A DNA stretch of 62,832 nucleotides, counting the filler, from Hausera hauseri (lineage: Eukaryota), in the NCBI GenBank assembly GCA_046269625.1. It is 10 parts of 10 records of this genome, joined end to end, with 100 filler letters (N's around TTAATTAATTAA, not from the genome) between each part and the next. Parts side by side here need not be neighbours in the genome. Positions count along the whole stretch, not along the records: positions 43,082 to 47,594 come from JBJURY010546565.1; 9 more parts are not named here. The stretch is one strand, 5' to 3'. Positions 1 to 62,832 of the stretch are shown piece after piece (position 1 is the first letter of the stretch; every line of letters starts with the position of its first letter). The notes beneath the pieces were generated by a model, which was not told the origin of the DNA, did no database searches, and saw only the letters and a program-made list of their open reading frames with translations. The translations under genes were made by a program, and so were the position numbers.

Positions 1-252
1 AACTGACCGTGATAAGAAATCGGCTATTAAATTGTCTGTGCCAGAAATATGGCGAATTTTAAAGTTGAATGTTGACAAATATGATATATGGCGTTCTTGT
101 CGCAGTGACGGTTGTTTCATGTTCATTACGCAAACGAGAGGTTTGTGGTCCGTTTGGATAGTGAAGGAACCAGCGATAAGCAAATGTGAAAAATGTTTCA
201 GAGCTAAAACTGTAGCCAAGAGTTCTCTATCGAAGATAGAATAACGGCATTC

Positions 253-1053
253 TTATAGCTGCAGCTTGCGTGAAAAGAATTCTAACGGCTCATTTATCCC
301 TTGAGATATTTGATGAAGAACTGCTCCTACTGCTGTAGTTGATGCATCGTTTGTTAAAATTAGGTCAGCATCAGGTTTTGAATAAGCTAAAATCTCGACT
401 GTTTTGAGCTTGGCGCGGAGTTCATCAAACTGGTTAACAAGTTCTGGTGTCCAATATATGAGCTTTTTCTTCGGCCCTGCTCCTAGTTGAACGAAAGGAG
501 CAGTTAACTGGCTACAGTGTGGGACGTATTTATGGACAAAATGTAAAGTTCCAAAGAAACTACGCATATCAATAGTGGTTTTTGGTAGCTTGATGTTTTG
601 TAACTGATGGATTCTATCAGGCTGTGGACTGTGACCATCAGGTGTGATGACTTGGCCAAGAAAATTGACTTTTTTTTGAAAGGAACACTTAGAAAAGTTC
701 ACTTGCAAATTGTAGTTATGTAAACGTTGAAAAACTAGTCTGAGGTGTTCTTTGTGTTGTTTGGGCAATGCCCATGCGACTAGTATATCATCAGTGTACG
801 GATATACAAACAGCAAGCCTGAAAGAACTGAATCAATGTGCCGTTGGAAAGTTTGTACTGCGTTTTTTAAGCCGAACGGCATGAATGCGTATTCTAAAAG
901 ACCAAAAGACGTTATAATGGGCGTTTTTGGGATGTATTCTGGTGCTACCGGTATTTGGTGGTAGGCTTTTTTGAGATCTATGGTAAAATAAATCGTAGTT
1001 TTGTGTAAAGAATGCAATATATCCTTAATCAAAGGTAGGAGACAAGCGTCCAT
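253..1053 (-). pseudogene. pol: Ty3/gypsy reverse transcriptase plus RNase H N-terminus (pol fragment)
   Basis: DLKKAYHQIP, MPFGLKNAVQTFQR, YTDDIL (YxDD), KCSF, FLG, DAS..AVGAVL; frame breaks at both ends. Confidence 0.93.
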
Positions 1054-1992
1054 GGTAGTGACGTTATTTAGTTGGCGATAACCGCCGCATGGACGGAATG
1101 TTCCATCTTTTTTCTCTCTGACGACGTGAATTGGTGATGCCCATGGTGATTTTGATCGTCTTATTATTCCAGATTTCTCGAGTGCGGAGAATTCCGCTTG
1201 GACTGCCTGTCGACGGCGTGGTGAAAGTGAGCGGAGTTTTTGCCAAACGGGCCTGGGATTTTCTGTGATGATATGGTGAAACGTTGTGTTAGCCGATCAA
1301 AATGCTGGATCTTTCTTAATTGTATGGAAATAAGATTTGACTAAATATTGTTGCATTTCATAGCTAAGCGTAGTACAGGTTGTTGTCGTCACGGCAGTGG
1401 CTTGGGAGGACTTAGTATGAAAAATGGTAGAAATCGGGCCGCTTAAATCGTACTTCAACAGAAATTTGGGACTATTTATATTAGTCTTAATAAGGCTTTT
1501 ATTCACATTGGTTGATGGATTTTTTAATATTGATTTTATAGTCGAGATAGGTTGCATGATTGGTTGGTTATTTGTAGAGGTCGGTTTTGTTGAACTGCTT
1601 TTAATGATCTGACGTTGTCTACAATATACAAGGAGGTTGTAGAAAGATAAGAAATCAGATCCAAGTATTAAATATTGTGTGTTGTCAACGACGAATGTCC
1701 AATTGAAAATGTCGGAGAGTTGTGGTAAAGTGAATGAAACCTGGGATGTACCGAAAATGCGTAATGCTTGGCCGTTAGCTGTATACTATTTTGTGTTAGA
1801 AGGAGATAGATAGTGTTTTGATGGATGGTGGTAATAGCGAAACATCTGCACCAGAGTCAATTACGAAGTTGATTAATTGATTGGGTTCAAAAGTAAAAGA
1901 TGCTTTTAATGTAAAAACGGCATAAGAACGGCTATCATGATGAAAACGTTTGCCTGTGCTAGCATGTGCCAAAATATCTGGCGGCTTTATGA

Positions 1993-1999
1993 GTTTTTT
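1993..1999 (-). promoter_or_regulatory. Putative -1 ribosomal frameshift heptamer A AAA AAC at the gag/pol junction (second copy at 31113-31119)
   Basis: Both family A copies end gag with AAAAAAC just before TAA, followed by a conserved GCCGCCAGA..TT(T/C)GGCA stem-forming segment. Confidence 0.7.
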
Positions 2000-3284
2000 G
2001 GTGGTACGGGATTTAAGTCGTTGGGAAAGGTAGGTCGTGGTGAATTCGATTGGTTAACGAAAGTGCAACTTGTAACGTAGTTGTGCTTCAGAATTGAATT
2101 TGTTATGGTAAACGCAGATAATGTCGGGTCGTTTGAAATGGGGCGAATAAAATCTGCAGTCTAAGCAGCATTTAGTGGAGTTGTCTTTAAATTTGGTGTG
2201 GTAGTAACACACCATTGATCATGTAGGTGACCTTTCATGCCTTGAATTTTTAGATGAAGTGCGGCTATGATTCTTATCAAAACGATTCCGTCTAGGCATG
2301 GACAAAGCTTCAATTTTTGACGTGAGCTCAGAAATTGCTTGGTGAATGTTGGCGTTTTCAGAACGTAAAGAATTTATCTGTGCGTTGAGATTAGATATGT
2401 CGTTGGCTTGTTGAGTTATTGGTGCTTGTAGAGTAGCGGCTACTAATGGGGCTATATGTGCATGTAATATTTCGTGGCTTTTGTCAGCCAGTTGTGCTAG
2501 TTTTTGTAGTAACGATGTGTCCTCTACTATGGTCAACAGTGCACGTATATCTATACGTAAAAATTGCGGAAATATCTGTGTAGTAAATCCGCGTTGTTTG
2601 CTTGATTAACGCCAAGAGTACTCAATTGAGTTAGGGAGGTTTAAAGAAATTCTGAGGGTTTCAATGTGCTTATGGTATTGTCATTAAAGTATTTGTGGAT
2701 AATGTTAGCCAGTGATTGTTCCGTGATTTTTATAGTCGAGTTAAAAGTGTTGTGTATGAGTCACTATTTTGGAAAATTTCCGATAAATTGGGCAGCTGAG
2801 AAATGCAAGAGTATAAGCAAACTGTTTGCTTTAAGAAACGAATCGACAATATTATTTGACTTCAACCAAGCCGCATGAAAGTCCAACCACGTCCTGCTGG
2901 AGTGTTGCTTGTCGACCAAGTATTCTATACAAGGTAGATTTACAGTAGACTACGGGGTAGAGGTGAATTTAACGGTACACTTATAGTAGGGATGTCGGCA
3001 AAATCTTGTTGGTCCTTAGAGGATGCTTTTGGAACAGATCCACATAAGAGACGGTAGTGTACACTCAGTATAAACGTTGAAGATAAGTGGGTGTAACCTC
3101 TTAGTGTCGGATTGTCGGAAAAAATCCATTATAACTAAGGCGAAAGTTAACGAGGGTTATTTGTCGCCGTAATATGTCCTACAGTTTTGCAATTGTTGTT
3201 GATTTGTGTATGTAGGTTTATGTATGCTTATTTTCGAATAATAAGACCAGCGGAACGAAAGTGTCACATAAGTTGGGTGTACAA

Positions 3285-3430
3285 TGTGGTGCATAAGACA
3301 CGGGCGCATTGTATTGACTGATCCTTCTAACCGGGAAGATCAGGGCAGCTGTAGAGCAGTGTTACTTTGAACAGTGTCGGCAACACCGACTGGTGTGTTT
3401 GCATGTGGAACAAATCCGGTCCGAGGTACA
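3285..3430 (-). repeat. Candidate short 5' LTR of family A copy 1
   Basis: 146 bp; minus strand runs TGTACC...GCACCACA, and the end is the inverse of the TGTGGTGC LTR start at 27362; no clean PBS follows. Confidence 0.3.
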
Positions 3431-3445
3431 TTTCAAATAATCTGA

Positions 3446-4179
3446 TCAAAACGGCAGTTCTTGATTTTGGGTAATTGATGCCTGGGCAGCTTCGGTTTCT
3501 TCATGTCGACTGGAAATGTTGTATAGTGCACAAATACACGGTTCCAGAATGTCGCCTGGATAGTAATTATTTGAAATTTTATTTGCTGTATTCGAGTTGA
3601 TTAAATCTAGATTCCATTCAATTGTTTTCAAGTGTCTCAACTCCTCCTAACGCAAACAAAGTATTTTTTTATACTGATTGTTACAATTTAGATTCGAAAG
3701 AATTCCAGCAGCACATGTAACAACATTGGTATCGATGTGATAATCTTGTTTATGAACCTGATTCGATGCATTTAATAAAACTTCGATTAAAATTTTCAGT
3801 ACATTATCGAAATTAAACCGAGTAGCTGTATCGGTCAATTTTCTTAATGTCCATAAACAATTATGCAAAAATCGATGGCTGAATTGTGGAGATAAATTGG
3901 AATTTTCATTTGAATTTTGTGGATATGCCGGAACAGTAATCCTTTTCTTAATTGTATAATACAAAATATTGGTCAGCGCATCCATTCCACCTTCACGAAT
4001 GATAACCGGTTTATTAACAAAATAAACGCTAAGAACTTTCAAAACTCGTATTTCTGTCCAGTAATTTTTCATAATCATACGCCATTGTTGCTTCATTAAT
4101 AACTACTGCGTCATCTTCATCTTTGATGAGTTTTACCAAATCTGGAATTGCGCTTTTTACTTCAACTTTGTCGATATAT
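3446..4179 (-). pseudogene. Beta-catenin/armadillo fragment: intronless, frameshifted, internally deleted
   Basis: SAIPDLVKLIKDED..VV (ARM1), YEKLL/RVLKVLSV..NKP.I..GGM.AL, NCLWTLR.L.D.AT, NVVTCAAGILSNL.CNN, DILEPCICAL..ISSRH.E.E.AQ, all matching beta-catenin ARM repeats. Confidence 0.9.
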
Positions 4180-4198
4180 AATCCCACTTCTGACACCA
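4180..4198 (-). promoter_or_regulatory. tRNA-Leu primer binding site (TGGTGTCAGAAGTGGGATT)
   Basis: Plus strand AATCCCACTTCTGACACCA equals the 3' 19 nt (including CCA) of the usual metazoan tRNA-Leu(CAA); preceded on minus by a TGTTAC...GTAAAACA segment (4203-4280). Confidence 0.85.
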
Positions 4199-4741
4199 TT
4201 GATGTTTTACTGACATTGGGAATAAATCCGCGTACGATAAATTCCATAATTGAAAGAAAAAGGAATGAATGCGCGTAACAAAACTTTATTGACTAATTCA
4301 AATGTTAATCGATTTTTCTATTAATTAGTAAAACAATAAAAATCTTCCGACGTCATTTACACGTCAACCCTCAGCAAAATAAATTAACAATAAAAAACGT
4401 CGCACGATTGAAAAAATCCTATGACTACAAATTTTGAACAACAAAAATATTTCGCAGCAAATATCACCAAAGTGCAGAAATTACACAACAGAACAAATAC
4501 GCTAAAAATCGTCAAAAATGTGAATAAACGCCGTGAAAACCATATCTTTGATAAATCAACCGTATTTCAATATAGAATCTTCGTCAATCATCAAATTAAA
4601 TTCTGTAATGATAATAATGATAAAAAGAAGAAAAGAATTGAAAGGTATGGTCCGAACGATCTCAAAGATAAACTGTACAAAATATACCCGTCAAAAATCA
4701 CAGCCGTTGTAAACTATAACATTGAAGATTTAACTTTTCTT

Positions 4742-5060
4742 TTATGAAAGAGAGCTGGAGAGAGCATCGACAGCATCAAAAAATTCCTCCTCGCCAATAG
4801 TACAATCTGGTCCTTCATCCAAATCCGGATTTCCAATAATTAACATTTTACTTGACAAATTCGATCCCAGTTTAGGTATGATAATAGGCACGTTTGAAGT
4901 TGAATTAGGTGTAGCACTGTTATCCTTCGTTTCAGCAAGTTTATTCTGCAATGACGATACTTCTTGAAGAACACATCGATATTTTTCCTCGATTTTGCGA
5001 CGTCTTTCTATTTCCCTATCCAGACGCCTCCAAGCATCTTCGCCTTGTTGATAGGATTTG
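4742..5060 (-). pseudogene. Ceramide transfer protein (CERT/COL4A3BP) middle-region fragment with FFAT motif
   Basis: EDAW-RRLDREIERRRKIEEKY coiled coil, then [22 protein letters not shown] (cf. CERT [22 protein letters not shown]); no PH or START domain. Confidence 0.8.
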
Positions 5061-5845
5061 TCGGTGAAAAAGAATAGCTGTATACGGGCCAGGCGTAACT
5101 GATTGTGGAGTACGAGCGATTGCGAATGAAGACGAACATCATCTCTGAGTCGATTATTTCATCATGTTTGGCAGAAATGGACGGCTGGTAAAATTATCCA
5201 GATATGGAATTTCTTAAATTCTATCCAGAATCTGCTACTGTTGAAGTTTTGGGGACCTTCACTTCTCTATTTAATCGTAGAGCTGATTTTCTAATATGAG
5301 GTGAATTGTGGTGGCGCTCGAGTCCGCGGCACCACGGGTACCACTTTGGTATGGGTTGCCGCAATAAATCTATTTCTTTTCCTGTTAACGGGTCAATCAT
5401 AAATGATAGTTTGAATTTAACCAAATCGGTTCGTCCGATATCTGTTTCGTCTTTGGCAAAAATGTCAAGATACTCAAAGATAAGATCAGAGAAGTTTTTA
5501 GATATTCATGTGATAGGTTTTTCTTGGCTTTTGCGAGAGTAATATTAAGTACATCGTCATTTTCCTTTCCTTGGCTTGAGGTGGCTGAGATTTTACTATT
5601 TTATTCTTCATGACAAGAAGTTTCAAGGGCCCGTCCAAGTTTCATCTTTGTAAATAATGTGACAATTTTGGGGTCGGTTTTAAAATTTCTATGGGTATAG
5701 TTCCTCCGACTACGTTAACGCAATAATGTGGCAGCAAGTCCGTTCTGAAGGGTTTTTGTTACGAACTCGATTACACTATTATCTTGAAATATCGTTCTAG
5801 CATGTATGACTATCCTAGAATTTGGTGGTATTTTCTTAGCATGTC

Positions 5846-6295
5846 CTACCCATATGTCTCCTTTATTGTAGGTAAGAGGAATATTTTCGTTATTAAGACA
5901 AATTGATCCAGATTGTAAATTTTATGTACACCCTGTAATTTCCGTAAGACATTCATCCGTAGGATGCATCGTGGATCTAATGTGGTCATTACATCGAAAG
6001 TTATTTTGATTCTTCGTCCGCAAATCCATAATTCGCATTTCGAATATCCGTAAGGTTTGTTACATTGTTGGAAGACTGAAATGGTACCAAGCGAATCTTT
6101 GGTGGCTAATTTTATTCGATATTGTAAATTTTCCGGAATTGCCTGTTTCGCTATTAATTCAACGTTTGCTGCCGTATCTACCATTGTGTTAAGATCAAAA
6201 GTACCGAAATGAACTGTATTGTGAGGTCGGTTATATCTTAGTAATTTGAGAAATGTTAGGACATCGTTATGATCATCTATGTGAGGTTCCATCAA
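5846..6295 (-). pseudogene. Retropepsin-like aspartic protease of family B
   Basis: TMVDTAANVELI (D-T-G-A-like active site) and PRCILRMNVL (degenerate ILG.D.L). Confidence 0.8.
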
Positions 6296-6755
6296 AGAAT
6301 AACTGGCTGAACAGTATCTAGTTGTTCCGTTAGTTAATATAACCGTTAGATTTTGCAGTGATTATGTATCATTTTCTGACCCTTTCGGTTTTTCCATATT
6401 TCGTGTAATGATAGACTGACGTATTTCTTCCTGAGAGTATGTTGGTAAGCTACGTAATTTTACTTAATCTTCTCTCTTCGCGTATGGATCCATTAAATCA
6501 GTTGGATTAGGGAATTTACAAATATGCATTTTTTTACTCTCATATAGTGAAGCAGGTAATTGGTACTTTTCCTGTCTCTTTGGTATTCATAAACTTGAAT
6601 TTCCTTCTCTTGTCCATAGGGATCCCGGTAGTATGGTAGTGTCCAGGAGCGGTATTGTCGTCCGAGCTTGATGAAGTATCCTTTGGGAATTGTTTCTCTG
6701 ACTTATAGTCAACATGTTTTTCTAATTTACCTCGCCATTATTTTTCCTGGTAGGC

Positions 6756-8218
6756 TTAAATTAATTTGCCAATTGGGGAAAATAAAGCGCCTACTATGTT
6801 CAACGATAATCCTGTTAGTTTGTAGATCTCGTAGACATTCAGTACAGAGTTGATACAAACCTTTAAAGTTTGTATAATGAACTGTATTACCAGAAACCCT
6901 GAGGCTACTTGGCCAAATCTTAAAAATCCTCCTGACATTTTATACCATAAGTTTGAGACAATTTTGCTATAGGCATCTGGCGTCCATAATCAATCCCATT
7001 TTTCTTCTCCTGCTGTGTCATCAATTACTCGATGTATTCCTTTATTTACTATTTGTTCACTCTGTCTCGGATATGCCAAAAACCTCACAAATGAATCAAT
7101 CTCTTTCTTACTACATAATGCTGACTTGGATACGTTGGTCAATATATTGGTTTCGATTGCGTGTTTCAGATTTGTCGTGGTTAATTTCTTTCGTTTTTCT
7201 TTGACTCTATCGCGATCCCGTAATCTAACCCAAAGATCTTGATTATCATACTTGATAAATGGTTTATTTAGTGATGAACAATTTTGGATTTCAGTAGGTA
7301 TTGTGTGCGATGCCAAAAGTATTCTAGTAAGTGGCTGGACGTATCGAATTTTTTCGTTATATTTTACGGGTATCTCAGAGTAACATGGAGTGCCCGTAAT
7401 TAAGGGTGGTTCTAAACGTTTACATTTGTATAATCATAGAACTTCTCCTAGGACTCGGCCTTATATCTCTTCACCAAAGGGAAGGGTTATTGTAATCATT
7501 TCTGGGTTAGATGCATAGATGTCAAACGGTTTCTTAAAGTTTCGAAGTTAACTTTACAAAAGTTTTAAACTGTTTCAGAATATATTTCTTCAATTGTTTT
7601 ATTGGTCAGATAGAACATAAAATCGTCTTTGTTCGCAATATAATCAGCAATATTTACTAACTGAGCCTTATTAGTAGGTGAATTTTCAGCACCTTTAATT
7701 TCCTTTTGCAATAAAAATTATTTGTCGTAATTCGTACTAAATACTTGTTTTCCACACTTTGTAATCGCATCTTGTTGTATAAATTTGACTCCTCCTTTAA
7801 TGTCCTTGGATATCACAATTTTAGGAGTTTTTACTTCAGGAATAACTTGGATATTAGTATGTTCAAAATTGGTCTCATAGTGCCGTGCGTAAAGTTTTCC
7901 CGTAGTTACGTTAAATTCTCCTTTTCTTATTTGTACTAATGTACAATCATAATTTGTTGGTGGTTTCCAAAGTATTGCGGATGTTTGCAGATTGTAGAAG
8001 GATGCGTCCATCATTGTATTTGTACTAGTCTCAAAAATATAAGTATTGTTTTTAATTTCAACTTCGGATTGGTCGTGTACCACAATATTTGCTTCGACAC
8101 CTTTACAGGTATCAAAATTTCATCCTATACAATTATCTTTTTCATCTTTATAACCAGCGATCCATTTTTCTTGCTGGGTTATTTGTCCTTTTATTGTAGT
8201 AAATAAAATATCTCCCCA
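6756..8218 (-). pseudogene. env: Chuvirus-like (class III, gB-type) envelope glycoprotein, C-terminal half with membrane anchor
   Basis: Manual translation through stops: KCGKQVFSTNY, GEVL*LYKCK..PCYSEIPVKYN..YVQPLTRILL..C, SKSALCSKKEIDSFVRFLAYPR, then hydrophobic FLRFGQVASGFLVIQFIIQTLKVCINSVLNVYEIYKLTGLSLNIVGALF; same motif series as recalled chuvirus G proteins. Confidence 0.8.
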
Positions 8219-8318
8219 NNNNNNNNNNNNNNNNNNNNNNNNNNNNNNNNNNNNNNNNNNNNTTAATTAATTAANNNNNNNNNNNNNNNNNNNNNNNNNN
8301 NNNNNNNNNNNNNNNNNN
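8219..8318. other. Artificial contig spacer (44 N + TTAATTAATTAA + 44 N); same spacer at 13444-13543, 17911-18010, 26482-26581, 37550-37649, 42982-43081, 47595-47694, 52059-52158, 58066-58165
   Basis: Nine identical 100-nt blocks whose core gives stops in all six frames; composition changes abruptly across them. The gap at 11488-11587 is a plain 100-N gap with no core. Confidence 0.98.
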
Positions 8319-11300
8319 TTTTCATGGTGTAATCTTTCATGGTGTTGCCTTCCTTGTCGTGGTCTTCCATGGTGTGGTCTTCCTTGTCGTGGTCTTTCAT
8401 GGTGTGGTCTATTATGGTGTGATCTTCCATGGTGTGGTCTTTCATGTTGTGTTATTTCATCGTGTGGTCTTTCATGGTGTGGTCTTCCATGTTTTGGTCT
8501 TATATGGTGTGGTCTTTCATTATGTTGTCTTTTATGGTGTGGTCTCCCATGGTATGGTCTTTCATGGTGTGGTCTTCCATGGTATAATCTTACATATTAT
8601 GGTCTTCCATGGTGTGGTCTATCATGGTGAGGTCTTCCATGGTTTGGTCTTCCATGGTGTGGGCTTTCTTGTCGTGTTCTTCCATGGTGTGATCTTCTAT
8701 GGTGTGGTCTATCATGGTGTTGTCTTTCATGGCATGGTCTTCCATGGTATCGTCTTCCTTGTCGTAGTCTTCCATGGTGTGGTCTTCCATGATGTGGCTT
8801 TCAATGTCGTGGTCTTATGGTGTGGTCTTCCATTGTTTGGTATTACATGGTGTGGGCTTTCATGTCGTGGTTTTCCGTGGTGTGGTATTTCATTGTGTGG
8901 TCTTTCATTGTGTGGTCTTCCGTGGTGTGGTCTTCCATAGTGTATTCTATCATGGTGTGGAATTTCATGGTATGTTCTTCCATGGTATAGTCTTCCTTGT
9001 CGTGGTCTTCCATGGTGTGGTCTTCCATGGTGTGGCCTTCGAATTATGGTTCTTCATCATGTGAACTTTCATGGTGCAATCTTTGATTATGTGGTTTTAC
9101 ATGGTGTGATGTTCCATGGTGTGGTCTTTCATGTTGTGTTCTTTCATGGTGTGGTCTTCCATGGTGTGGTCTTCCGTGGTGTAATCTTTCATGGTGTTGT
9201 CTTCCTTGTCGTGGTCTTCCATGGTGTGGTTTTCCTTGTCGTGGTCTTTCAAGGTGTGGTCTTCCATGGTGTGGTTTTCCATGCCGTGGTCTTCCATGGT
9301 ATTGTCTTTCATGGTGTGGTCTTTCATGGTATGGTCTTACATGTTATGGTCTTCCTTGTCGTCGTGTTCCATGGTGTGGCCTTCCATGCCGTGGTCTTTC
9401 ATGGTATGGTCTTTCATGGTGTGGTATTTTATAGTATGGTCTTACATGGTATGGTCTTGCTTCTCGTGGTCGTCCATCGTGTGGACTTTCATGGTGTAGT
9501 CTTTCATTGTGTGGTCTTCCATGGTGTGGTCTATCATGGTGTGGTATTTCATGGTGTGGTCTTCCATGGTATGGTCTTCCTTGTCGTGGTCTTCCATGGT
9601 GTGGCCTTCCATGGTGTGGCCTTCCATGTCATGGTTTTACATGATGTAATATTTCATGGTTTGGTCTTTCATTGTGTGGTTTTACATGGTGTGGTTTTTC
9701 ATGGTGTAATCTTTCATGGTGTTGCCTTCCTTGTCGTGGTCTTCCATGGTGTGGTCTTCCTTGTCGTGGTCTATCATGGTGTTGTCTGCCATGGTGTGGT
9801 CTTCCATGGTGTGGTTTTCATGTTGTGTTCTTTCATGGTGTGGTCTTCCATGGTGTGGTCTTCCATCGTGTAATCTTTCATGGTGTTGCCTTTCTTGTCG
9901 TGTTCTTCCATGGTGCGGTCTTCCTTGTCGTGGTCTTTCATGGTGTGGTCTATCATGGTGTGATCTTCCATGGTGTGGTCTTTCATGTTGTGTTATTTCA
10001 TGGTGTGGTCTTCCAAGGTGTGGTCTTCCTTGAAGTGGTCGTTCATGGTGTTGTCTTCCATGGTGTGGTCTTTTATGCCGTGGTCTTCCGTGGTATGGTC
10101 TTTCATGGTGTGAACTTTCATGGTATGATCTTACATGGTATGGTCTTTTTTGTCGTGGTGTTCCATGATGTGGTCTTTCATGGTGTAATCTTTCATGGTA
10201 TGGTTTTACATGGTATGGTCTTCCTTGGTGTGGTCTTCCAAGGTGTGGTCTTCCATGGTGTAATCTTTCATAATGTTGCCTTCCTTGTCGTGGTCTTCCA
10301 TGGTGTGGTCTTTCATTGTATGGTCTTCCTTAGTGTCGTCTTTCATGGTGTCGTTTTCCTTGGTGGGGTCTTTTATGGTATGGTATAGCATGGTGTGGTC
10401 TTTCTTGTCGTTGTCTTACATGGTGTGGCCTTCCATGGTGTGGTCTTTCATTGTGTGGTATTCCATGGTGTGGCCTTCCATGGTGTGGTCTTCCATGGTG
10501 TGGGATTCCATGTTGTGGTCTTCCATGGTGTGGCCTTTCATGTTGTTTTCTTTCATAGTGTGGTCTTCCTTGTCGTGGTCTTCCATGGTGTGGTCTTCCT
10601 TGTCGTGGTTTTTCAAGGTGTGGTTTTCCATGGTGTGGTTTTCCATGCCGTGGTCTTCCAAGGTATGGTCTTTCATGGTGTGGTCTTTCATGGTGTTGTC
10701 TTACATGTTATGGTCTTCCTTGTCGTCGTGTTCCATGGTGTGGTCTTCCATGCCGTGGTCTTTCATGGTATGGTCTTCATGGTGTGGTATTTTATAGTAT
10801 GGTCTTACATGGTATGGTCTTCCTTGTGAGGGTCTTCCATAGTGTGGCCTTCCATGGTGTGGCCTTCTATGTCATGGTCTTACATGATGTAATATTTCAT
10901 GGATTGGTCTTTCATTGTGTGGTTTTACATCGTATGGTCTTCCATGGTGTGGTTTTCGTGCTGTGGTCTCTCATGGAGTGGATTACCATGGTGTGGTCTT
11001 TTATGGTATGGTATTCCATGGTGTGGTATTCCTTCTCGATGTCTTCCATGGTATGGTCTTCGATGTCGTGGTGTTCCATGGTGTGACCTTCCATGTCGTG
11101 GTCTTACATGGTGTGTTTTTTCATGGTGTGGTCTTTCCTGATGTGGTCTTTCATGTTGTGGTCTTCCTTGTCGTTGTTTTCCATGGTATGGTTTTCCATG
11201 TCGTGTTGTTCCATGGTGTGGGTTTCCATGTCGTGGTCTTACATGGTGTGGTCTGTCATGGCGTGGTCTGTCATAGCGTGGTCTTCAGTCGTCTGAACTG

Positions 11301-13443
11301 CCATGTTGTGGTCTTCGATGGCGTGGTCTTTCACGGTGTGGTCTTTCATAGTGTGGTTTTCCATGCCGCGGTCTTCCATGGTATGGTCTTTCCTGGTGTG
11401 GTCTTTCATGGTATGGTCTTACATGTTATGGTCTTCCTTGTCGTCGTGTTCCATGGTGTGGTCTTCCATGCCGAGGTCTTTCATGGTNNNNNNNNNNNNN
11501 NNNNNNNNNNNNNNNNNNNNNNNNNNNNNNNNNNNNNNNNNNNNNNNNNNNNNNNNNNNNNNNNNNNNNNNNNNNNNNNNNNNNNNNTCGTTGTCTTCCA
11601 TGGTGTGGCCTTCCATGGTGTGGTCTTTCATTGTGTGGTATTCCATGGTGTGGCCTTCCATGTTCTTTTCTTTCATAGTGTGGTCTTCCATGGTGTGGGA
11701 TTCCATGTTGTGGTCTTCCATGGTGTGGCCTTTCATGTTGTTGTCTTCCATGGTGTGGCCTTCCATGGTGTGGTCTTTCATAGTGTGGTCTTTCATGGTA
11801 TGGTCTTCCTTGTCGTGGTCTTCCATGGTGTGGCCTTCCATGGTGTGGTATTTCGTGGTGTGGTTTTTAATGGTATGATCTTCCATGGCGTGGTCTTCCT
11901 TGTCGTTGTCTTTCATGGTGTGGCCTTCCATGGTGTGGTCTTTCATTGTGTGGTATTCCATGGTGTGTTCTTCCATGGCCTTGTCTTCCATGGTGTGGTC
12001 TTCCATGGTGTGATTTTCATGCTGTGGTTTTTCATGGTGTGGTTTTCCTTGGTGGGGTATTTTATTATATGGTATTCCATGCTGTGGTGTTCCTTGTCGT
12101 AGTCTTCCATGTTCTGGTCCTCCATGTCTTGGTCTTCCATGGTGTGGCCTTCCATGTCGTGTTCTTAAATGGTGTAGTCTTTCATGGCGTGGTCTTTATT
12201 TGTGTGGTCTTCTATGGTGTGTTCTTGCATGCTGTCGTCTTTCATGGTGTGGTCTTTCATGATGTGGTCTTACATGCTTTGTTCTTATATGGTGTAGTCT
12301 TTCATTGTGTGGTCTTCCATGGTGTGGTCTTTTATGGTGTGGTCTTTCATGGTGTTGTCTTCCATGCTGTGGTCTCTAGTTTTGTGGTCCTTCATCGTGT
12401 GGTCTTCCATGTTGTGGTCTTCGGTGTTGTTGATTTTCGTGTAGTGGCATTTCAGGGCGTGGTCTTTCATAATTTTGTCTTTCATGGTGTGGTCTTTCAT
12501 GGCGTGCTTTTCAATCATGTGAACTGCCATGTTGTCTTCTTCAATGGGGTGGTCTTTCGTGGTGTGTTCTTCCATGCTGTGGTCTTTCATGGTGTGGTCT
12601 TTCATAGTGTGGTCTTCCATGGTGTGGGATTCCTTGTTGTGATATTCGATGGCGTAGTCTTTCATTGTTTGGTCTTTCATTGTGTGGTCTTCCATGGTGT
12701 AGTATATCGTGATGAGGTCTTCCATGGTTTGGTCTTCCATGGCGTGGCCTTCCATGTCGTGGTCTTCCGTGGTGTGGTCTTTCATCGTGTGGTCTTTCAT
12801 TGTGTGGTCTTCCATGGTGTGGTCTTCCATGGTGTGTTCTCTCATGGTGTGGTATTTCATGGTATGGTCTTCCATGGTATGGTCTTCCTTGTCGTGGTCT
12901 TTCATGGTGTGGTCTTCCTTATCGTGGTCTTTCATTGTGTGGTCTATCATTGTGTGATCATTCATGGTGTGGTCTTTCATGTCGTGTTATTTCTTGGTGT
13001 GGTCTTCCATGGTGTGGTCTTCCGTAATGTAATCTTTTATGGCGTTGTCTTCCTTGTTGTGGTCTTCCATGGTGTAGTATTTCATGGTGTGGTTATTCAT
13101 TGTGTGTTCTTCCTTGGTGTGGTCTTCCATGATGTGGTATTCCATGCCGTGGTCTTCCATGGTATCGTCTTTCATGGTGTGGACTTTCATGGTATGGTTT
13201 TACATGGTATGGTCTTCCTTGGTGTGGTCTTCCATGATGTGGTCTTCCATGGTTGTGTTATTTCTTGGTGTGGTCTTCCATGGTGTGGTCTTCCGTAATG
13301 TAATCTTTTATGGCGTTGTCTTCCTTGTCGTGGTCTTCCATGGTGTAGTATTTCATGGTGTGGTCTTTCATTGTGTGTTCTTCCTTGGTGTGGTCTTCCA
13401 TGATGTGGTATTCCATGCCGTGGTCTTCCATGGTATCGTCTTT
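8319..13443. repeat. 15-bp minisatellite, consensus CATGGTGTGGTCTT(C/T), roughly 330 diverged copies
   Basis: The whole contig is this tandem unit; it generates spurious (VVFHG)n and (MEDHT)n ORFs. Confidence 0.97.
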
Positions 13444-13543
13444 NNNNNNNNNNNNNNNNNNNNNNNNNNNNNNNNNNNNNNNNNNNNTTAATTAATTAAN
13501 NNNNNNNNNNNNNNNNNNNNNNNNNNNNNNNNNNNNNNNNNNN

Positions 13544-14558
13544 AATCAAAATTATAAAATCTTTACATCTATACTAGCCAAAAGATTAGAGCATATCCTC
13601 CCAGATATAATACATTAAGACCAGACAGGGTTCATAAAAACAGACGGACCAAAGACAATATTAGAAGAACCCTAAATGTGATCAATCATATTAGAAGACT
13701 AACAAACAAGTAATTATACTGGGTCTAGACGCACTTAAAGCTTTTGATACTGTAGATTGGTCATTTTTATTCAGAGTCTTGTCCCAGTTCAACTTTTCTA
13801 ATAAATTTATAAAGGTAATTCAGGAATTGTACAACAAGCCCACAGGTAAAATTCGGATCAATGTGAAGACATAAAAATTGAGCAAGGGTGCAGACAAGGA
13901 TGTTCTATGTCCCCTTTGCTTTTTGCCATATTCATAGAACCCTTGGCACAGTTAATTAGACAAAACACTAAAATACACGGCATAAAAGTAAACCATAATG
14001 AACAAAAATTGGCGCTATTTGCGGATGATATTTTAATCTATTTGGCAAAACCCCAGGAATCCCTTCCAGAATTGCATAAAGTCTTGTTGAAATATGGTAA
14101 ATTTTCAGGTTACAAATTGAACTCTCTCAAATCTCAGGTCTTAACATTCAAATATTCGCCCAACAGTATTGATAAGGAAAACTTCAAAATAAACTGGGAT
14201 ATAGATTCAATTGTGTACTTAGGAGTGAATATACCTAAAGACCCAAAGAATATCGTCTCGGCAAATTACGACCCATTAATGATTAAAATAAAAAATGATA
14301 TAGCCAGATGGAGCCTACTGCCTTATCTGGGTCTTGTGCAAAGAGTAGAAACTATCAAAATGATGATGTTGCCAAAGCTACTTTACCTCTTCCAGACAAT
14401 ACCAGCAGAACCAACCAAATCTATGTTCCAAGAAATTGACAAAATGATTTCAAGATTCATTTGGCAAGGGAAACAGCCAAGGATTAGATTTAAAACTTTA
14501 CAGCTGAATAAACGTAAAGGAGGCCTTTCCCTCCCAAATATGAGTAATTACTACAAAG
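13544..14558 (+). mobile_element. L1/Tx1-clade LINE ORF2 reverse transcriptase fragment, teleost-like
   Basis: DYKIFTSILAKRL, DQTGF, LDA.KAFD.V.W, GCRQGCSMSPLLFAIFIEPLAQ, ALFADDILIYL, SGYKLN..KS, YLGV; frameshifted upstream of 13907. Confidence 0.92.
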
Positions 14559-15775
14559 TAGAGCTGGGCGATATGGCCTAAAATCAATATCTTGATATAT
14601 TGACCAGTTCACCTCGATAACGATAAATGCACGATAACTCTTATCACCACCACATAAAAGTACACAGTATCATAATATTATAACATGTCCATGTGTTATT
14701 CACAGGTTTTCTGTAGTTTATATTTGTCATTTTTGTGTTTTAATATTTAATAAAAACATTTTTGGCAAGACTTGAGTCAGATAAAGTGAAACAACCAGCT
14801 CCATAACTTTTCAGTGCAAACAAAACATTATGTATTATAATTTTATAATTAAAAACTTATACCAAATATGTCTTTTGTACTGCACAAAATAACTTAACTA
14901 CATTTTTTATTTGTTAGGCTGACTGATATCTTTATTAAAATAACTATTTCTTTGTATATTATATTATGTTATATATTATATGACTATTATTTAGAGAGCT
15001 CAAGTAATCATTTACATTTATTTTACTATTTATTCTTCATATTTGATCATTTATTGAATCACAGAGCAGTTCAGTCACAGTGGTTCTAAATATAAGCAAG
15101 CTATACTGTGAAGAGTGGAATTTGTAGCTAATAAGCAACATAACGTTTTTATTTTTTTATTTTTTATTTTTTTTGGGGGGGGGCACTAAGCGGAGACTCG
15201 TCTTTTCTTTAATATAGGACAAAGAAATGTTCATCTGTCAGAGTTAATATTGTTTCATTAGAGGAGCTGAAACAGCGGCTCTCACAGAACAGCCTGTGTG
15301 CACCTCGCTCCTGTAACAGAGCTGTCGAGGAGTTCGGTCACGTGAGCGAAGTTGGACATATCTGTTCTATAACGACGCTCTGAACACATAAACTTATAGT
15401 GAGTTACATTTTAGATACTAACGTCTCAGGAAGTTTGGGAGCAAAGTGTGGAGGACGGGGTTTGCTCACCCGGGACAGGAGCTGCAGGCGGACCGGTGTT
15501 CATTCTGCAGCACACTGCTTCACAGAGCTCAGAAAGACCCGCCCCCTGCTCTGCTCTGATTGGGCAAAACTGTGGGGTTCGTTTGATTTGTTCAAAGCAG
15601 CGTCTGTTTAGACCTGTATCAGACGGGACGGCTTTAGAGACCGCAACAGAAAACAAGCAGGTTTCTCTTTTCCTCATTTTTTTTAAATACCGAAATAACC
15701 GACGTGGGCAAAATGACGTCGGTTATTGACATAAATTTCGGTATCGGTTATTTTTCGGTATATTGCCCAGCCCTA
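14559..15775. mobile_element. Non-autonomous hAT-type DNA transposon (or two joined halves) truncating the L1
   Basis: Termini TAGAGCTGGGCGATAT / ATATTGCCCAGCCCTA form an imperfect 16-bp TIR of a type common in fish hAT MITEs; no 8-bp TSD (CTACAAAG vs GATTCCAT) and the L1 does not resume. Confidence 0.7.
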
Positions 15776-16129
15776 GATTCCATGGAGCGTGTACAGCTGA
15801 AAGTCTTAAAAGTTCCAGCCCTGAGCTCACTGTCTGTCAGGTCGTTGATGGTCAGAAGTAAATATTAAGATACGGTTCTCCGGGCCATGCCCATTGTCGT
15901 AGCGCAAAAAAACTCCATCCCGGTCGGTCATCTGATATCATACTGGGATTTTAACATCAGCTGCATTTAGAGGAACTGGTACAGGGTTTCCACCTTTCTG
16001 CTGGTTGCGTTGGATTGCTGTTTGAAGATTATTCACCGCTCCTAATTTTGCAGACGTCACATCATCTATATTTCTAACAGCCTGAGTGATTATTTACTGA
16101 GGTGGTTCCTCTGTGCTCTCGGCCCTTTT

Positions 16130-16358
16130 GGGCATCACGGCTCAAACTTTGCACATCTCATTTTTGGCCATTTCAGCAGCATGGGTGTGGTTGTTGGTTC
16201 TGTGGAGAAGCTGCTCTCCTCTTGCACTGATGAGCATTGCATCTGTGTTCACACTCAAAGCAGTCCTTCCCATCGCTCAGGTTCTTCTTCTTGACATAAC
16301 AAAATCCTTCCATGAGGATGTTCCTGCCTCCTTTTGTAGTTTCGATGACCTCCATCAC
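16130..16358 (-). pseudogene. FLYWCH-type zinc finger remnant, probably from a Mutator-like transposase
   Basis: TKGGRNILMEGFCYVKKK...CFECEHRC..HQCKRR pattern; frameshifted. Confidence 0.5.
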
Positions 16359-17880
16359 TGCTCTGACTAAAGCTGAAGATCTGCAGTCAATTCAAAAAGA
16401 TGTTGTTTATCTATGCTGAAGAACAAGACGTTTTGCTTTCGATCCAGAAGGATTTCTCAGCTCAAAGATGTCCTGAATATGCTGAGTGGCAGCTTTATAG
16501 ATCCACTAGAGGCCTCTGCAAGTCCTTAAATTCAAATGTAAATCAGATTGCAATCATCCATCCCTCACAATGGAGGATAATTAGGCTCTTTATCAGTTTA
16601 TTTGGTGTGTGAGATGTTTAGGTCACATGGCTGAAGGTGTGAGTTGAAGTGAAATTTACTGTAGCTTGGTTTCTTCATGGAGACCAATCTCCAAATGATG
16701 TTGAGCATTATGACGTTCAAAAGGAAACTGACAACTCTGTAAAGGGTTTTACTGTAAAAAGCACCACTGGCAACAGGGACACCAGGAACTTATCTTTTAA
16801 AGTGGAGTTACTGTAATTAATTTCAACAGTATATTTCTGTAAATTGGATTACAGTATAGAAACTATAAAAACCAGCAGATTACTGTTAGGACAGACACAC
16901 ATATTGTACAGTTACATATTTATGTGCCTCAATTTAATTTAACAGTATTTAACTGTAATTTACAGGATGTGGTTATCAATCAACAAAATAAAAAATCTAT
17001 GATTCCTGACTCCATCCAAATACACAAATCCAATAAGAAAACAGATACATTGTGTTTTATAATATTCACTTAACAGAATGGCATCTTTTCTGAAATTATG
17101 GTTCCAACCTCATTTGTTGAATAGAACTTTTTCCATTAACAGTATAAATTTCAGTTAAAATGGCTGCAACAACAATGTGAAGCTAAATAAAATCAACAAC
17201 ACAAATTCAACAACAGTATAATGTAAAGCCATCAAAGTGCAGCTTTGACTCGTGTCTTAGAAACAAGCAAGTGTTCATGTAAAGAAAAGACTGAAGCAGA
17301 ATCACATTCTCCAAAGACAGACTCACAAATGAATCATGTCACACAAAACATTCCATCCTGAGTAGAGTGAGAACACAACCAGCAGCCGACAGCATGTTTT
17401 AAAAAATACTGTATCATGCTGTTAAATATACAGTTATTTACTGTTACTGCCTAAACCTGACACACAAACTGACTTGTACATTTCATTGTTACTACAGCAA
17501 CAAATAAAAACTCATCAATATTTCTGGTTCAATTTCTGTATGTCCTACTTTATTTTATCCTCCACACAAATAGTTATAAAAAAGACTTCAGTTGTGTTCT
17601 CAAACACATTCCTCCTGTGTTCAGCAGTGGGCAGAGGTGTGTTACTACCAAGCTTCGCGGCTCAGGGGCGGGAAGGTCTGTTTCACCTTTCCACAAGTGT
17701 TTTTTTCTGAATGCTCAGATGTACAAAGGTGGAAACAGATATTCAGCAATTCAAGAGGAAAGATTGTGCTATTAGCTGGTTTTGTTTCTCTAAAGAGCAG
17801 TTTCTCATTCTTTCCAGCAGCCATGTTCTTTACATCAAAAAAGAAAAAATAAGTAGGTCCTCTGGACGTGTTCTTCTTTA

Positions 17881-17910
17881 GTGAAACGTTTCGTCTCTCC
17901 TCCAAGAGAC
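17881..17910 (-). ncRNA. Partial hammerhead ribozyme of a Penelope-like element, cut by the contig end
   Basis: Minus strand GTCTCT-TGGAGG-AGAGAC hairpin + GAAAC + GTTTCA fits stem II plus the GAAA core; the CUGANGA box would lie in the missing sequence. Confidence 0.55.
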
Positions 17911-18010
17911 NNNNNNNNNNNNNNNNNNNNNNNNNNNNNNNNNNNNNNNNNNNNTTAATTAATTAANNNNNNNNNNNNNNNNNNNNNNNNNNNNNNNNNN
18001 NNNNNNNNNN

Positions 18011-21000
18011 CCGACTGAATTAATTTCGGTGTTTCCGAATCTGTAAGTGTCCGGAACTGCGTCAGTCCACAATTTATTGTGACTCAACTCATTGCGGTGT
18101 GTCCGAATATGCAGGTGTCGGGAACTGTGTCACGCCAAATTTTCTTGTCCAACTGAACTCATTCTGTTGTGTACTAATATGCGGGCGTCCGGAACTGGGT
18201 CCGGCCTAATTCTTTTTTCGAATCAACTCATTGTGGTATGTCCGAATATACAGGTGTCCGGCACTGAGTCAGTCCAAATTTTTTTCCAACTGAATTAATT
18301 TCGGTGTTTCAGAATCTTCAAGTGTCTGGAACTGCGTCAGTCCACAATTTATTGTGACTCAGCTCATTGTACTGTGTCCGAATATGCAGGTGTATGGAAC
18401 TGTATGAGGCCAAATTTTTTTTCGACTTAACTTACTGTGGTATGTCCGAATATACAGGTGTCCTGCACTGAGTCAGTCCTAATTTTTGTCCGACTCAACT
18501 CATTGTGGTGTGTCAGAATATGCAGATGTCAGGAACTGGATCAGGCTAAATTTTTTTGTCCAGCTCAAATCATTCTGTTGTGTCCGAAAATGCAGGTGTC
18601 CGTAACTGGGTCAGGCTAAATTTTTTTGTCCAACTCAACTCATTCTGTTGTGAACGAATATGCGGGCGTCCGGAACTGGGTCAGGCCAAATTCTTTTTCC
18701 GAATCAACTCATTGTGGTATGTCCGAATATACAAGTGTCTGGCACTGAGTCAGTCCAAATTTTTTTCCGACTCAACTCATTGCGGTGTGTCCGAACATGC
18801 AGGTGTCGGGAACTGTGACACGCCAAATTTTCTTATTCAACTGAACTCATTCTGTTGTGTACTAATATGCGGGTGTCCGGAACTGGGTTAGGCCAAATTC
18901 TTTTTCCGACTGAATTAATTTCGATGTTTCCGAATCTGCAAGTGTCCGGAACTGCGTCAGTCCACAATTTATTGTGACTCAACTCATTGTACTGTGTCGG
19001 AATATGCAGGTGTCCGGAACTGGGTCAGGCCAAATATTTTTCCGACTTAACTTATTGTGGTATATCCGAATATGCAGGTGTGCGGCAGTGAGTCAGTCCA
19101 AATTTCTTCCGACTCGACTTTTTGTGGTGTGTCCGAATATGCAGTTGTCCGATAGTGATTCAGGCGAAATTTTTTTTCCTACTTAAATGTCTCGGTTTGT
19201 GGAATATTTAAATGTCCGGAACTGAGTCAGTCCACAATATTTTGCCAATCAACTCACAGCGATGTGTCCGAATATGCATATGTCCGGAACTGGGTCAGGC
19301 CTAATTTTTTCCGACTCTACTCATTGCGGTGTGTCCGAATATGCCGGTGTCAAAAAGTGGTTCAGTCCAAATTTTTGTTCCGACACAACTCATCACGGTG
19401 TGTCCGAATATGCATGTGTCTGTACCTAGGTCATTACAAATATTTTTTGACAGAAAGCATTGGGGTTTTTCCGAATATGCAGAAGTCCGAAACTGGTCAG
19501 TGCAAATTTTTTTTCAAACTCAACCCATTGTGGTGTATCCGAATATGCAGGTGTTTGACACTGGGTCAGGCCAAATTCTTTTTCCGACTCAATTCATTGT
19601 GGGGAGACCGAATATGCACGTGTCCAGAACTGTGTTAGGCGACAATTTTTTCCGACTCAACTCATTGCGGTGTGTCCGAATATGCAGATGTCCGGAACTC
19701 GGCCAGGCCAAATTTTTTTCCGACTAAACTTATTGCGGTGTGTCCGAATATGCAGATGTCCGTAACAATTTTTTGCGACTCCACTCCTTGTGGTGTGTCC
19801 GAATATGCAGGTGTCCGGAACTGGGACAGGCCACAATTTTTATGACTCAACACATTTCGGTGTGTCCGAATATTCCGGTGTCAAAAAGTGGTTCGGGGCA
19901 AATTTTTGTTCCGACAAAACTCATCGCGGTGTTTCCGAACATGCAGGTGTCCGAATCTAGGTCATTACAAATTTTTTTCCTACAGAACGCATTGGGGTTT
20001 GTCCGAATATGCAGATGTCCGGAACTGATATAGTCCACAATTTTTTCCGACTCAACTCGTTGCGCTGTGTCCGAATATGCAGGTGTCCGGATCTGTGTCA
20101 GAACGCAGTTCTTTACGACTCAACTTATTTCGCTGTGTCAGAATATGCAATCGTCTGGAACTGGGTCAGAGCGAATTTTTTTTCCAACCCAACTCATTGT
20201 GGTGTGTCCGCATATGCAGGTGTTCGGAACTGAGTCAATCCAAATTTTTTTCCGACTGAACTCTTTGCGGTGAGTCGGAATATGCAGATGTCCGTAACTG
20301 CGTCAGTCCACAATTTATTATGACTCAATTAATTGTACTGTGTCGGAATATGCAGGTGTCCGGAACTGGGTCAGGCTAAATTTTTTTGTCCAGCTCAAAT
20401 CATTCTGTTGTGTCCACATAGGCAGGTGTCCGGAACTGGCTCAGTCCAGAATTTTTTCAACTTTCATCATGGCGGTAGGTACTAATATGCAGGTGTCCGG
20501 AAATACTTCAGTCTAAAAGATTTTTTCGACTCAACACATGGCACTGAGTCTAAATATGCCGGTGTCCACAACTGGGTCGCGTCAAAATTTTTGCGACTCA
20601 ACTGATTGCAGTGTGCCCCAATATGTAGGAGTCCGGAACTAGGTCAGTCAAAAACTTTTTTTTACTGAACCCCTTGCGCTGAGTCTGAATATGCAGGTGT
20701 CCGGAATTGGGTCAGCCCAGAATTTTTTCGACTTAAGTTTTGCGCTGTGTACGAATATGCAGGTGTCCGGAACTGGATCAGGCCGAGAGTTTTTTCCCAC
20801 TCAGCTTACTGCGGTGAGTCCGAATATGCAGGTGTCTGGAACTAGGTCAGTCTATAATTTTTTTTCGACTCAACCAATTACGGTGAGTCTGAATATGCAG
20901 GTGTCCGGAACTGCGTCAGGCCAAATTTTTTTCCCACTCAGCTCATTGCAGTGAGTCCGATTATGAACGTGTCTGGAATTGGGTCAGGCCACAATTTCTT

Positions 21001-24000
21001 CCGACTCAATTCATTTCCGTGTGTCCAAATATGCAGTTGTCCGAAACTGGGTCAGGCAGGGTTTTTTTCCCACTCAGTTCACTGCGGTAAGTCCGAATAT
21101 GCAGGTGTCCGGAACTGCGTCAGTCCCGAATTTTTTCGACTTAACTCATTGCGATTTGTCCAAATATGCAGGAGTCCGGTACTAGGTCGGTCTAAATTTT
21201 TTTTTCGACTCAACCCATTGCGCTGACTCTGAATATGCAGGTGTGCGGAACTAAGTCAGGCCATATTTTTTTCCCACTTAGCCAATTTCGGTGTGTCCAA
21301 ATATGCAGTTGTCCGAAACTGTGTCAGGCCAGGATTTTTTTCCCACTCAGCTCACTGCGGTAAGTCCGAATATGCAGGTGTCCGGAACTGGGTCAGTCCA
21401 GAATTTTTTCGACTTAACATATTGCGGTGTGTCCGATTATGCAGGTGTCCGGAACTGGGTCAGTCCCGAATTTTTTCGACTTAACTCATTGCGGTGTGTC
21501 CGAATATGCAGGTGTCCGGAACTGGGTCAGTTCACAAATTTTTCCACTTAACTTATTTCGGTGTGTCCGAATAAGCAGATGTCCGTAACTCGGTTGCGTC
21601 ATATTTTTTTTCGGCTCAACTGATTGCGGTGTGTGCCAATATGCAGGAGTCCGGAAATGGGTCAGTCCAAATTTTTTTCCCCACTCAGCTCATTGGGGTG
21701 AGACATAATGTGCAGGTGTCCGTAAATGGGTCGCGTCAAATTTTTATTTCGACTCAAATGATTGCGGTGTGTCCGAATATGCAGGTGTGCGGAACTGGGT
21801 CAGTCCAACTTATTTTTTGCAACTCAGCTCATAGCGGAGCGGCCGAATATGCAGGTGTCCGTAACTAGGTGGCGTCAAATTTTATTTTCGACTCAACTGA
21901 TTTCAGTTTGTCCGAATATGCAGGTGTCCGGAACTGGGTCAGTACCGAATTTTTTCGACTTAGCTCATTACGCTCTGTCCGAATATTCAATTGTCCATAA
22001 CTGGGTCAGTCCAGAATTTTTTACGACTCAACTCATTACGGTGTGGTCGAATATGGCGGTGTCCGGAACTGAGTCACGACAAATTTTTGTTTCCGTCTCA
22101 ACATATTGCCGCGTGTCCCAGTATGCAGGTGTCCGGTACAGGATCAGTCCAGAATTTTTTACGACTCAACTCATTACGGTGTGTTCGAATATGCAGGTGT
22201 CCGGAACTGGGTCAGGCCAAATTATTTTTCCCAATCAACACATTGCGGTGGGTCCCAATATGCAGGTGTCCGGAAGAGGGTCAGTCCCGAATTTTTTCTA
22301 CTTAAGTCATTACGCTGTGTCCGAACATTCAATTGTCCATAACTGGGTCAGTCCAAATTTATTTTCCGACTCAACCCATTGCCGCGTGTTCCAACATGCA
22401 GGTGTCCGGAACTGTCAGTCCACAATTTTTTCGACTTAACTTATTGCGGTGTGTCCGAATATGCAGATTTTCTGAAGTGGGTCAGTCCAAATTTTCTTTA
22501 GCACTCAACTCATTGCAGTAAGACAGAATATGCAGGTGTCCGGAACTGGGTCACGCCAAATTATTTTTCGACTCAACTGCTGGCGGTGTGTCCAAATATG
22601 CAGCTGTCCGGAAGTTGCTCAGGCCGAAATTTTTTCCAACTCAACTTATTGCGGTGTGTCCGAATATGCAGGAGTCCCGAACTGGGTCAGGCCAAATTAT
22701 TTTTCCCTACTCAGCTCATTGCGGTGAGGCCGAATATGCATGTGTCCGTAATTGGATTGCGTCAAATTTTTTTTATTCAACTGATTGCGGTGTGTCCGAA
22801 TATTCATGTGTCCGGCACTGGGTCAGGCCAAACTATTTTTTCCCACTGAACACATTGCGGTGAGTCCCAATATACAGGTGTCCGAAACTGGGTCAATCCA
22901 AAATTTTTTACGACTCAAATCATTACGGTGTGTTCGAATATGCCGTTGTCCGGAATTGGATCAGGCCAAATTTTTTTGCGACTGAACTCATTGTGGTGTG
23001 TCCGAATATGCAGGTGTCCAGAACTGTGTCCGTCCAAAATATTCTTCGCCACTCAGCTCATTGCGGTAACTGCAATTATGCACGTGTCCGGAACTGGATC
23101 AGTCCAAATTTCTTTGCGACTCAACTCATTGCGGTGACTGCGTATATGCACATGTCCGGAACTGAGTCAGTCCAAATTTTTTTGCGACTCAACTCATTGC
23201 GATGTATCCGAATATGCCGGTGTCCGGAACTGGGTCACGCCAAATTTTTTTTCAACTCAACTCATTGCCGTGTGTCCAAATATACCGGTGTCCGGACTGG
23301 GTCAGGCCAAATTCTTTTACCGACCCAAATAATTGCGGTGTGTCCAAGTATGCAGGTGTCCGGTACTGGCTCAGGCCAATTTTTTTTCGTCACTCAACAT
23401 ACAGCGGTGAGACCGAATATGCCGGTGTCCGGAAGTTGTTCAGGCCAAATTCTTATTCCGACTCAACTCAATGCGGTGAGTCCAAATATTCCGGTGTCTG
23501 CACTGGGTCAGGCCAAATTCTTTTTCGGAGTCAACTCATTGCGGTGAGTGCGAATATGCAGGTGTCCAAAATTGGTTCAGGACAAATTCTTTTTCCTACT
23601 CAGCTCATTGCGGTGAGTCCAAATATGCAAGTGTCGAAAACTGGTTCAGTCCAGAATTTTTACGATTCAACTCATTTTGGTGTGTGCGAATACGCGGGTT
23701 TCCGTAACTGTTTCATGCCACAATTTTTTACGACTCAACTCATTGCGGTGTGTTCGAATATGCAGGTGTCCGAAACTGGGTCAGGCCAAATTCTTTTTCC
23801 GACTCAACTCATTTAGGTGCGTCTGAATATGCAGGTGTTCGGAACTGGGTCAGGCGAAATTTTTTGCCCACTCAACTCATTGCGCTGTCCGAATATGCAT
23901 GTGTCCGGAACTCTTTAACGGCAAATTTTTTTTTCGACTCTACTCATTGAGGTGTGTCCGAATATATCGGTGTCCGGAACTGTCTGAGGCCTGATTTTTT

Positions 24001-26195
24001 TTCCAACTCAACTGATTGCGGTGTGTCCGAATATGCAGGTATCCGGAACTGGGTCAGGCCAAATACTTTTTCCCACTCAACTCATTGCGGTGATTGCGAA
24101 TATGCAGGTTTCCGGAACTGGGTCAGGCCAAATTCTTTTACCGACTCAACTAATTGCCGTGTGTCCGAATATGCAGATGTCCGGAAATGGCTCAGGCCAA
24201 TTTTCCTTTCGGCACTCAGCTCATAGCGGTGAGACCGAATATGCCGGTGTCCGGAAGTTGCTCAGGCCAAATTCTTATTCCGACTCAACTCAATGCGGTG
24301 AGTCCGAATATGCCGGTGTCCGGACAGGGTCAGGCCAAATTCTTTTTCCGACTCAACTCATTGCGGTGAGTCCGAATATGCAGGTGTCCAAAACTGGTTC
24401 AATCCAAATATTTTTCAACTCATCTCATTGCAGTGTGTCCTAATATGCAGATGTCGGGAATTGTATTAGTCCACAATTTTTTACGACTCAACTCCTTGCG
24501 TTGTGTCCGAATATGCCGGTGTCCGGACAGGGTCAGGCCAAATTCTTTTTCCGACTCAACTCATTGCGGTGATTCTGAATATGCAGGTGTTCGGAACTGG
24601 GTCAGTCCAGAATTTTTACGACTCAACTCATTGCGGTGTGTTCGAATATGCAGCTGACCTGAACTGTCTCAAGCCAAATTCTTTTCCGACTCAATTCATT
24701 TCGGGGATCTGAATATGCAGGTGTCTGGAAATGGGGCAGGCCAAATGTTTTTTCTGACTCAACTCATTGCCGCGTGTCCGAATATGCAGATGTCCGGAAA
24801 TGGCTCAGGCCAATTTTTTTTTCGTCACTCAGCTCATAGCGATGAGACCGAATATGCCGGTGTCCGGAAGTTGCTCAGAACAAATTCTTATTCCGACTAA
24901 ATTCATTGCGGTGTGTCCGAATATGCAGGTGTCCGGAAGTGGGTCAGGCCAAATTCTTTTTCCCACTCATCTCATTGCGGTAAGTGCGAATATGCAGGTG
25001 TCCGAAACTGGGTCAGGCCAAATTCTTTTTCCGACTCAACTCATTGCGGTGAGTCCGAATATGCAGGTGTCCAAAACTGGTTCAGTCATATTTTTTTCCG
25101 ACTCAACTCATTTTGGTGTGTCCGAATATGCAGGTGTCCGGAAGTGGGTCAGGCCAAATTCTTTTTCCGACTCAATTACTTGCGGTGTGTCCGAATATGC
25201 CGGTGTCCCGACTGGGTCAGGCCAAATTCTTTTTCCGACTTAACTCATTGCGGTGAGTGCGAATATGCTGTTGTCCTAAACTGGGTCAATCCAAATTTTT
25301 TCATACTCAACTCATTGCGGTGTGTCCGAATATGCAGGTATCCGGAACTGTGTCATACCAAATTTTTTTCGGCACAGCTTATGGCGGTGTGTCCGAATAA
25401 GCAGATGTCCGGAATTGTGTTAATCCACAATTTCTTACGACTCAAGTCTTTGCTGTCTCGCGGAATATGCCGGTGTCCGGACTGGGTCAGGCCAAATTCA
25501 TTTTGCGAATTAACGCATTGCGGTGTGTCCGAATATGCCGGTGTCTTTAAGTGGGTCAGGTCAAATTTTTTTCCCCACTCAACTCATTGCGGTGTGTCCG
25601 AATATGCAGGTCTCAGGATGTGGGTCAAACCAAATTTTGTTTTCCCACTCATCTCATTGCCGTGAGTGCGAATATGCTTATGTCCAGAACTATGTCAGAC
25701 CAAATTTTTTTTCCGACTCAACTTATTTAGGTGTGTCCGAATATGCAAATCTCGAAAAGTGGGTCAAGCCAAATTTTTTTCCTCACTCAGCTCATTGCGT
25801 TGAGTGCGAATATGCAGGTGTCCGGAACTGGGTCAATCCAGATTTTTTTCCCGACTCAACTCATTGCGTTGTGTTCGAATATGCACGTAACCGAAAGTGG
25901 TTCCGGCCAATATTTTTTTCCGACTTAACTGATTGCGGTGTGTCCGAATATGAAATTATCCGGAACTTGGCCAGTCCAAATTTTTTCAGACTCAACTCAT
26001 TGCGGTTTTTGCGAATATGTAGATGTCCTGACCTGATTCAGTCCACAATTTTTTACGACTTAACTCATTGCGTGTGTCCGAATATGCCGTTGTCCGGACT
26101 GGGTCACACCAAATTTCTTTTCCGACTCAACTGATTGCGCTGTGTGCGGATATGTAGATATCCGTAATTTGGTCAGTCAAAAATTTTTTTGCGTA
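18011..26195. repeat. ~68-69-bp satellite, about 120 copies
   Basis: Consensus CCGACTCAACTCATTGCGGTGTGTCCGAATATGCAGGTGTCCGGAACTGGGTCAGGCCAAATT(T)n, head-to-tail with no unique spacers. Confidence 0.97.
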
Positions 26196-27206
26196 TTATC
26201 ACATAATTTATTACTACTACTATTTGTATTATACTTAATTCACATTTTACTCCACCGTACTCATTCATTACGGAAAACTACTCTTGGGTGTCAAATTTCA
26301 TAGACTTTTGGCGAGGCGTTTTTTCGGCTCGTTTGTTCCTTCGGTTGCCATTTTCTCCCGGGTCCTTTCATCTGAACGTGAGGCGGCTACATAAAATACT
26401 CAAATACTGATGGGCTATGTGCTCAACCCATTTCCATCACCGTTTGACTTGTGTAAGGGGAAATTTTCCCCGTTTGAAAGTNNNNNNNNNNNNNNNNNNN
26501 NNNNNNNNNNNNNNNNNNNNNNNNNTTAATTAATTAANNNNNNNNNNNNNNNNNNNNNNNNNNNNNNNNNNNNNNNNNNNNTATAAATCCGATCCAACAG
26601 TTCGCATAAAGATTGAAAATATTTTATTTTCTTGATCAACAAAATTTCCAACAACGATAATCAAAAGATAAAAACACGATAATCGATTTTTATCAAAGTT
26701 TTCAAAGGTTTTTGAATTTTCAAATTGAATTGCGCCGACGTTGTTACATGATGATATTAAAACAAAGTCAGCTATTGTTTCGGCAGAATTTAGCAATAGC
26801 TCCAAAACCGCCTATGACTTTCAAAACGCTAACAAACACAAAATATGAGACTAACATGCAAACATGACTATTTACTAATTTCTTTTATCCGTCGTACATG
26901 AACGAAATATCAGACGCACAAACACTATATTTCACGAATAAATGATTTCGAAACGAGTATCTTGGTACTTTGTTTGTAAAATACGCTATATTGTAATAAG
27001 CGTTTCAAATACATAATTCGAACCGAATTAAAACCACTACTAATGTGGAAAAGAAAAGAATAAAATTTAACTTTTGAAAATTTATTTAAAATGATCAAAA
27101 TCTACTACGATCATATTCAAAAGATTCATTTGTTAAAAAACATTGATATTAACGAATTTCGGAATAAAACCATAAGATTTGGAAATTGTGTAAGGTTATC
27201 TCGTAA

Positions 27207-27362
27207 TGTTGTTTCCGACCGTCAAAAGTAATTAATTAAGTTCGGCCAACGTTAGGTGAATTACTTCAGTTTAATTTATCCAGAGATCAAATTTTGGTGA
27301 AGTCAATGTTAAGAATTAGCCTTAGAAAGGATCAAGATGCAAAATAAACGGTGGGCACCACA
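27207..27362 (-). repeat. Putative 3' LTR (~156 bp) preceded by a polypurine tract
   Basis: Minus: GAGGTGGTGA|TGTGGTGCCC...AAACAACA, just downstream of the integrase; distal boundary uncertain. Confidence 0.6.
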
Positions 27363-27455
27363 TCACCACCTCGTGGCTAAGTTGATAACGATAAGGATGG
27401 AATAAATGAAAATCACGAAGTAGACAGTGATTTTGCTATTCAGTTTTGGTATGAA

Positions 27456-28556
27456 TCAGACGTTGTATAACCTCGATGTTTCTCTACTTACTGTACTTGC
27501 TGAAAGTGACAGTTTTGTGATATGTCTTTGCTTTTGTCTCTGTTTGTTGAGATGCTTTGGGAGGAAAGATGTTACAATCTGTCGAGTTAAGTGAAGTGTC
27601 TTGCTGAAGCAAACTAGGAGAGGTAAAAGTAGTGACCGACGGTGGATGTTAGGAATTGTCGAAGGGATTTCCCAAAGATAAAGGGTTAGAGGGAAGAATA
27701 GTAACGGGTGAAAAAGCGGGAGGAAAAATGGAGTAGTGGTATGGATAGGAATAGTAGGTGAAGTGGATGTGTGAACAGAAACAGGAACAGGAGAAAATGG
27801 AGGAGTGAGAAAATTTGTCGAAGCTTCAGTTGTAGAGGTGTCGTCTACAAAAAATGCAGGTTTCACATTATTTATATGGACTGCTAGTTCCTTTCCGTCT
27901 TTGAGAATTACAGCGTTGTGAGAATGTAGTTGAATTAGCTTGTAAGGCCATAGATACTGCGGTTCAAAACCAAACGGTGTTTGATTCCGTAGCCAAACAA
28001 ACTTTGCGGAATACAAATTGTCGGGTAAATACATTTTATTGTTGTGTAGTATTCTACAGAACGAGTCTTTACTGACCGCGACGAAATTGTCCTGCACTGC
28101 CCTAATCGTTTCGTCTGTAGGTGTATTATCTAGGGCGGTTAATTCAAACAATGAACGAACAGGTGCTCCAAATAAAACTTCGGTAGGTGAGCATCCTGTG
28201 GAAGTGGATGGCGTGTTCATCCAACCAAGCAGAACCAAAGGAAGAAGAGCAGTCCAACTACTGTTGAATTTGGCGAGAATTTTTAGCGACGTTTTCAGGG
28301 TCCTGTGGAATCTCTCAATAAGACCAATCGATTGGGGATGATAAGGCGTAGTGTGTATATGACGGATTCCCAATCTATTTACGAGTGATTTGAATAGGTT
28401 GGACTCAAATTGGGGGCCTTGGTCCAAAATGATAAGTCCAGGAGACCCAAACCTGCTGATCCAAGTGCGGATGAAGACATCGGCTATTGTATCTGTGTTA
28501 GTGTTCCGTAGAGGGACAGCTTCTGGCCAACGTGAAGCGCGATCCATCATGGTCAA
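27456..28556 (-). CDS. Ty3/gypsy integrase catalytic core with GPY/F-like region and S/T/P-rich tail (fragment of pol)
   Basis: DRASRWPEAVPL, IILDQGPQFES, TTPYHPQSIGLIERFHRTLK; HIDIVGPLP lies immediately upstream. Confidence 0.9.
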   Translation of the reverse strand: MTMMDRASRWPEAVPLRNTNTDTIADVFIRTWISRFGSPGLIILDQGPQFESNLFKSLVNRLGIRHIHTTPYHPQSIGLIERFHRTLKTSLKILAKFNSSWTALLPLVLLGWMNTPSTSTGCSPTEVLFGAPVRSLFELTALDNTPTDETIRAVQDNFVAVSKDSFCRILHNNKMYLPDNLYSAKFVWLRNQTPFGFEPQYLWPYKLIQLHSHNAVILKDGKELAVHINNVKPAFFVDDTSTTEASTNFLTPPFSPVPVSVHTSTSPTIPIHTTTPFFLPLFHPLLFFPLTLYLWEIPSTIPNIHRRSLLLPLLVCFSKTLHLTRQIVTSFLPKHLNKQRQKQRHITKLSLSASTVSRETSRLYNV

Positions 28557-31500
28557 AATGAATTGATGACCGTTTTCAAGAGGAAGAGGGCCGACGATAT
28601 CTATATGTACGGTCTCGAAACGTTATGTGCAAGAGAAGTGATATAGTCGTGGGTTTAGATGTTTTGTGATTTTAAATTTTCGGCAAGCCACGCACTCCTC
28701 AACCCACGCTTGCACATCGAAACGCATAGTAGGCCATTTTACTTGCCGGTGGAGCAAAAGAAAAGTCGCCTTAGCCTCAGGATGATGCAGCGAATGTACA
28801 CTACTAAACGCTTGCCGTTGTAAATGTGGTGCGAGAATTATTACGGTATGACCTTGTTTGGAAGTGTCAAAAGCTACACCGTCAATGATGTTGTAAGATC
28901 AGAAAGATTTAAGCATGTCTGAAGGTGGTTGATTTTTTTGCAGCTGATCTTGTGTGAATATAGGTTTAAAATTGATGGAGCTAACAGATCTTGAAAGGAA
29001 ATCGGCGACTAAGTTGTTTACACCGTTAATGTGTTTGATCTCGAAATTAAACGTCGACAAGTAAGAGATCTGACGTTCCTGCCTAGATGATGGATGTTTT
29101 ATCGTCATGATGTTAATTAAAGTTTTGTGATCGGTCTGTATGGTGAAACGTCCAGCAAAGAGTAAATATGAAAAATGTTTTAAAGCGAGAACTATCGCCA
29201 GTAGTTCTTTGTCGAAAATAGAGTATCTAGTTTCGGGAGGTGTTAACTTGCGTGAAAAAAATTCCAAAGGCTGGTTCTCACCCTTAGATTTGATGAAGTA
29301 CGGCGCCCACAGCGGTGGTGGGGGCGTCTGTAGTGAGGATCAGCTGTGCATCGTGCTTGGGAAAAGATAATATTTCCACAGTTTTTAAACTTTCTCTTAG
29401 CTTTTCGAATCTGTTTACAAGTTCAGGAGTCCATTGTATTGGTTGATGTTTTTTCCACCACTAAGGTGAGCAAATGGTGCGATAAGTTTAGAGCAGTACG
29501 GCACATACTTGTGAACGAAGTGCAGAGTGCCCAAAAAACTCCTCATTTCTGTTGTTGTACGAGGCAGCTGCACGTTTTTTAAGGCTTCAACTCGGTCGAG
29601 CTGAGGCAAGTGACCTTCGGCAGAAATAACGTGGCCAAGAAAATGTATACGTTTCTGGAAAAGTGGCATTTGACGAAATTAATCTGCAGGTTATGCTGGT
29701 GTAAGCGTTGAAAGATTGATCTGAGGTGTTCTTCGTGTTGTTTGGTTGAGGAAGAAACAATTAATATGTCATCGATATAGGATGAGCATATGCAAAATCG
29801 GAAAGGATAGTATCGATGTGGCGTTGAAAAGTCTGCGCAGCATTCCGTAAGCCAAAAGGCATGCACAGATATTCGTATAGGCCAAAAGGAGTAGTGACGG
29901 CTGTTTTTTCGATATCCCCAGGTGCCACAGGAATTTGATAGTAGGCTTTGGATAAATCGATGGTAGAATAAATAGTAGTTGAATGAAGACGATATAAGAT
30001 ATCCTTAATGAGTGGCAACGTGTATGCATCCATTATTGTCAGTGTTCAACTGACGATAATCACCACATTGTCGAAAAGTTCCGTCCTTCTTTTGTACGAC
30101 ATGTAGTGGTGACGACTATGAGGATTTGGAGCGACGTACAATTCTGAAACGTTCTAGTTCTAGAAATTCGGTTTCAACTGCCTGTCTACGACGAGGAGAT
30201 AATGGACGCACTTTTTGGCGGATAGGTCTTTGATGTTGTGTCACAATGTGGTGAAAAATTGTATTTGCTGGTGTAAAAGACCTATCTTTTTGAATAATTC
30301 TAGAACAAGATACGTGGATGAATTGCTTCAGACTTGCAGGTAATTGTGAAAAGTTTGGTAGGGTCGAGGAAGTCTTACTGATAACTTTAACTGTATCAGT
30401 AACAGTGGCAATTCGGACGTTGTTTGGCGGTCGAGAATGAAGTGGTATTCGATGCAGGATGGTAGTATTGAAGATGGTATTGTAGTTCGTAGTTTTATCG
30501 AAGGATTTGGCAGTGGTAGCAGAATCACTCGTCGTTGTGCAAACCCCAATCGCCGATAACATTGTTATTTAGTGATTTGTAAAACAAGGTGCCATGGTTG
30601 TAAGAAAAAGATTTGTTTAACGATTTTTTTTAATATCGGCTTTTGAGCTGCATTCACCCGTACGACAGCCGAAATTGTATTGTCGTGATGGAATCACTCC
30701 TTATTGAAACCACTTGTTAGGCAGCGTTGTTTGCAATCGACAAAAAGGTTATAGTTCGAAAGAAAATCGGATCATAAAATGGCTGTTTGGACATTTGCGA
30801 CGGTAAATGTCCATTGGAACGTTTGAGTAAATTTCGGAAGGATAAAAGAAAGCCTACATGTACCGGAAACATGTAGTGGTTGTCTGGAAGCTGTAAATAA
30901 AGGTTTAATTTTGGATGAAGTGTGTTGAGTTGGAAAGGTGAGCGGTAATAAAGAAATCACTGCGCCTGAATCGATAAGAAAATGTATGTGTTGAGGTGTC
31001 GGTGCGATGGTAGAAGCTTTTAATGTGAACACAGCGAAAGAAATTTTTCGACTGTTAGGAAGTGAAGAGTGGCCTTCGTCAGTGCTTGCCGAAAACTCTG
31101 GCGGCGAAGTTAGTTTTTTGAAAACGGAGAACCTGAGCGACTGTTAGAAACGAAAATTGTGCGTTCGCCATTTGCATGGTGGGATTTGTTTTTAAACATG
31201 CAACCTGGAATGTATTTGCGTGCATTATGTCTGATTTTTGCATGATATATGAAAATGACGTTGTCCGTATGGTATCTTTGATTATAAAATTTGCACCCTA
31301 GGTGGCATTTTTGTGCGTTACTGTCAAACTTACCGTGGTAATAGCAAATCAGTGATCGTCCAGGTGAAGGTGAAGGACCAAGAGATACTGAACGGTTACA
31401 GTCACGTATGAAACCCTCACGTCGAGTCAATGAAATCTCGTTCAGTTTATTATTGATGGTGTTGATTGTGTGTTGTAGTGCCGCATTTTCGGCACGTAAT

Positions 31501-33459
31501 TGATTCAATTGCTGCTCAATAGAAGTATGTTGTTGATTGTCATAGGTCCTAATAGCGGCTGATATGATGGGTTGTGACTGGATTTGTAAGACTTCGTGTG
31601 CTTTATCTGCCAATTCAGCCAGTTTATCTAAGGCTGTAGAATATTCAACAACTATGAGTAAAGTTGTAATCTGAATGGGTAAGGCATTAAGGAAATATCG
31701 TCGAAGTAGATCCGGATTGTATTCCTTGGTGACGCCTAAAGTACGAAATTGGGCCAACGAGGTGCGTAGGAAATCCCTAGGTTTTTGTGTCCCCATTGCG
31801 TTTTCGTTAAAGAAGCGCTGTATTATTGAATCAATTGATGGTTTTGTCTGTTTTAACACAACTGAACAATTGGGTATAAGGGTCAGAGTGCTGAAAGATA
31901 TCCAGTAAGTTGTGGATTGAGGTCTTTATGGAATTTGGTAGAAGATAAAGTAGATTATGGGCTTTGGATAACGAGTCTGTGATACCGTTGAAAAGTAACC
32001 AGAATTGATGGAAGTGGAGCCGGGTTTTGCTAGTCTTCTCATTGTCTATAAAGTATTCAGTGCAATGTGGTGTAGTGCGGATAGGATTTTTGTGAGAAAA
32101 ATTTGCATCGGTTGAAGTAGGTGGATGGCTTAATTTGGGATAGTAGATAATGGATTTCGGTTTTGTGGTCACCTTATAGTTGACGTCACTGGTTGATGGT
32201 GAAATCATACTGCCGCGGATTCTAGTGTTGATATGTATACACAGAAAGTTATGAGAGACCATGATGTGTGGGAGGTCGGTTAAAATGCAACCGTTGTCGG
32301 TCAGATAGAAATCGCTGAAGACGGAGGTATTACGAATGATAACGTATAGTTGTGATGTCTCGATACGTTGTCTGACATGTACTGTTTGTATTAAATTATT
32401 ATTAACATAAAGGTAGAGGGGGAATGATGGTAATGTACTCTAAACCATGTAGTGTGATATATCATTCGGTGTTAAGAGAGTTGCTTTGAACGTTTCTTTT
32501 GAATATATCCGATCTGCGGACTCACTATGGTTTATGGATCTGTAACCGATGCATATTAAAAAATAACGACAATAACTAGGAGACGGATTCTCTCTATAGT
32601 CAGAAGCACTAGTCGGATACTCGCTGTCATCAGAAAAAGAAATGAGGATGACTTTGCTATAATGTGCCTTAATTCCACCTCGTCTTATTGCAGATATATT
32701 AATCTCTGTAGATTCATCAGTGTCGGATTTTATAGGTTTGGCGACGTATTCAGCGATTGCTATCTTGTTTTTGCATTGTAATATGCAACATAGTATACGC
32801 GTCTGTAGTAATGAACGATAAGATAGCAGACTTTTATGAGGTGAATGGACAGGAAAGGTGACATGAAAAGAAAACTTTAAGTAAATGAATCATAAGTAAC
32901 GACCGCAACATTGGGCTGTGGGAAAGGAGTGGTGGTGTTGTGCCAACAGCGAACAATCTAAGAATAAAATCATACGAAAAAAACGGAAAAGGGAATGATT
33001 AACAAGAAAAATAAAAAAATGATTGCTCGACGAATAGAGCATAGTAACAAATCCCACCCCATCGTGTACTGGTCTCTCCATGATTGGCAGTCTCGTTTTC
33101 CGCTGAGGGCACAGCAAGTCGGCTTCTTTACGTCGTGTCGATCTACGGGCGGTCTGTGTGTACCACCACTCTTATTGAACCAACAAGTTCGTTATATATT
33201 GTCTGTTTATCATCGTATCTTGTATGCTTGCCGTAGTTTTACAATCATTCTGCTTGTTCCACTCTGCGGTCTAGTAAGGATAATATCGTCAGTCGACGCA
33301 GCTGTTGTTGTTCATGTTTTATCGGTTGTTTCATTAGACTGTTGTTCGTATTGACTTCATGACTCGATGACAATTCGACATTTCGTACGACTGTTACGAC
33401 GTTGGGCAATTCGGATTTTGGACAATGAGTAACGACATACGAACACAGTTGTGATGTTA

Positions 33460-34335
33460 CAAATGGGATAATCTGGACATTTCAATATGGCATAACATTC
33501 TCTCCAACACGGGCGATAATCGCGGCAAATCAACGAACTGAACGCAATATCGAAAACTTCCCTATCATTTTTGCCCAAGGCCTGTCGAGCAACGAGTCTC
33601 AATGCTTCTGCCTCGTTGTAGCGATTATTCTGCGACTCGTCGGCACAAATATCGACCGGTTTCTACGATTACGTCGACTTGCCGATAGAGCGATTTGTTC
33701 GCCTGTAGACAATTGGCCAACAACTGAAATTTATGCGGCCATATTCCCCACTCGACAGGGACAATCGAACATTTATATTTGTTAAGAAATTCGCAACATT
33801 TCATCAGACGGATCTCGCCATCGATATCTGATGAGATGTCCTCCAATAAACTAATACTGAATTTCGCCAATTGGAAATTGCTATCGCGACTTGATACGCT
33901 CAAATTTACGTAATTACGAACTACCGCACAGATGTACCGTGATAATTCATAGAAATTGAGCAGTGTGCTGACATGGGAGTTTGTTGTGTGACAGGTCCAT
34001 AAATTCTGCTGCCAATATAATTTTCTGTCGATCAGCTGACTCGATGAGCGACTGCAACACATTAACGTACAGCAATTTCGGATGAATGCCGTTCAGTACA
34101 GTCGATACACAATTCCAGATCGGTGAGCATCGTCTTGATGAGATTGTGATTGACAACTGCGAATGTCTGAACGCATTGCAGTACGACGTTCGTAAGCAAA
34201 TGCTCGACAACATCACAATTCATCCGTTTGTCATGAATGAACCTCAAACTCTTTTTCGATCGATATTTGTCCAACACCGTCAACACTGTTACATACTTGT
34301 TCAATGTCGTTCCTATAACCTGTAGATTATTGTGT
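33460..34335 (-). pseudogene. NBAS (Sec39-domain) gene fragment, intronless and frameshifted
   Basis: LQSLIESADRQKIILAAEFM; VVRNYVNLSVSSRDSNFQLAKFSISLL..IDGEIRLMKCCEFLNKYKCSIVPV..LANCLQANKSLYRQ; VARQAL..D..L...Y..CW..C follow recalled NBAS motifs (REYFNSS..DSCMDLARCCLQLI..EELDLI..LEEFGVKILPL). Confidence 0.7.
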
Positions 34336-34339
34336 CCGC

Positions 34340-34786
34340 TCAGTGGAAGTCCACAGACCTTCAAATTTTCATCCTCGTTGTTTATATAAACAAATTTTAA
34401 TATTTCCAGCCAAAGAAAATTTCCTTCATCATCAAATTGCCGTTTTGCTATTTCTGATGTTATGTCGATTAATTTCTTTCTAGTAAGAGCTGATTTATCT
34501 GTGAGAATCAACTGTAAAAGTTGAGTTTTGATTGCATTTTGTGATTCAAACGGTAAATTTTGAAAAGCTTCTTCATAATTAACGTCTAACAGCCTTCTAC
34601 ATGAAACCCCGGTAAATACCCTGTTCTTTTGACTTTGCGGATCATTGCTTTCTGATATGACAGTTAATAAATAACTAAACTTAAGTTGACATTGAGTTGT
34701 TTCGTATATTTGCTCGGTATTTGACCGAATATCATTTTCACGACTTTGCAAACTTTCCAAGACTTAAAATTTTGTAAATCTGCCAT
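34340..34786 (-). pseudogene. Importin-5 (karyopherin beta-3/Kap121) N-terminal HEAT repeats, fragment
   Basis: LQSRENDIRSNTEQIYE, RRLL..YEEAFQNLP.E.QNAIKTQLL, RKKLIDITSEIAK.QFDDEGNFLW.EILKF match the IPO5 N-terminus; frameshift near the start. Confidence 0.85.
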
Positions 34787-35081
34787 TGTGTAGGATGTTT
34801 CAAAGCGAATTAAAATTTTAAATATTATGAAAATAAACGTGTATGGAGTATTCATAAAAAAACTGTTCGCTTTGAGTTGGTTTAATAAAGCCTGTTAACC
34901 AGTGAGTGTTGTAACCGGTGGGTGTTGTAACATTAAAGCAGCTGCTGTCACAGGTGTTTGACATCTGACTAAATTCCTCTTTTCTGAACGAGGTTGATGC
35001 GTTAATATTATTGTACTTTTCGGGCATATTTAAAATCAAAAGAATTTGGCCGAATCTGATCATTGTGGTTTGATTGGTATA

Positions 35082-35726
35082 TTATTTTGTAAAATTACCG
35101 TTGGATGTTAGTGATATTTCGTCATATTTCTGAACGTTGTTTTCAGACACCTGGTTGAAGTTTGTATGTACTGGTGTAGCAACTCGTAACAAATCGTCGT
35201 AATATTGAATAAGAATGACTGAGGCAGTATTTTGGAGAGAGACCTCGGTCATATCTTTGTTTGCAATGAAAAACGTCGGTCCAAATATGAGGCCCAAATT
35301 ATCCGATGTGATTAAATTTGATCCCGAACGTTGTGCAACAAGATTCAATAAACTATAAGTGTATTTCAACACATTGTACTGAGGCACTAGTAAAGTCACT
35401 AATCGCTTTATAATTTGATTTAGATTCCCCGTCTTTCTGTAGATGACTATTGCCCGCAATATATCATCAATAGCAATGAATGGAATAATTCCACCGTGAA
35501 TTTCGTAAAGAAACGATTTATACAAACTGGTGTCATTGTTTATATCATTAATTTCCATTTCAATCGTTCGTTTTGCCGAATAGCTTGCTTTGATTTCATC
35601 CATCTTGTTTTGATTTCTCGATATTCGAAACGAACACTGATAAGGTAATCCATACGATATTTTTAAATATCCAAATATCAAAGTGAGATGGGGAACTTCT
35701 TTGTTATAAGAACATTCGAGAAGCAT
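35082..35726 (-). CDS. RhoGAP-domain protein (fragment or retrocopy)
   Basis: FRIS (arginine finger), SLYKSFLYEI..GIIP, YNVLKY..LL.LV..S..NL.TSDNLGLIFGPT. Confidence 0.8.
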   Translation of the reverse strand: MLLECSYNKEVPHLTLIFGYLKISYGLPYQCSFRISRNQNKMDEIKASYSAKRTIEMEINDINNDTSLYKSFLYEIHGGIIPFIAIDDILRAIVIYRKTGNLNQIIKRLVTLLVPQYNVLKYTYSLLNLVAQRSGSNLITSDNLGLIFGPTFFIANKDMTEVSLQNTASVILIQYYDDLLRVATPVHTNFNQVSENNVQKYDEISLTSNGNFTK

Positions 35727-36177
35727 ATTTAAATCCTTTCCAAAGACATGAAACTCACAATTATATGTCTTGTTTATTTTTAACAGATTTCTGATTATTG
35801 TGCAAAATCGGATGTTTCGTATTTTCTGGTATACTGTGACACCAATGTGGGTCTGGTGAAAATTCTGTAAATGTAGTTAACCCTGCATTAAAAACAAAAT
35901 CTTGTAGCGGCAACTAGTTATAAACTTTTTTAATTTCCATAACAAAATCATTCAATTATTCTATAACTTTATCATTGTTGTCAATATTGTCATAAATTAA
36001 TATGAATTGTCATCTGCAGTTCCAAGTATAACCAGACATTTCTATTCTTTCTTGTTGAGGAAAACGATAACCAATAGCGAGATATAAGTCCGAGGTTATA
36101 GGCCGAAATAATCGATGAATATTTTCACTTTGGCAGAACATTGTGTAAAATCTTAACAGCGATATATAAATTCGAAT

Positions 36178-37309
36178 TGTTGTGATCCTGATGAAGTACT
36201 CCGACACCATGAGATAAAACGCATCAATTCGTTGGCAATTGCAAAACAAATAACAGTGCAAAAAACGGTATTTACAGGTAACAAAAAATAAAATAAATAA
36301 AGGAACGTTACTTCGTTGGGCACAACATCACCCCCGTGGCAAAGTGTGAACTATACAGATAAGACGGGATACAAAACGAACACAAAAACGGAACAGTCTA
36401 GAATAGCTATGTGGTGCTTTATTAGATGATTTAGTGTCGATTGATGGACTGTAAAGATGAAAGTAAATACGAAACAAACGCAAAACGAAATGATGTGAAC
36501 TAACTATACTGTCTTTGTATGTACAAGGTGTTGTATACCTTCAGTATTTAGCACTCTACTGTAAGTACTGAAGGTGACCGATTTGAATTTTTTTGTATCG
36601 TTGAATCTGGTTGACAAGTTGGTGGAGATAGAACTATGTCGGATGTCGTAGTTAAAGTTGGTGTATTGTTCAGAGACGGAGAATGGGCTGGAGGTGAGAA
36701 TGTAGGAGAAACTAGGAGAAAAGTGGTGAGACTAGTGGTAGGAGTTTTAGGGGTAGGTTCTAGTAGCGGAGTAGATGAAGGGTTTGAAGGAATAGAAATT
36801 GAAACAAACCGTGGCGTCAGAGAAGGTGTATCAGGTTCAGTTTGAGGTGTAGCATCAACAAAAAAGGCGGGCTTTACGTTGTTTATGTGCACCGATAGTT
36901 CCTTGCTGTCTTTAAAAATTATGGCATTGTGGGAATGTAATTTCACGAGTATGTAAGACCCAGAATACCGTGGTTGAAAACCGCACGGTATTTGATTTCT
37001 CAACCAGACGAATTTTGCAGAATATAGATCCTCCGGTAAGTATGTTTTATTGTTATTGAAGATCCTACAGAAGGAATCTTGGCTGATTGAAACAAAATGG
37101 TCTTCTGCTGATCGGATAGCTTCATCTGTCGGTGTATCTTCTAAGGCTGTTAATTCAGACAATGAACGTACAGGTTTTGGAAAAAGGCTTCGGTAGATGA
37201 ACAACCTGTCGAGGTAGAAGGTGTATTACGTTAACCCAGAAGAACAAGCGGAAGGAGAGTAATCCAACTGCTATTTGATTTTGCGAGGATTCTCAATGAC
37301 GTTTTTAGT
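36178..37309 (-). mobile_element. Family A copy 3: integrase C-terminus, PPT and short 3' LTR (36178-36327)
   Basis: ORF 36548-37204 is homologous to the integrase tail of 27456-28556; minus GGGGGTGA|TGTTGTG...CACAACA gives a 150-bp LTR with 7-bp inverted termini. Confidence 0.8.
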
Positions 37310-37549
37310 ACACTTTGTACATAAATATGTACTATATTGCTCCGAATTGACAGCACCATTCGCACACCTAAGCGGCGGCAAAAAATATCAGCCAATCTAG
37401 TGGGCACCTGAATTGGTCGACAAATTAGATAAGCTACGCGAAGGAATCAAAACCGTCGATATTCTAGCTTTCCCCAAGCCTGATGCAGAACTCATCCTTA
37501 CTACAGACGCGTCAACCACTGCAGTAGGCGCTGTACTCCACCAGATCTA
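37310..37549 (+). pseudogene. Inverted family A RT/RNase H fragment
   Basis: HFVHKYV..LTAPFAHLSGGKK..ILAFPKPDAELILTTDASTTAVGAVLHQI, opposite in orientation to the adjacent integrase. Confidence 0.85.
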
Positions 37550-40500
37550 NNNNNNNNNNNNNNNNNNNNNNNNNNNNNNNNNNNNNNNNNNNNTTAATTA
37601 ATTAANNNNNNNNNNNNNNNNNNNNNNNNNNNNNNNNNNNNNNNNNNNNAAGGCCGTGTTGGAATAAAGCTTCTGAGGTTGGGCCCTCATGGATTGCAGT
37701 GGCCGTGTAGAACGCTTTCTCTTTAGGTATTTAAGCTTGTACTATGCGTTTGCTTGGCGATAAATCGCACATTTTGGCGAAATTATAATCAAAATGAGGC
37801 CAAATTAGGTGAGATTTTAACCAATCATCGTGAAATTTGGCGAAAATTCTAACTATCACGTGATTAGAGAGTGGCTTAATGATACGGCAAACACATTAAT
37901 AGTAAAGCCATTTGGTCGTTAAAATTTGATCACAGTAGCTTGCGATGCAATTTGTTGTGTTACGCCTATTTTTAAGATTCGCTCAGTTAAGCCTAGTTTT
38001 AGGGTTAGGTATATCATTTTGTAAATTTTGCGTATGTGGTGGTGGAAATCTTATGAGTGAAGCGACTGCGTTCACTTTGATTATGTTATGAGACCTTATT
38101 TTAAATTATATGTCTTTTCATAAATTATCAAAATTTCGCCTTTTATAAAAGAAAATATTAATTTTAAATATTTAAAAATCAATAAATTGTACATTTCCTT
38201 TCCTGCATGGTCTTTATGTATAGTATATCTTGTAAATTTTATGGATGATGCAATTTTAATGGGTTCTTGCTGCGTTTTTAGCAAGGCCCTTCTAGCGCGC
38301 TGGTCAAAGCAATTGCCTTGTACGGAGAGTTTGAAATATATAGTATTCCATTTAAGATATTTAATTAAGCTCGAAATTAATAAATCGTACAATTAAACGT
38401 TAATGAGTAGCACAAAATTCGTTATTGTTATTAGCTTTAATTAAGATAATAAGTAATTTCTAAAATTTAAGTATTATTCAAATAATATTGTACTTACCAT
38501 AGGGGATTCTTGATTTAAAGCTAGTAGCTCTTGAATAAATTCTATAACATAGTGATTAACTTTTTAAAATATGAGGGTTATAGATGGATATAACCGATCC
38601 ATGCTAAACATCTAATCAGATAATTTTTTTATCTTATCGACTCTAAATTAAGTTTGCCGCATTGTCGATGAAGTTTATGTGCATGCTTGGCGATAAATCC
38701 CACAGTTCGGATACATTATAAACAAAATAACGCGCAATATGGCGACATTACAGTCAGATATCGCCAAAAATGGCTATATTTCTGAGATCAAGTCTACACA
38801 GTAAAATTATTTGCCTATTGAAATTTCGTGAGTGTAGGTCGTCTTATAGTTTGCTGTGTTAAGCCTTTTTTTAGGGTTAACTCAGTTAGGACTGCTTTTA
38901 GGGTTAATTGTATCATTTTGACAATGCGATGTTATGCATCACATGAGTGGAAGGCAATTTCATTTGGTAGAGAGGTGAGTGCATGCTTTAAATAACTTCT
39001 TATTTTATAGTTGAAATTAGAGAATATGACTATTATATCTTTTTATCTTAAATATCATAAGTAATTAACAGTATAGACCTTTCGGAATATGTCCAGTTTT
39101 GTTTCTCATTATCTTATAATTCAAAATGGAGAGGTTCTTATCTCAATATATTTATATTTTCCCAAGTGGCTCTCTAAATGTATATATATATATATATCTT
39201 TCTTGCATGTCGTCAAAATAATAAGATATGTGAATATTCCATAATATGTTAAAGTTTAAAAATGTTTTCTCTTAATGTAGTAAAGTCTAAAATTTCCAAG
39301 TCTCTCTCTTAATATGTATATATTTTCCCAAGTTCTTATCTCAATGTATCTTTCAAGCTTTTAAACTAATAAGCAATGTGACTCTCAAAATAATATATCG
39401 AAGATTGAAATTTTTTTATCTTAATGTAACAAAGAGTGAAAATTTCGAAGTCCCTCACTAAATATAGTTATATATGTACCCTTCTCGCATGCCTTTAAAA
39501 ATAATATGCATTGTAAGTCTTAAAATAGTATATTCGATGTATGCTATGCACCCTCGCACTACTGAATTATATACGCACGGAATTCCTACAGTCACATAGC
39601 CTCGCATCAGTGTTACCTTTCGCACCCTCAATAATTCTGTTTTTAATCAAACGTGGGATTTTGATATCTGGACTTAATCCGAAGTTACGTTATCATAAAG
39701 ACGAACTAAAAGGTTGTTTACTCTCTAAAAGATGTTTTTGGATGTTATCTGAAACAGTTAAAAGGTTGTTTCGCAGTCTAATAGATGTTATCTGAAACAG
39801 TTAAAAGATGTTTTGCAGCCTAATGGATGTTTTTGAGGAAATGCAATCAATTGTTTTGTACTAAAGTGTGCATTGAAAGCCTTGTTTGTTTCAACCGTTT
39901 CAGCGGAAGTGGTCAGAATAACATCTTGTTTACCTTACTCATATTGAAGTCGAAATTCGCATTCGTAAGACGCTATGGAACCCACGCAGATTTTATTTCA
40001 GTATGTTTTACTGAGGTCTCAGCGAGCAAAAGCGTTAAATTTTTGGCCGAATGAGAGCTTGTTAGCACTGTGTAGATATCAATAATACATTGCTAACAAG
40101 TTATTTTTTCGGCTGTAGACGTTTCTTCTAAGGCGTGTACATAAGGAGGTTAGTTATTTTCAAAATTTGTCATATATCTTGTAAATTCATAACGTATTAA
40201 AAATGTATGTCTTCAAAATTAAAAATTGTATACATCTATCCTTAAAATTTAAGTTGTTAAAATTACCTCTTTTCAAAGTAAATGGTGTTTATGTATAAAC
40301 GATCTGAAATCGTATGCTTGATCATTCGCAACGCATTAAAAGTTTGCAAAATCTAAAGTATTCTAAACATATATTTACAAATTAAAAGTTTAAAATGTAT
40401 ATTTGTAAAGTAATAATATTCTAAATTACATGTTTTTCGTAAAATGATATGTTTTATAAACCCTAATATATTCGAAATGTCATGTGCACGAATGTTTTAT

Positions 40501-40899
40501 AAATTCACAAATCTTTAAAAATTAAAATGTAAATTATTAAAAATAAACGTTTACCAATTTAAGACGTATGTATTAAAATTATCAATGCAAAATAATAATG
40601 TAATGATTTCGTAAACTCATTGTGTTTGTGTATGCAGGGTGTTAGAGGATTCAAGTCCCTAATTTCGTTAATGCTACTTGTCTCATAAAATTGAATGTTC
40701 CTAGTGCTAAGTTTTAATAATTTTTCGTAAAAGTATGATATGTTGTGCACCTTATGCAGTCTATGTATTCAGTACATGTATTTAAACACATTGTGTTCCG
40801 ATTCGCTCATTCAAACAGTAAAATCCAGTTTTAATCTTTGCCCACTATTTCGTACGTACATAATATATTGCATGTGTTAGCGATCTAGAAACCGCCACA

Positions 40900-42010
40900 A
40901 AAATATAAAATTAAATGTTTCAATGCTTAAATGTTTTATAAATTTAAACTGTAAACCTGAATTATTAAAAATGCGTGCTTGTAAAATCTAAAGTAATCAA
41001 AATTTTCGTTTGTAAGTCGTTAAAGTATTTAAAATATATGTTTGTAAAATCTAAATCGTGCGTTTAAACCATCCTGGCTGTCTTAGAACGTGGGTTTGAG
41101 TCTCGGAATCTACTTTAAGCCGTAAGTTTCACGCATCATAGTGTAACTACTAAATCTCCTTAGAAAGTGTTTCAATGTTGCATAAATTCAAACTGTAAAT
41201 CTAAATTATTCTAAATGTGCGTTTCCAAATCGTTAAAAATATATGTTTTCAAACTGAGAATGTGTATGCAAATATAAATGTAGATGTTTTAATGTCACCT
41301 AAATTCAAACTGTAAACCTAAATTATTAAAAATGTATGTTTACAAACTTAAAATGTATGCGAAAATATAAATTTAGATGTTTCGATGTTTTATAAATTCG
41401 AACTGTAAATCTAAATTATTCTAAATGTGTGTTTCCAAATTATTAGAAATATATGTTTTCAAACTAAAAACGTATGTGCAAATATAAATGTAGATGTTTT
41501 GATGTTACCTAAATTCAAACTGTAAACCGAAATTATTAAAAATGTATGTTATCAAACTAAAAATGTATGTTTCTAAACTAAAAATGTATGCGAAAATATA
41601 AATTTAGATGTTTCGATGTTTTATAAATTCGAGCTGTAAACCTAAATTATTAAAAATACCTGCTTGTAAAATCAAAAGTATTTCGAATGTATTAAAAATA
41701 TATGTTTTCAATTCGCAAAAATGTACGTTTTCATATTAAAAGATTAAAAAAATTGTGTATACAAAAACCTAAAGTAATCAAAATGTATGTTATCAATTGC
41801 GAAAGTATTCAAAATTATGTCTGTAATACCCAAATCGCGCGTTTAAACCGCCCTAGCTACTTTAAGACTCGAGTTCGAGTCTCGGAATTTACCTTAAGCC
41901 GCAAGTTACGCACATACAATCGTAGTCCTTAGAAAGTGTTTCAATGTAGCATGAATTCAAACTGTAAACCTAAACTATTCTAAATGCATGTTTTATATCC
42001 CTAAAGTATT
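40900..42010. repeat. AT-rich tandem repeat region (~95 + ~115 bp subunits, ~210-bp period)
   Basis: TAAATTC(A/G)AACTGTAAA(C/T)CTAAATTATT recurs at about 40940, 41183, 41300, 41394, 41510, 41624 and 41953. Confidence 0.75.
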
Positions 42011-42854
42011 CTAAATTGTATGTGTGTAATATCCCAAGTAATAAAATTGTAGTTGCAAAACCCTAAGTATTAAAATTACATGTTTCATAAATCGTGAAAT
42101 TCTTTCCGTAAATGTTAAGCCACTAAATATCATGTTTTTGAATAATCCTAAGTATTCAAATTCACAATTACCTAGTTGCGCTCTGAAACTGTACACAAAC
42201 GCTAGCACATAACTTCTCGTGCCGATGACAACTTAGCCACATGCATCCTATCCATTTTATAAGTCCGTACGGGAAAAAAATTAAATTAAAAGTATGTACG
42301 CAAAAAAATATTTCGTTAAATTTCAATCGATACACTACACAAAAAATGGTTAAAAATAAATTTTATGTAAACATTAATCAAAAACGGTGAGTACTCATAA
42401 TGAAATTAAAAAACTGTAGTTTACAGATTTTGAATTACCTTGTTATATAGTAAATAAATAAAATATACTTTATGTAAAATATGACAAAGACACGTATTTA
42501 GACATTAAAATGTCAATCTATACATAAGAATGTTAATTTTACGTGGAAATAAATATCCTATTTTAATTCAATTTTTGAACAAATTATACTTATTCCATAA
42601 TACATTACAACATATTGTGTTTTACTTTTGACTCGCACAGTTTTTCATTCTTATACACTTATTTTTCTGAAACAGATGAAACACTGAACACGTCCCTCTG
42701 TTTTTAATAATACATTTTTTGTAAACGTTGATTTTGAAAGGATTACTTGAGCTTCCGGTGTGGTGCTGGCACACTGAGTTCCTTGGGGCAACTCGATGGA
42801 GTCCCAAACTAATTCTTAAAGAATCTGATTATTCTGTTGCGTCTCCTTTCTTGA

Positions 42855-42980
42855 CTAAATGAACTGTTCCGGCGCCGTGTAGCGGAGCGTGCCGACGAAA
42901 TCTCCTGTCTTCGTCAAGTTGTCGCTTTCATCGTGCTTGGCCAACCCGAAGTCAGTGATCCAGATGTGGCCCTCTTGGTC
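42855..42980 (-). pseudogene. Bacterial-type (Planctomycetota-like) Ser/Thr kinase fragment at the contig end
   Basis: DQEGHIWITDFGLAKHDESDNLTKTGDFVGTLRYTAPEQFI*; GC-rich, unlike the AT-rich remainder of the contig. Confidence 0.7.
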
Positions 42981-45834
42981 GNNNNNNNNNNNNNNNNNNN
43001 NNNNNNNNNNNNNNNNNNNNNNNNNTTAATTAATTAANNNNNNNNNNNNNNNNNNNNNNNNNNNNNNNNNNNNNNNNNNNNTGATATAAGCATGATTGTC
43101 GAGATGCAGGATTTACGAAGATATGTAAGGAATATGGGCGAATCTAATAACCCACAAGTAATAAAGGCCAGAAAGGAATACGAAGAAAAGCTACATCAAA
43201 TGGAAGTTTATCATGGGTTAAGAGAACCAAAAAGGGAATACGAAAAAGCAATAGCACCCAAGAGTACTAACATGGCCAGAAAGAAAAATCTAGATCAAGC
43301 AGCGAAAAAAGAGAAGGAAGAAGAACCGACTACGCCTTCAAGTGTAGATTTGGACGCAGATACCGAGGTCGTGCCTCCAAATAAAGACAAAACAACAGAC
43401 GAGGTTGAAAGTGAATTCACTGGGCCATTAATACTTAAGATAACCAAGAATAGAGGTAGGAGCCCTTCTCTTAGGAGAAGGTCAAGAACTCGTTCACGGT
43501 CATCTATAAAAAGGATGTAGAAAAGGAGGAAGACTTCACCATCACTTTAAGAGATGAAACAGAGTTAAAAACTCCTGTTAACGCAAGACGTTCCTGAAAC
43601 AACAAACATTCCAAATATCGATGAAATTAATGAAATATGTCCGTTGCCGCCTAATGAAGAGGAGTCAAAAGAGGAAAAGTCTATTAAAACTACGAAGATT
43701 AGAAAATCTTGGGAAAATGCGAATGAGCTAACAGAAATAAGAGACACTCTAAACGATCCAGAAAGACTACCTGAAAGCTTGCAAAAGCTTCAGCAAATGA
43801 GCAAGCGGTTGGACATCTCAAGAAAATAACAATTCATAGAAAAGTTATATAAGAAGCTTAAAACTGGCCTCCAGAAGGGGGAAGAAGACATACTGTATGA
43901 AATGCACGAAACGCCGCAAGACTTGATAAAAACTTGGCAAAATAAATTAGAACTGTGGACAATGAGTGATATTGATTTTACGAAAATATGGTGGAATAAA
44001 AACGAACCGTTTCTCGACAAAGTTAATCAAGCGCAAGGATTGTTAAACATACTAAAGAGTAAACCAAAACTAAAACGTGTGAAACGTAATTTAGAAGGAT
44101 TGCTACATGAGATCGAAGAAGCAATGATTTCTTATATTCACAATAAGCCAGTATACGAACTTACCGATGCCGACTTAGAAATATTGAGTATAGCCCAAAT
44201 CGACATTTTTTAATAGAAATGTGCAGTTTAATAAAGGATAAACCGTGGAAAAACTTAGATTTAAAAACACGTATTGAAAGAAAAAATGAAATACGAGCCA
44301 AAATTAACGACTTAAGGATCGGTGTAGTCCACTCTGAAAATATAGAAGTACAAAGAATAATACGCGCTTGCCTTCTTGAACTAGATGAATATAAAGAAGA
44401 GTTCAACTACGTGAAACAAATCATAGAATTTGTACGAGGACCAGATCATGAACTGGAAGAAGCTTCTGCAGCATTAGACGAGATAATATACTTGAAACTA
44501 ACAATATCTAAACAATTGGAGAAGTGGATAGATTTGTTACTTTCCGTAGCCGAAGTGATTAACGAACGATTAAGGGAATTCACCGTGGTTGAGCCTATAA
44601 TGAAACACCAATTAGAAGAAATGCTAATAGATATCGGTACGATGGAAGATGAAACGAAATTGCGAATTAAATTCGAATCATTTCGAGAACTTGAGTTTAT
44701 GAGCCAGGATCAAAATCAAACAATACTGACAGAGATATATAATATGATAGAAGAGAAGGACTTCTACAGAAAAGAAACAAGTTAAGTGATCTTCAGCGAA
44801 GTTTAGTAAACATCCGTTGGGAAGGAATACAGAACCTAATACAGAAACCACTAAAGGAAATCTCTGTACAGGAGATAGAAACATTAGAGGTATGTAATGA
44901 CCACCGGATTGCTCTCGCGCAAACACTGCAATATATACAGAACCCAGTTGAATGGTGACCAGGCTTTTACTTACATTGCCACTCCGAACTAACCGAAATT
45001 AGAAATGATCCTCAACTGACGAGCGAGGAAGCCAAGTTCGTAACTAGGCTGATGGACGCAATAGATCCGGATGCCCAAGTGTTAAAACAAACGTACAAAT
45101 TAATCTCATTATTAACAGAAATGGCGGAAATTGACTAAATAGTAGCGAAAAGACTAACAAATCGGATGCGTGTGATAAAAAAACCGTTTACGCTCCGAGA
45201 AAAGACAACGCGAATTAAACGAATTACTAAGAGAAACGGAAATTTATAAGAATAAATATTCCCTTACGGAATCGGAAATTAATAGAAAGATGGAATTTAC
45301 ACGAAGGTGGCAGAGATAGAATCGCAGAAGTGACTAGTTACCAAGAAAAAGCCTGGATACAACCAGAGGAAATGTGTCGATTAATAAAGCTGATAAAACA
45401 AGCTTGGGGAAACGGTGATGGATTTAGGGTATTCATCATGAAAACTCTACAACCGCAATTAAGCGAATTACGCGAAGAGTCCAGGTCGGACATGCGGCAC
45501 TAATGAACTATGAGTTACCTGACGCAGACAATGAAGCCGAATGGATGAATATCTCCAAGATCTAACCGAGCAATGTCAGAGAACACAAATACATATTTAT
45601 AAATCACCTACTGGTGCACAGAAGACGAAAATCGACGTACAAATGCTAATCGATCCATCACTAAATGAAAAGGAATTGAGTGGTATGTTCAAAGTAAACA
45701 TAAGCGAAGATAAATTAAGGAAATTGATTCTAACTCTGACTAAGTTATCAAGTTAAAATACCGCATGCAATGCCGTACCTAAACTCTAAATAAGAGAATA
45801 CGCTAAAATATTGAAAAATAAACCGGAAGCGTAA

Positions 45835-46060
45835 ATTAAAGTGAAAGTATTGTCTAAAGGAATGGATGATGAGGAATTTGAATGCACTACCTATATTACT
45901 GTTGGGGACATAAAGCAACGGACAATAGATAAGAATGGTAGAGAAGGAGTCAATTACCGACTCTATTTCAGAGGTAGAATATTAGATGAGTCAGAGTTCT
46001 TAATAGACGTAGGAATAATACCACTCGAAGCAAATCGGATAATAGCAATAATTACTAGTG
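45835..46060 (+). CDS. Ubiquitin-like domain within the family B polyprotein
   Basis: TVGDIKQRTIDKNGREGVNYRLYFRGRILDESEFLIDVGI aligns without gaps to ubiquitin [40 protein letters not shown]; no C-terminal GG. Confidence 0.7.
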
Positions 46061-46754
46061 AGCAAACCAAATACAAAGCCACAAGGAGGGCACATACAGA
46101 ACACTGTGTTGGAAAAATTATGGGAATTCAGGACGTTGCAATGTACTTTGAATACTTACCGACGATGAAGACAAACTGCAATATGATAGAAACTTGGTCT
46201 CGCTGAGTAAAACCTTACCACCAGTGAAACCAAAACGGCCAGTCGGAAGACCAAGAAAAATAAAAGAAGCAGACTATAATGCAGATTTGATTAGGGAATT
46301 AAGACAACTATCAGTACCCATTCCAAGTTCAGATAATGAAGAATTAATCGAATTAATGAAAGACTTAATAAGCATAGTTAACTATACCGGACTACAAGGT
46401 GACACACTGTCCGAAAAAGAAAGACTAATATTTAATGCAGCTCGGACCATGAAAACTTCTCCATTTAAATGATCTAAAAGCACCCTCCCTGACGAAACAG
46501 AGATTGAGAGAATTATGACAGACAATACGACGGAAGAATTAAGGAATGTCTTGGTATATTTTACGGTGAGAACTAACCCTCCCCGAGAAAACGAATTTGA
46601 AAAGGCAATTAGATTAGCTAGAAAAGCTGCGAGAAGGGTTCTCAAAGAAATAAAGTGGACTAAATTGTTTGCAAAAGAGGAAAATGCAAAAGGGACTAAT
46701 AAGTTAGAAAATATGATACGAAATGTCTCTTTAAATAGAGGCAATGAATCCAAC

Positions 46755-47594
46755 TGGTTAGTCAATCTGCTAACAATAATGATGTTACTAAAACAGTTAG
46801 GAGCAGTCACTATATACGACTGTGATAAATTCAAGATGGGTCAAAAATATTCCCTAATGGATCTGGAAACATGTGAAGATGCCCGACCACACAAGTTAGA
46901 GACAAGAGAGAAGAACTACTTCTTATACCAACAACAAGAGCTGATATCGTTAGACGGAATTGAATGCATGTTGCGACAATCTCGCAGTATCTTCCACTTT
47001 GGATTAATACACGGACATTGTTCAATAATCAAACCGACAACTGCAAACAGGCTAGAGACACTGAAAGAGTACAACGGGACAATATTGAATTAGAAATGCA
47101 AGCTGGTAATATAATTAGAGCATACAGAGTTGTAGCCGGAAGGTTAGACATGCATACCGGACACTGTAGTGGAGCTGAATATGATACTGGCAAAGGATTA
47201 GAACAGAATGTAGTAGTTGTGGATTTTTACGAATCAGAAATGAGAACACAGAAAGTAATGTTTCATAGCGTCACCAAGTTATATACGGAGAACCAAAAAT
47301 GCCATTTACAAGATGGAACTTGTGTTTTTCGGAGCTCAGTTATAATATGGGTACCTCCCTCAGGAAGAAGCTGTAATTTTATTAAAATTAAAGAACTTAA
47401 GTTTAATGAGACCACCGGGAAAAGATATGTGGATAAATTAGATACCAATTCAAGGACGTGCGAAGATGTATTAGAACATTCTACGCCCACAATATTAATT
47501 TGCGATAAACATGGACTAAAATTTATCAAGAAGGAAATGATGTCACGTTGTGATGTGGTGATGTTTGCTAATAACTACGAAGCGTTCTTCGTAG
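46755..47594 (+). pseudogene. env: Chuvirus-like envelope glycoprotein, N-terminal half with internal signal peptide
   Basis: WLVNLLTIMMLLKQLGA|VTIYDC..YSLMDLETC..YQQ..ECMLRQSRSIFHFGLIHGH, GHCSGAEY..NVVV, C...DGTC..IIW.P..C, RCDVVMFANNY; starts in frame inside ORF 46515-47093. Confidence 0.8.
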
Positions 47595-47709
47595 NNNNNN
47601 NNNNNNNNNNNNNNNNNNNNNNNNNNNNNNNNNNNNNNTTAATTAATTAANNNNNNNNNNNNNNNNNNNNNNNNNNNNNNNNNNNNNNNNNNNNAGTCAG
47701 CCGTTTTTT

Positions 47710-48594
47710 GTGATACCACAGGCAAACACTAATCCAGTTATGCAAATGCTGGGGTCAGCACCAGCTCTGAACTCTGGATCCAGTCTTTCAGCTGACATAA
47801 ATGTTCAGCAAACTAATATATCCCAGATTTTTGGGCCATTGACAGCCATTGATCAGTCTGTGATACAGAATCTTTTGGCCACAGGATTTAGTCCATTAGC
47901 AATACAGCAAATGGTTAATTCAGCCAGCTTAAATGGGGTTCAACAGCAGCTTCAGATGTTGCAGCTCCATCAGTTGATGCTTCAGAGTCAGGGTCAAGGA
48001 ATATCTCTGCCATTGAACCACAGCTCAAATCCAAGCCAAACTACGAGTGTGGGAGCTCCAACAATTGTCAGCACGGTTATGCCCCAACCAAGTCTGCAGC
48101 TGAACTCTGTGATGGACATGAATGCATTACACCCCTGTCTTTCCCCAGCGTCACAAGGGTATCAGAATCAGCTCTCACATGCAGCAGCACCACCATTGCA
48201 GAGCATCCCTTCAGGACTGGCAGTCCCACAAGTGACACCTGTAAATTCTTGTGGAGCAGTGAGTGTCATCCAGGGTGGAGGTGTGCAGAACTTGATGCAG
48301 ATTCCAGCTAAATGCTTGCAGACAGGGCATCCTCTCCAGACACAACAACTGTCCTCTGATCAGGTAATTTATACTAACAAACATCCTGCAGTATGTCCCC
48401 CAGGTACACCAGTGCAGGAGTCTCAGAAGACTACCACAGCACAGGAAAAAAAATCCAGCCCTGTTGTGAAGCCATCACAGCGGGGTAAATCCAAATCAAA
48501 GAAGCCTGATAATAATAAAATAACGGATCATGAGATGAATAAAAATCAAGAGTATTGTTGTCATAGTTTTGATAAATTTCACTTATTAGGTTAA
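47710..48594 (+). CDS. Q/P/S-rich low-complexity protein (partial), function unknown
   Basis: 294 open codons from the contig start; no recognisable domain. Confidence 0.4.
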   Translation: MIPQANTNPVMQMLGSAPALNSGSSLSADINVQQTNISQIFGPLTAIDQSVIQNLLATGFSPLAIQQMVNSASLNGVQQQLQMLQLHQLMLQSQGQGISLPLNHSSNPSQTTSVGAPTIVSTVMPQPSLQLNSVMDMNALHPCLSPASQGYQNQLSHAAAPPLQSIPSGLAVPQVTPVNSCGAVSVIQGGGVQNLMQIPAKCLQTGHPLQTQQLSSDQVIYTNKHPAVCPPGTPVQESQKTTTAQEKKSSPVVKPSQRGKSKSKKPDNNKITDHEMNKNQEYCCHSFDKFHLLG

Positions 48595-48844
48595 ATGAAA
48601 ACAAAACTGAAAGTATTCAGTATTCATTTATTTATCAGTTACAGCACTCATATTTCTTCCTTCTATACAAATATTAGCTTTACACATGAATTATGACATT
48701 GAGTCAAATATTTTACAAATATTTATTAAATCGACAATACATCAAAAAACACAATTAGTCAAATATTAATAGTTGAAAAATGGTAAAAAGTTTGTTAATT
48801 CACAAAATTCTTCCGTATGTTAGTGGGGAAACGATTCGTTTACT

Positions 48845-51800
48845 TTAATGAAATACAAAGAAATCAAACCTGTCCAAAGATTTAAAATCCAAGTCTCCAA
48901 ATTCACTCCAATTCGGTAATCGTCGCAAATCAATTGGTAATGAAGTCGGTGAAGTACTGACGTATTGACGCATTATTGAACCAATTTTCGACACCAATGA
49001 TTGAATCTCCGGATCTACATTTGCCACTTCTAATCGACATTCAACATCATCTTTTGTTGCATCTTCCATCAGAATCTGACTCAAAAGTAATTTGTCAACT
49101 TTGGACTTCTGATCAATGTTCTCCAATGATTTTGATAGAGCTGTCGTCAAACTTCCTCGTAACCAATCGGTGGGACCAAGTAAATCCCGCATGAAGCATC
49201 CAGTGGCAATCAAACCGTAATTTTGTTTATCAGTAATGTCATTATTGCATTCGGTAATGAAACGCATTACATCGTTTCTAATTTCAAATATCCTTTGGGT
49301 CTGACAATAGAGCTGTTTCAGTACGCTTTCAAAATCCTTTCCGTCCTGTATCATTGAACCTGCTTGAAACAAAGTATTGATACTTCCGATATTCATTTGT
49401 GGTACAGATTTTTTGGCTTCCAACATCAATTTATGGTAATTTATCAACTGGGCTGCACGATCAATATCAATGTTGAGACCTCTCGTCAAAACCGACAAAA
49501 CATCGTTATCCGTGAACGTCAGACTGTTATTGTGAGATGTAAAGGCTATTTCTATGCCTCTGTTTCGCATGGCCTTGGATATTTCCCCTCCGCAATCCGG
49601 ATCAAGAACCAAGAACAATCGAAAATTCGGATGTGGTTTAATTTCTTCGAGTTTATTGTCATCGAGGAGACCTCTTTCCACTAAAAGCAAACTGCCGTTT
49701 GTTTCCAACAGACTGTTCAATCGATCAAGAACCGAACCGGCACAAAAATTCACGGTATCCAACACAAGCCACTCTCCGTTTTTAACCGCATCAATTAAAA
49801 TGCTATTGACCCATTTAAATGTCCCACCATGTTGTTGCTGTTCGAAAGAACCTAACAAGTCCGTCGCATCCATTGATGAATTCATTGACATGACCCTCAA
49901 CTTATTCCCTGTCAGACTTGCAAGCAAATTGATGATACTAGTCTTACCAGTACCCGATGGTCCAACCAAAATCGACACCCACTGCATGGAAATGTTGAAC
50001 ATTATGGATTCCATGTAACTCAATAAACCCGATAAAATGATATTCTTGTTCAGAAACTCGATTTGTTCAGGAGTTCTCTGGGAATTTACAGACAATTTTG
50101 CTCGGCCAAGTCTGAGATTATTCGAATTAAGATGCAACTTGAGATTGCCTTGAACTATATCACATCTACCATATTTCTTGGAGATTTCTTTGAACAAATT
50201 TTCAACTTCGTTTTTATCCGACTCAACTCGAAATCTATCAATAAATACTAACTTAACGAAGAAGGACGGTTCGTAATTTTTCGATTGAAATTTCACCATC
50301 AAGTCACACCATCTACACAAATCTCGTAAATTGAATTCCCATGGTGAACCCTTTGATCCGAATTTCCTTTGAACACAAACATTCAGTCGTAACGACTGAA
50401 CAAATTCAACCATAAATTCAATCGTATCTCGTGCGATCATAGGAAAGAGATGTGAAAGAATCTGCACATAATCGTCACCTTCTAAACAGCTCATGTAAAC
50501 TTGTGTGAACCTGTTGACAAATGATTTCGGTAAACCCTTTCTTCCACCACCTTCACTCAACGGATTCTGACACGCAAAGAGCCGCGTTGCTCCCGGTTTT
50601 ACGAGAAACGTCTGATTCAATTCCGGTATGAAAACTTCCCCTCTGTGATCTAAACAAGCATTCAGACTTTCCAATACCGACTGGGAAGCCAAATTCATCT
50701 CATCGAGTAAAATCCAATCGCCGTTTTTCAAAGCTTGCAACAGCGGTCCGTCCTTCCACGATAATTGCCCAGCCGAACCGTTGTCGACCGGCAAAAGGCA
50801 ACCGAATAAATCATTGGCATCGGTTTGTTCGGATAGATTTATTCGTACCAATCGGTAACCGACGATCTTTGCTAAATGTTGGACGAGACTTGTTTTCCCA
50901 ACGCCAGGACTACCTTCGAGCAGCAGGGGCTTCTTACTGATTTGTAAAGCTCTCAAAAGTTTAATCAAATTTGACTTGACCGTTTTACTACTAAAGCTAT
51001 ATTGGCCAGATTCGTGATGGTTGTTCTTGACCGGTCCAAACGGGATGTAAAACGGCTTAATACCGATCGAATCCGTTTTAACTTCGAACTCGTCCGTCGA
51101 CATCTCGTCGGATATTTCCATCAAATCCGGTAAAAATTGCTTAATAAGGTTCCGGAGATGACCAAGAAATTCATTTGTAATTTGGGCTTTATTCAACTTC
51201 TCACTGATGGCATCCAAGATGACCATTTCCGCACCCTGTACAATACCATCTATCAAACTAAGTCCGTTAATTTGACTACATTTGATAAACTCAACCCAAG
51301 TAAGTAAGTCTCGTATGGTAACTACAGAGAATTGTGTTCGTGTCGAAGATTCCACTACTTTTTTCAAAAACCAAACCAAAACCTTTCCAACATTCTGTCC
51401 AACAGACATTTCAAAGTTCGACAAATTCCGGGATGCGATATTCACCCAATCGGAAAACCCTTCGTCGGTAGTATGCCATGAATTCGACGGACACCAAATT
51501 TCTGTAAAACGATTTCTCAATGCTGGTGACAGTTCTTTTTTACCGAAATCCCCACCGGGATTCATTGTGGCAAAAACCTGGAAACCATTAGCAGCTTGAA
51601 TTTGAACAGATTTTGCGTTGTCGATGGAATCTATGTACGTATCGCCGTTTTCAACCAGTGTCAGTTTTCGATCAGTTTCCAAAACGCTGTTCAAACGTTC
51701 AAGAACCGAATCATCGGCCAGGGAAATTTCATCGATCAAAAACATTTTCCCCTGTTTCATTGCAATCACCAGTGGACCATCAACCCATTCAAACAAATGG

Positions 51801-52058
51801 TTCTGTGTGGGATTTTGAGTTGGTCGAAGCCCACCCAAAAAGTCGCTCGCTTCAGTATGCATGTGGCAATTTATTGATAACAGACTTTGATTTTGAAGGG
51901 ACGCGACTAATTGACAAACAGTTGTTTTGCCACATCCAGTGTTACCGACTAACAATGCTGGTTCGTTACATTCAATTGATCGAATAAGTAACACGGCCAT
52001 TCGACGGAAATCATGATTCAATTCGAGATTAGAATCATGGACATCGATACAAGTCTTT
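48845..52058 (-). CDS. MDN1: Midasin/Rea1 AAA ATPase, large exon covering AAA4-AAA6 and the start of the linker (partial)
   Basis: Three Walker A motifs GNTGCGKT, GSPGVGKT, GPSGTGKT; DEISLADDSVLERLNSVLE, TMNPGGDFGKKELSPALRNRFTEIW, GGGRKGLPKSFVNRFT, GSPWEFNLRD; likely GT donor just before the apparent stop. Confidence 0.97.
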
Positions 52059-52158
52059 NNNNNNNNNNNNNNNNNNNNNNNNNNNNNNNNNNNNNNNNNN
52101 NNTTAATTAATTAANNNNNNNNNNNNNNNNNNNNNNNNNNNNNNNNNNNNNNNNNNNN

Positions 52159-55100
52159 TTACGGAGGAGCGCGTAGTAAACTCGCATTCTTTTTCATCCA
52201 TCCATTCAGACGACACTTTTACATTTATTGTTACCTCGGGTTTAGCCCTTAAGATTTTAGAATATTTTTATTAAAAGTTTTGGCACAGTACTATAAATCG
52301 TATTTTCATTATATAGTTTAGAGTAGGAACAAGTTGTCTAAACCTATTTTCAGTAATATTTAGGTTAATTAGTTCAATTAAATCTCTTTCCGTTAACCCT
52401 GAATTCCCGATTCTGTAGGTACATTTCCGTTTTATACAGGTGTACTGGAATTTTCGGATTTTCGGCAACTATTGCATTTAAATATGCATCCAATTCTAGA
52501 TCGTTCTCACTTTTTGGCGGTCGGTAGTCAATTATTGGCGTAACTGGATGTCAGATTGCGTTTGCATTCCGTACTGTTTCTCTTACTTCACGTAGCTTTT
52601 GTTGCATTTTGATCATTTGTGTTGTCTGGAAACAACGTCCAATGCCGGAAACATGATGCAACAATGTTAACAACTGAGAGTTCGTCTGCCTGTATAAATC
52701 CTTATTTTGGTAATAGGTTAATTCGGAGGTTACATCGCGTTGCCATCTTTGTACGAATCCTGATTTATTGGCTATTTCTGATTTTGTAGGAGCGTATTTA
52801 TTTCTATAGACTTCCAATTCTTCAGTTAACTCATTTATTTTTGTTTTCCTTTGGTCGGTACGAATTTGAGTTTCCTGAGTGTGACGTATTGGACTTTGTA
52901 GTTGTCTCATTTTCTGCTCAGTGATTTTTGCCATTTCAACTAACAACAGCGTTAATTGGCTTATTTCGTTTAAAATTTCGGAGTCGGGATCGATTTCTTC
53001 GATTAATTTCTTTATGAAGCTAGTTTTCTCCTCAGTGAATTGTTTTCTCTCGATGATCTTCCATTGTCTCTATTAATTCAGTATGCCGTTTTTGATCTGT
53101 CCCAGATATCCAATTAGTTGAATCCTGCAGGAATTTCAACACATCTGTAATAGAGTTTTCGTAGTCTGAACAGATCTCTAAAATCTTCAGTTCTTGTGTT
53201 GTGATCTCGTTTATGGGTTTCTCCGTCAAATACCGGATTCCATCTAAACGAATATTTTTAATTCTCGAGTAGAGATCACATGTCATATATTGTTTCGACT
53301 TGAAATCCGCTTCTTCAATCATTTTGTATATCTCGTTTAATATTGCCATTTCTTCGTTTTTATTCATAAATTTTAATTGTCTTAATTCGTTTAGATGCAT
53401 TCGAATATCTGCTTCTGCTCTCATAGTATTAAGATTCTGCAAAATTTCGTTCATCTCTTTCTTTAACTCAAGTTGGACGTGCGGTATTCTTCGATACGAT
53501 TTCGCATTCTGGTGTTAAACTCCATAATAAGTCGGACCATTTTTTCAACTGATTGGCTATAACTGGTTTAACCATTTTTGCTCTCCAGCATTTTATAGCA
53601 GTCTTTCATCTCGTCGTCTGGGCCTGGTATAAATCATATGATATACTTTGCGTAATTAAATTCGTTTTTATACTTCTTAAGTTCTAAAATATAGGTTTTG
53701 ATTATATTTACCGTCTTGTTATTTAGATTCAATATTAAATTTCTCAATTTATAAATTTCTGACAATTTATCGTTTTCTCATTTAACTCGACCTTCGATAT
53801 CTTCGTTTTGTCTTGGCTCAGTAATTACAACTTTAATCATTTCTATCAGAAGGAGAATATCTGCATGATCGATGCCCATTATTTCTAAATCAATTTCATT
53901 ACGTAAATTGAATGGTTTTTCCTTCATATAGCTGACTATATAATGTCTAATTCTAGTCATCAGTCCCTGCAAGTTGCTTTAGTTTTGGGTGGGCTTCTAG
54001 AGCAGTCAGTAATTCCTGGGCTTTGATTATTTTCTCTTCGGTTGTGCTTTCCGTTTTGGCCCAGAACTCTGGGGCTCTAATTGCACTCTTTACCCATAGG
54101 TTTAATTTATATTTCCCTTTTTCTATTAATTCCCGGGGTAATTCTTCAGATTCATCTGAACCGATTATCTCGTCCATTTTTCCATCATTGTATGACATTA
54201 GCTTTTTAAAAATCCGCTCGGCGAATTGTTATTCATTACCAGAAGTATCTATTTATTCGGCTATGCGGTGAAGTTTTTCTGAGTTTTGCCGCATCGTTTC
54301 TGGGTTTATGGGGGCATATCTGATTTCTTTTAATTTGTCAGAATTTTTCAATCTCCATTTCTTTTTATCAAACTTCGATTCGATCGGGTTCATCCTCGCT
54401 TATAGGTAATGGACATGTCTCGTTTATCTCGCTAACGAATTCGATTGATCATTCTGCCATCATTGAAATATTAAGACTGAGTTCTACGTCGGTTTTTGCA
54501 GCGATTTCAGTCTTTTGTTTTCTCTAATTTTTCTTTAGTCATTGGGGATCGTAAACGATTTTTACATTTCCGTTTTATCGACAAGCTGCGACCTATTTTT
54601 CGTGATTTTAAGTATTAACGGATGCATAAATTCATTTTCATCATCAACTTCTAACCGTGTTCACTGTCTCGACTGTATATTCAGATTCTGTATCTAAGTC
54701 TACTTCAATTGACGTGTTCGGTTCATCCGGTTTATCCTGGTTCTTTTATTACTGGAACATTCTTTTTTCGTGCCATGTCTGTTCGTTTTGGTGCTATAGC
54801 ATGTTCGTAATCTGTTTGTGACTCGGTTAGCCCATGGTACACTTCCATCAATCGTAGTTTATTTTCATATTCTTTTCTAGCTTTTAAAACTTGTGGGTTA
54901 TTAATCTCGCCTTATATAATAACTCTAAATCCTGTATTTCAATAACCATGCTTGTATCACCTCGAGTGCCATAAATCGCTTCCAAGTTCTCGTTAGTCTT
55001 AATCATACTAGCTTTGCTAGGCTCGGTGAATGAAACGCTACGTGGATTTGGACGTGACATTGCGATTGTAACCTTACCGCAGGTATAGCAAATTAAATTA

Positions 55101-56530
55101 CCGCTTCTGCTGACTCTGTCGGCCGTCGTCATTTAAAGGTGACTTTGACCTGCTCATATTTCTGTTATACTGATTCGACGGACCTTGTCTACTATCTCCA
55201 TTGTGTCTACAATCATTGTTTCGGTTATCGTTATACCGGTTTCCGTTAAAGCTTGTATAACTCTTGATTCCTATCTGGGCTAAAATTTGACTTATTAGCT
55301 GAATTATTCGCAGTTAGGTCATTGCTGAGATTTCTGTTATTATAGCGGTTACTTCTATAATCATTACTGGCGTTCTGGTTTCTGCTTACATGGTTTCTAT
55401 TATTGTTGAATCGTCTATTATCCATACCACGGTTATCGTTCCAGTTTCTATCATTACGATCATTATACCTGTCGATCCTATCATTTTGTTTAGCATATTT
55501 ATGTAGTCCAATTTCTAGGTCTTGAGCTAACTGCAAGGTTTTCTCAAAGTTCTCTGGTCGGGCTAATATTAACTGTTTCACTAAATCCCTAGACTAGATA
55601 CCGTTTATTAATTGCGTCATCATGACGTCTAAATCAGGAGGACTTGCCTTTTCTGCGGCATCGCAATCTGCGTCGGTTTTAGCCTTAGCTACATTAGTTA
55701 TTCTTAATGTACTTACGTAACTATTTGCAAGTTTCATCAATGCAAATGCAAACTGGGTTACCGATTCACCCTTTTGTTGCGTTCTATTTTGAAATGCGAT
55801 ACATTTCTGCTGTGGTATTACTGTCGGTAATAGTTTACGATTTAAAGCTCCTACCAAGGAGGCCCAAGATTTCTTCTCAACATTGGTGAGTTCACTATAG
55901 GCATCAGCAGCTAAATTTTTCGAATATAATGAGACGTTTAATCATTACCTCAGGGGTAAGACTGGCACCTTCTGCATGCAATTTATAGGTTCTCAAAAAT
56001 TCATTCAATCAGTCCGGGTCGCCATCATACGCCGGCAGATTCACAGAATAAAATGTAAAGATATCTAGTTTCTGCGCTACTGCTTGATTATCTGCTGTCA
56101 TATTATTGTTTACGTTATTTGATGTGTTGACGTTACGAGATTTATTTCTCGGAATTTGGAACTCTTTATCAGTGTTTAAAACTATACTATTTAGATTAGT
56201 TACGGATAAAGAACATTTATCGATTACCTTATTCATACTATATAATTTGTTTCTTGTTTCTCATTGGTCGAAATTTTCCTTGCCGTTTAAAATTGGTTTT
56301 AAACTTTCGTTTAAGTATTCGTTCTCTTTAAATTGATTTACTTGTGGGGTTTTTCTTATATCCCAAAATTTAAAGTTCTCAAGACTATATTTCAATTATT
56401 CGATGTGAATGGCACTGATCAGCGGTGTATAATTATTTAACTCTCTAAGTCGAGTTTAACGAGGCACAAACTGTCCTGCTAGGGTCGCCAAATGTTATAG
56501 TTACTGTGGGCTATATATGTGGGCACCACA
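52159..56530 (-). mobile_element. Family B copy 3: LTR end - PBS - gag - zinc knuckle - unknown helical region up to the start of the UBL
   Basis: gag LPAYDGDP..QQKGESVTQFAFALMKLA..QLINGI..PENFEKTLQLAQ (55246-56100); degenerate CCHC LICYTCGK..IA (~55060-55100); then colinear homology with 43082-45900. Confidence 0.85.
56473..56490 (-). promoter_or_regulatory. tRNA-Arg-type primer binding site TGGCGACCCTAGCAGGAC
   Basis: Follows ...TATAACA + TT; resembles the 412/mdg1-type PBS TGGCGACCGTGACAGGAC; about 0.4 kb upstream of gag. Confidence 0.75.
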
Positions 56531-58346
56531 TCACCCTGGTAAAGTCAGTTTTGCCAGGCGGACCCAACGGGAGTCGTTTGGTATCCAGAATTTTGTGCTG
56601 TCAACCGGCGAAACCAAATCAAGCTTCAGTAGCCAGCACTCGAGACCTCTTGGTGTGATCTGACTTGTTCAATGGTGTATTAGAAACATTCGAGGTTCTA
56701 ATAGCTGTTGCGGATGTATTCTTTTTTGACTTACCACTAAATACTGCTCATAGACCACCAGTACGTTTATTTGGTTTGTTCACCACGGATTTTTTACCCA
56801 CTGTAATCTGTCGTTGATATTTGGCTTGTTCCGCCATACTTGTATATTTGGGAACTGTGTTTTCAAACTTGGATGATGTGTGTTTGTGGAAAAAACAGGT
56901 GTAAGCGTCAACTTATCGCCGAGTTCTGCTGGTAGATCTGGCATGGATGATTGTTCGTCTGCAGTTTTCATTACAGAAATAATTTGATTGGTGAAATGTT
57001 GAATACCATCGTGTCACGAGAATCGATAGAACTACTTATGGACGACATATTTTTTTTCAAATGAGGAGAAATTGATTGCCTGTTCACTGTTGTCAGTGCG
57101 GAATTCGACGAACTCGTCAGAATTAATACACTCCGTAAACTCATTAACTTCCGGAGATGGCTAAACTGTTTCGATGTCTTCGTAAGGACATACACTGAAA
57201 AATGTGCGAGTTTCGCCCACGTCCAGAGTAGGTACTTGAAAGCGGATTTGATTGCCTTCTACATCAAGTCAAATATCCTGTCCTGAGATGACAAACTGAT
57301 GTCAGATTATGTCTTTTGCCGCATCCGTCACGATTAAAAGTGTGCCATATCAGTGCGGTGTGGAGGATGGCGCGTGATTGTTTCTGACACCAATGTGGTT
57401 TTCAATGAATGACTGAAATTGTTGTGCCATTTGAAATAGCCGATCCGTTCGGTTTGATTTTAGTTGAAATTATTTCCAAAGGTCAGCAAAATATTTATCC
57501 ATAAATTGCAGTCGCTTGCTCCTGTCGAAAAATTTTGTTCTGTACGACACGTAACGTTCGATATTTGACACTGAGGTCTTATCGAAATTTCGGAAATCTT
57601 TCAAATATTTGTAATCACATAGACGAAGACATTCGATTAATTTTCGGCATCCTAATTTATTGCGCATATACTCAGAAAGTCCATTATTTGTTATAAATTC
57701 CATATCCACAAATATTGATGATGATAAGCTCTAATTTAGGAAATCTTTACAGAATCCGTAATTAAAGAACAACTAAATGATCAAACTAAGTGTTTATTCA
57801 CAATAAAAATGCCACGAAAACTTTTTATTAAAACAAAACTTTTCAAGAATAGACAAATATATACAAAATTATTATATGGGCCAAAATGAGCAACACAGTA
57901 GTATATAAAGTTGGAAGTTGACAATAAATGATGTCTATGTATAAATTACAATTTAAATTATTTACGTAGTTAAAAGCTGAAATTATAGCAGTAAAAGTCA
58001 TAAATTCGTTACAATTATCTCATTAAAATTACCAATTGCTGCAATTAATTTGGAATGCACAAAGGNNNNNNNNNNNNNNNNNNNNNNNNNNNNNNNNNNN
58101 NNNNNNNNNTTAATTAATTAANNNNNNNNNNNNNNNNNNNNNNNNNNNNNNNNNNNNNNNNNNNNATAAAAATCAATCGATAATCGATAAACGCAACATA
58201 AAATATATAATCTATCATCATGAACAACAAACACAACAGAGTAACATTCAATCATTTAAAGCTCCTATAATCAATCGAATCTCATTTTGAAAACACAAAA
58301 AGACACACACACACACACACCAAACAACAACAAAAAAATAACCTCA

Positions 58347-61154
58347 TCAAACATTGACCTTCATGCATCGGCACTCAATTGCCTCATCCCCACTGCCAGT
58401 AAATGCAGTCGTACAACGCATCAATGCCGCATCCACTTTTATCCGTGCCGCAGCCAATTTATCCTCGTGTGCCATCAGCCAAATTCGACTCTTCTCATCG
58501 TCAACACTGGGAATGATCGTTATCCCTTTCTGGTCAGCACCGATTGTCTGCCGTTCCTCCAACAACAATTCAACAGCACGTGACAAATCACCAGGTCGAT
58601 CCAATTGGAGGAAAGCAGTAGCAAATTGGACACAGCCGAATAGACATTTCAAATCGTCCAAATCAAGATCGGAAGGCACGCAAAGCAAGTCGACGCAAAT
58701 TGGCGTTGCGCACTTCACAGCAGGTTTTTTCGGTGGTTCTTTCTGTGGCGCCGGCAGACCCAATGGTTGTCCCCATTGCGTTGCGCCGTCCGGAATGGCA
58801 TCTTTACCGTAAAATGACCCTTCCATCGGTAAATTGGACAAATTTGGTGCGCCACTCTGTTTGTCATCGTCCTCCTCATCATACAATCCCATCTGCCGCA
58901 TTTGATCGGCCGATAATTCCTCCGGTGTGTCGTCAAAGAAATCCCCTTCTCCGTGTTCAGTAATGGCACATTCGACAGTCCCCACAGCCACTTTACTTCC
59001 ATTGGCCGATCCAATCACTGCAGTTTGTCCTTCCTGTCCATCTGCAACTGGCACAGATTGTGTCGGTGCATCTGAGACGACTCCATTCACCTTTTTGTTC
59101 TCCTCTTTATCGATCTTATTGGCACCGACTGCTGGCTTGCTCGTTGGTTTTTTATTGGCAGCTGCGGCAGTTTTTGATGGTGGATTTATCAGTTTTTTAC
59201 TATCCGGCGGTGCTGGTGCTGCTGTTTTCTGCGGCGGCTGTTTCACCTTGCCCGCTGATGTTACCGGACCACGTACCGACCTGCCGCAGTCAATAAAATA
59301 ACACGAAATAACTCACTGCGGCTCCTGTGGCTTAGTCCCAACTGCCGATGACGATTGCCGCATTCCTGTGGCTGTTGCCGGCCGTTTTGGTGGGTCGTTA
59401 TCTGCAGCGGTGCCATTCATTTTCTGTCCCGTCGTTGTCGTCCGAGCTGATGATTGCCTCTTACCGGCTATACAAACATCAGCAGTACTGTAGAAGATAA
59501 TAAAATAACAAACCCGGCGGTACCTTTTTTCCTCCAGCAGCATCAACTGGAGTTTCCATGTGTTTCAGACAATCATGTGCTCCATAAAGTGCAGCAACAA
59601 CTGCAGATAGTGTCTTCTTTGGCTGACTGCGTGCACCGATGTAAAGCAGTCGCCGTACGGGCAATTGGCTAATGAATGGCCTCCACAGAAACAACACCGA
59701 TGCGGTAGCAGAAATTGGGCGGCTAGTTCCATCATTTGGATACTGGACAATTGAATGCAGTAGAATTTCATCACCAACTTACTTTTCCCTTGCCCCAGTC
59801 ATCCCAATGCCGCCGTACGTCCGCATCATCTTCCAGTGGCCCCAGCGCGATCAATTCCAGTGTCCCGTAGCCAATTTTGTGGAATAATTGAACCGGTTTA
59901 ACTGCGGCATGCGTCAACTCATTTTCAATCAACATAACTCACGCTGATTGGCAGCCACAGTCTGACAGGCTTTCCACTTGACGCCGATATGAGAAAATTG
60001 GGATCCGGCATGTCGGTAAGTCGACAACAAATTGTTGAATTCCTCTCGTAAATCCACACAGAACGGTTCCTTTTTCTCATGCGGCAGCTGTTTGTCGATG
60101 AATGGCGTGCCGGCAGGCAACAGCACGTGATTGATTTTCGTTGCACTATCAGTCACATCGGAGAGACCAAGTAGATTGCTATAACCAACATGGCTTAGCA
60201 GTCCAACATCGACAGACGACAGGAATTTGAAATGTTTGCGATACTCTGGTTTCCTCGTACATCCGGCGTTGATAAGCATGGAGAAACCGTCGAGTGACAA
60301 CAGTGCCGGTACGACACAACTTCCTCTGTCAAAATACATGTAGACAGTAAGATTGGTGTTTTTGATGAGGGAAACGTTGCTTGGGGGGTCCCACGGATGA
60401 ATTGAGGATCTCAGTCGACTGCAAATCGTCTCGATGAATTTGTTGATGTCTGAATTTAATTTCAATGATAAATTGATGAATAAAAGAGCAAATTTCGAAT
60501 GAACTAACCAAATTCAACCATCAAATCTCCATCAACTGCGCAATCCGAAACTGGCACAGAAAATACTGTCAAAACACCATTTTTCTTCTCCACTGCAATC
60601 CAGTCATCAGAAACGCTGGGAGTTGCCAAATAAACTTTCTCTACCCCCTGAAAAATGATAAAAATGTCAAGCAAACCCGCAAAATTACTAATTTGCCCGA
60701 CAAAAGAGACGCCAAGTCACTACCATAAAACAACCCATCCGATAAAATCCACTGACCAAACGGACTCGTCACGGGACCCAAATAGACGACAAATAAATTC
60801 ACAAACGCCAGTGATGCTGTCAAAGCAGTTATCAGCATATCCTTTGTCGCATTGTCCAACAATTCGAATTCGCAATTTTCCAACTCAGTCGGTTTATCTA
60901 AATCAGTAAATCGTAATATAGCATCATTAAAATAAGCACCTGTCCATTTGTAATCATTTAGTCCATGAAATACTTCTTTAATTGGAGTCTTTTTATTTAT
61001 TTCGTCAAATGCTGCACAAGCAAACGGAGGAAATTGTATAACAGATTTTTTTCAAATGATAAATATTACCTTTGAGTAAATAATTTCGTGCAGCATTTAT
61101 CTGACTGTCATTGGATAATTCCGATGTAATCAGCAGCAATTTCGATGATTTCAT
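58347..61154 (-). CDS. MAP1/futsch-family microtubule-associated protein, compact multi-exon gene
   Basis: GQWILSDG; ALLSLDGFSMLINAG..VDVGLLSHVG..NLLGL; LFHKIGYGTLEL; LFLWRP; WGQPLGLP; light-chain-like C-terminus PICVDLLCVP..ITIIPSVD..W..CMKVNV; GT-AG introns of 36-41 nt; start codon (61154) inferred. Confidence 0.85.
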
Positions 61155-61779
61155 TAGTACAAAAATGGGCCAATTTAAAAATGGAAATATTAATAAACTT
61201 GTTGATTCGGTAAAACAAATTGTCTTTGATAATCAAATTTGATTTTAATAAATTGGGCGAAGCCGGGTTTTGGCTTGATTGTATAATTTTATATCGAATA
61301 TAATATGTGTTGTTATTATAGACTTTATCATTATTCATTGCGGTGTAATTATAATGTTTAGCTACAAAAAGTTTGTATTATTATTTTATATTCTTTGTTT
61401 AACTTTATGAGAAGGTTATGTGATTATTGGTTGAAAAACACTCATTTTAGACAATATTTGTCTCAGCGTAGTTTGTGAAGAAATTAAACAGAATGAAATT
61501 TACTAAAATAATTTATCCAATTACGATGATTTACAATAGTGACACAAACTGTGCAAGCGGCTATGTTTTCACTGCTTTTTATTACAATAATCAACAGCAT
61601 GAATTCACTTATGCATTTATTACATCATGTTGCATTTCAATTCAATTAATGTGACGTATACTATCACTTCTGACGAAAATAGCTGATATCTAGTACCACC
61701 AAAAATTTTTTAAGTTAATGAACGACTAGTGTTTATTAATACTAACATTTATTGCTCTTTTCTATAATCAATTCGATCG

Positions 61780-62470
61780 ACCTGTTCATTGTTAATATCG
61801 TGTGGGATATCCCTTATACTTTCTAACTTCAGCACATATAGGCATACTATCAACTAAGCACTGTAAATGAGCCACTGTTGTGCTTTGAAATCACGAGTTG
61901 GTGACCACTGCAATCAGTTCACGCTTGTTCAATGGCCGCTTTGATGCTACCGCTCGCTTTAGCCTTGCCCATAAGTTTCCTGTCCGGTTGAGATCCGGCC
62001 TGTTGTCTGGCCAATTAATCAATACAATCCTGTTTTGTTTAAACCAAGTTAAACATTCCTTGGCGGTGTAACACGGAGCACCATCTTGCTGGGAAATGAA
62101 CGGAACCCATTACCGAATATTTTTCGAGATGACGGCATAAGTTTTAGTTGGGAAACCTCGTTAGAGTTAATAGTTCCTTTATGAACCTTCAGTCGTACAA
62201 CGGAATCCCTTACTATGCAGCCCCACACCATTATGCTCAGTGGGTGCTTCATTGTTGTGGTTGTGCATTCTGGAAAGCAGTCTATACCCGGTCGTCGAAT
62301 AACATAGTACATACCATCGCTGCCGAAAATCGAAATTTGCATCTCGTCTCTCTACGGAACTTTCTTCCATTGCTCGCCTGTCTGGTTGATGTGCTTCTTG
62401 ACCCACTGCGGACGTTTAAGACGTTTCTTCACGTTGAGAAACAGTTTCTTGTGAGGTATGTTTTCTATAT
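61780..62470 (-). mobile_element. Degenerate Tc1/mariner (Tc1-like) transposase
   Basis: QWKKV..DE..I, KHPLSIMVWGC, QQDGAPCYTA, WPDNRPDLN..NLW..LK; stops and frameshifts. Confidence 0.88.
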
Positions 62471-62614
62471 TGCCAATTTTCTCGCTGGTAGTTTTCCATA
62501 TTATTGCATAATCATTTATTTTGGGATATGGATGTTGACCTAAAGTAATTCAGTATGCATAAAATCTACTGTACTGACCAGTGATCATTTCAATGAACGT
62601 GACACACATTGACC

Positions 62615-62800
62615 ACATAATCTGCCATACTAGCATATGGTTCACCACTGAAAATTTCTGGTGCCATCCATTTACATGTTCCACAGTCTGTATTTGCAAC
62701 TTTATCAGCTAATAGGATACTGCCTACTAACGCAACGTATTTGGAAAGGCCAAAATCTGTCAATTTGACGTTATTATCGTCATCCAGTAACACATTTGCC
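62615..62800 (-). CDS. Protein kinase exon (subdomains VIb-IX), MAP3K/STE11-like
   Basis: After an AG acceptor: GANVLLD..NNVKLTDFGLSK..CGTCKWMAPEIFSGEPY..AD. Confidence 0.75.
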
Positions 62801-62832
62801 CCTACAGGTACATAAGAGAATTCATGGTCGAT

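What the first reader, a model, noticed from the sequence alone, without database searches (positions are those of the whole stretch)
3430..4280. Beta-catenin fragment directly behind a perfect tRNA-Leu PBS: LTR-mediated gene capture
Seen: a candidate 78-bp LTR (4280-4203) and a 19-nt PBS, then immediately and in frame (MVSEVGL-YIDKVEVKSAIPDL) intronless beta-catenin sequence. It jumps from ARM1 (DEDDAVVINEATMA) to YDYEKLL, skipping roughly 150 aa, and ends beside another candidate LTR at 3430. Established: template switching by LTR reverse transcriptase yields chimeric retrocopies, as in oncogene transduction. Inference: a Wnt effector lacking its N-terminal degron was mobilised by a retroelement and has since decayed.
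Basis: partly seen in the sequence, partly recalled or inferred. Interest (0 to 1): 0.7.

Follow-up and report, generated by a model that had tools for sequence, protein, structure and literature searches.

The report
Dead planarian beta-catenin fragment behind PBS
A broken, twice-truncated copy of the flatworm head-tail gene beta-catenin-1 sits directly behind a retrotransposon primer site. It is most likely an ordinary fossil of gene capture by a jumping gene and cannot make an active Wnt protein.

Summary
The core observation holds. A 19-nt primer-binding site (PBS, 4198-4180, minus strand) matches the tRNA-Leu(CAA) 3' end exactly. Triclad beta-catenin-1 sequence follows at once: Smed aa ~131-163, a 155-codon in-frame deletion, then aa 319-560, with four frameshifts. 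The copy groups with marine triclad (Maricola) orthologues.

Three parts fail. (1) The 'LTR at 3430' is catenin coding sequence, which runs to 3369. (2) The two flanks share no similarity, and the downstream gag-pol is a CsRn1-type element, a clade that uses a tRNA-Trp primer. (3) The 78-bp LTR cannot be delimited.

The PBS 3' half overlaps catenin-like codons (E-x-G-L), so a microsimilarity-guided reverse-transcriptase switch at the PBS is the best mechanism (0.58). Intron loss is untested, and a 3.2-kb unbroken midasin ORF in the window shows that 'intronless' is weak evidence here. The ATG-started product is 56 aa. Even unbroken, the copy lacks ARM2-4 and the C-terminus, so it is no activated effector.

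A CERT fragment and an env-protease element lie upstream; RhoGAP and importin-5 fragments lie behind an LTR/PBS-like site in another contig. Verdict: a probable new instance of known LTR-mediated retroposition; interest modest.

The parts
6666..8190 (-). Decayed class III (gB/mononegavirus-type) fusion glycoprotein, env of a GAG-ENV-POL (Burro-like) Ty3/gypsy element; cut by the contig end
   Evidence: Pfam PF24664 E 4.3e-35 over 7649-6666; 8190-7712 matches a second env at 47105-47593, E 4e-20; env-before-protease order described in PMC6431247 section 7 and PMC13524379 passage
5933..6232 (-). Decayed aspartyl protease of the same element; a stretch like the start of a gypsy RT follows near 5490-5350 (recalled resemblance, not tested)
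   Evidence: Pfam PF00077 E 4e-4, 21.1 bits against cut-off 20.7
4763..5050 (-). Fragment of a host CERT (ceramide transfer protein) gene: coiled coil plus acidic FFAT-type motif (motif name recalled); no break inside
   Evidence: 54% identity over 100 aa to P0121 aa 231-329, E 3e-25; P0121 has a START domain and matches solved CERT chains, E 1.7e-58
4203..4760 (-). T-rich stretch (43% T) that holds the candidate LTR; only the 3' end at 4203 is suggested; AATAAA at 4290-4285; 5' boundary unknown
   Evidence: sequence, composition, no second copy in window, no Rfam match in 3000-5600
4180..4198 (-). Primer-binding site complementary to the tRNA-Leu(CAA) 3' end including CCA; its 3' half overlaps catenin-like codons
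4083..4181 (-). Beta-catenin-1 piece 1, Smed aa 131-163 (unambiguous from aa 133 at 4175); first half of ARM1 (repeat numbering recalled)
3369..4082 (-). Beta-catenin-1 piece 2, Smed aa 319-560, joined in frame to piece 1; frameshifts near 4061, 3664, 3632 and 3454; no in-frame stop
   Evidence: tree
2936..3368 (-). Unassigned spacer/leader before the downstream gag; weak candidate LTR end near 3290-3283 (9-nt inverted match to the motif that follows three pol ends elsewhere in the window)
   Evidence: 10 such matches with up to 1 mismatch occur on this strand, so it is weak
1..2935 (-). Decayed CsRn1-clade Ty3/gypsy gag-pol: gag CX2HX9CX3C motif at 2209, RT 1113-649, RNase H 453-67; unrelated to the tRNA-Leu PBS
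   Evidence: Pfam E 2e-24 to 4e-24; motif; clade defined by CHCC gag and tRNA-Trp PBS in PMC2582038 passages; 57-65% nt identity to the element at 28983-32068

Best explanation
This is a dead partial retrocopy of the triclad beta-catenin-1 gene, made inside the particle of a tRNA-Leu-primed Ty3/gypsy retrotransposon. SHOWN: PBS, catenin identity and extent, deletion, frameshifts, common orientation, no matching LTR pair. INFERRED: (1) beta-catenin-1 mRNA was co-packaged and copied after a template switch. (2) The 5' junction formed at the PBS itself, most simply at plus-strand transfer, when the tRNA-derived PBS end paired with a PBS-like stretch of the catenin cDNA (codons E-x-G-L); this also explains the shared frame. 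(3) The 155-codon gap came from a second, intramolecular switch or a later deletion. (4) After integration the copy decayed (roughly 7% divergence at most), and its original 3' flank was lost when a CsRn1-type element came to lie downstream. It makes no functional protein.
For: PBS 19/19, far beyond chance. Catenin begins within the last bases of the PBS with no element leader or gag between. The three codons in the PBS 3' half resemble triclad beta-catenin-1 at that register: P 0.013 (best row) and 0.006 (mean of 11 rows) among 13,988 background peptides, whereas the PBS 5' half does not (P about 0.5). Tan et al. found microsimilarity at 25 of 29 junctions, partial copies and multi-gene chimeras (PMC5131818 section 5). 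Four of the 4 host fragments found in the two LTR-rich contigs (catenin, CERT, RhoGAP, IPO5) are on the same strand as the retroelement ORFs. The decay spectrum looks neutral. An unbroken 1070-codon ORF in another contig argues that the frameshifts are not general read error.
Against: No 3' partner: the downstream element belongs to another clade with another primer, and no LTR pair, PPT or target-site duplication was found. Intron loss is untested. A 3.2-kb unbroken midasin ORF and a near-complete uninterrupted MAP1B-like gene in other contigs show that long exons or other retrocopies are present. The junction similarity is weak: anchored gapped score 17, reached by 10 of 600 background pieces, against 23-96 for true orthologues. 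It is seen with Planarioidea (P 0.004) but not with the two Maricola rows (P 0.17), which are the nearest relatives. Zero in-frame stops in 268 codons is slightly few for neutral decay (P 0.03 at 7%, 0.09 at 5%).
Confidence: 0.58

Rival explanations
1. DNA-level origin. A genomic piece of beta-catenin-1 (long exons, so no intron seen) was duplicated into a transposon graveyard. An LTR element inserted beside or into it, and later microhomology-mediated deletions removed the element's interior and 155 catenin codons, leaving the PBS next to the catenin.
For: The contig is a mosaic of truncated pieces from at least two retroelement clades and two host genes. All four frameshifts are small deletions and there is one large deletion. 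Very long uninterrupted ORFs exist in the window. No second arm of the Leu-PBS element is present.
Against: It needs a deletion ending exactly at the PBS 3' end. No intron or splice remnant was seen in 812 nt of catenin or 288 nt of CERT. All four host fragments are in sense orientation.
Confidence: 0.22
2. Direct tRNA priming on the host mRNA. tRNA-Leu(CAA) primed reverse transcription at a PBS-like site inside the beta-catenin-1 mRNA, and copying of the tRNA overwrote that site with a perfect PBS. Catenin would then lie on both sides, and the 'LTR end' at 4217-4200 would be catenin codons.
For: The six codons upstream of the PBS also resemble triclad catenin in exact register: P 0.004 best row, 0.0005 mean; codons -3 to -14 against Planarioidea P 0.0001. 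tblastn extends to 4217 for 4 of 8 triclad queries.
Against: With the PBS masked, the anchored score is 14, reached by 32 of 600 background pieces and 5 of 300 shuffles; true orthologues give 20-91. Codons -15 to -20 show nothing (P 0.5-0.99), and the conserved GGE-x-MAD motif of all rows shown is absent at its register. Several windows and groups were tested. The same bases read as a normal LTR end.
Confidence: 0.07
3. Assembly chimera: a short unplaced contig stitched from repeats, so the PBS-catenin junction does not exist in the genome.
For: The window is a chain of short contigs joined by N spacers, and one contig (13544-17910) has a different CpG profile (0.47 against about 1.0-1.2).
Against: A decayed, internally deleted catenin must exist somewhere in any case. 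The junctions lie in sequence with no repeat in the window, and no N lies within 1-8218.
Confidence: 0.08
4. The PBS is a coincidence inside beta-catenin-1 coding sequence and no tRNA-primed element is involved.
For: The PBS reads in frame as residues compatible with the variable linker of triclad beta-catenin-1.
Against: Chance expectation is 6e-6 per window even with 60 tRNA ends. None of the 11 triclad rows has this peptide. The match includes the CCA complement.
Confidence: 0.02
5. One reading: a degron-less, active Wnt effector was mobilised like a transduced oncogene and was once functional.
For: The N-terminal region is missing; the ATG, piece 1 and piece 2 are in one frame; there are no in-frame stops.
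Against: aa 164-318 and 561-954 are also missing. By recalled numbering this removes ARM2-4, one of the two TCF-binding lysines and the transactivation tail. The ATG is a by-product of the PBS, and frame match has a 1 in 3 prior or follows from codon-level microsimilarity. The present ORF is 56 aa.
Confidence: 0.03

Closest known systems
LTR-mediated retrocopies of metazoans (Tan et al. 2016, PMC5131818; seen: abstract passages, section 5 whole, other passages; supplements not seen)
   Same: Partial mRNA-like copy, truncated at both ends, fused to LTR-element sequence in sense orientation, with possible microsimilarity at the junction; fragments of more than one gene nearby.
   Different: There the copy replaces part of the internal ORFs and both flanks come from one element. 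Here the 5' junction is at the PBS (the terms PBS and primer binding do not occur in their main text), the 3' flank is another clade, the copy is old and decayed, and no flatworm was in their named taxa.
Pxyfem retrocopies of Plutella xylostella (PMC9674220; seen: abstract, section 10)
   Same: Partial cDNA of a key developmental regulator in a transposon graveyard, LTR-element sequence on one side only.
   Different: Pxyfem spans exon junctions, is multicopy and yields silencing RNAs; none of these is shown here.
Steamer-like (tRNA-Leu-primed) Ty3/gypsy elements (PMC8905726; seen: one passage)
   Same: Same 12-nt PBS and a similar LTR 3' end.
   Different: In Steamer the PBS follows the LTR at once and the LTR is about 177-187 bp and starts TGTAACA. 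Here 4 nt intervene, no such start was identified and no gag-pol of the element remains.
Burro / GAG-ENV-POL errantiviruses of flatworms (PMC6431247 section 7; PMC13524379 passages and supplementary file 1 rows)
   Same: The upstream fragment has env before the protease, and Burro elements carry host-derived domains.
   Different: Burro's host-like domains are parts of intact polyproteins; catenin and CERT are not among those listed. Of 9 flatworm errantiviruses in the table, 8 have no PBS assigned and 1 has a different one, so the env element is not shown to be the PBS donor.
Oncogene transduction by retroviruses (recalled; general mechanism in PMC3187697 passages)
   Same: Non-homologous template switching onto a cellular mRNA.
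   Different: No active product, no intact genome, no sign of selection or spread.

Membership tests
LTR-mediated retrocopy (Tan et al. 2016) | Host coding sequence fused to LTR-element sequence at the 5' side | tested here: met
   PBS 19/19 directly upstream
LTR-mediated retrocopy (Tan et al. 2016) | Both flanks from the same element, with 5' and 3' LTRs | tested here: not met
   No similarity between flanks (178 of 200 shuffles as high); downstream element is CsRn1-type. Later rearrangement could explain this, so it is filed as probable, not proven.
LTR-mediated retrocopy (Tan et al. 2016) | Loss of the parent gene's introns | not testable with these tools
   No eukaryotic genome collection was open; the paper search for the gene structure gave nothing usable in its listing
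LTR-mediated retrocopy (Tan et al. 2016) | Microsimilarity at switch points | tested here: inconclusive
   Protein-level only: P 0.006-0.013, 10 of 600; not seen with the Maricola rows; parent DNA not available
LTR-mediated retrocopy (Tan et al. 2016) | No poly(A) tail or L1-type hallmarks | tested here: met
   3' end at 3369 runs into mixed sequence with no A tract
LTR (4280-4203 as proposed) | Direct repeat or multicopy family, with TG...CA ends and an internal poly(A) signal | tested here: inconclusive
   TG and CA are present, but there is no second copy in 62.8 kb and AATAAA is outside the proposed limits
LTR (at 3430 as proposed) | Non-coding repeat beyond the end of the captured gene | tested here: not met
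   3430-3369 encodes catenin aa ~540-560
Triclad beta-catenin-1 | Groups with triclad beta-catenin-1 and shares its inserts | tested here: met
   Inside the triclad clade 100/100; sister to Bdelloura + Camerata 97/94; placement outside triclads p-AU 0.005, with Dugesiidae 0.03, with Planarioidea 0.003. Long branch; land planarians, Cavernicola and the paralogues were not in the set.
Activated (degron-less) beta-catenin | Intact ARM array and C-terminal transactivation region in an open frame | tested here: not met
   aa 164-318 and 561-954 absent, four frameshifts, 56-aa ORF
CsRn1 clade (downstream element) | Gag CX2HX9CX3C motif | tested here: met
   Motif at 2209; definition in PMC2582038
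CsRn1 clade (downstream element) | tRNA-Trp PBS | tested here: inconclusive
   No clear PBS among CA-TGG candidates upstream of this gag

The most novel reading that the evidence does not exclude
In this marine-triclad-like genome, host mRNAs are captured at the primer-binding step itself. A tRNA primer or the tRNA-derived PBS end lands on PBS-like codons of an mRNA and writes a perfect PBS into the copy. This would be a recurrent route (catenin here; RhoGAP and importin-5 behind an LTR/PBS-like site near 36210), and it could turn a beta-catenin-1 copy into a source of small RNAs against the gene that sets head-regeneration ability.
Probability: 0.07. Interest if true: 0.7.

Novelty: new member of a known kind. 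Interest (0 to 1): 0.3.

Why it matters
If confirmed, it extends LTR-mediated retroposition to triclad flatworms. I found no report of such a copy (0 papers with at least 4 of planarian, retrocopies, pseudogene, beta-catenin, Maricola; searches listed none by title or abstract start). It also gives a case where the switch point is the PBS, which makes a plus-strand-transfer error testable once the parent gene is in hand.

Beta-catenin-1 knockdown rescues head formation in poorly regenerating planarians, with indications in two Maricola species (PMC10697840 passages). A transcribed copy that yields small RNAs would therefore be of real interest, but nothing here shows transcription. In practice such copies can confuse gene annotation and RNAi or qPCR design. 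As it stands it is one decayed fragment in a transposon graveyard.

Tried and rejected
- Second copy of the candidate LTR or of the junction in the window: none.
- Alignment of four LTR or pre-gag candidates: no usable homology, 45% mean column identity.
- tRNA genes in the window: 0. Rfam on 3000-5600: 0 matches.
- The 4745-5158 ORF against solved structures: no significant hit; it was identified only through P0121.
- Midasin search to place the host: uninformative, best hits 46-47% across unrelated animals. The host lineage therefore rests on the catenin tree alone, and horizontal origin of the copy is not excluded.
- Cluster look-up for names and sources of P0121 and the catenin hits could not be made, so P0121's organism is unknown.
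- The atlas search of the CERT fragment did not complete; the atlas search of the RhoGAP ORF only confirmed the family.
- Parent gene structure: no usable paper in the listing. A paper describing deletions that start at the PBS was not found or in the passages of PMC3187697, so that precedent is recalled only.
- Rejected: catenin in the 5' leader of the downstream gag-pol element, because that clade uses a different primer.
- Rejected: catenin homology reaching far upstream (a methionine in register at codon -24), because the conserved motif around it is absent and scores are far below orthologue controls.
- Rejected as unsupported: the env element as PBS donor.
- Not run: structure prediction and complex folding (a frameshifted fragment gives no meaningful model) and the scan of bacterial and archaeal genomes (wrong domain). 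Metagenome and viral contig collections were not searched, so copies there stayed unchecked.

Full report
Setting. The window is a chain of short contigs joined by N spacers; the finding lies in the first, 1-8218, which has no N. All features below are on the minus strand. In order, the contig holds a decayed class III fusion glycoprotein (Pfam E 4.3e-35), an aspartyl protease (E 4e-4), a CERT fragment, a T-rich stretch, the PBS, the catenin pieces, a spacer and a decayed gag-pol (RT and RNase H, E about 1e-24).

The PBS is real. Positions 4198-4180 match 19 of 19 bases of a published antisense probe for tRNA-Leu(CAA) (PMC7997516, one passage). The first 12 are the Steamer PBS (PMC8905726, one passage). 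The 15-nt core has one exact match in the window; the one other match, with 3 mismatches, is at chance level (mean 1.39). An exact 19-mer is expected 1e-7 times per window, or 6e-6 with an assumed 60 tRNA ends.

The catenin is real and is triclad beta-catenin-1. Of 833 hits among 1330 candidates, the 11 best are triclad beta-catenin-1 at 53-64%; the other 109 listed are at 41% or less. A frameshift-aware alignment gives Smed aa 133-163 at 4175-4083, an in-frame loss of aa 164-318, and aa 319-560 at 4082-3369. It has frameshifts near 4061, 3664, 3632 and 3454 and no in-frame stop; 190 of 281 codons are identical to Smed and 193 of 272 to Camerata. On 272 columns and 21 rows chosen by me from the 120 listed hits (all 11 triclads, 5 neodermatans, 4 outgroups, plus the copy), the copy is sister to Bdelloura + Camerata (97/94). 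Grouping with Dugesiidae (p-AU 0.03), with Planarioidea (0.003) or outside triclads (0.005) is rejected. The branch is long, and land planarians, Cavernicola and paralogues were not sampled, so 'Maricola-like' is provisional.

It is decayed. Of 156 positions invariant in the 11 triclads, 26 are changed, 22 by a single base; simulation puts this near 7% nucleotide divergence, an upper bound since the parent may differ at some sites. Fifteen of those 22 run G/C to A/T, 1 the other way, 1 neither and 5 are ambiguous. Against pure neutrality, zero stops in 268 codons has P 0.03 at 7% and 0.09 at 5%. The ORF from the PBS-made ATG is 56 aa. Smed aa 138-355 aligns to aa 148-365 of a solved vertebrate chain. 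By recalled repeat numbering the deletion removes half of ARM1 through the start of ARM5, and the 3' truncation removes the last repeats and the tail. This was never an activated effector.

The LTR claims fail or stay open. Catenin homology runs 60 nt past 3430. The spacer after it has no similarity to 4760-4203 (178 of 200 shuffles score as high). The downstream gag has the CX2HX9CX3C motif that, with a tRNA-Trp PBS, defines the CsRn1 clade (PMC2582038, passages), so it is not the partner of a Leu PBS. Upstream, the 3' end at 4203 resembles a Steamer LTR end, but no second copy exists in the window and an AATAAA lies just outside the proposed 78 bp. The env-protease order further upstream matches Burro and flatworm GAG-ENV-POL errantiviruses (PMC6431247 section 7; PMC13524379 passages). 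Of 9 flatworm rows in that paper's table, 8 have no PBS and 1 a different one, so the donor of the PBS is unknown.

The junction. Read in the catenin frame, the PBS 3' half gives E-V-G-L where triclads have [DE]-[FY]-[GA]-[IL] in 9 of 11 rows. These three codons score P 0.013 (best row) and 0.006 (mean) against 13,988 background peptides; the PBS 5' half scores at chance. The six codons upstream of the PBS also score (P 0.004 and 0.0005), driven by Planarioidea (P 0.001) and not by Maricola (P 0.08). An anchored gapped extension gives 17 with the PBS (10 of 600 background pieces, 5 of 300 shuffles) and 14 with it masked (32 of 600, 5 of 300), whereas true orthologues give 20-96. So the similarity is short and marginal: it fits microsimilarity that guided a switch, and does not fit continuous catenin homology far upstream. 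Several windows were tested, so these P values are optimistic.

Mechanism. Plus-strand transfer relies on short complementarity at the PBS (PMC3187697, passages). If a co-packaged catenin mRNA had been copied into the minus strand, the tRNA-derived PBS end could pair with a PBS-like stretch in it and yield exactly LTR-PBS-gene. This is inference; the general process (partial copies, microsimilarity at 25 of 29 junctions, multi-gene chimeras) is established in animals (PMC5131818, section 5 and passages; supplements not seen and may hold a PBS-junction case). Support from context: 4 of 4 host fragments found in the two LTR-rich contigs are in sense orientation, and the RhoGAP and IPO5 pieces follow an LTR/PBS-like site. 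Against: no 3' arm, no target-site duplication, and no test of intron loss. A 1070-codon unbroken midasin ORF and an uninterrupted MAP1B-like gene show that lack of introns over 812 nt is not diagnostic, if those contigs come from the same animal. I give 0.58 to RT-mediated capture at the PBS, 0.22 to DNA-level duplication plus deletion, 0.08 to misassembly, 0.07 to direct tRNA priming on the mRNA, 0.03 to a once-functional effector and 0.02 to a chance PBS.

Comparison and novelty. It works like an LTR-mediated retrocopy, but one defining feature (both arms from one element) is not met and another (intron loss) could not be tested, so membership is probable only. The nearest functional precedent is Pxyfem, one-sided LTR retrocopies that yield silencing RNAs (PMC9674220, abstract and section 10). 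Beta-catenin-1 governs head regeneration in planarians, including indications in two Maricola (PMC10697840, passages), which is why small-RNA data would be worth a look; no expression evidence exists here. Searches found no report of such a planarian copy (0 papers; none evident in listings), but the library lacks most subscription journals. Verdict: new member of a known kind, interest 0.3.

Noticed in passing
window 5050-4763 (-): Second host-gene fragment in the same contig: CERT middle region, unbroken, 560 nt upstream of the PBS.
   Followed up: yes
window 36330-34065 (-): A pol end and purine tract, about 120 nt of LTR-like sequence ending CA, a PBS-like TGG stretch at ~36209, then RhoGAP (35876-35085, E 2.7e-18) and importin-5 N-terminal (34763-34065, E 2.8e-08) fragments, ahead of a CsRn1-type gag-pol: a possible second capture.
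   Followed up: partly
window 52057-48848 (-): Unbroken 1070-codon midasin ORF with no intron; against a starfish orthologue it skips about 120 aa in frame near 49840.
   Followed up: partly
window ~60500-58350 (-): MAP1B/futsch-like gene, apparently uninterrupted by introns but with frameshifts and stops; a kinase fragment (62832-62593) and a DDE transposase remnant lie upstream.
   Followed up: no
window 43082-47594 (+) and 54959-52173 (-): Two related (57% nt) decayed segments; the first continues into a ubiquitin-like domain and a class III fusion glycoprotein related to the env at 8190-6666, recalling Burro-type organisation.
   Followed up: partly
window 56535-56480 (-): A CsRn1-type pol end and LTR start joined within about 40 nt to a different LTR end, PBS-like site and gag: nested or recombined elements.
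   Followed up: no
window 13544-17910: Contig with a LINE-type RT (E 7e-17) and CpG depletion (0.47) unlike most contigs (0.9-1.3); may come from another organism.
   Followed up: no
window 8323-13442 and 18011-26190: Two satellite arrays: 15-bp unit, about 342 copies; 68-69-bp unit, about 120 copies.
   Followed up: no
whole window: Pseudo-scaffold of short contigs joined by 44 N, a 12-nt all-frame stop linker and 44 N, so neighbouring contigs are not linked.
   Followed up: yes
window 37311-37549 and 29285-29522: An RNase H piece occurs in inverted orientation between the two CsRn1-type pol copies of one contig, 74% identical.
   Followed up: no

Follow-up and report, generated by a model that had tools for sequence, protein, structure and literature searches.

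A chuvirus/gB-type env ahead of pol in decayed Ty3/gypsy elements of Hausera hauseri, and the single polyprotein they likely encoded

At the end of a short contig from Hausera hauseri (GCA_046269625.1), a decayed fusion-glycoprotein frame leads into a retropepsin and the beginning of a Ty3/gypsy pol. The usual order in retroviruses is gag-pol-env, and the locus raises the question of whether an env placed before pol belongs to the element and was made with it as one polyprotein, or came to lie there by chance. We analysed a window of 62,832 nucleotides, which consists of ten unrelated contigs joined by N44-TTAATTAATTAA-N44 spacers, with nothing readable across a spacer. The main finding comes from the minus strand at the end of contig 1-8218, and two other pieces come from contigs 43082-47594 and 52159-58065 (Table 1). 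We consider it very probable that these decayed pieces represent three Ty3/gypsy LTR-retroelement families with a chuvirus/gB-type env between gag and protease, likely within one polyprotein as in the planarian element Burro and in GAG-ENV-POL elements; for this polyprotein we predict a passage through the ER membrane, set out below. The element copies in the window are dead.

Table 1. Features of the three element families, with positions counted along the whole window
Feature	Position	Strand	Evidence or remark
First family: chuvirus/gB-type (putative class III) env	6756..8218	-	ectodomain 5' end cut by contig end; several stops, one frame change near 7520
First family: predicted env membrane anchor	6840..6929	-	hydropathy 1.5-1.8; same motif in 10 relatives shown
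First family: second, weaker hydrophobic stretch past anchor (surface helix or second pass)	6753..6809	-	hydropathy 1.47; also in relatives
First family: polar linker, env anchor to protease	6240..6755	-	four TAA stops, one frame change
First family: retropepsin-type aspartic protease	5924..6235	-	DTA at active-site position; Pfam RVP E 0.0016, below cut-off
First family: protease-to-RT spacer, several frame changes	5500..5920	-	position where Burro has dUTPase-like part
First family: gypsy pol pre-RT motif	5340..5499	-	5499-5401 matches relatives' profile, iE 1.6e-5
Second family: long helical/charged spacer X	43082..45830	+	57% nt to 54959-52173; no known domain
Second family: weak ubiquitin-like domain	45835..46017	+	PF00240 E 3.5e-4, below cut-off
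Second family: AT-hook-like motif	46230..46262	+	9/11 residues identical to P0008/P0155 pre-env motif
Second family: predicted internal env signal peptide	46755..46805	+	hydrophobic core, small residues at (-3,-1), as in 12/13 relatives
Second family: env N-terminal part, cut by contig end	46806..47594	+	tblastn of intact relatives, E down to 6e-25; PF24664 E 0.0075
Third family: primer-binding-site-like motif	56473..56490	-	~390 nt before gag ATG (56101)
Third family: gag with Asn/Arg-rich tail, CCHC knuckle broken by frame change	55045..56101	-	relatives' gag profile
Third family: spacer X up to start of ubiquitin-like domain	52159..54960	-	colinear with 43082-45903

Env, linker and protease on the first contig

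The order read on the minus strand of contig 1-8218 is env, membrane anchor, a linker of ~500 nt, retropepsin and pre-RT motif; the RT core is absent from this contig according to reading frames and a Pfam scan, and the element breaks off at ~5340. The region 5340-8218 is far more open than shuffled sequence (cost 20 versus 47.1 ± 4.2, with 0 of 200 shuffles as low); on its opposite strand 6 of 200 shuffles were as open, and a non-coding control was at chance. The same statistic shows each of the three pieces to be a decayed frame that greatly exceeds shuffled sequence in openness, though it is broken. Past the break-off point there is an open frame of 138 codons that resembles a coiled coil and lacks a Pfam match (5158-4742, minus strand), followed by broken armadillo-like pieces (4200-3500, minus strand; weak Pfam matches to ARMH2 and HEAT, low run X1 depth) that stand just before a second, ordinary gypsy gag-pol (~3000 to 1). 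We take these pieces to be of the beta-catenin/armadillo kind.

A reading made from the sequence alone (hereafter the sequence-only reading) had placed a chuvirus/gB-type env with its transmembrane segment at 8218-6756 on the minus strand, and domain searches agree. With stops read as X, 8218-7499 matched positions 142-350 of the PF24664 Monjiviricetes_fusion profile (E 8.7e-5, below the cut-off), and 7523-6534 matched positions 355-629 of it (E 1.4e-36), the two matches being colinear; the fusion-glycoprotein assignment thus stands, but the env itself is broken. When a profile of the relatives' env was compared with the PDB, 34 of 36 matches were to herpesvirus gB, all weak (best E 0.0023), and a single-sequence PDB search gave no useful match. 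The sequence-only reading had also expected a class III fold from structure prediction; an AlphaFold model of the C-terminal half of the window env (pLDDT 75) retrieved gB domain IV as its top Foldseek match (E 0.035, probability 0.97), and a wide fold search with the env model returned only coiled coils or long helices, none at Z 8. From these models, a class III fold of the window env is supported, not proven.

The env C-terminal half, searched against 1.84 billion representatives, yielded 274 matches, the best at ~30-31% identity and none above 34%; a word-based homolog search with the same half among longer proteins gave no match. A FastTree of 56 rows places the window env as sister to a group made up of ten env-protease polyproteins, three env proteins preceded by long upstream stretches, and a single fragment (SH 92, under the tool's mark of 95); the window env stands apart from the 40 free-standing glycoproteins sampled, on a long branch (1.77). 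Not included in the tree were 46 fragments, 31 of the 71 free-standing glycoproteins, six members of clusters and matches covering fewer than 200 query residues.

The linker had been described as running in frame into the retropepsin and the pre-RT motif. The four TAA stops and the single frame change were found as described, but the pre-RT motif is out of the protease's frame, with several more frame changes between the two. Taken alone, the linker (6756-6240) is marginally more open than shuffles (cost 4 versus 7.6 ± 1.9, 11 of 200 as low), and for 5340-6240 no shuffle of 200 was as open. Pfam gave no match in the protease-to-RT spacer. The distance from anchor to protease, ~249 codons, falls inside the 129-389 aa of the relatives. 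We would like to note that sequons are present in the env pieces and in the linker alike, and therefore add nothing to the topology argument. The protease was further compared with a profile built from what follows env in seven intact relatives; this profile also underlies the pre-RT match in Table 1. The window protease matched this profile with an iE of 1.6e-10 (33.8 bits), against only 2.4 and 7.5 bits for the window's two ordinary gypsy proteases.

This match bears on the possibility that env and protease are chance neighbours, brought together by nested insertion when a chuvirus-like glycoprotein gene that had become endogenous, or another element's 3' env, came to lie beside an unrelated gypsy pol. 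The contig does carry other nested debris, and run X1 depth is 322 over the linker versus 960-2,400 over env, both of which would suit such an event. The window protease nevertheless belongs to the env-polyprotein lineage, and the window env groups with polyprotein envs in the tree. Moreover, a repeat search found no LTR-sized repeat and no target-site repeat within the linker, the marks of nested insertion that the sequence-only reading had named, and the second family has its env behind a ubiquitin-like domain and a spacer that overlaps the gag-bearing third family. Nested insertion is thereby largely refuted, and we regard it as highly improbable. As for run X1 itself, many diverged short contigs lie over the whole element, linker included; they are too short to bridge domains, and among those listed none bridges env and protease. 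Their summed depth (150-2,760 over 5207-8218 versus 26-61 over 3289-4658) is not a copy number.

Upstream parts in two further families

Two other diverged copies had been thought to supply the parts upstream of env. The parts are present, but they do not come from copies: contigs 43082-47594 and 52159-58065 can be aligned colinearly along 2,903 nt with an identity of 57%, and the env that the first and second contigs have in common is made up of three tblastx pieces totalling 126 aa (30-40% identity, E 3e-18). The extents agree with the ~2.8 kb of spacer X and ~100 aa of env that had been claimed. Judged by this nucleotide and amino acid divergence, the three pieces are related but different families, not copies of one element, and tiling alone therefore proves little. 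The env-protease order is read on one contig, gag-spacer-env by overlap of two other families only, and the whole order in the intact relative P0090, described below; none of the window copies by itself carries the complete order or an unbroken frame.

Spacer X gave no Pfam match of note when nine whole window frames were scanned with X at stops. Between the ubiquitin-like domain and the signal peptide of the second family lies a short motif, presumably an AT-hook, which also occurs in P0009 and P0012. The stretch just before the second-family env, where Burro has a BCL2-like part, has a weak pairwise match to P0005 (E 5e-4, signal peptide included) and no match to a three-sequence profile, and its single-sequence model has a pLDDT of 41. 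In the third family, gag is recognised weakly by the relatives' gag profile at 55926-55720 (iE 3.5e-4), with no Pfam match. The tRNA match of the primer-binding-site-like motif is our assumption, and its 8-mer alone is not above chance (2 matches versus 0.67 expected). A repeat search of the short contigs found no pair of element ends. Next to this motif lies a decayed frame of ~400 codons (57763-56536, minus strand), which gave no Pfam match and was equalled in openness by 14 of 200 shuffles. It stops shortly before the motif and a 38-nt TG...CA stretch, an arrangement that may represent an LTR of very small size or one that foreign coding sequence has come to fill.

Other parts of the window hold unrelated material. 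A midasin fragment of 1,070 codons with no stop or intron (48848-52057, minus strand) is 35-51% identical to all 120 listed matches, and its tree, in which no named flatworm was included, was uninformative as to the host phylum. Importin-5-like and RhoGAP pieces without introns (34062-35876, minus strand) lie between parts of gypsy elements; a homology search with the importin-like piece gave no match. Tandem arrays with 15-bp and 68/136-bp units occupy 8323-13442 and 18011-26190. The midasin, MAP1B-like, RhoGAP and armadillo-like sequences in the window point to an animal host.

Intact relatives and known elements with env before pol

The sequence-only reading had proposed a Ty3/gypsy element with a class III env before pol, one polyprotein, and an internal signal and anchor; its support comes mainly from intact database relatives. 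Among the top 10 of the 274 env matches, all 8 non-fragment proteins are long, with env embedded in them. A domain scan was applied to 15 of the 19 listed matches over 740 aa, including all 11 over 1,000 aa. In 10 of the 15, one protein carries env and, directly beyond it, protease; five of these ten, P0016 among them, go on into RT. The order that the sequence-only reading had set against its own, with env following RT or integrase, was seen in 0 of the 15. The cluster members P0155, P0158 and P0160 show the same env-before-pol layout. Most complete is P0090, with capsid (weak), CCHC, env, protease, RT, RNase H and integrase in one protein of 2,146 aa. Upstream of env, P0028 has a gag match, P0009 has CCHC knuckles and an AT-hook-like motif, and a BCL2-like part is weakly present in P0010 and P0005. 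Downstream, the order protease-RT-RNase H-integrase is found in P0006, P0012, P0090, P0098, P0155 and P0158. The relatives' pol matches only gypsy-type Pfam families and Ty3, and the best solved matches of the P0006 pol are Ty3 Gag-Pol (E 5e-119) and Ty3 RT (E 1e-90). As to Ty3/gypsy traits, a Ty3-type RT is thus present in this relative, and a gag with capsid and CCHC is seen weakly.

Several further observations concern the relatives themselves. Several protease-like domains per polyprotein occur in P0009, P0155 and P0012, with up to 6 stretches in P0155, which also has ankyrin and C2H2 matches, and hydrophobic tails extend past the integrase in several relatives. The P0006 env-pol polyprotein is filed under a Flavobacteriaceae metagenome bin and is likely misbinned animal DNA.

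The relatives also help to decide whether the gene order is as described but env and pol had frames of their own, connected by splicing, read-through or programmed frameshifting, with less Pol made. The frame change and four stops in the linker could be taken in this way, and the survey of Chary and Hayashi 2026 allowed ENV-POL gaps of up to 2,000 nt, the words fused and polyprotein being absent from its available text (PMC13524379). Env and the protease-to-RT part are, however, broken at a like rate, which marks the breaks as decay; some run X1 copies differ by single-base length changes in the linker; and env and protease share one protein in most of the relatives scanned. We consider separate frames improbable, and for the window families we infer a single frame.

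The novelty that had been attached to the env-before-pol layout does not hold, as the layout is already in print for planarian Burro (PMC6431247) and, in the part of the survey available, for GAG-ENV-POL elements of three phyla (PMC13524379). Burro/GYPSM1, a planarian giant gypsy, was called the first instance of an in-frame env flanked by gag and pol (Arkhipova and Yushenova 2019, PMC6431247). Its frame of 4,873 aa encodes Gag, CCHC, Smc-like, MATH, ubiquitin/SUMO-like, BCL2-like, env, protease, dUTPase-like and RT parts, and its env matches mononegavirus fusion proteins (PMC6431247). The second family likewise has a ubiquitin-like domain before env, although its match is below the cut-off (Table 1). 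MATH, BIR, ankyrin and dUTPase-like domains gave no Pfam match in the nine window frames, in which decay lowers sensitivity. From gag start to pre-RT motif the three pieces sum to ~8 kb, pointing to a protein that falls short of Burro's 4,873-5,140 aa. Burro is ~30 kb in total length and has a planarian host; the window contigs are under 9 kb.

In the available parts of their paper, Chary and Hayashi 2026 describe GAG-ENV-POL elements with a gB-type env in Nematoda, Bryozoa and Platyhelminthes, which are not monophyletic (PMC13524379), and the supplements list 9 flatworm and 10 bryozoan elements, with cysteine-bridge type C1a in the flatworm ones. Like these errantiviruses, the window families have a Ty3/gypsy pol and a gB-type env, probably of class III, after gag and before pol. 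In a by-eye comparison with the env rows of that source, the six Schmidtea C1a rows resemble P0005, P0009 and P0012, and the bryozoan rows and 15 nematode C1 rows do not. The window copies are decayed and more distant, their env being 31% identical to its best match. The layout itself is thus known in kind, and what is new here is a divergent lineage together with a long spacer, ~1,200 codons, in which no known domain was recognised.

Two other systems invite comparison. In the nematode element NERV, gag-env-pro-pol is said to be one continuous frame. NERV is cited for ENV before POL in a metavirus (Sacco et al. 2022, as cited in the available text of PMC13524379), and the nematode env rows shown in that source are, by eye, unlike the window env. 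Mosquito BEL/Pao elements with a chuvirus-like glycoprotein (Dezordi et al. 2020, as cited in the same text) share the glycoprotein family, but the pol of the relatives, on which this was tested, is Ty3-like and not BEL/Pao.

The signal before env and a predicted route through the ER membrane

A signal pattern precedes env in 13 of 14 sequences (the second family and 12 of 13 relatives), against a background of 11%. In this pattern a hydrophobic core is followed by a predicted cleavage site with small residues at -3 and -1, and the conserved Y/F-D-C at which env starts comes three residues later; 110 to 1,362 residues stand upstream. The cleavage site was picked by eye, and 2 of the 14 rows are near-copies. 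Such an internal signal would fit an ER-threading model. Gag and the spacer would be made in the cytosol, the internal signal sequence would send env to the ER lumen, and signal peptidase would free its N-terminus. Transfer would then halt at the env anchor, so that linker, protease, RT, RNase H and integrase would stay in the cytosol, where the retropepsin would release the membrane-tethered enzymes. Gag, Env and Pol would be present 1:1:1 at one membrane, and particles, which may have been infectious, would likely bud there with the class III fusogen. If the second hydrophobic stretch past the anchor crossed the membrane, the enzymes would be luminal, and the model therefore needs a surface helix at that position. 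In the literature searched, which did not extend to Sacco 2022 and Grohme 2018, no experiment on ER threading was found.

The same architecture could have operated with an env that had no role in extracellular particles, anchoring assembly at the ER or fusing neighbouring host cells for spread within one animal. A fixed 1:1:1 ratio and a membrane-tethered Pol are unlike typical retrovirus assembly, which gives this idea some weight. Against it, relatives just 20-30% alike retain the whole ectodomain together with its cysteines, and the available text of PMC13524379 reports conserved gB domains and fusion loops for this env type. We think an env of this restricted kind rather unlikely. An extension of our preferred reading, with env as the fusogen of budding particles, is possible though on balance doubtful: the families may be a deep sister lineage of Burro-like elements and have been true enveloped reverse-transcribing viruses that matured like flaviviruses, possibly in a host group without record. 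Their ER-stitched polyprotein would have been cut by host signal peptidase at the conserved site and by its own protease, with budding by way of a class III fusogen, Gag, Env and Pol at 1:1:1, and, separating Gag from Env, a spacer of 1,200 residues whose fold is not a known one.

The gag-env-pol layout departs from the gag-pol-env rule and would force a membrane-threaded polyprotein, and it has been in print since 2019; what the window contributes to it is three families, all divergent and all dead. Of greater use is a by-product, the signal-peptide pattern and anchor conserved across distant intact relatives, by which ER threading becomes a defined test.

Follow-up and report, generated by a model that had tools for sequence, protein, structure and literature searches.

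A ubiquitin-like domain under purifying selection upstream of the envelope region in a high-copy retroelement family of Hausera hauseri

The window analyzed here, a stretch of 62,832 nucleotides from Hausera hauseri (1–62832), comprises ten contigs chained by spacers of the form N44-TTAATTAATTAA-N44, and three of these contigs bear on the element described below. The first (43082–47594, plus strand) carries the copy of the ubiquitin-like (Ubl) domain that was analyzed, the second (52159–58065, minus strand) carries what the preliminary description termed copy 3 and is here called the second copy, and the third (1–8218, minus strand) carries a distant relative. Because the window consists of separate contigs joined through N-spacers, the two copies of the domain are not neighbors, and an apparent inverted repeat between them (43137/54911), together with the inter-copy distances, was set aside as an assembly artefact. 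Elsewhere in the window, two whole contigs (8319–13443 and 18011–26481) consist of tandem arrays (unit lengths 15 bp and about 69 bp). A contig of its own holds a host gene, seen as an intron-free piece of midasin spanning about 1,070 codons (48845–52058, minus strand), which has no connection with the Ubl domain. A fragment of a MAP1B MBL-like domain was also seen at 59929–60513 on the minus strand (E 5e-8, below cut-off), and intron-free host-like pieces lie at 33300–37549 (minus strand), upstream of a gypsy gag-pol (32000–27456) and after the integrase end of another copy; these include a RhoGAP piece (35082–35876, E 2.7e-18) and an importin-5-like TPR piece (34062–34763, E 2.8e-8).

On the first contig, a long helical or coiled region between gag and the Ubl domain, designated ORF-X (43082–45834, plus strand), is decayed by several stops and frame breaks, is collinear with 54959–52160 on the minus strand (43% identity over 426 codons) and matches no Pfam family below an E-value of 0.018; weak matches of coiled regions to TcdB_N and similar profiles (E 0.03–0.07) were treated as chance. 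ORF-X is followed by the Ubl domain, a beta-grasp domain of 76 codons lacking a di-glycine (45835–46062, plus strand), which is identified by Pfam, a shuffle test, a structural model and purifying selection. A spacer of about 230 codons (231; 46063–46754, plus strand), with one frame break and one stop, separates the domain from a signal-like hydrophobic stretch (hydropathy peak at 46758–46814) and the N-terminal portion of a fusion glycoprotein of gB type (Monjiviricetes-like), which is cut by the contig end (46755–47594, plus strand). The spacer contains an AT-hook-like motif about 57 codons past the Ubl domain (46233–46268, plus strand; AT_hook E 0.09, below cut-off), no BCL2-like or other fold was detected in it, and the Atlas feature search returned no family for it. 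The envelope (env) region matches PF24664 with an E-value of 1.5e-6 and 27.0 bits, a score equal to the cut-off.

The second copy (52229–56260, minus strand), which is also decayed, is homologous to 43082–45903 and contains a gag-like region with a weak match to Retrotrans_gag (E 0.11 only), the remnant of a single zinc knuckle read from the sequence (Cys-x2-Cys at 55090) and ORF-X, which extends for about 950 codons from the knuckle to the start of the Ubl domain. The first 23 codons of the domain follow (52228–52160, minus strand) before the contig end cuts it, and the frame stays open where the first copy has the stop that directly precedes its domain. In the distant relative (5849–8218, minus strand), the rest of a gB-type env with a membrane anchor (PF24664, E 1e-12 and 1.6e-13, 47–50 bits) is followed, about 580 nt downstream, by a retropepsin (RVP, 20.8 bits against a cut-off of 20.7). 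The order gag, ORF-X, Ubl, env, protease is thus pieced together from three contigs, which provide the gag-Ubl, Ubl-env and env-protease links, the last through env sequences that are only 32% identical (8188–7712 in the relative), and the gag-to-env stretch amounts to only about 1,650 codons. The reverse transcriptase (RT) at 1296–253 belongs to another gypsy family, common to 26582–37549, and the Ubl copies lack a linked RT; a putative RT start at 5505 in the distant relative does not match that RT, and neither a dUTPase nor an RT start was detected in the decayed region after the relative's protease. In the same contig (2931–5500, minus strand), the env-protease relative ends after about 5200. 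Host-like sequence with an Armadillo repeat at 3647–4102 (E 0.002) comes next, followed by another gypsy element, distinct from the relative and akin to 26582–37549.

All copies in the window are broken, several of the breaks being private, and no single record spans the contig that carries the Ubl domain. Near the domain, the first copy has stops at 45754–56, 45787–89 and 45832–34 and a frame break near 46160. This copy is dead, and its Ubl domain does not lie in an open polyprotein. The location upstream of env in a polyprotein, as initially described, hence holds with respect to env, while the polyprotein itself is not open in the first copy and must be deduced from other copies.

Sequence evidence establishes that 45835–46062 encodes a genuine Ubl domain, beyond what chance would produce. 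Its frame has no stops, against 11 in each of the other two sense frames, and Pfam ubiquitin (PF00240) matches it over model positions 1–59 of 72 with an E-value of 5.1e-5 and 23.4 bits, below the curated cut-off of 25.4 bits. Among ubiquitin-clan families, the only other match at E-values up to 1 is Rad60-SLD_2 (E 0.046), and the SUMO/Rad60-like family PF11976 gives none at that limit. A hidden Markov model (HMM) built from 51 Ubl domains of stored proteins assigns 27.5 bits to the peptide and 0.2 bits to its reverse; as the source sequences of this HMM had been found with the Ubl domain as query, shuffled peptides serve as its control, and the best of 2000 shuffles (1847 scored) reaches 7.0 bits. 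In the six frames of the whole window, nothing besides the domain scores above -3.5 with the same HMM. A search of solved structures by sequence returned 40 matches with E-values of 10 or less, of which 39 are ubiquitin or ubiquitin-like; the top-ranking single-domain chain belongs to a viral ubiquitin (E 0.021). The Atlas feature search, taken as a lead only, ranks unnamed clusters first (0.90–0.91), with ubiquitin-clan clusters at 0.86–0.88. A second, upstream Ubl look-alike noticed by eye at 45535–45831 (plus strand) was rejected, as its score of -1.4 bits is reached by 1744 of 1825 scored shuffles.

Aligned to a stored polyubiquitin repeat, residues 1–61 are identical at 15 of 61 positions and residues 22–61 at 13 of 40 without a gap; alignments to whole polyubiquitins, in which the domain was split across repeats, were left out. 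Overall identity to ubiquitin is only about 20–25%. Hydrophobic residues occupy core positions 3, 5, 15, 17, 23, 26, 43, 45, 50, 56 and 61, though not 13 and 30 in this copy, and several characteristic ubiquitin residues are replaced (F4 by Lys, L8 by Lys, I36 by Arg, I44 by Tyr, K48 by Arg and K63 by Pro). Neither Gly-Gly nor LRGG, the signature of a type I modifier, follows strand 5, and no Gly-Gly occurs in the frame of the domain from 43990 to the contig end. These results bear out the Ubl domain that the preliminary description had placed at 45835–46060, its missing di-glycine and the persistence of its first strands in the second copy; the gapless 40-residue match to the ubiquitin core pattern also stands, save for one letter displaced by one position (residue 30 is Thr, and the Ile is at 31).

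Structure prediction is compatible with this assignment only when Ubl rows are supplied. From the single sequence, AlphaFold yields a low-confidence model without a beta-grasp (pLDDT 60.9, pTM 0.45). With seven diverged Ubl rows in the alignment (19–28% identical), the predicted fold is a beta-grasp (pLDDT 77.6, pTM 0.67) with strands at 2–7, 13–16, 40–45, 48–50 and 67–74 and a helix at 23–34, and a Foldseek search with this model places ubiquitin and NEDD8 among the top five matches (TM 0.82–0.88), with viral Ubl models, including those of pestivirus polyproteins, also matched. As the alignment-based model is biased by its alignment, it speaks for compatibility and does not constitute independent proof. 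The ubiquitin-clan search and comparison of family copies that had been proposed as checks alongside structure prediction both turned out in favor of the domain, the former with a match below cut-off; the prediction itself did so only with the Ubl rows.

The domain belongs to a high-copy family. Relatives are present in two public runs from two studies with two organism codes, accounting for 0.20 and 0.11 of sampled words, and the records fitting the Ubl contig number 10,787 of 15.5 million in the first run and 1,060 of 9.55 million in the second, where fit means at least 80% likeness. Contigs below this likeness and variants under 12% thus escape notice, and the contigs are not independent. 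It is the abundance of these records and their coverage of 30 of 30 bins in both runs that indicate a high copy number. The stop preceding the Ubl domain (45832–34) is private to the window copy, given that nearly all depth differs at its first base (15,612 of 15,708 in 68 contigs of the first run, and 367 of 367 in 14 contigs of the second). The stop at 45754–56 is likewise private (1147 of 1238 and 200 of 200), and about half of the depth differs from the window at the frame break near 46160. The stops at 45787–89 and 46470–72 do not appear in the 40 substitution rows listed out of 1055, and at the position of the first of them the second window copy has no stop.

Across this family, the Ubl domain is under purifying selection and conserved at the protein level. 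The 566 and 51 records that cover it in the first and second run contain no indel and no joint, and the complete substitution table for the domain (39 rows at 37 places) has 30 of the 37 variable places at third codon positions (binomial p 3e-9). Among places with a share under 0.9 in the first run, 29 of 31 are at third positions; 27 of the 31 are synonymous transitions, one is a fourfold site, one is a first-position change in an Arg codon, synonymous if read with the listed letter, and only two change the residue (31 and 66), whereas 69 of the 228 possible transitions are synonymous. A multi-allelic, residue-changing place at residue 34 falls outside the 31, being one of the six places that the threshold classed as "private", and no amino-acid-changing place is listed for residues 35–52. 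Three stops interrupt the antisense frame with the same third positions. The two window copies agree with this pattern: 12 of the first 23 residues are identical, the differences are distributed 6/5/15 over codon positions, and the start of the domain has a pS of 0.94 and a pN of 0.24, compared to a pN of 0.34 over 426 codons of ORF-X. Synonymous sites between these two copies are saturated, which argues against one recent duplication as the source of all fitting contigs.

A host origin of the domain is likely, with no specific cellular donor among the matches. Word-based protein searches confirmed no relative among 88 candidates for the Ubl open reading frame in longer proteins, 224 for env in longer proteins and one for the Ubl domain near its own length, and a metagenome scan confirmed none of 81 pattern matches. 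A search of representative proteins gave 36 matches at E-values up to 0.001, all scoring through repeated stretches; in a Pfam scan of 12 of these, 10 were polyubiquitin-like, two were unrelated repeat proteins and none was a retroelement.

The reading that we favor, with a probability of roughly 0.4, is that the Ubl domain serves as a fixed, uncleaved docking surface for a protein of the host ubiquitin system, inside one long polyprotein running from gag to env. In intact members, gag, ORF-X, the Ubl domain and env would be translated in a single frame, as they are in Burro, a planarian retrotransposon. The part preceding the env signal stretch would stay cytosolic and be tethered to the membrane by that stretch, leaving the domain facing the cytosol close to the assembly site. 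There, the face formed by strands 3 and 4 (R42, Y44, F45, G47 and R48) might bind a host partner, candidates being a proteasome receptor, a p97 cofactor, a ligase or a deubiquitinase, and such binding could adjust how fast the precursor, or a host defence factor, is turned over. A precedent for host-directed cargo is provided by Burro, described as carrying MATH, BIR, BCL2-like and Ubi2/SUMO-like domains before env (PMC6431247). On the other hand, the canonical patches of ubiquitin are changed in the domain at L8, I44, I36 and F4. Moreover, no MATH, BIR, ankyrin or BCL2-like domain was found in the 20 pieces scanned with Pfam at E-values up to 1, nor upstream of gag, and since Burro's other ubiquitin-system domains were not found in the scanned pieces, the company that would suggest host manipulation is missing.

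The same observations can be read, with less probability, as those of a structural or assembly module that works on the element's own proteins, forming a stable unit in the cytosolic stalk and binding the nucleocapsid or the env leader. Purifying selection fits this possibility equally well, the altered receptor patches agree with it, and the putative nucleic-acid-binding motif downstream of the domain (E 0.09) would suit such a function. It has to contend, however, with a sequence whose nearest match remains ubiquitin itself, down to the exposed R42/G47 face, which in ubiquitin is read by host receptors. A parallel is found in coronaviruses, where Ubl1 binds the N protein, as seen in an N-Ubl1 crystal structure (PMC9938351).

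It is doubtful, by comparison, that the domain acts as a built-in ubiquitin mimic that takes the place of a late domain and recruits ESCRT for budding. The idea is attractive, because a glycine-less ubiquitin fused to a Gag devoid of late domains drives VPS4-dependent release, as stated in the accessible part of that study (PMC2958808), and because ubiquitination of the cytosolic env leader regulates particle release in foamy viruses, according to the available text (PMC3705266). The element has an env, and the three sense frames of either copy contain no PTAP, PPxY or complete YPxL, a weak indication in copies this decayed. Yet ubiquitin-driven budding required L8 and I44 in the experiments as reported in those available sections (PMC2958808), and with Lys and Tyr at these positions, in a domain so far from ubiquitin in overall identity, the case for the ESCRT engagement suggested in the preliminary description is weakened.

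A bolder combination of these ideas, which we consider improbable, would start from an errantivirus lineage of GAG-ENV-POL type that is compact, separate from Burro and acquired a ubiquitin-type domain on its own. The domain would act as a ubiquitin signal that is genetically encoded, resists cleavage and sits on the cytosolic stalk of a membrane-tethered Gag-Env precursor, allowing the precursor to recruit ESCRT or the proteasome machinery with no need for ligases or late-domain peptides. Were it true, this signal would be a natural counterpart of the engineered Gag-ubiquitin fusions.

Ubiquitin inserts also occur in the polyproteins of cytopathic pestiviruses, where they are near-identical to host ubiquitin. 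Cleavage by host deubiquitinases at an analogous signal is nonetheless largely refuted for the present element and close to excluded: the presumed polyprotein context and the fold matches to pestivirus polyprotein models, which reflect a shared fold only, are outweighed by the divergence of the domain from ubiquitin and by the lack of a di-glycine or LRGG, which makes the role in processing proposed at the outset unlikely. Chance resemblance, or a neutral passenger of one copy, is very improbable, for although the Pfam score lies under its cut-off, the single-sequence fold is not a beta-grasp and the Atlas ubiquitin-family matches stand at only 0.86–0.88, none of 2000 shuffles comes near the observed score, and the second copy and the two runs show the domain without indels and with changes that are almost all synonymous.

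The docking reading has its closest cellular counterpart in the integral (type II) Ubl domains of Rad23, Dsk2, Ddi1 and Parkin, beta-grasp domains without a di-glycine that act as docking surfaces. The domain resembles these in predicted fold and in the missing di-glycine. The pestivirus inserts and the baculovirus v-ubi are close to true ubiquitin and cleavable. With these forms and with Ubl1 of coronavirus nsp3, the domain shares a fold found in or beside viral polyproteins; unlike the pestivirus and baculovirus forms, it is about 20–25% identical to ubiquitin and lacks the di-glycine, and no sequence kinship with coronavirus Ubl1 was found. Among retroelements, GAG-ENV-POL errantiviruses with an HSV/gB-type env have been reported from Nematoda, Bryozoa and Platyhelminthes (PMC13524379), and the present element is like them in its gB-type, chuvirus-like env, apparently positioned before pol, and in forming multi-copy families. 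Ubiquitin is mentioned for them neither in the main text nor in supplementary file 1 of that work (0 occurrences in each), which does not annotate the gag side.

The nearest relation is with Burro (GYPSM1), giant gypsy-like LTR retrotransposons of planarians for which gag, Smc-like, MATH, Ubi2/SUMO-like and BCL2-like regions are reported, along with an env lying in frame between gag and pol and a region resembling dUTPase (PMC6431247). The likeness to that description extends to a putative N-terminal Gag with one or more knuckles (here a weak gag match and one decayed knuckle), a long Smc-like helical region, a domain of ubiquitin fold ahead of env (here by 231 codons) and a mononegavirus-like env between gag and pol, in an order that is here pieced from three contigs. 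The domain differs, however, in matching PF00240 and not, at E-values up to 1, the PF11976 family of Burro's Ubi2/SUMO-like domain, and Burro exceeds 25 kb, has long LTRs and resides in a planarian host, whereas the present element is known from contigs of 4.5–8 kb. The element would function as a compact version of the Burro type; an assignment to Burro itself is not warranted, because the cargo domains were not found and the contigs do not show size, LTRs or RT.

A ubiquitin-fold domain upstream of env is therefore not new in kind in such elements: although the initial description held Ubl modules not to be a standard LTR retrotransposon domain, the Burro report places a Ubi2/SUMO-like domain in the same position (PMC6431247). 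In the open-access literature, no paper devoted to Ubl domains in LTR elements was found, and in the literature that was found ubiquitin-fold domains of envelope-bearing gypsy elements are represented by one sentence of profile-based annotation, with no functional test, for Burro (PMC6431247). What is added here is direct evidence of purifying selection on such a domain across a high-copy family and a signature of ubiquitin type rather than SUMO type. Since the element seems to lack Burro's other cargo, the Ubl domain may be a core accessory module of these elements, and, as a soluble domain of 76 residues that is easy to express, it could reveal how elements with a gag-env-pol polyprotein engage the host ubiquitin system or bud.
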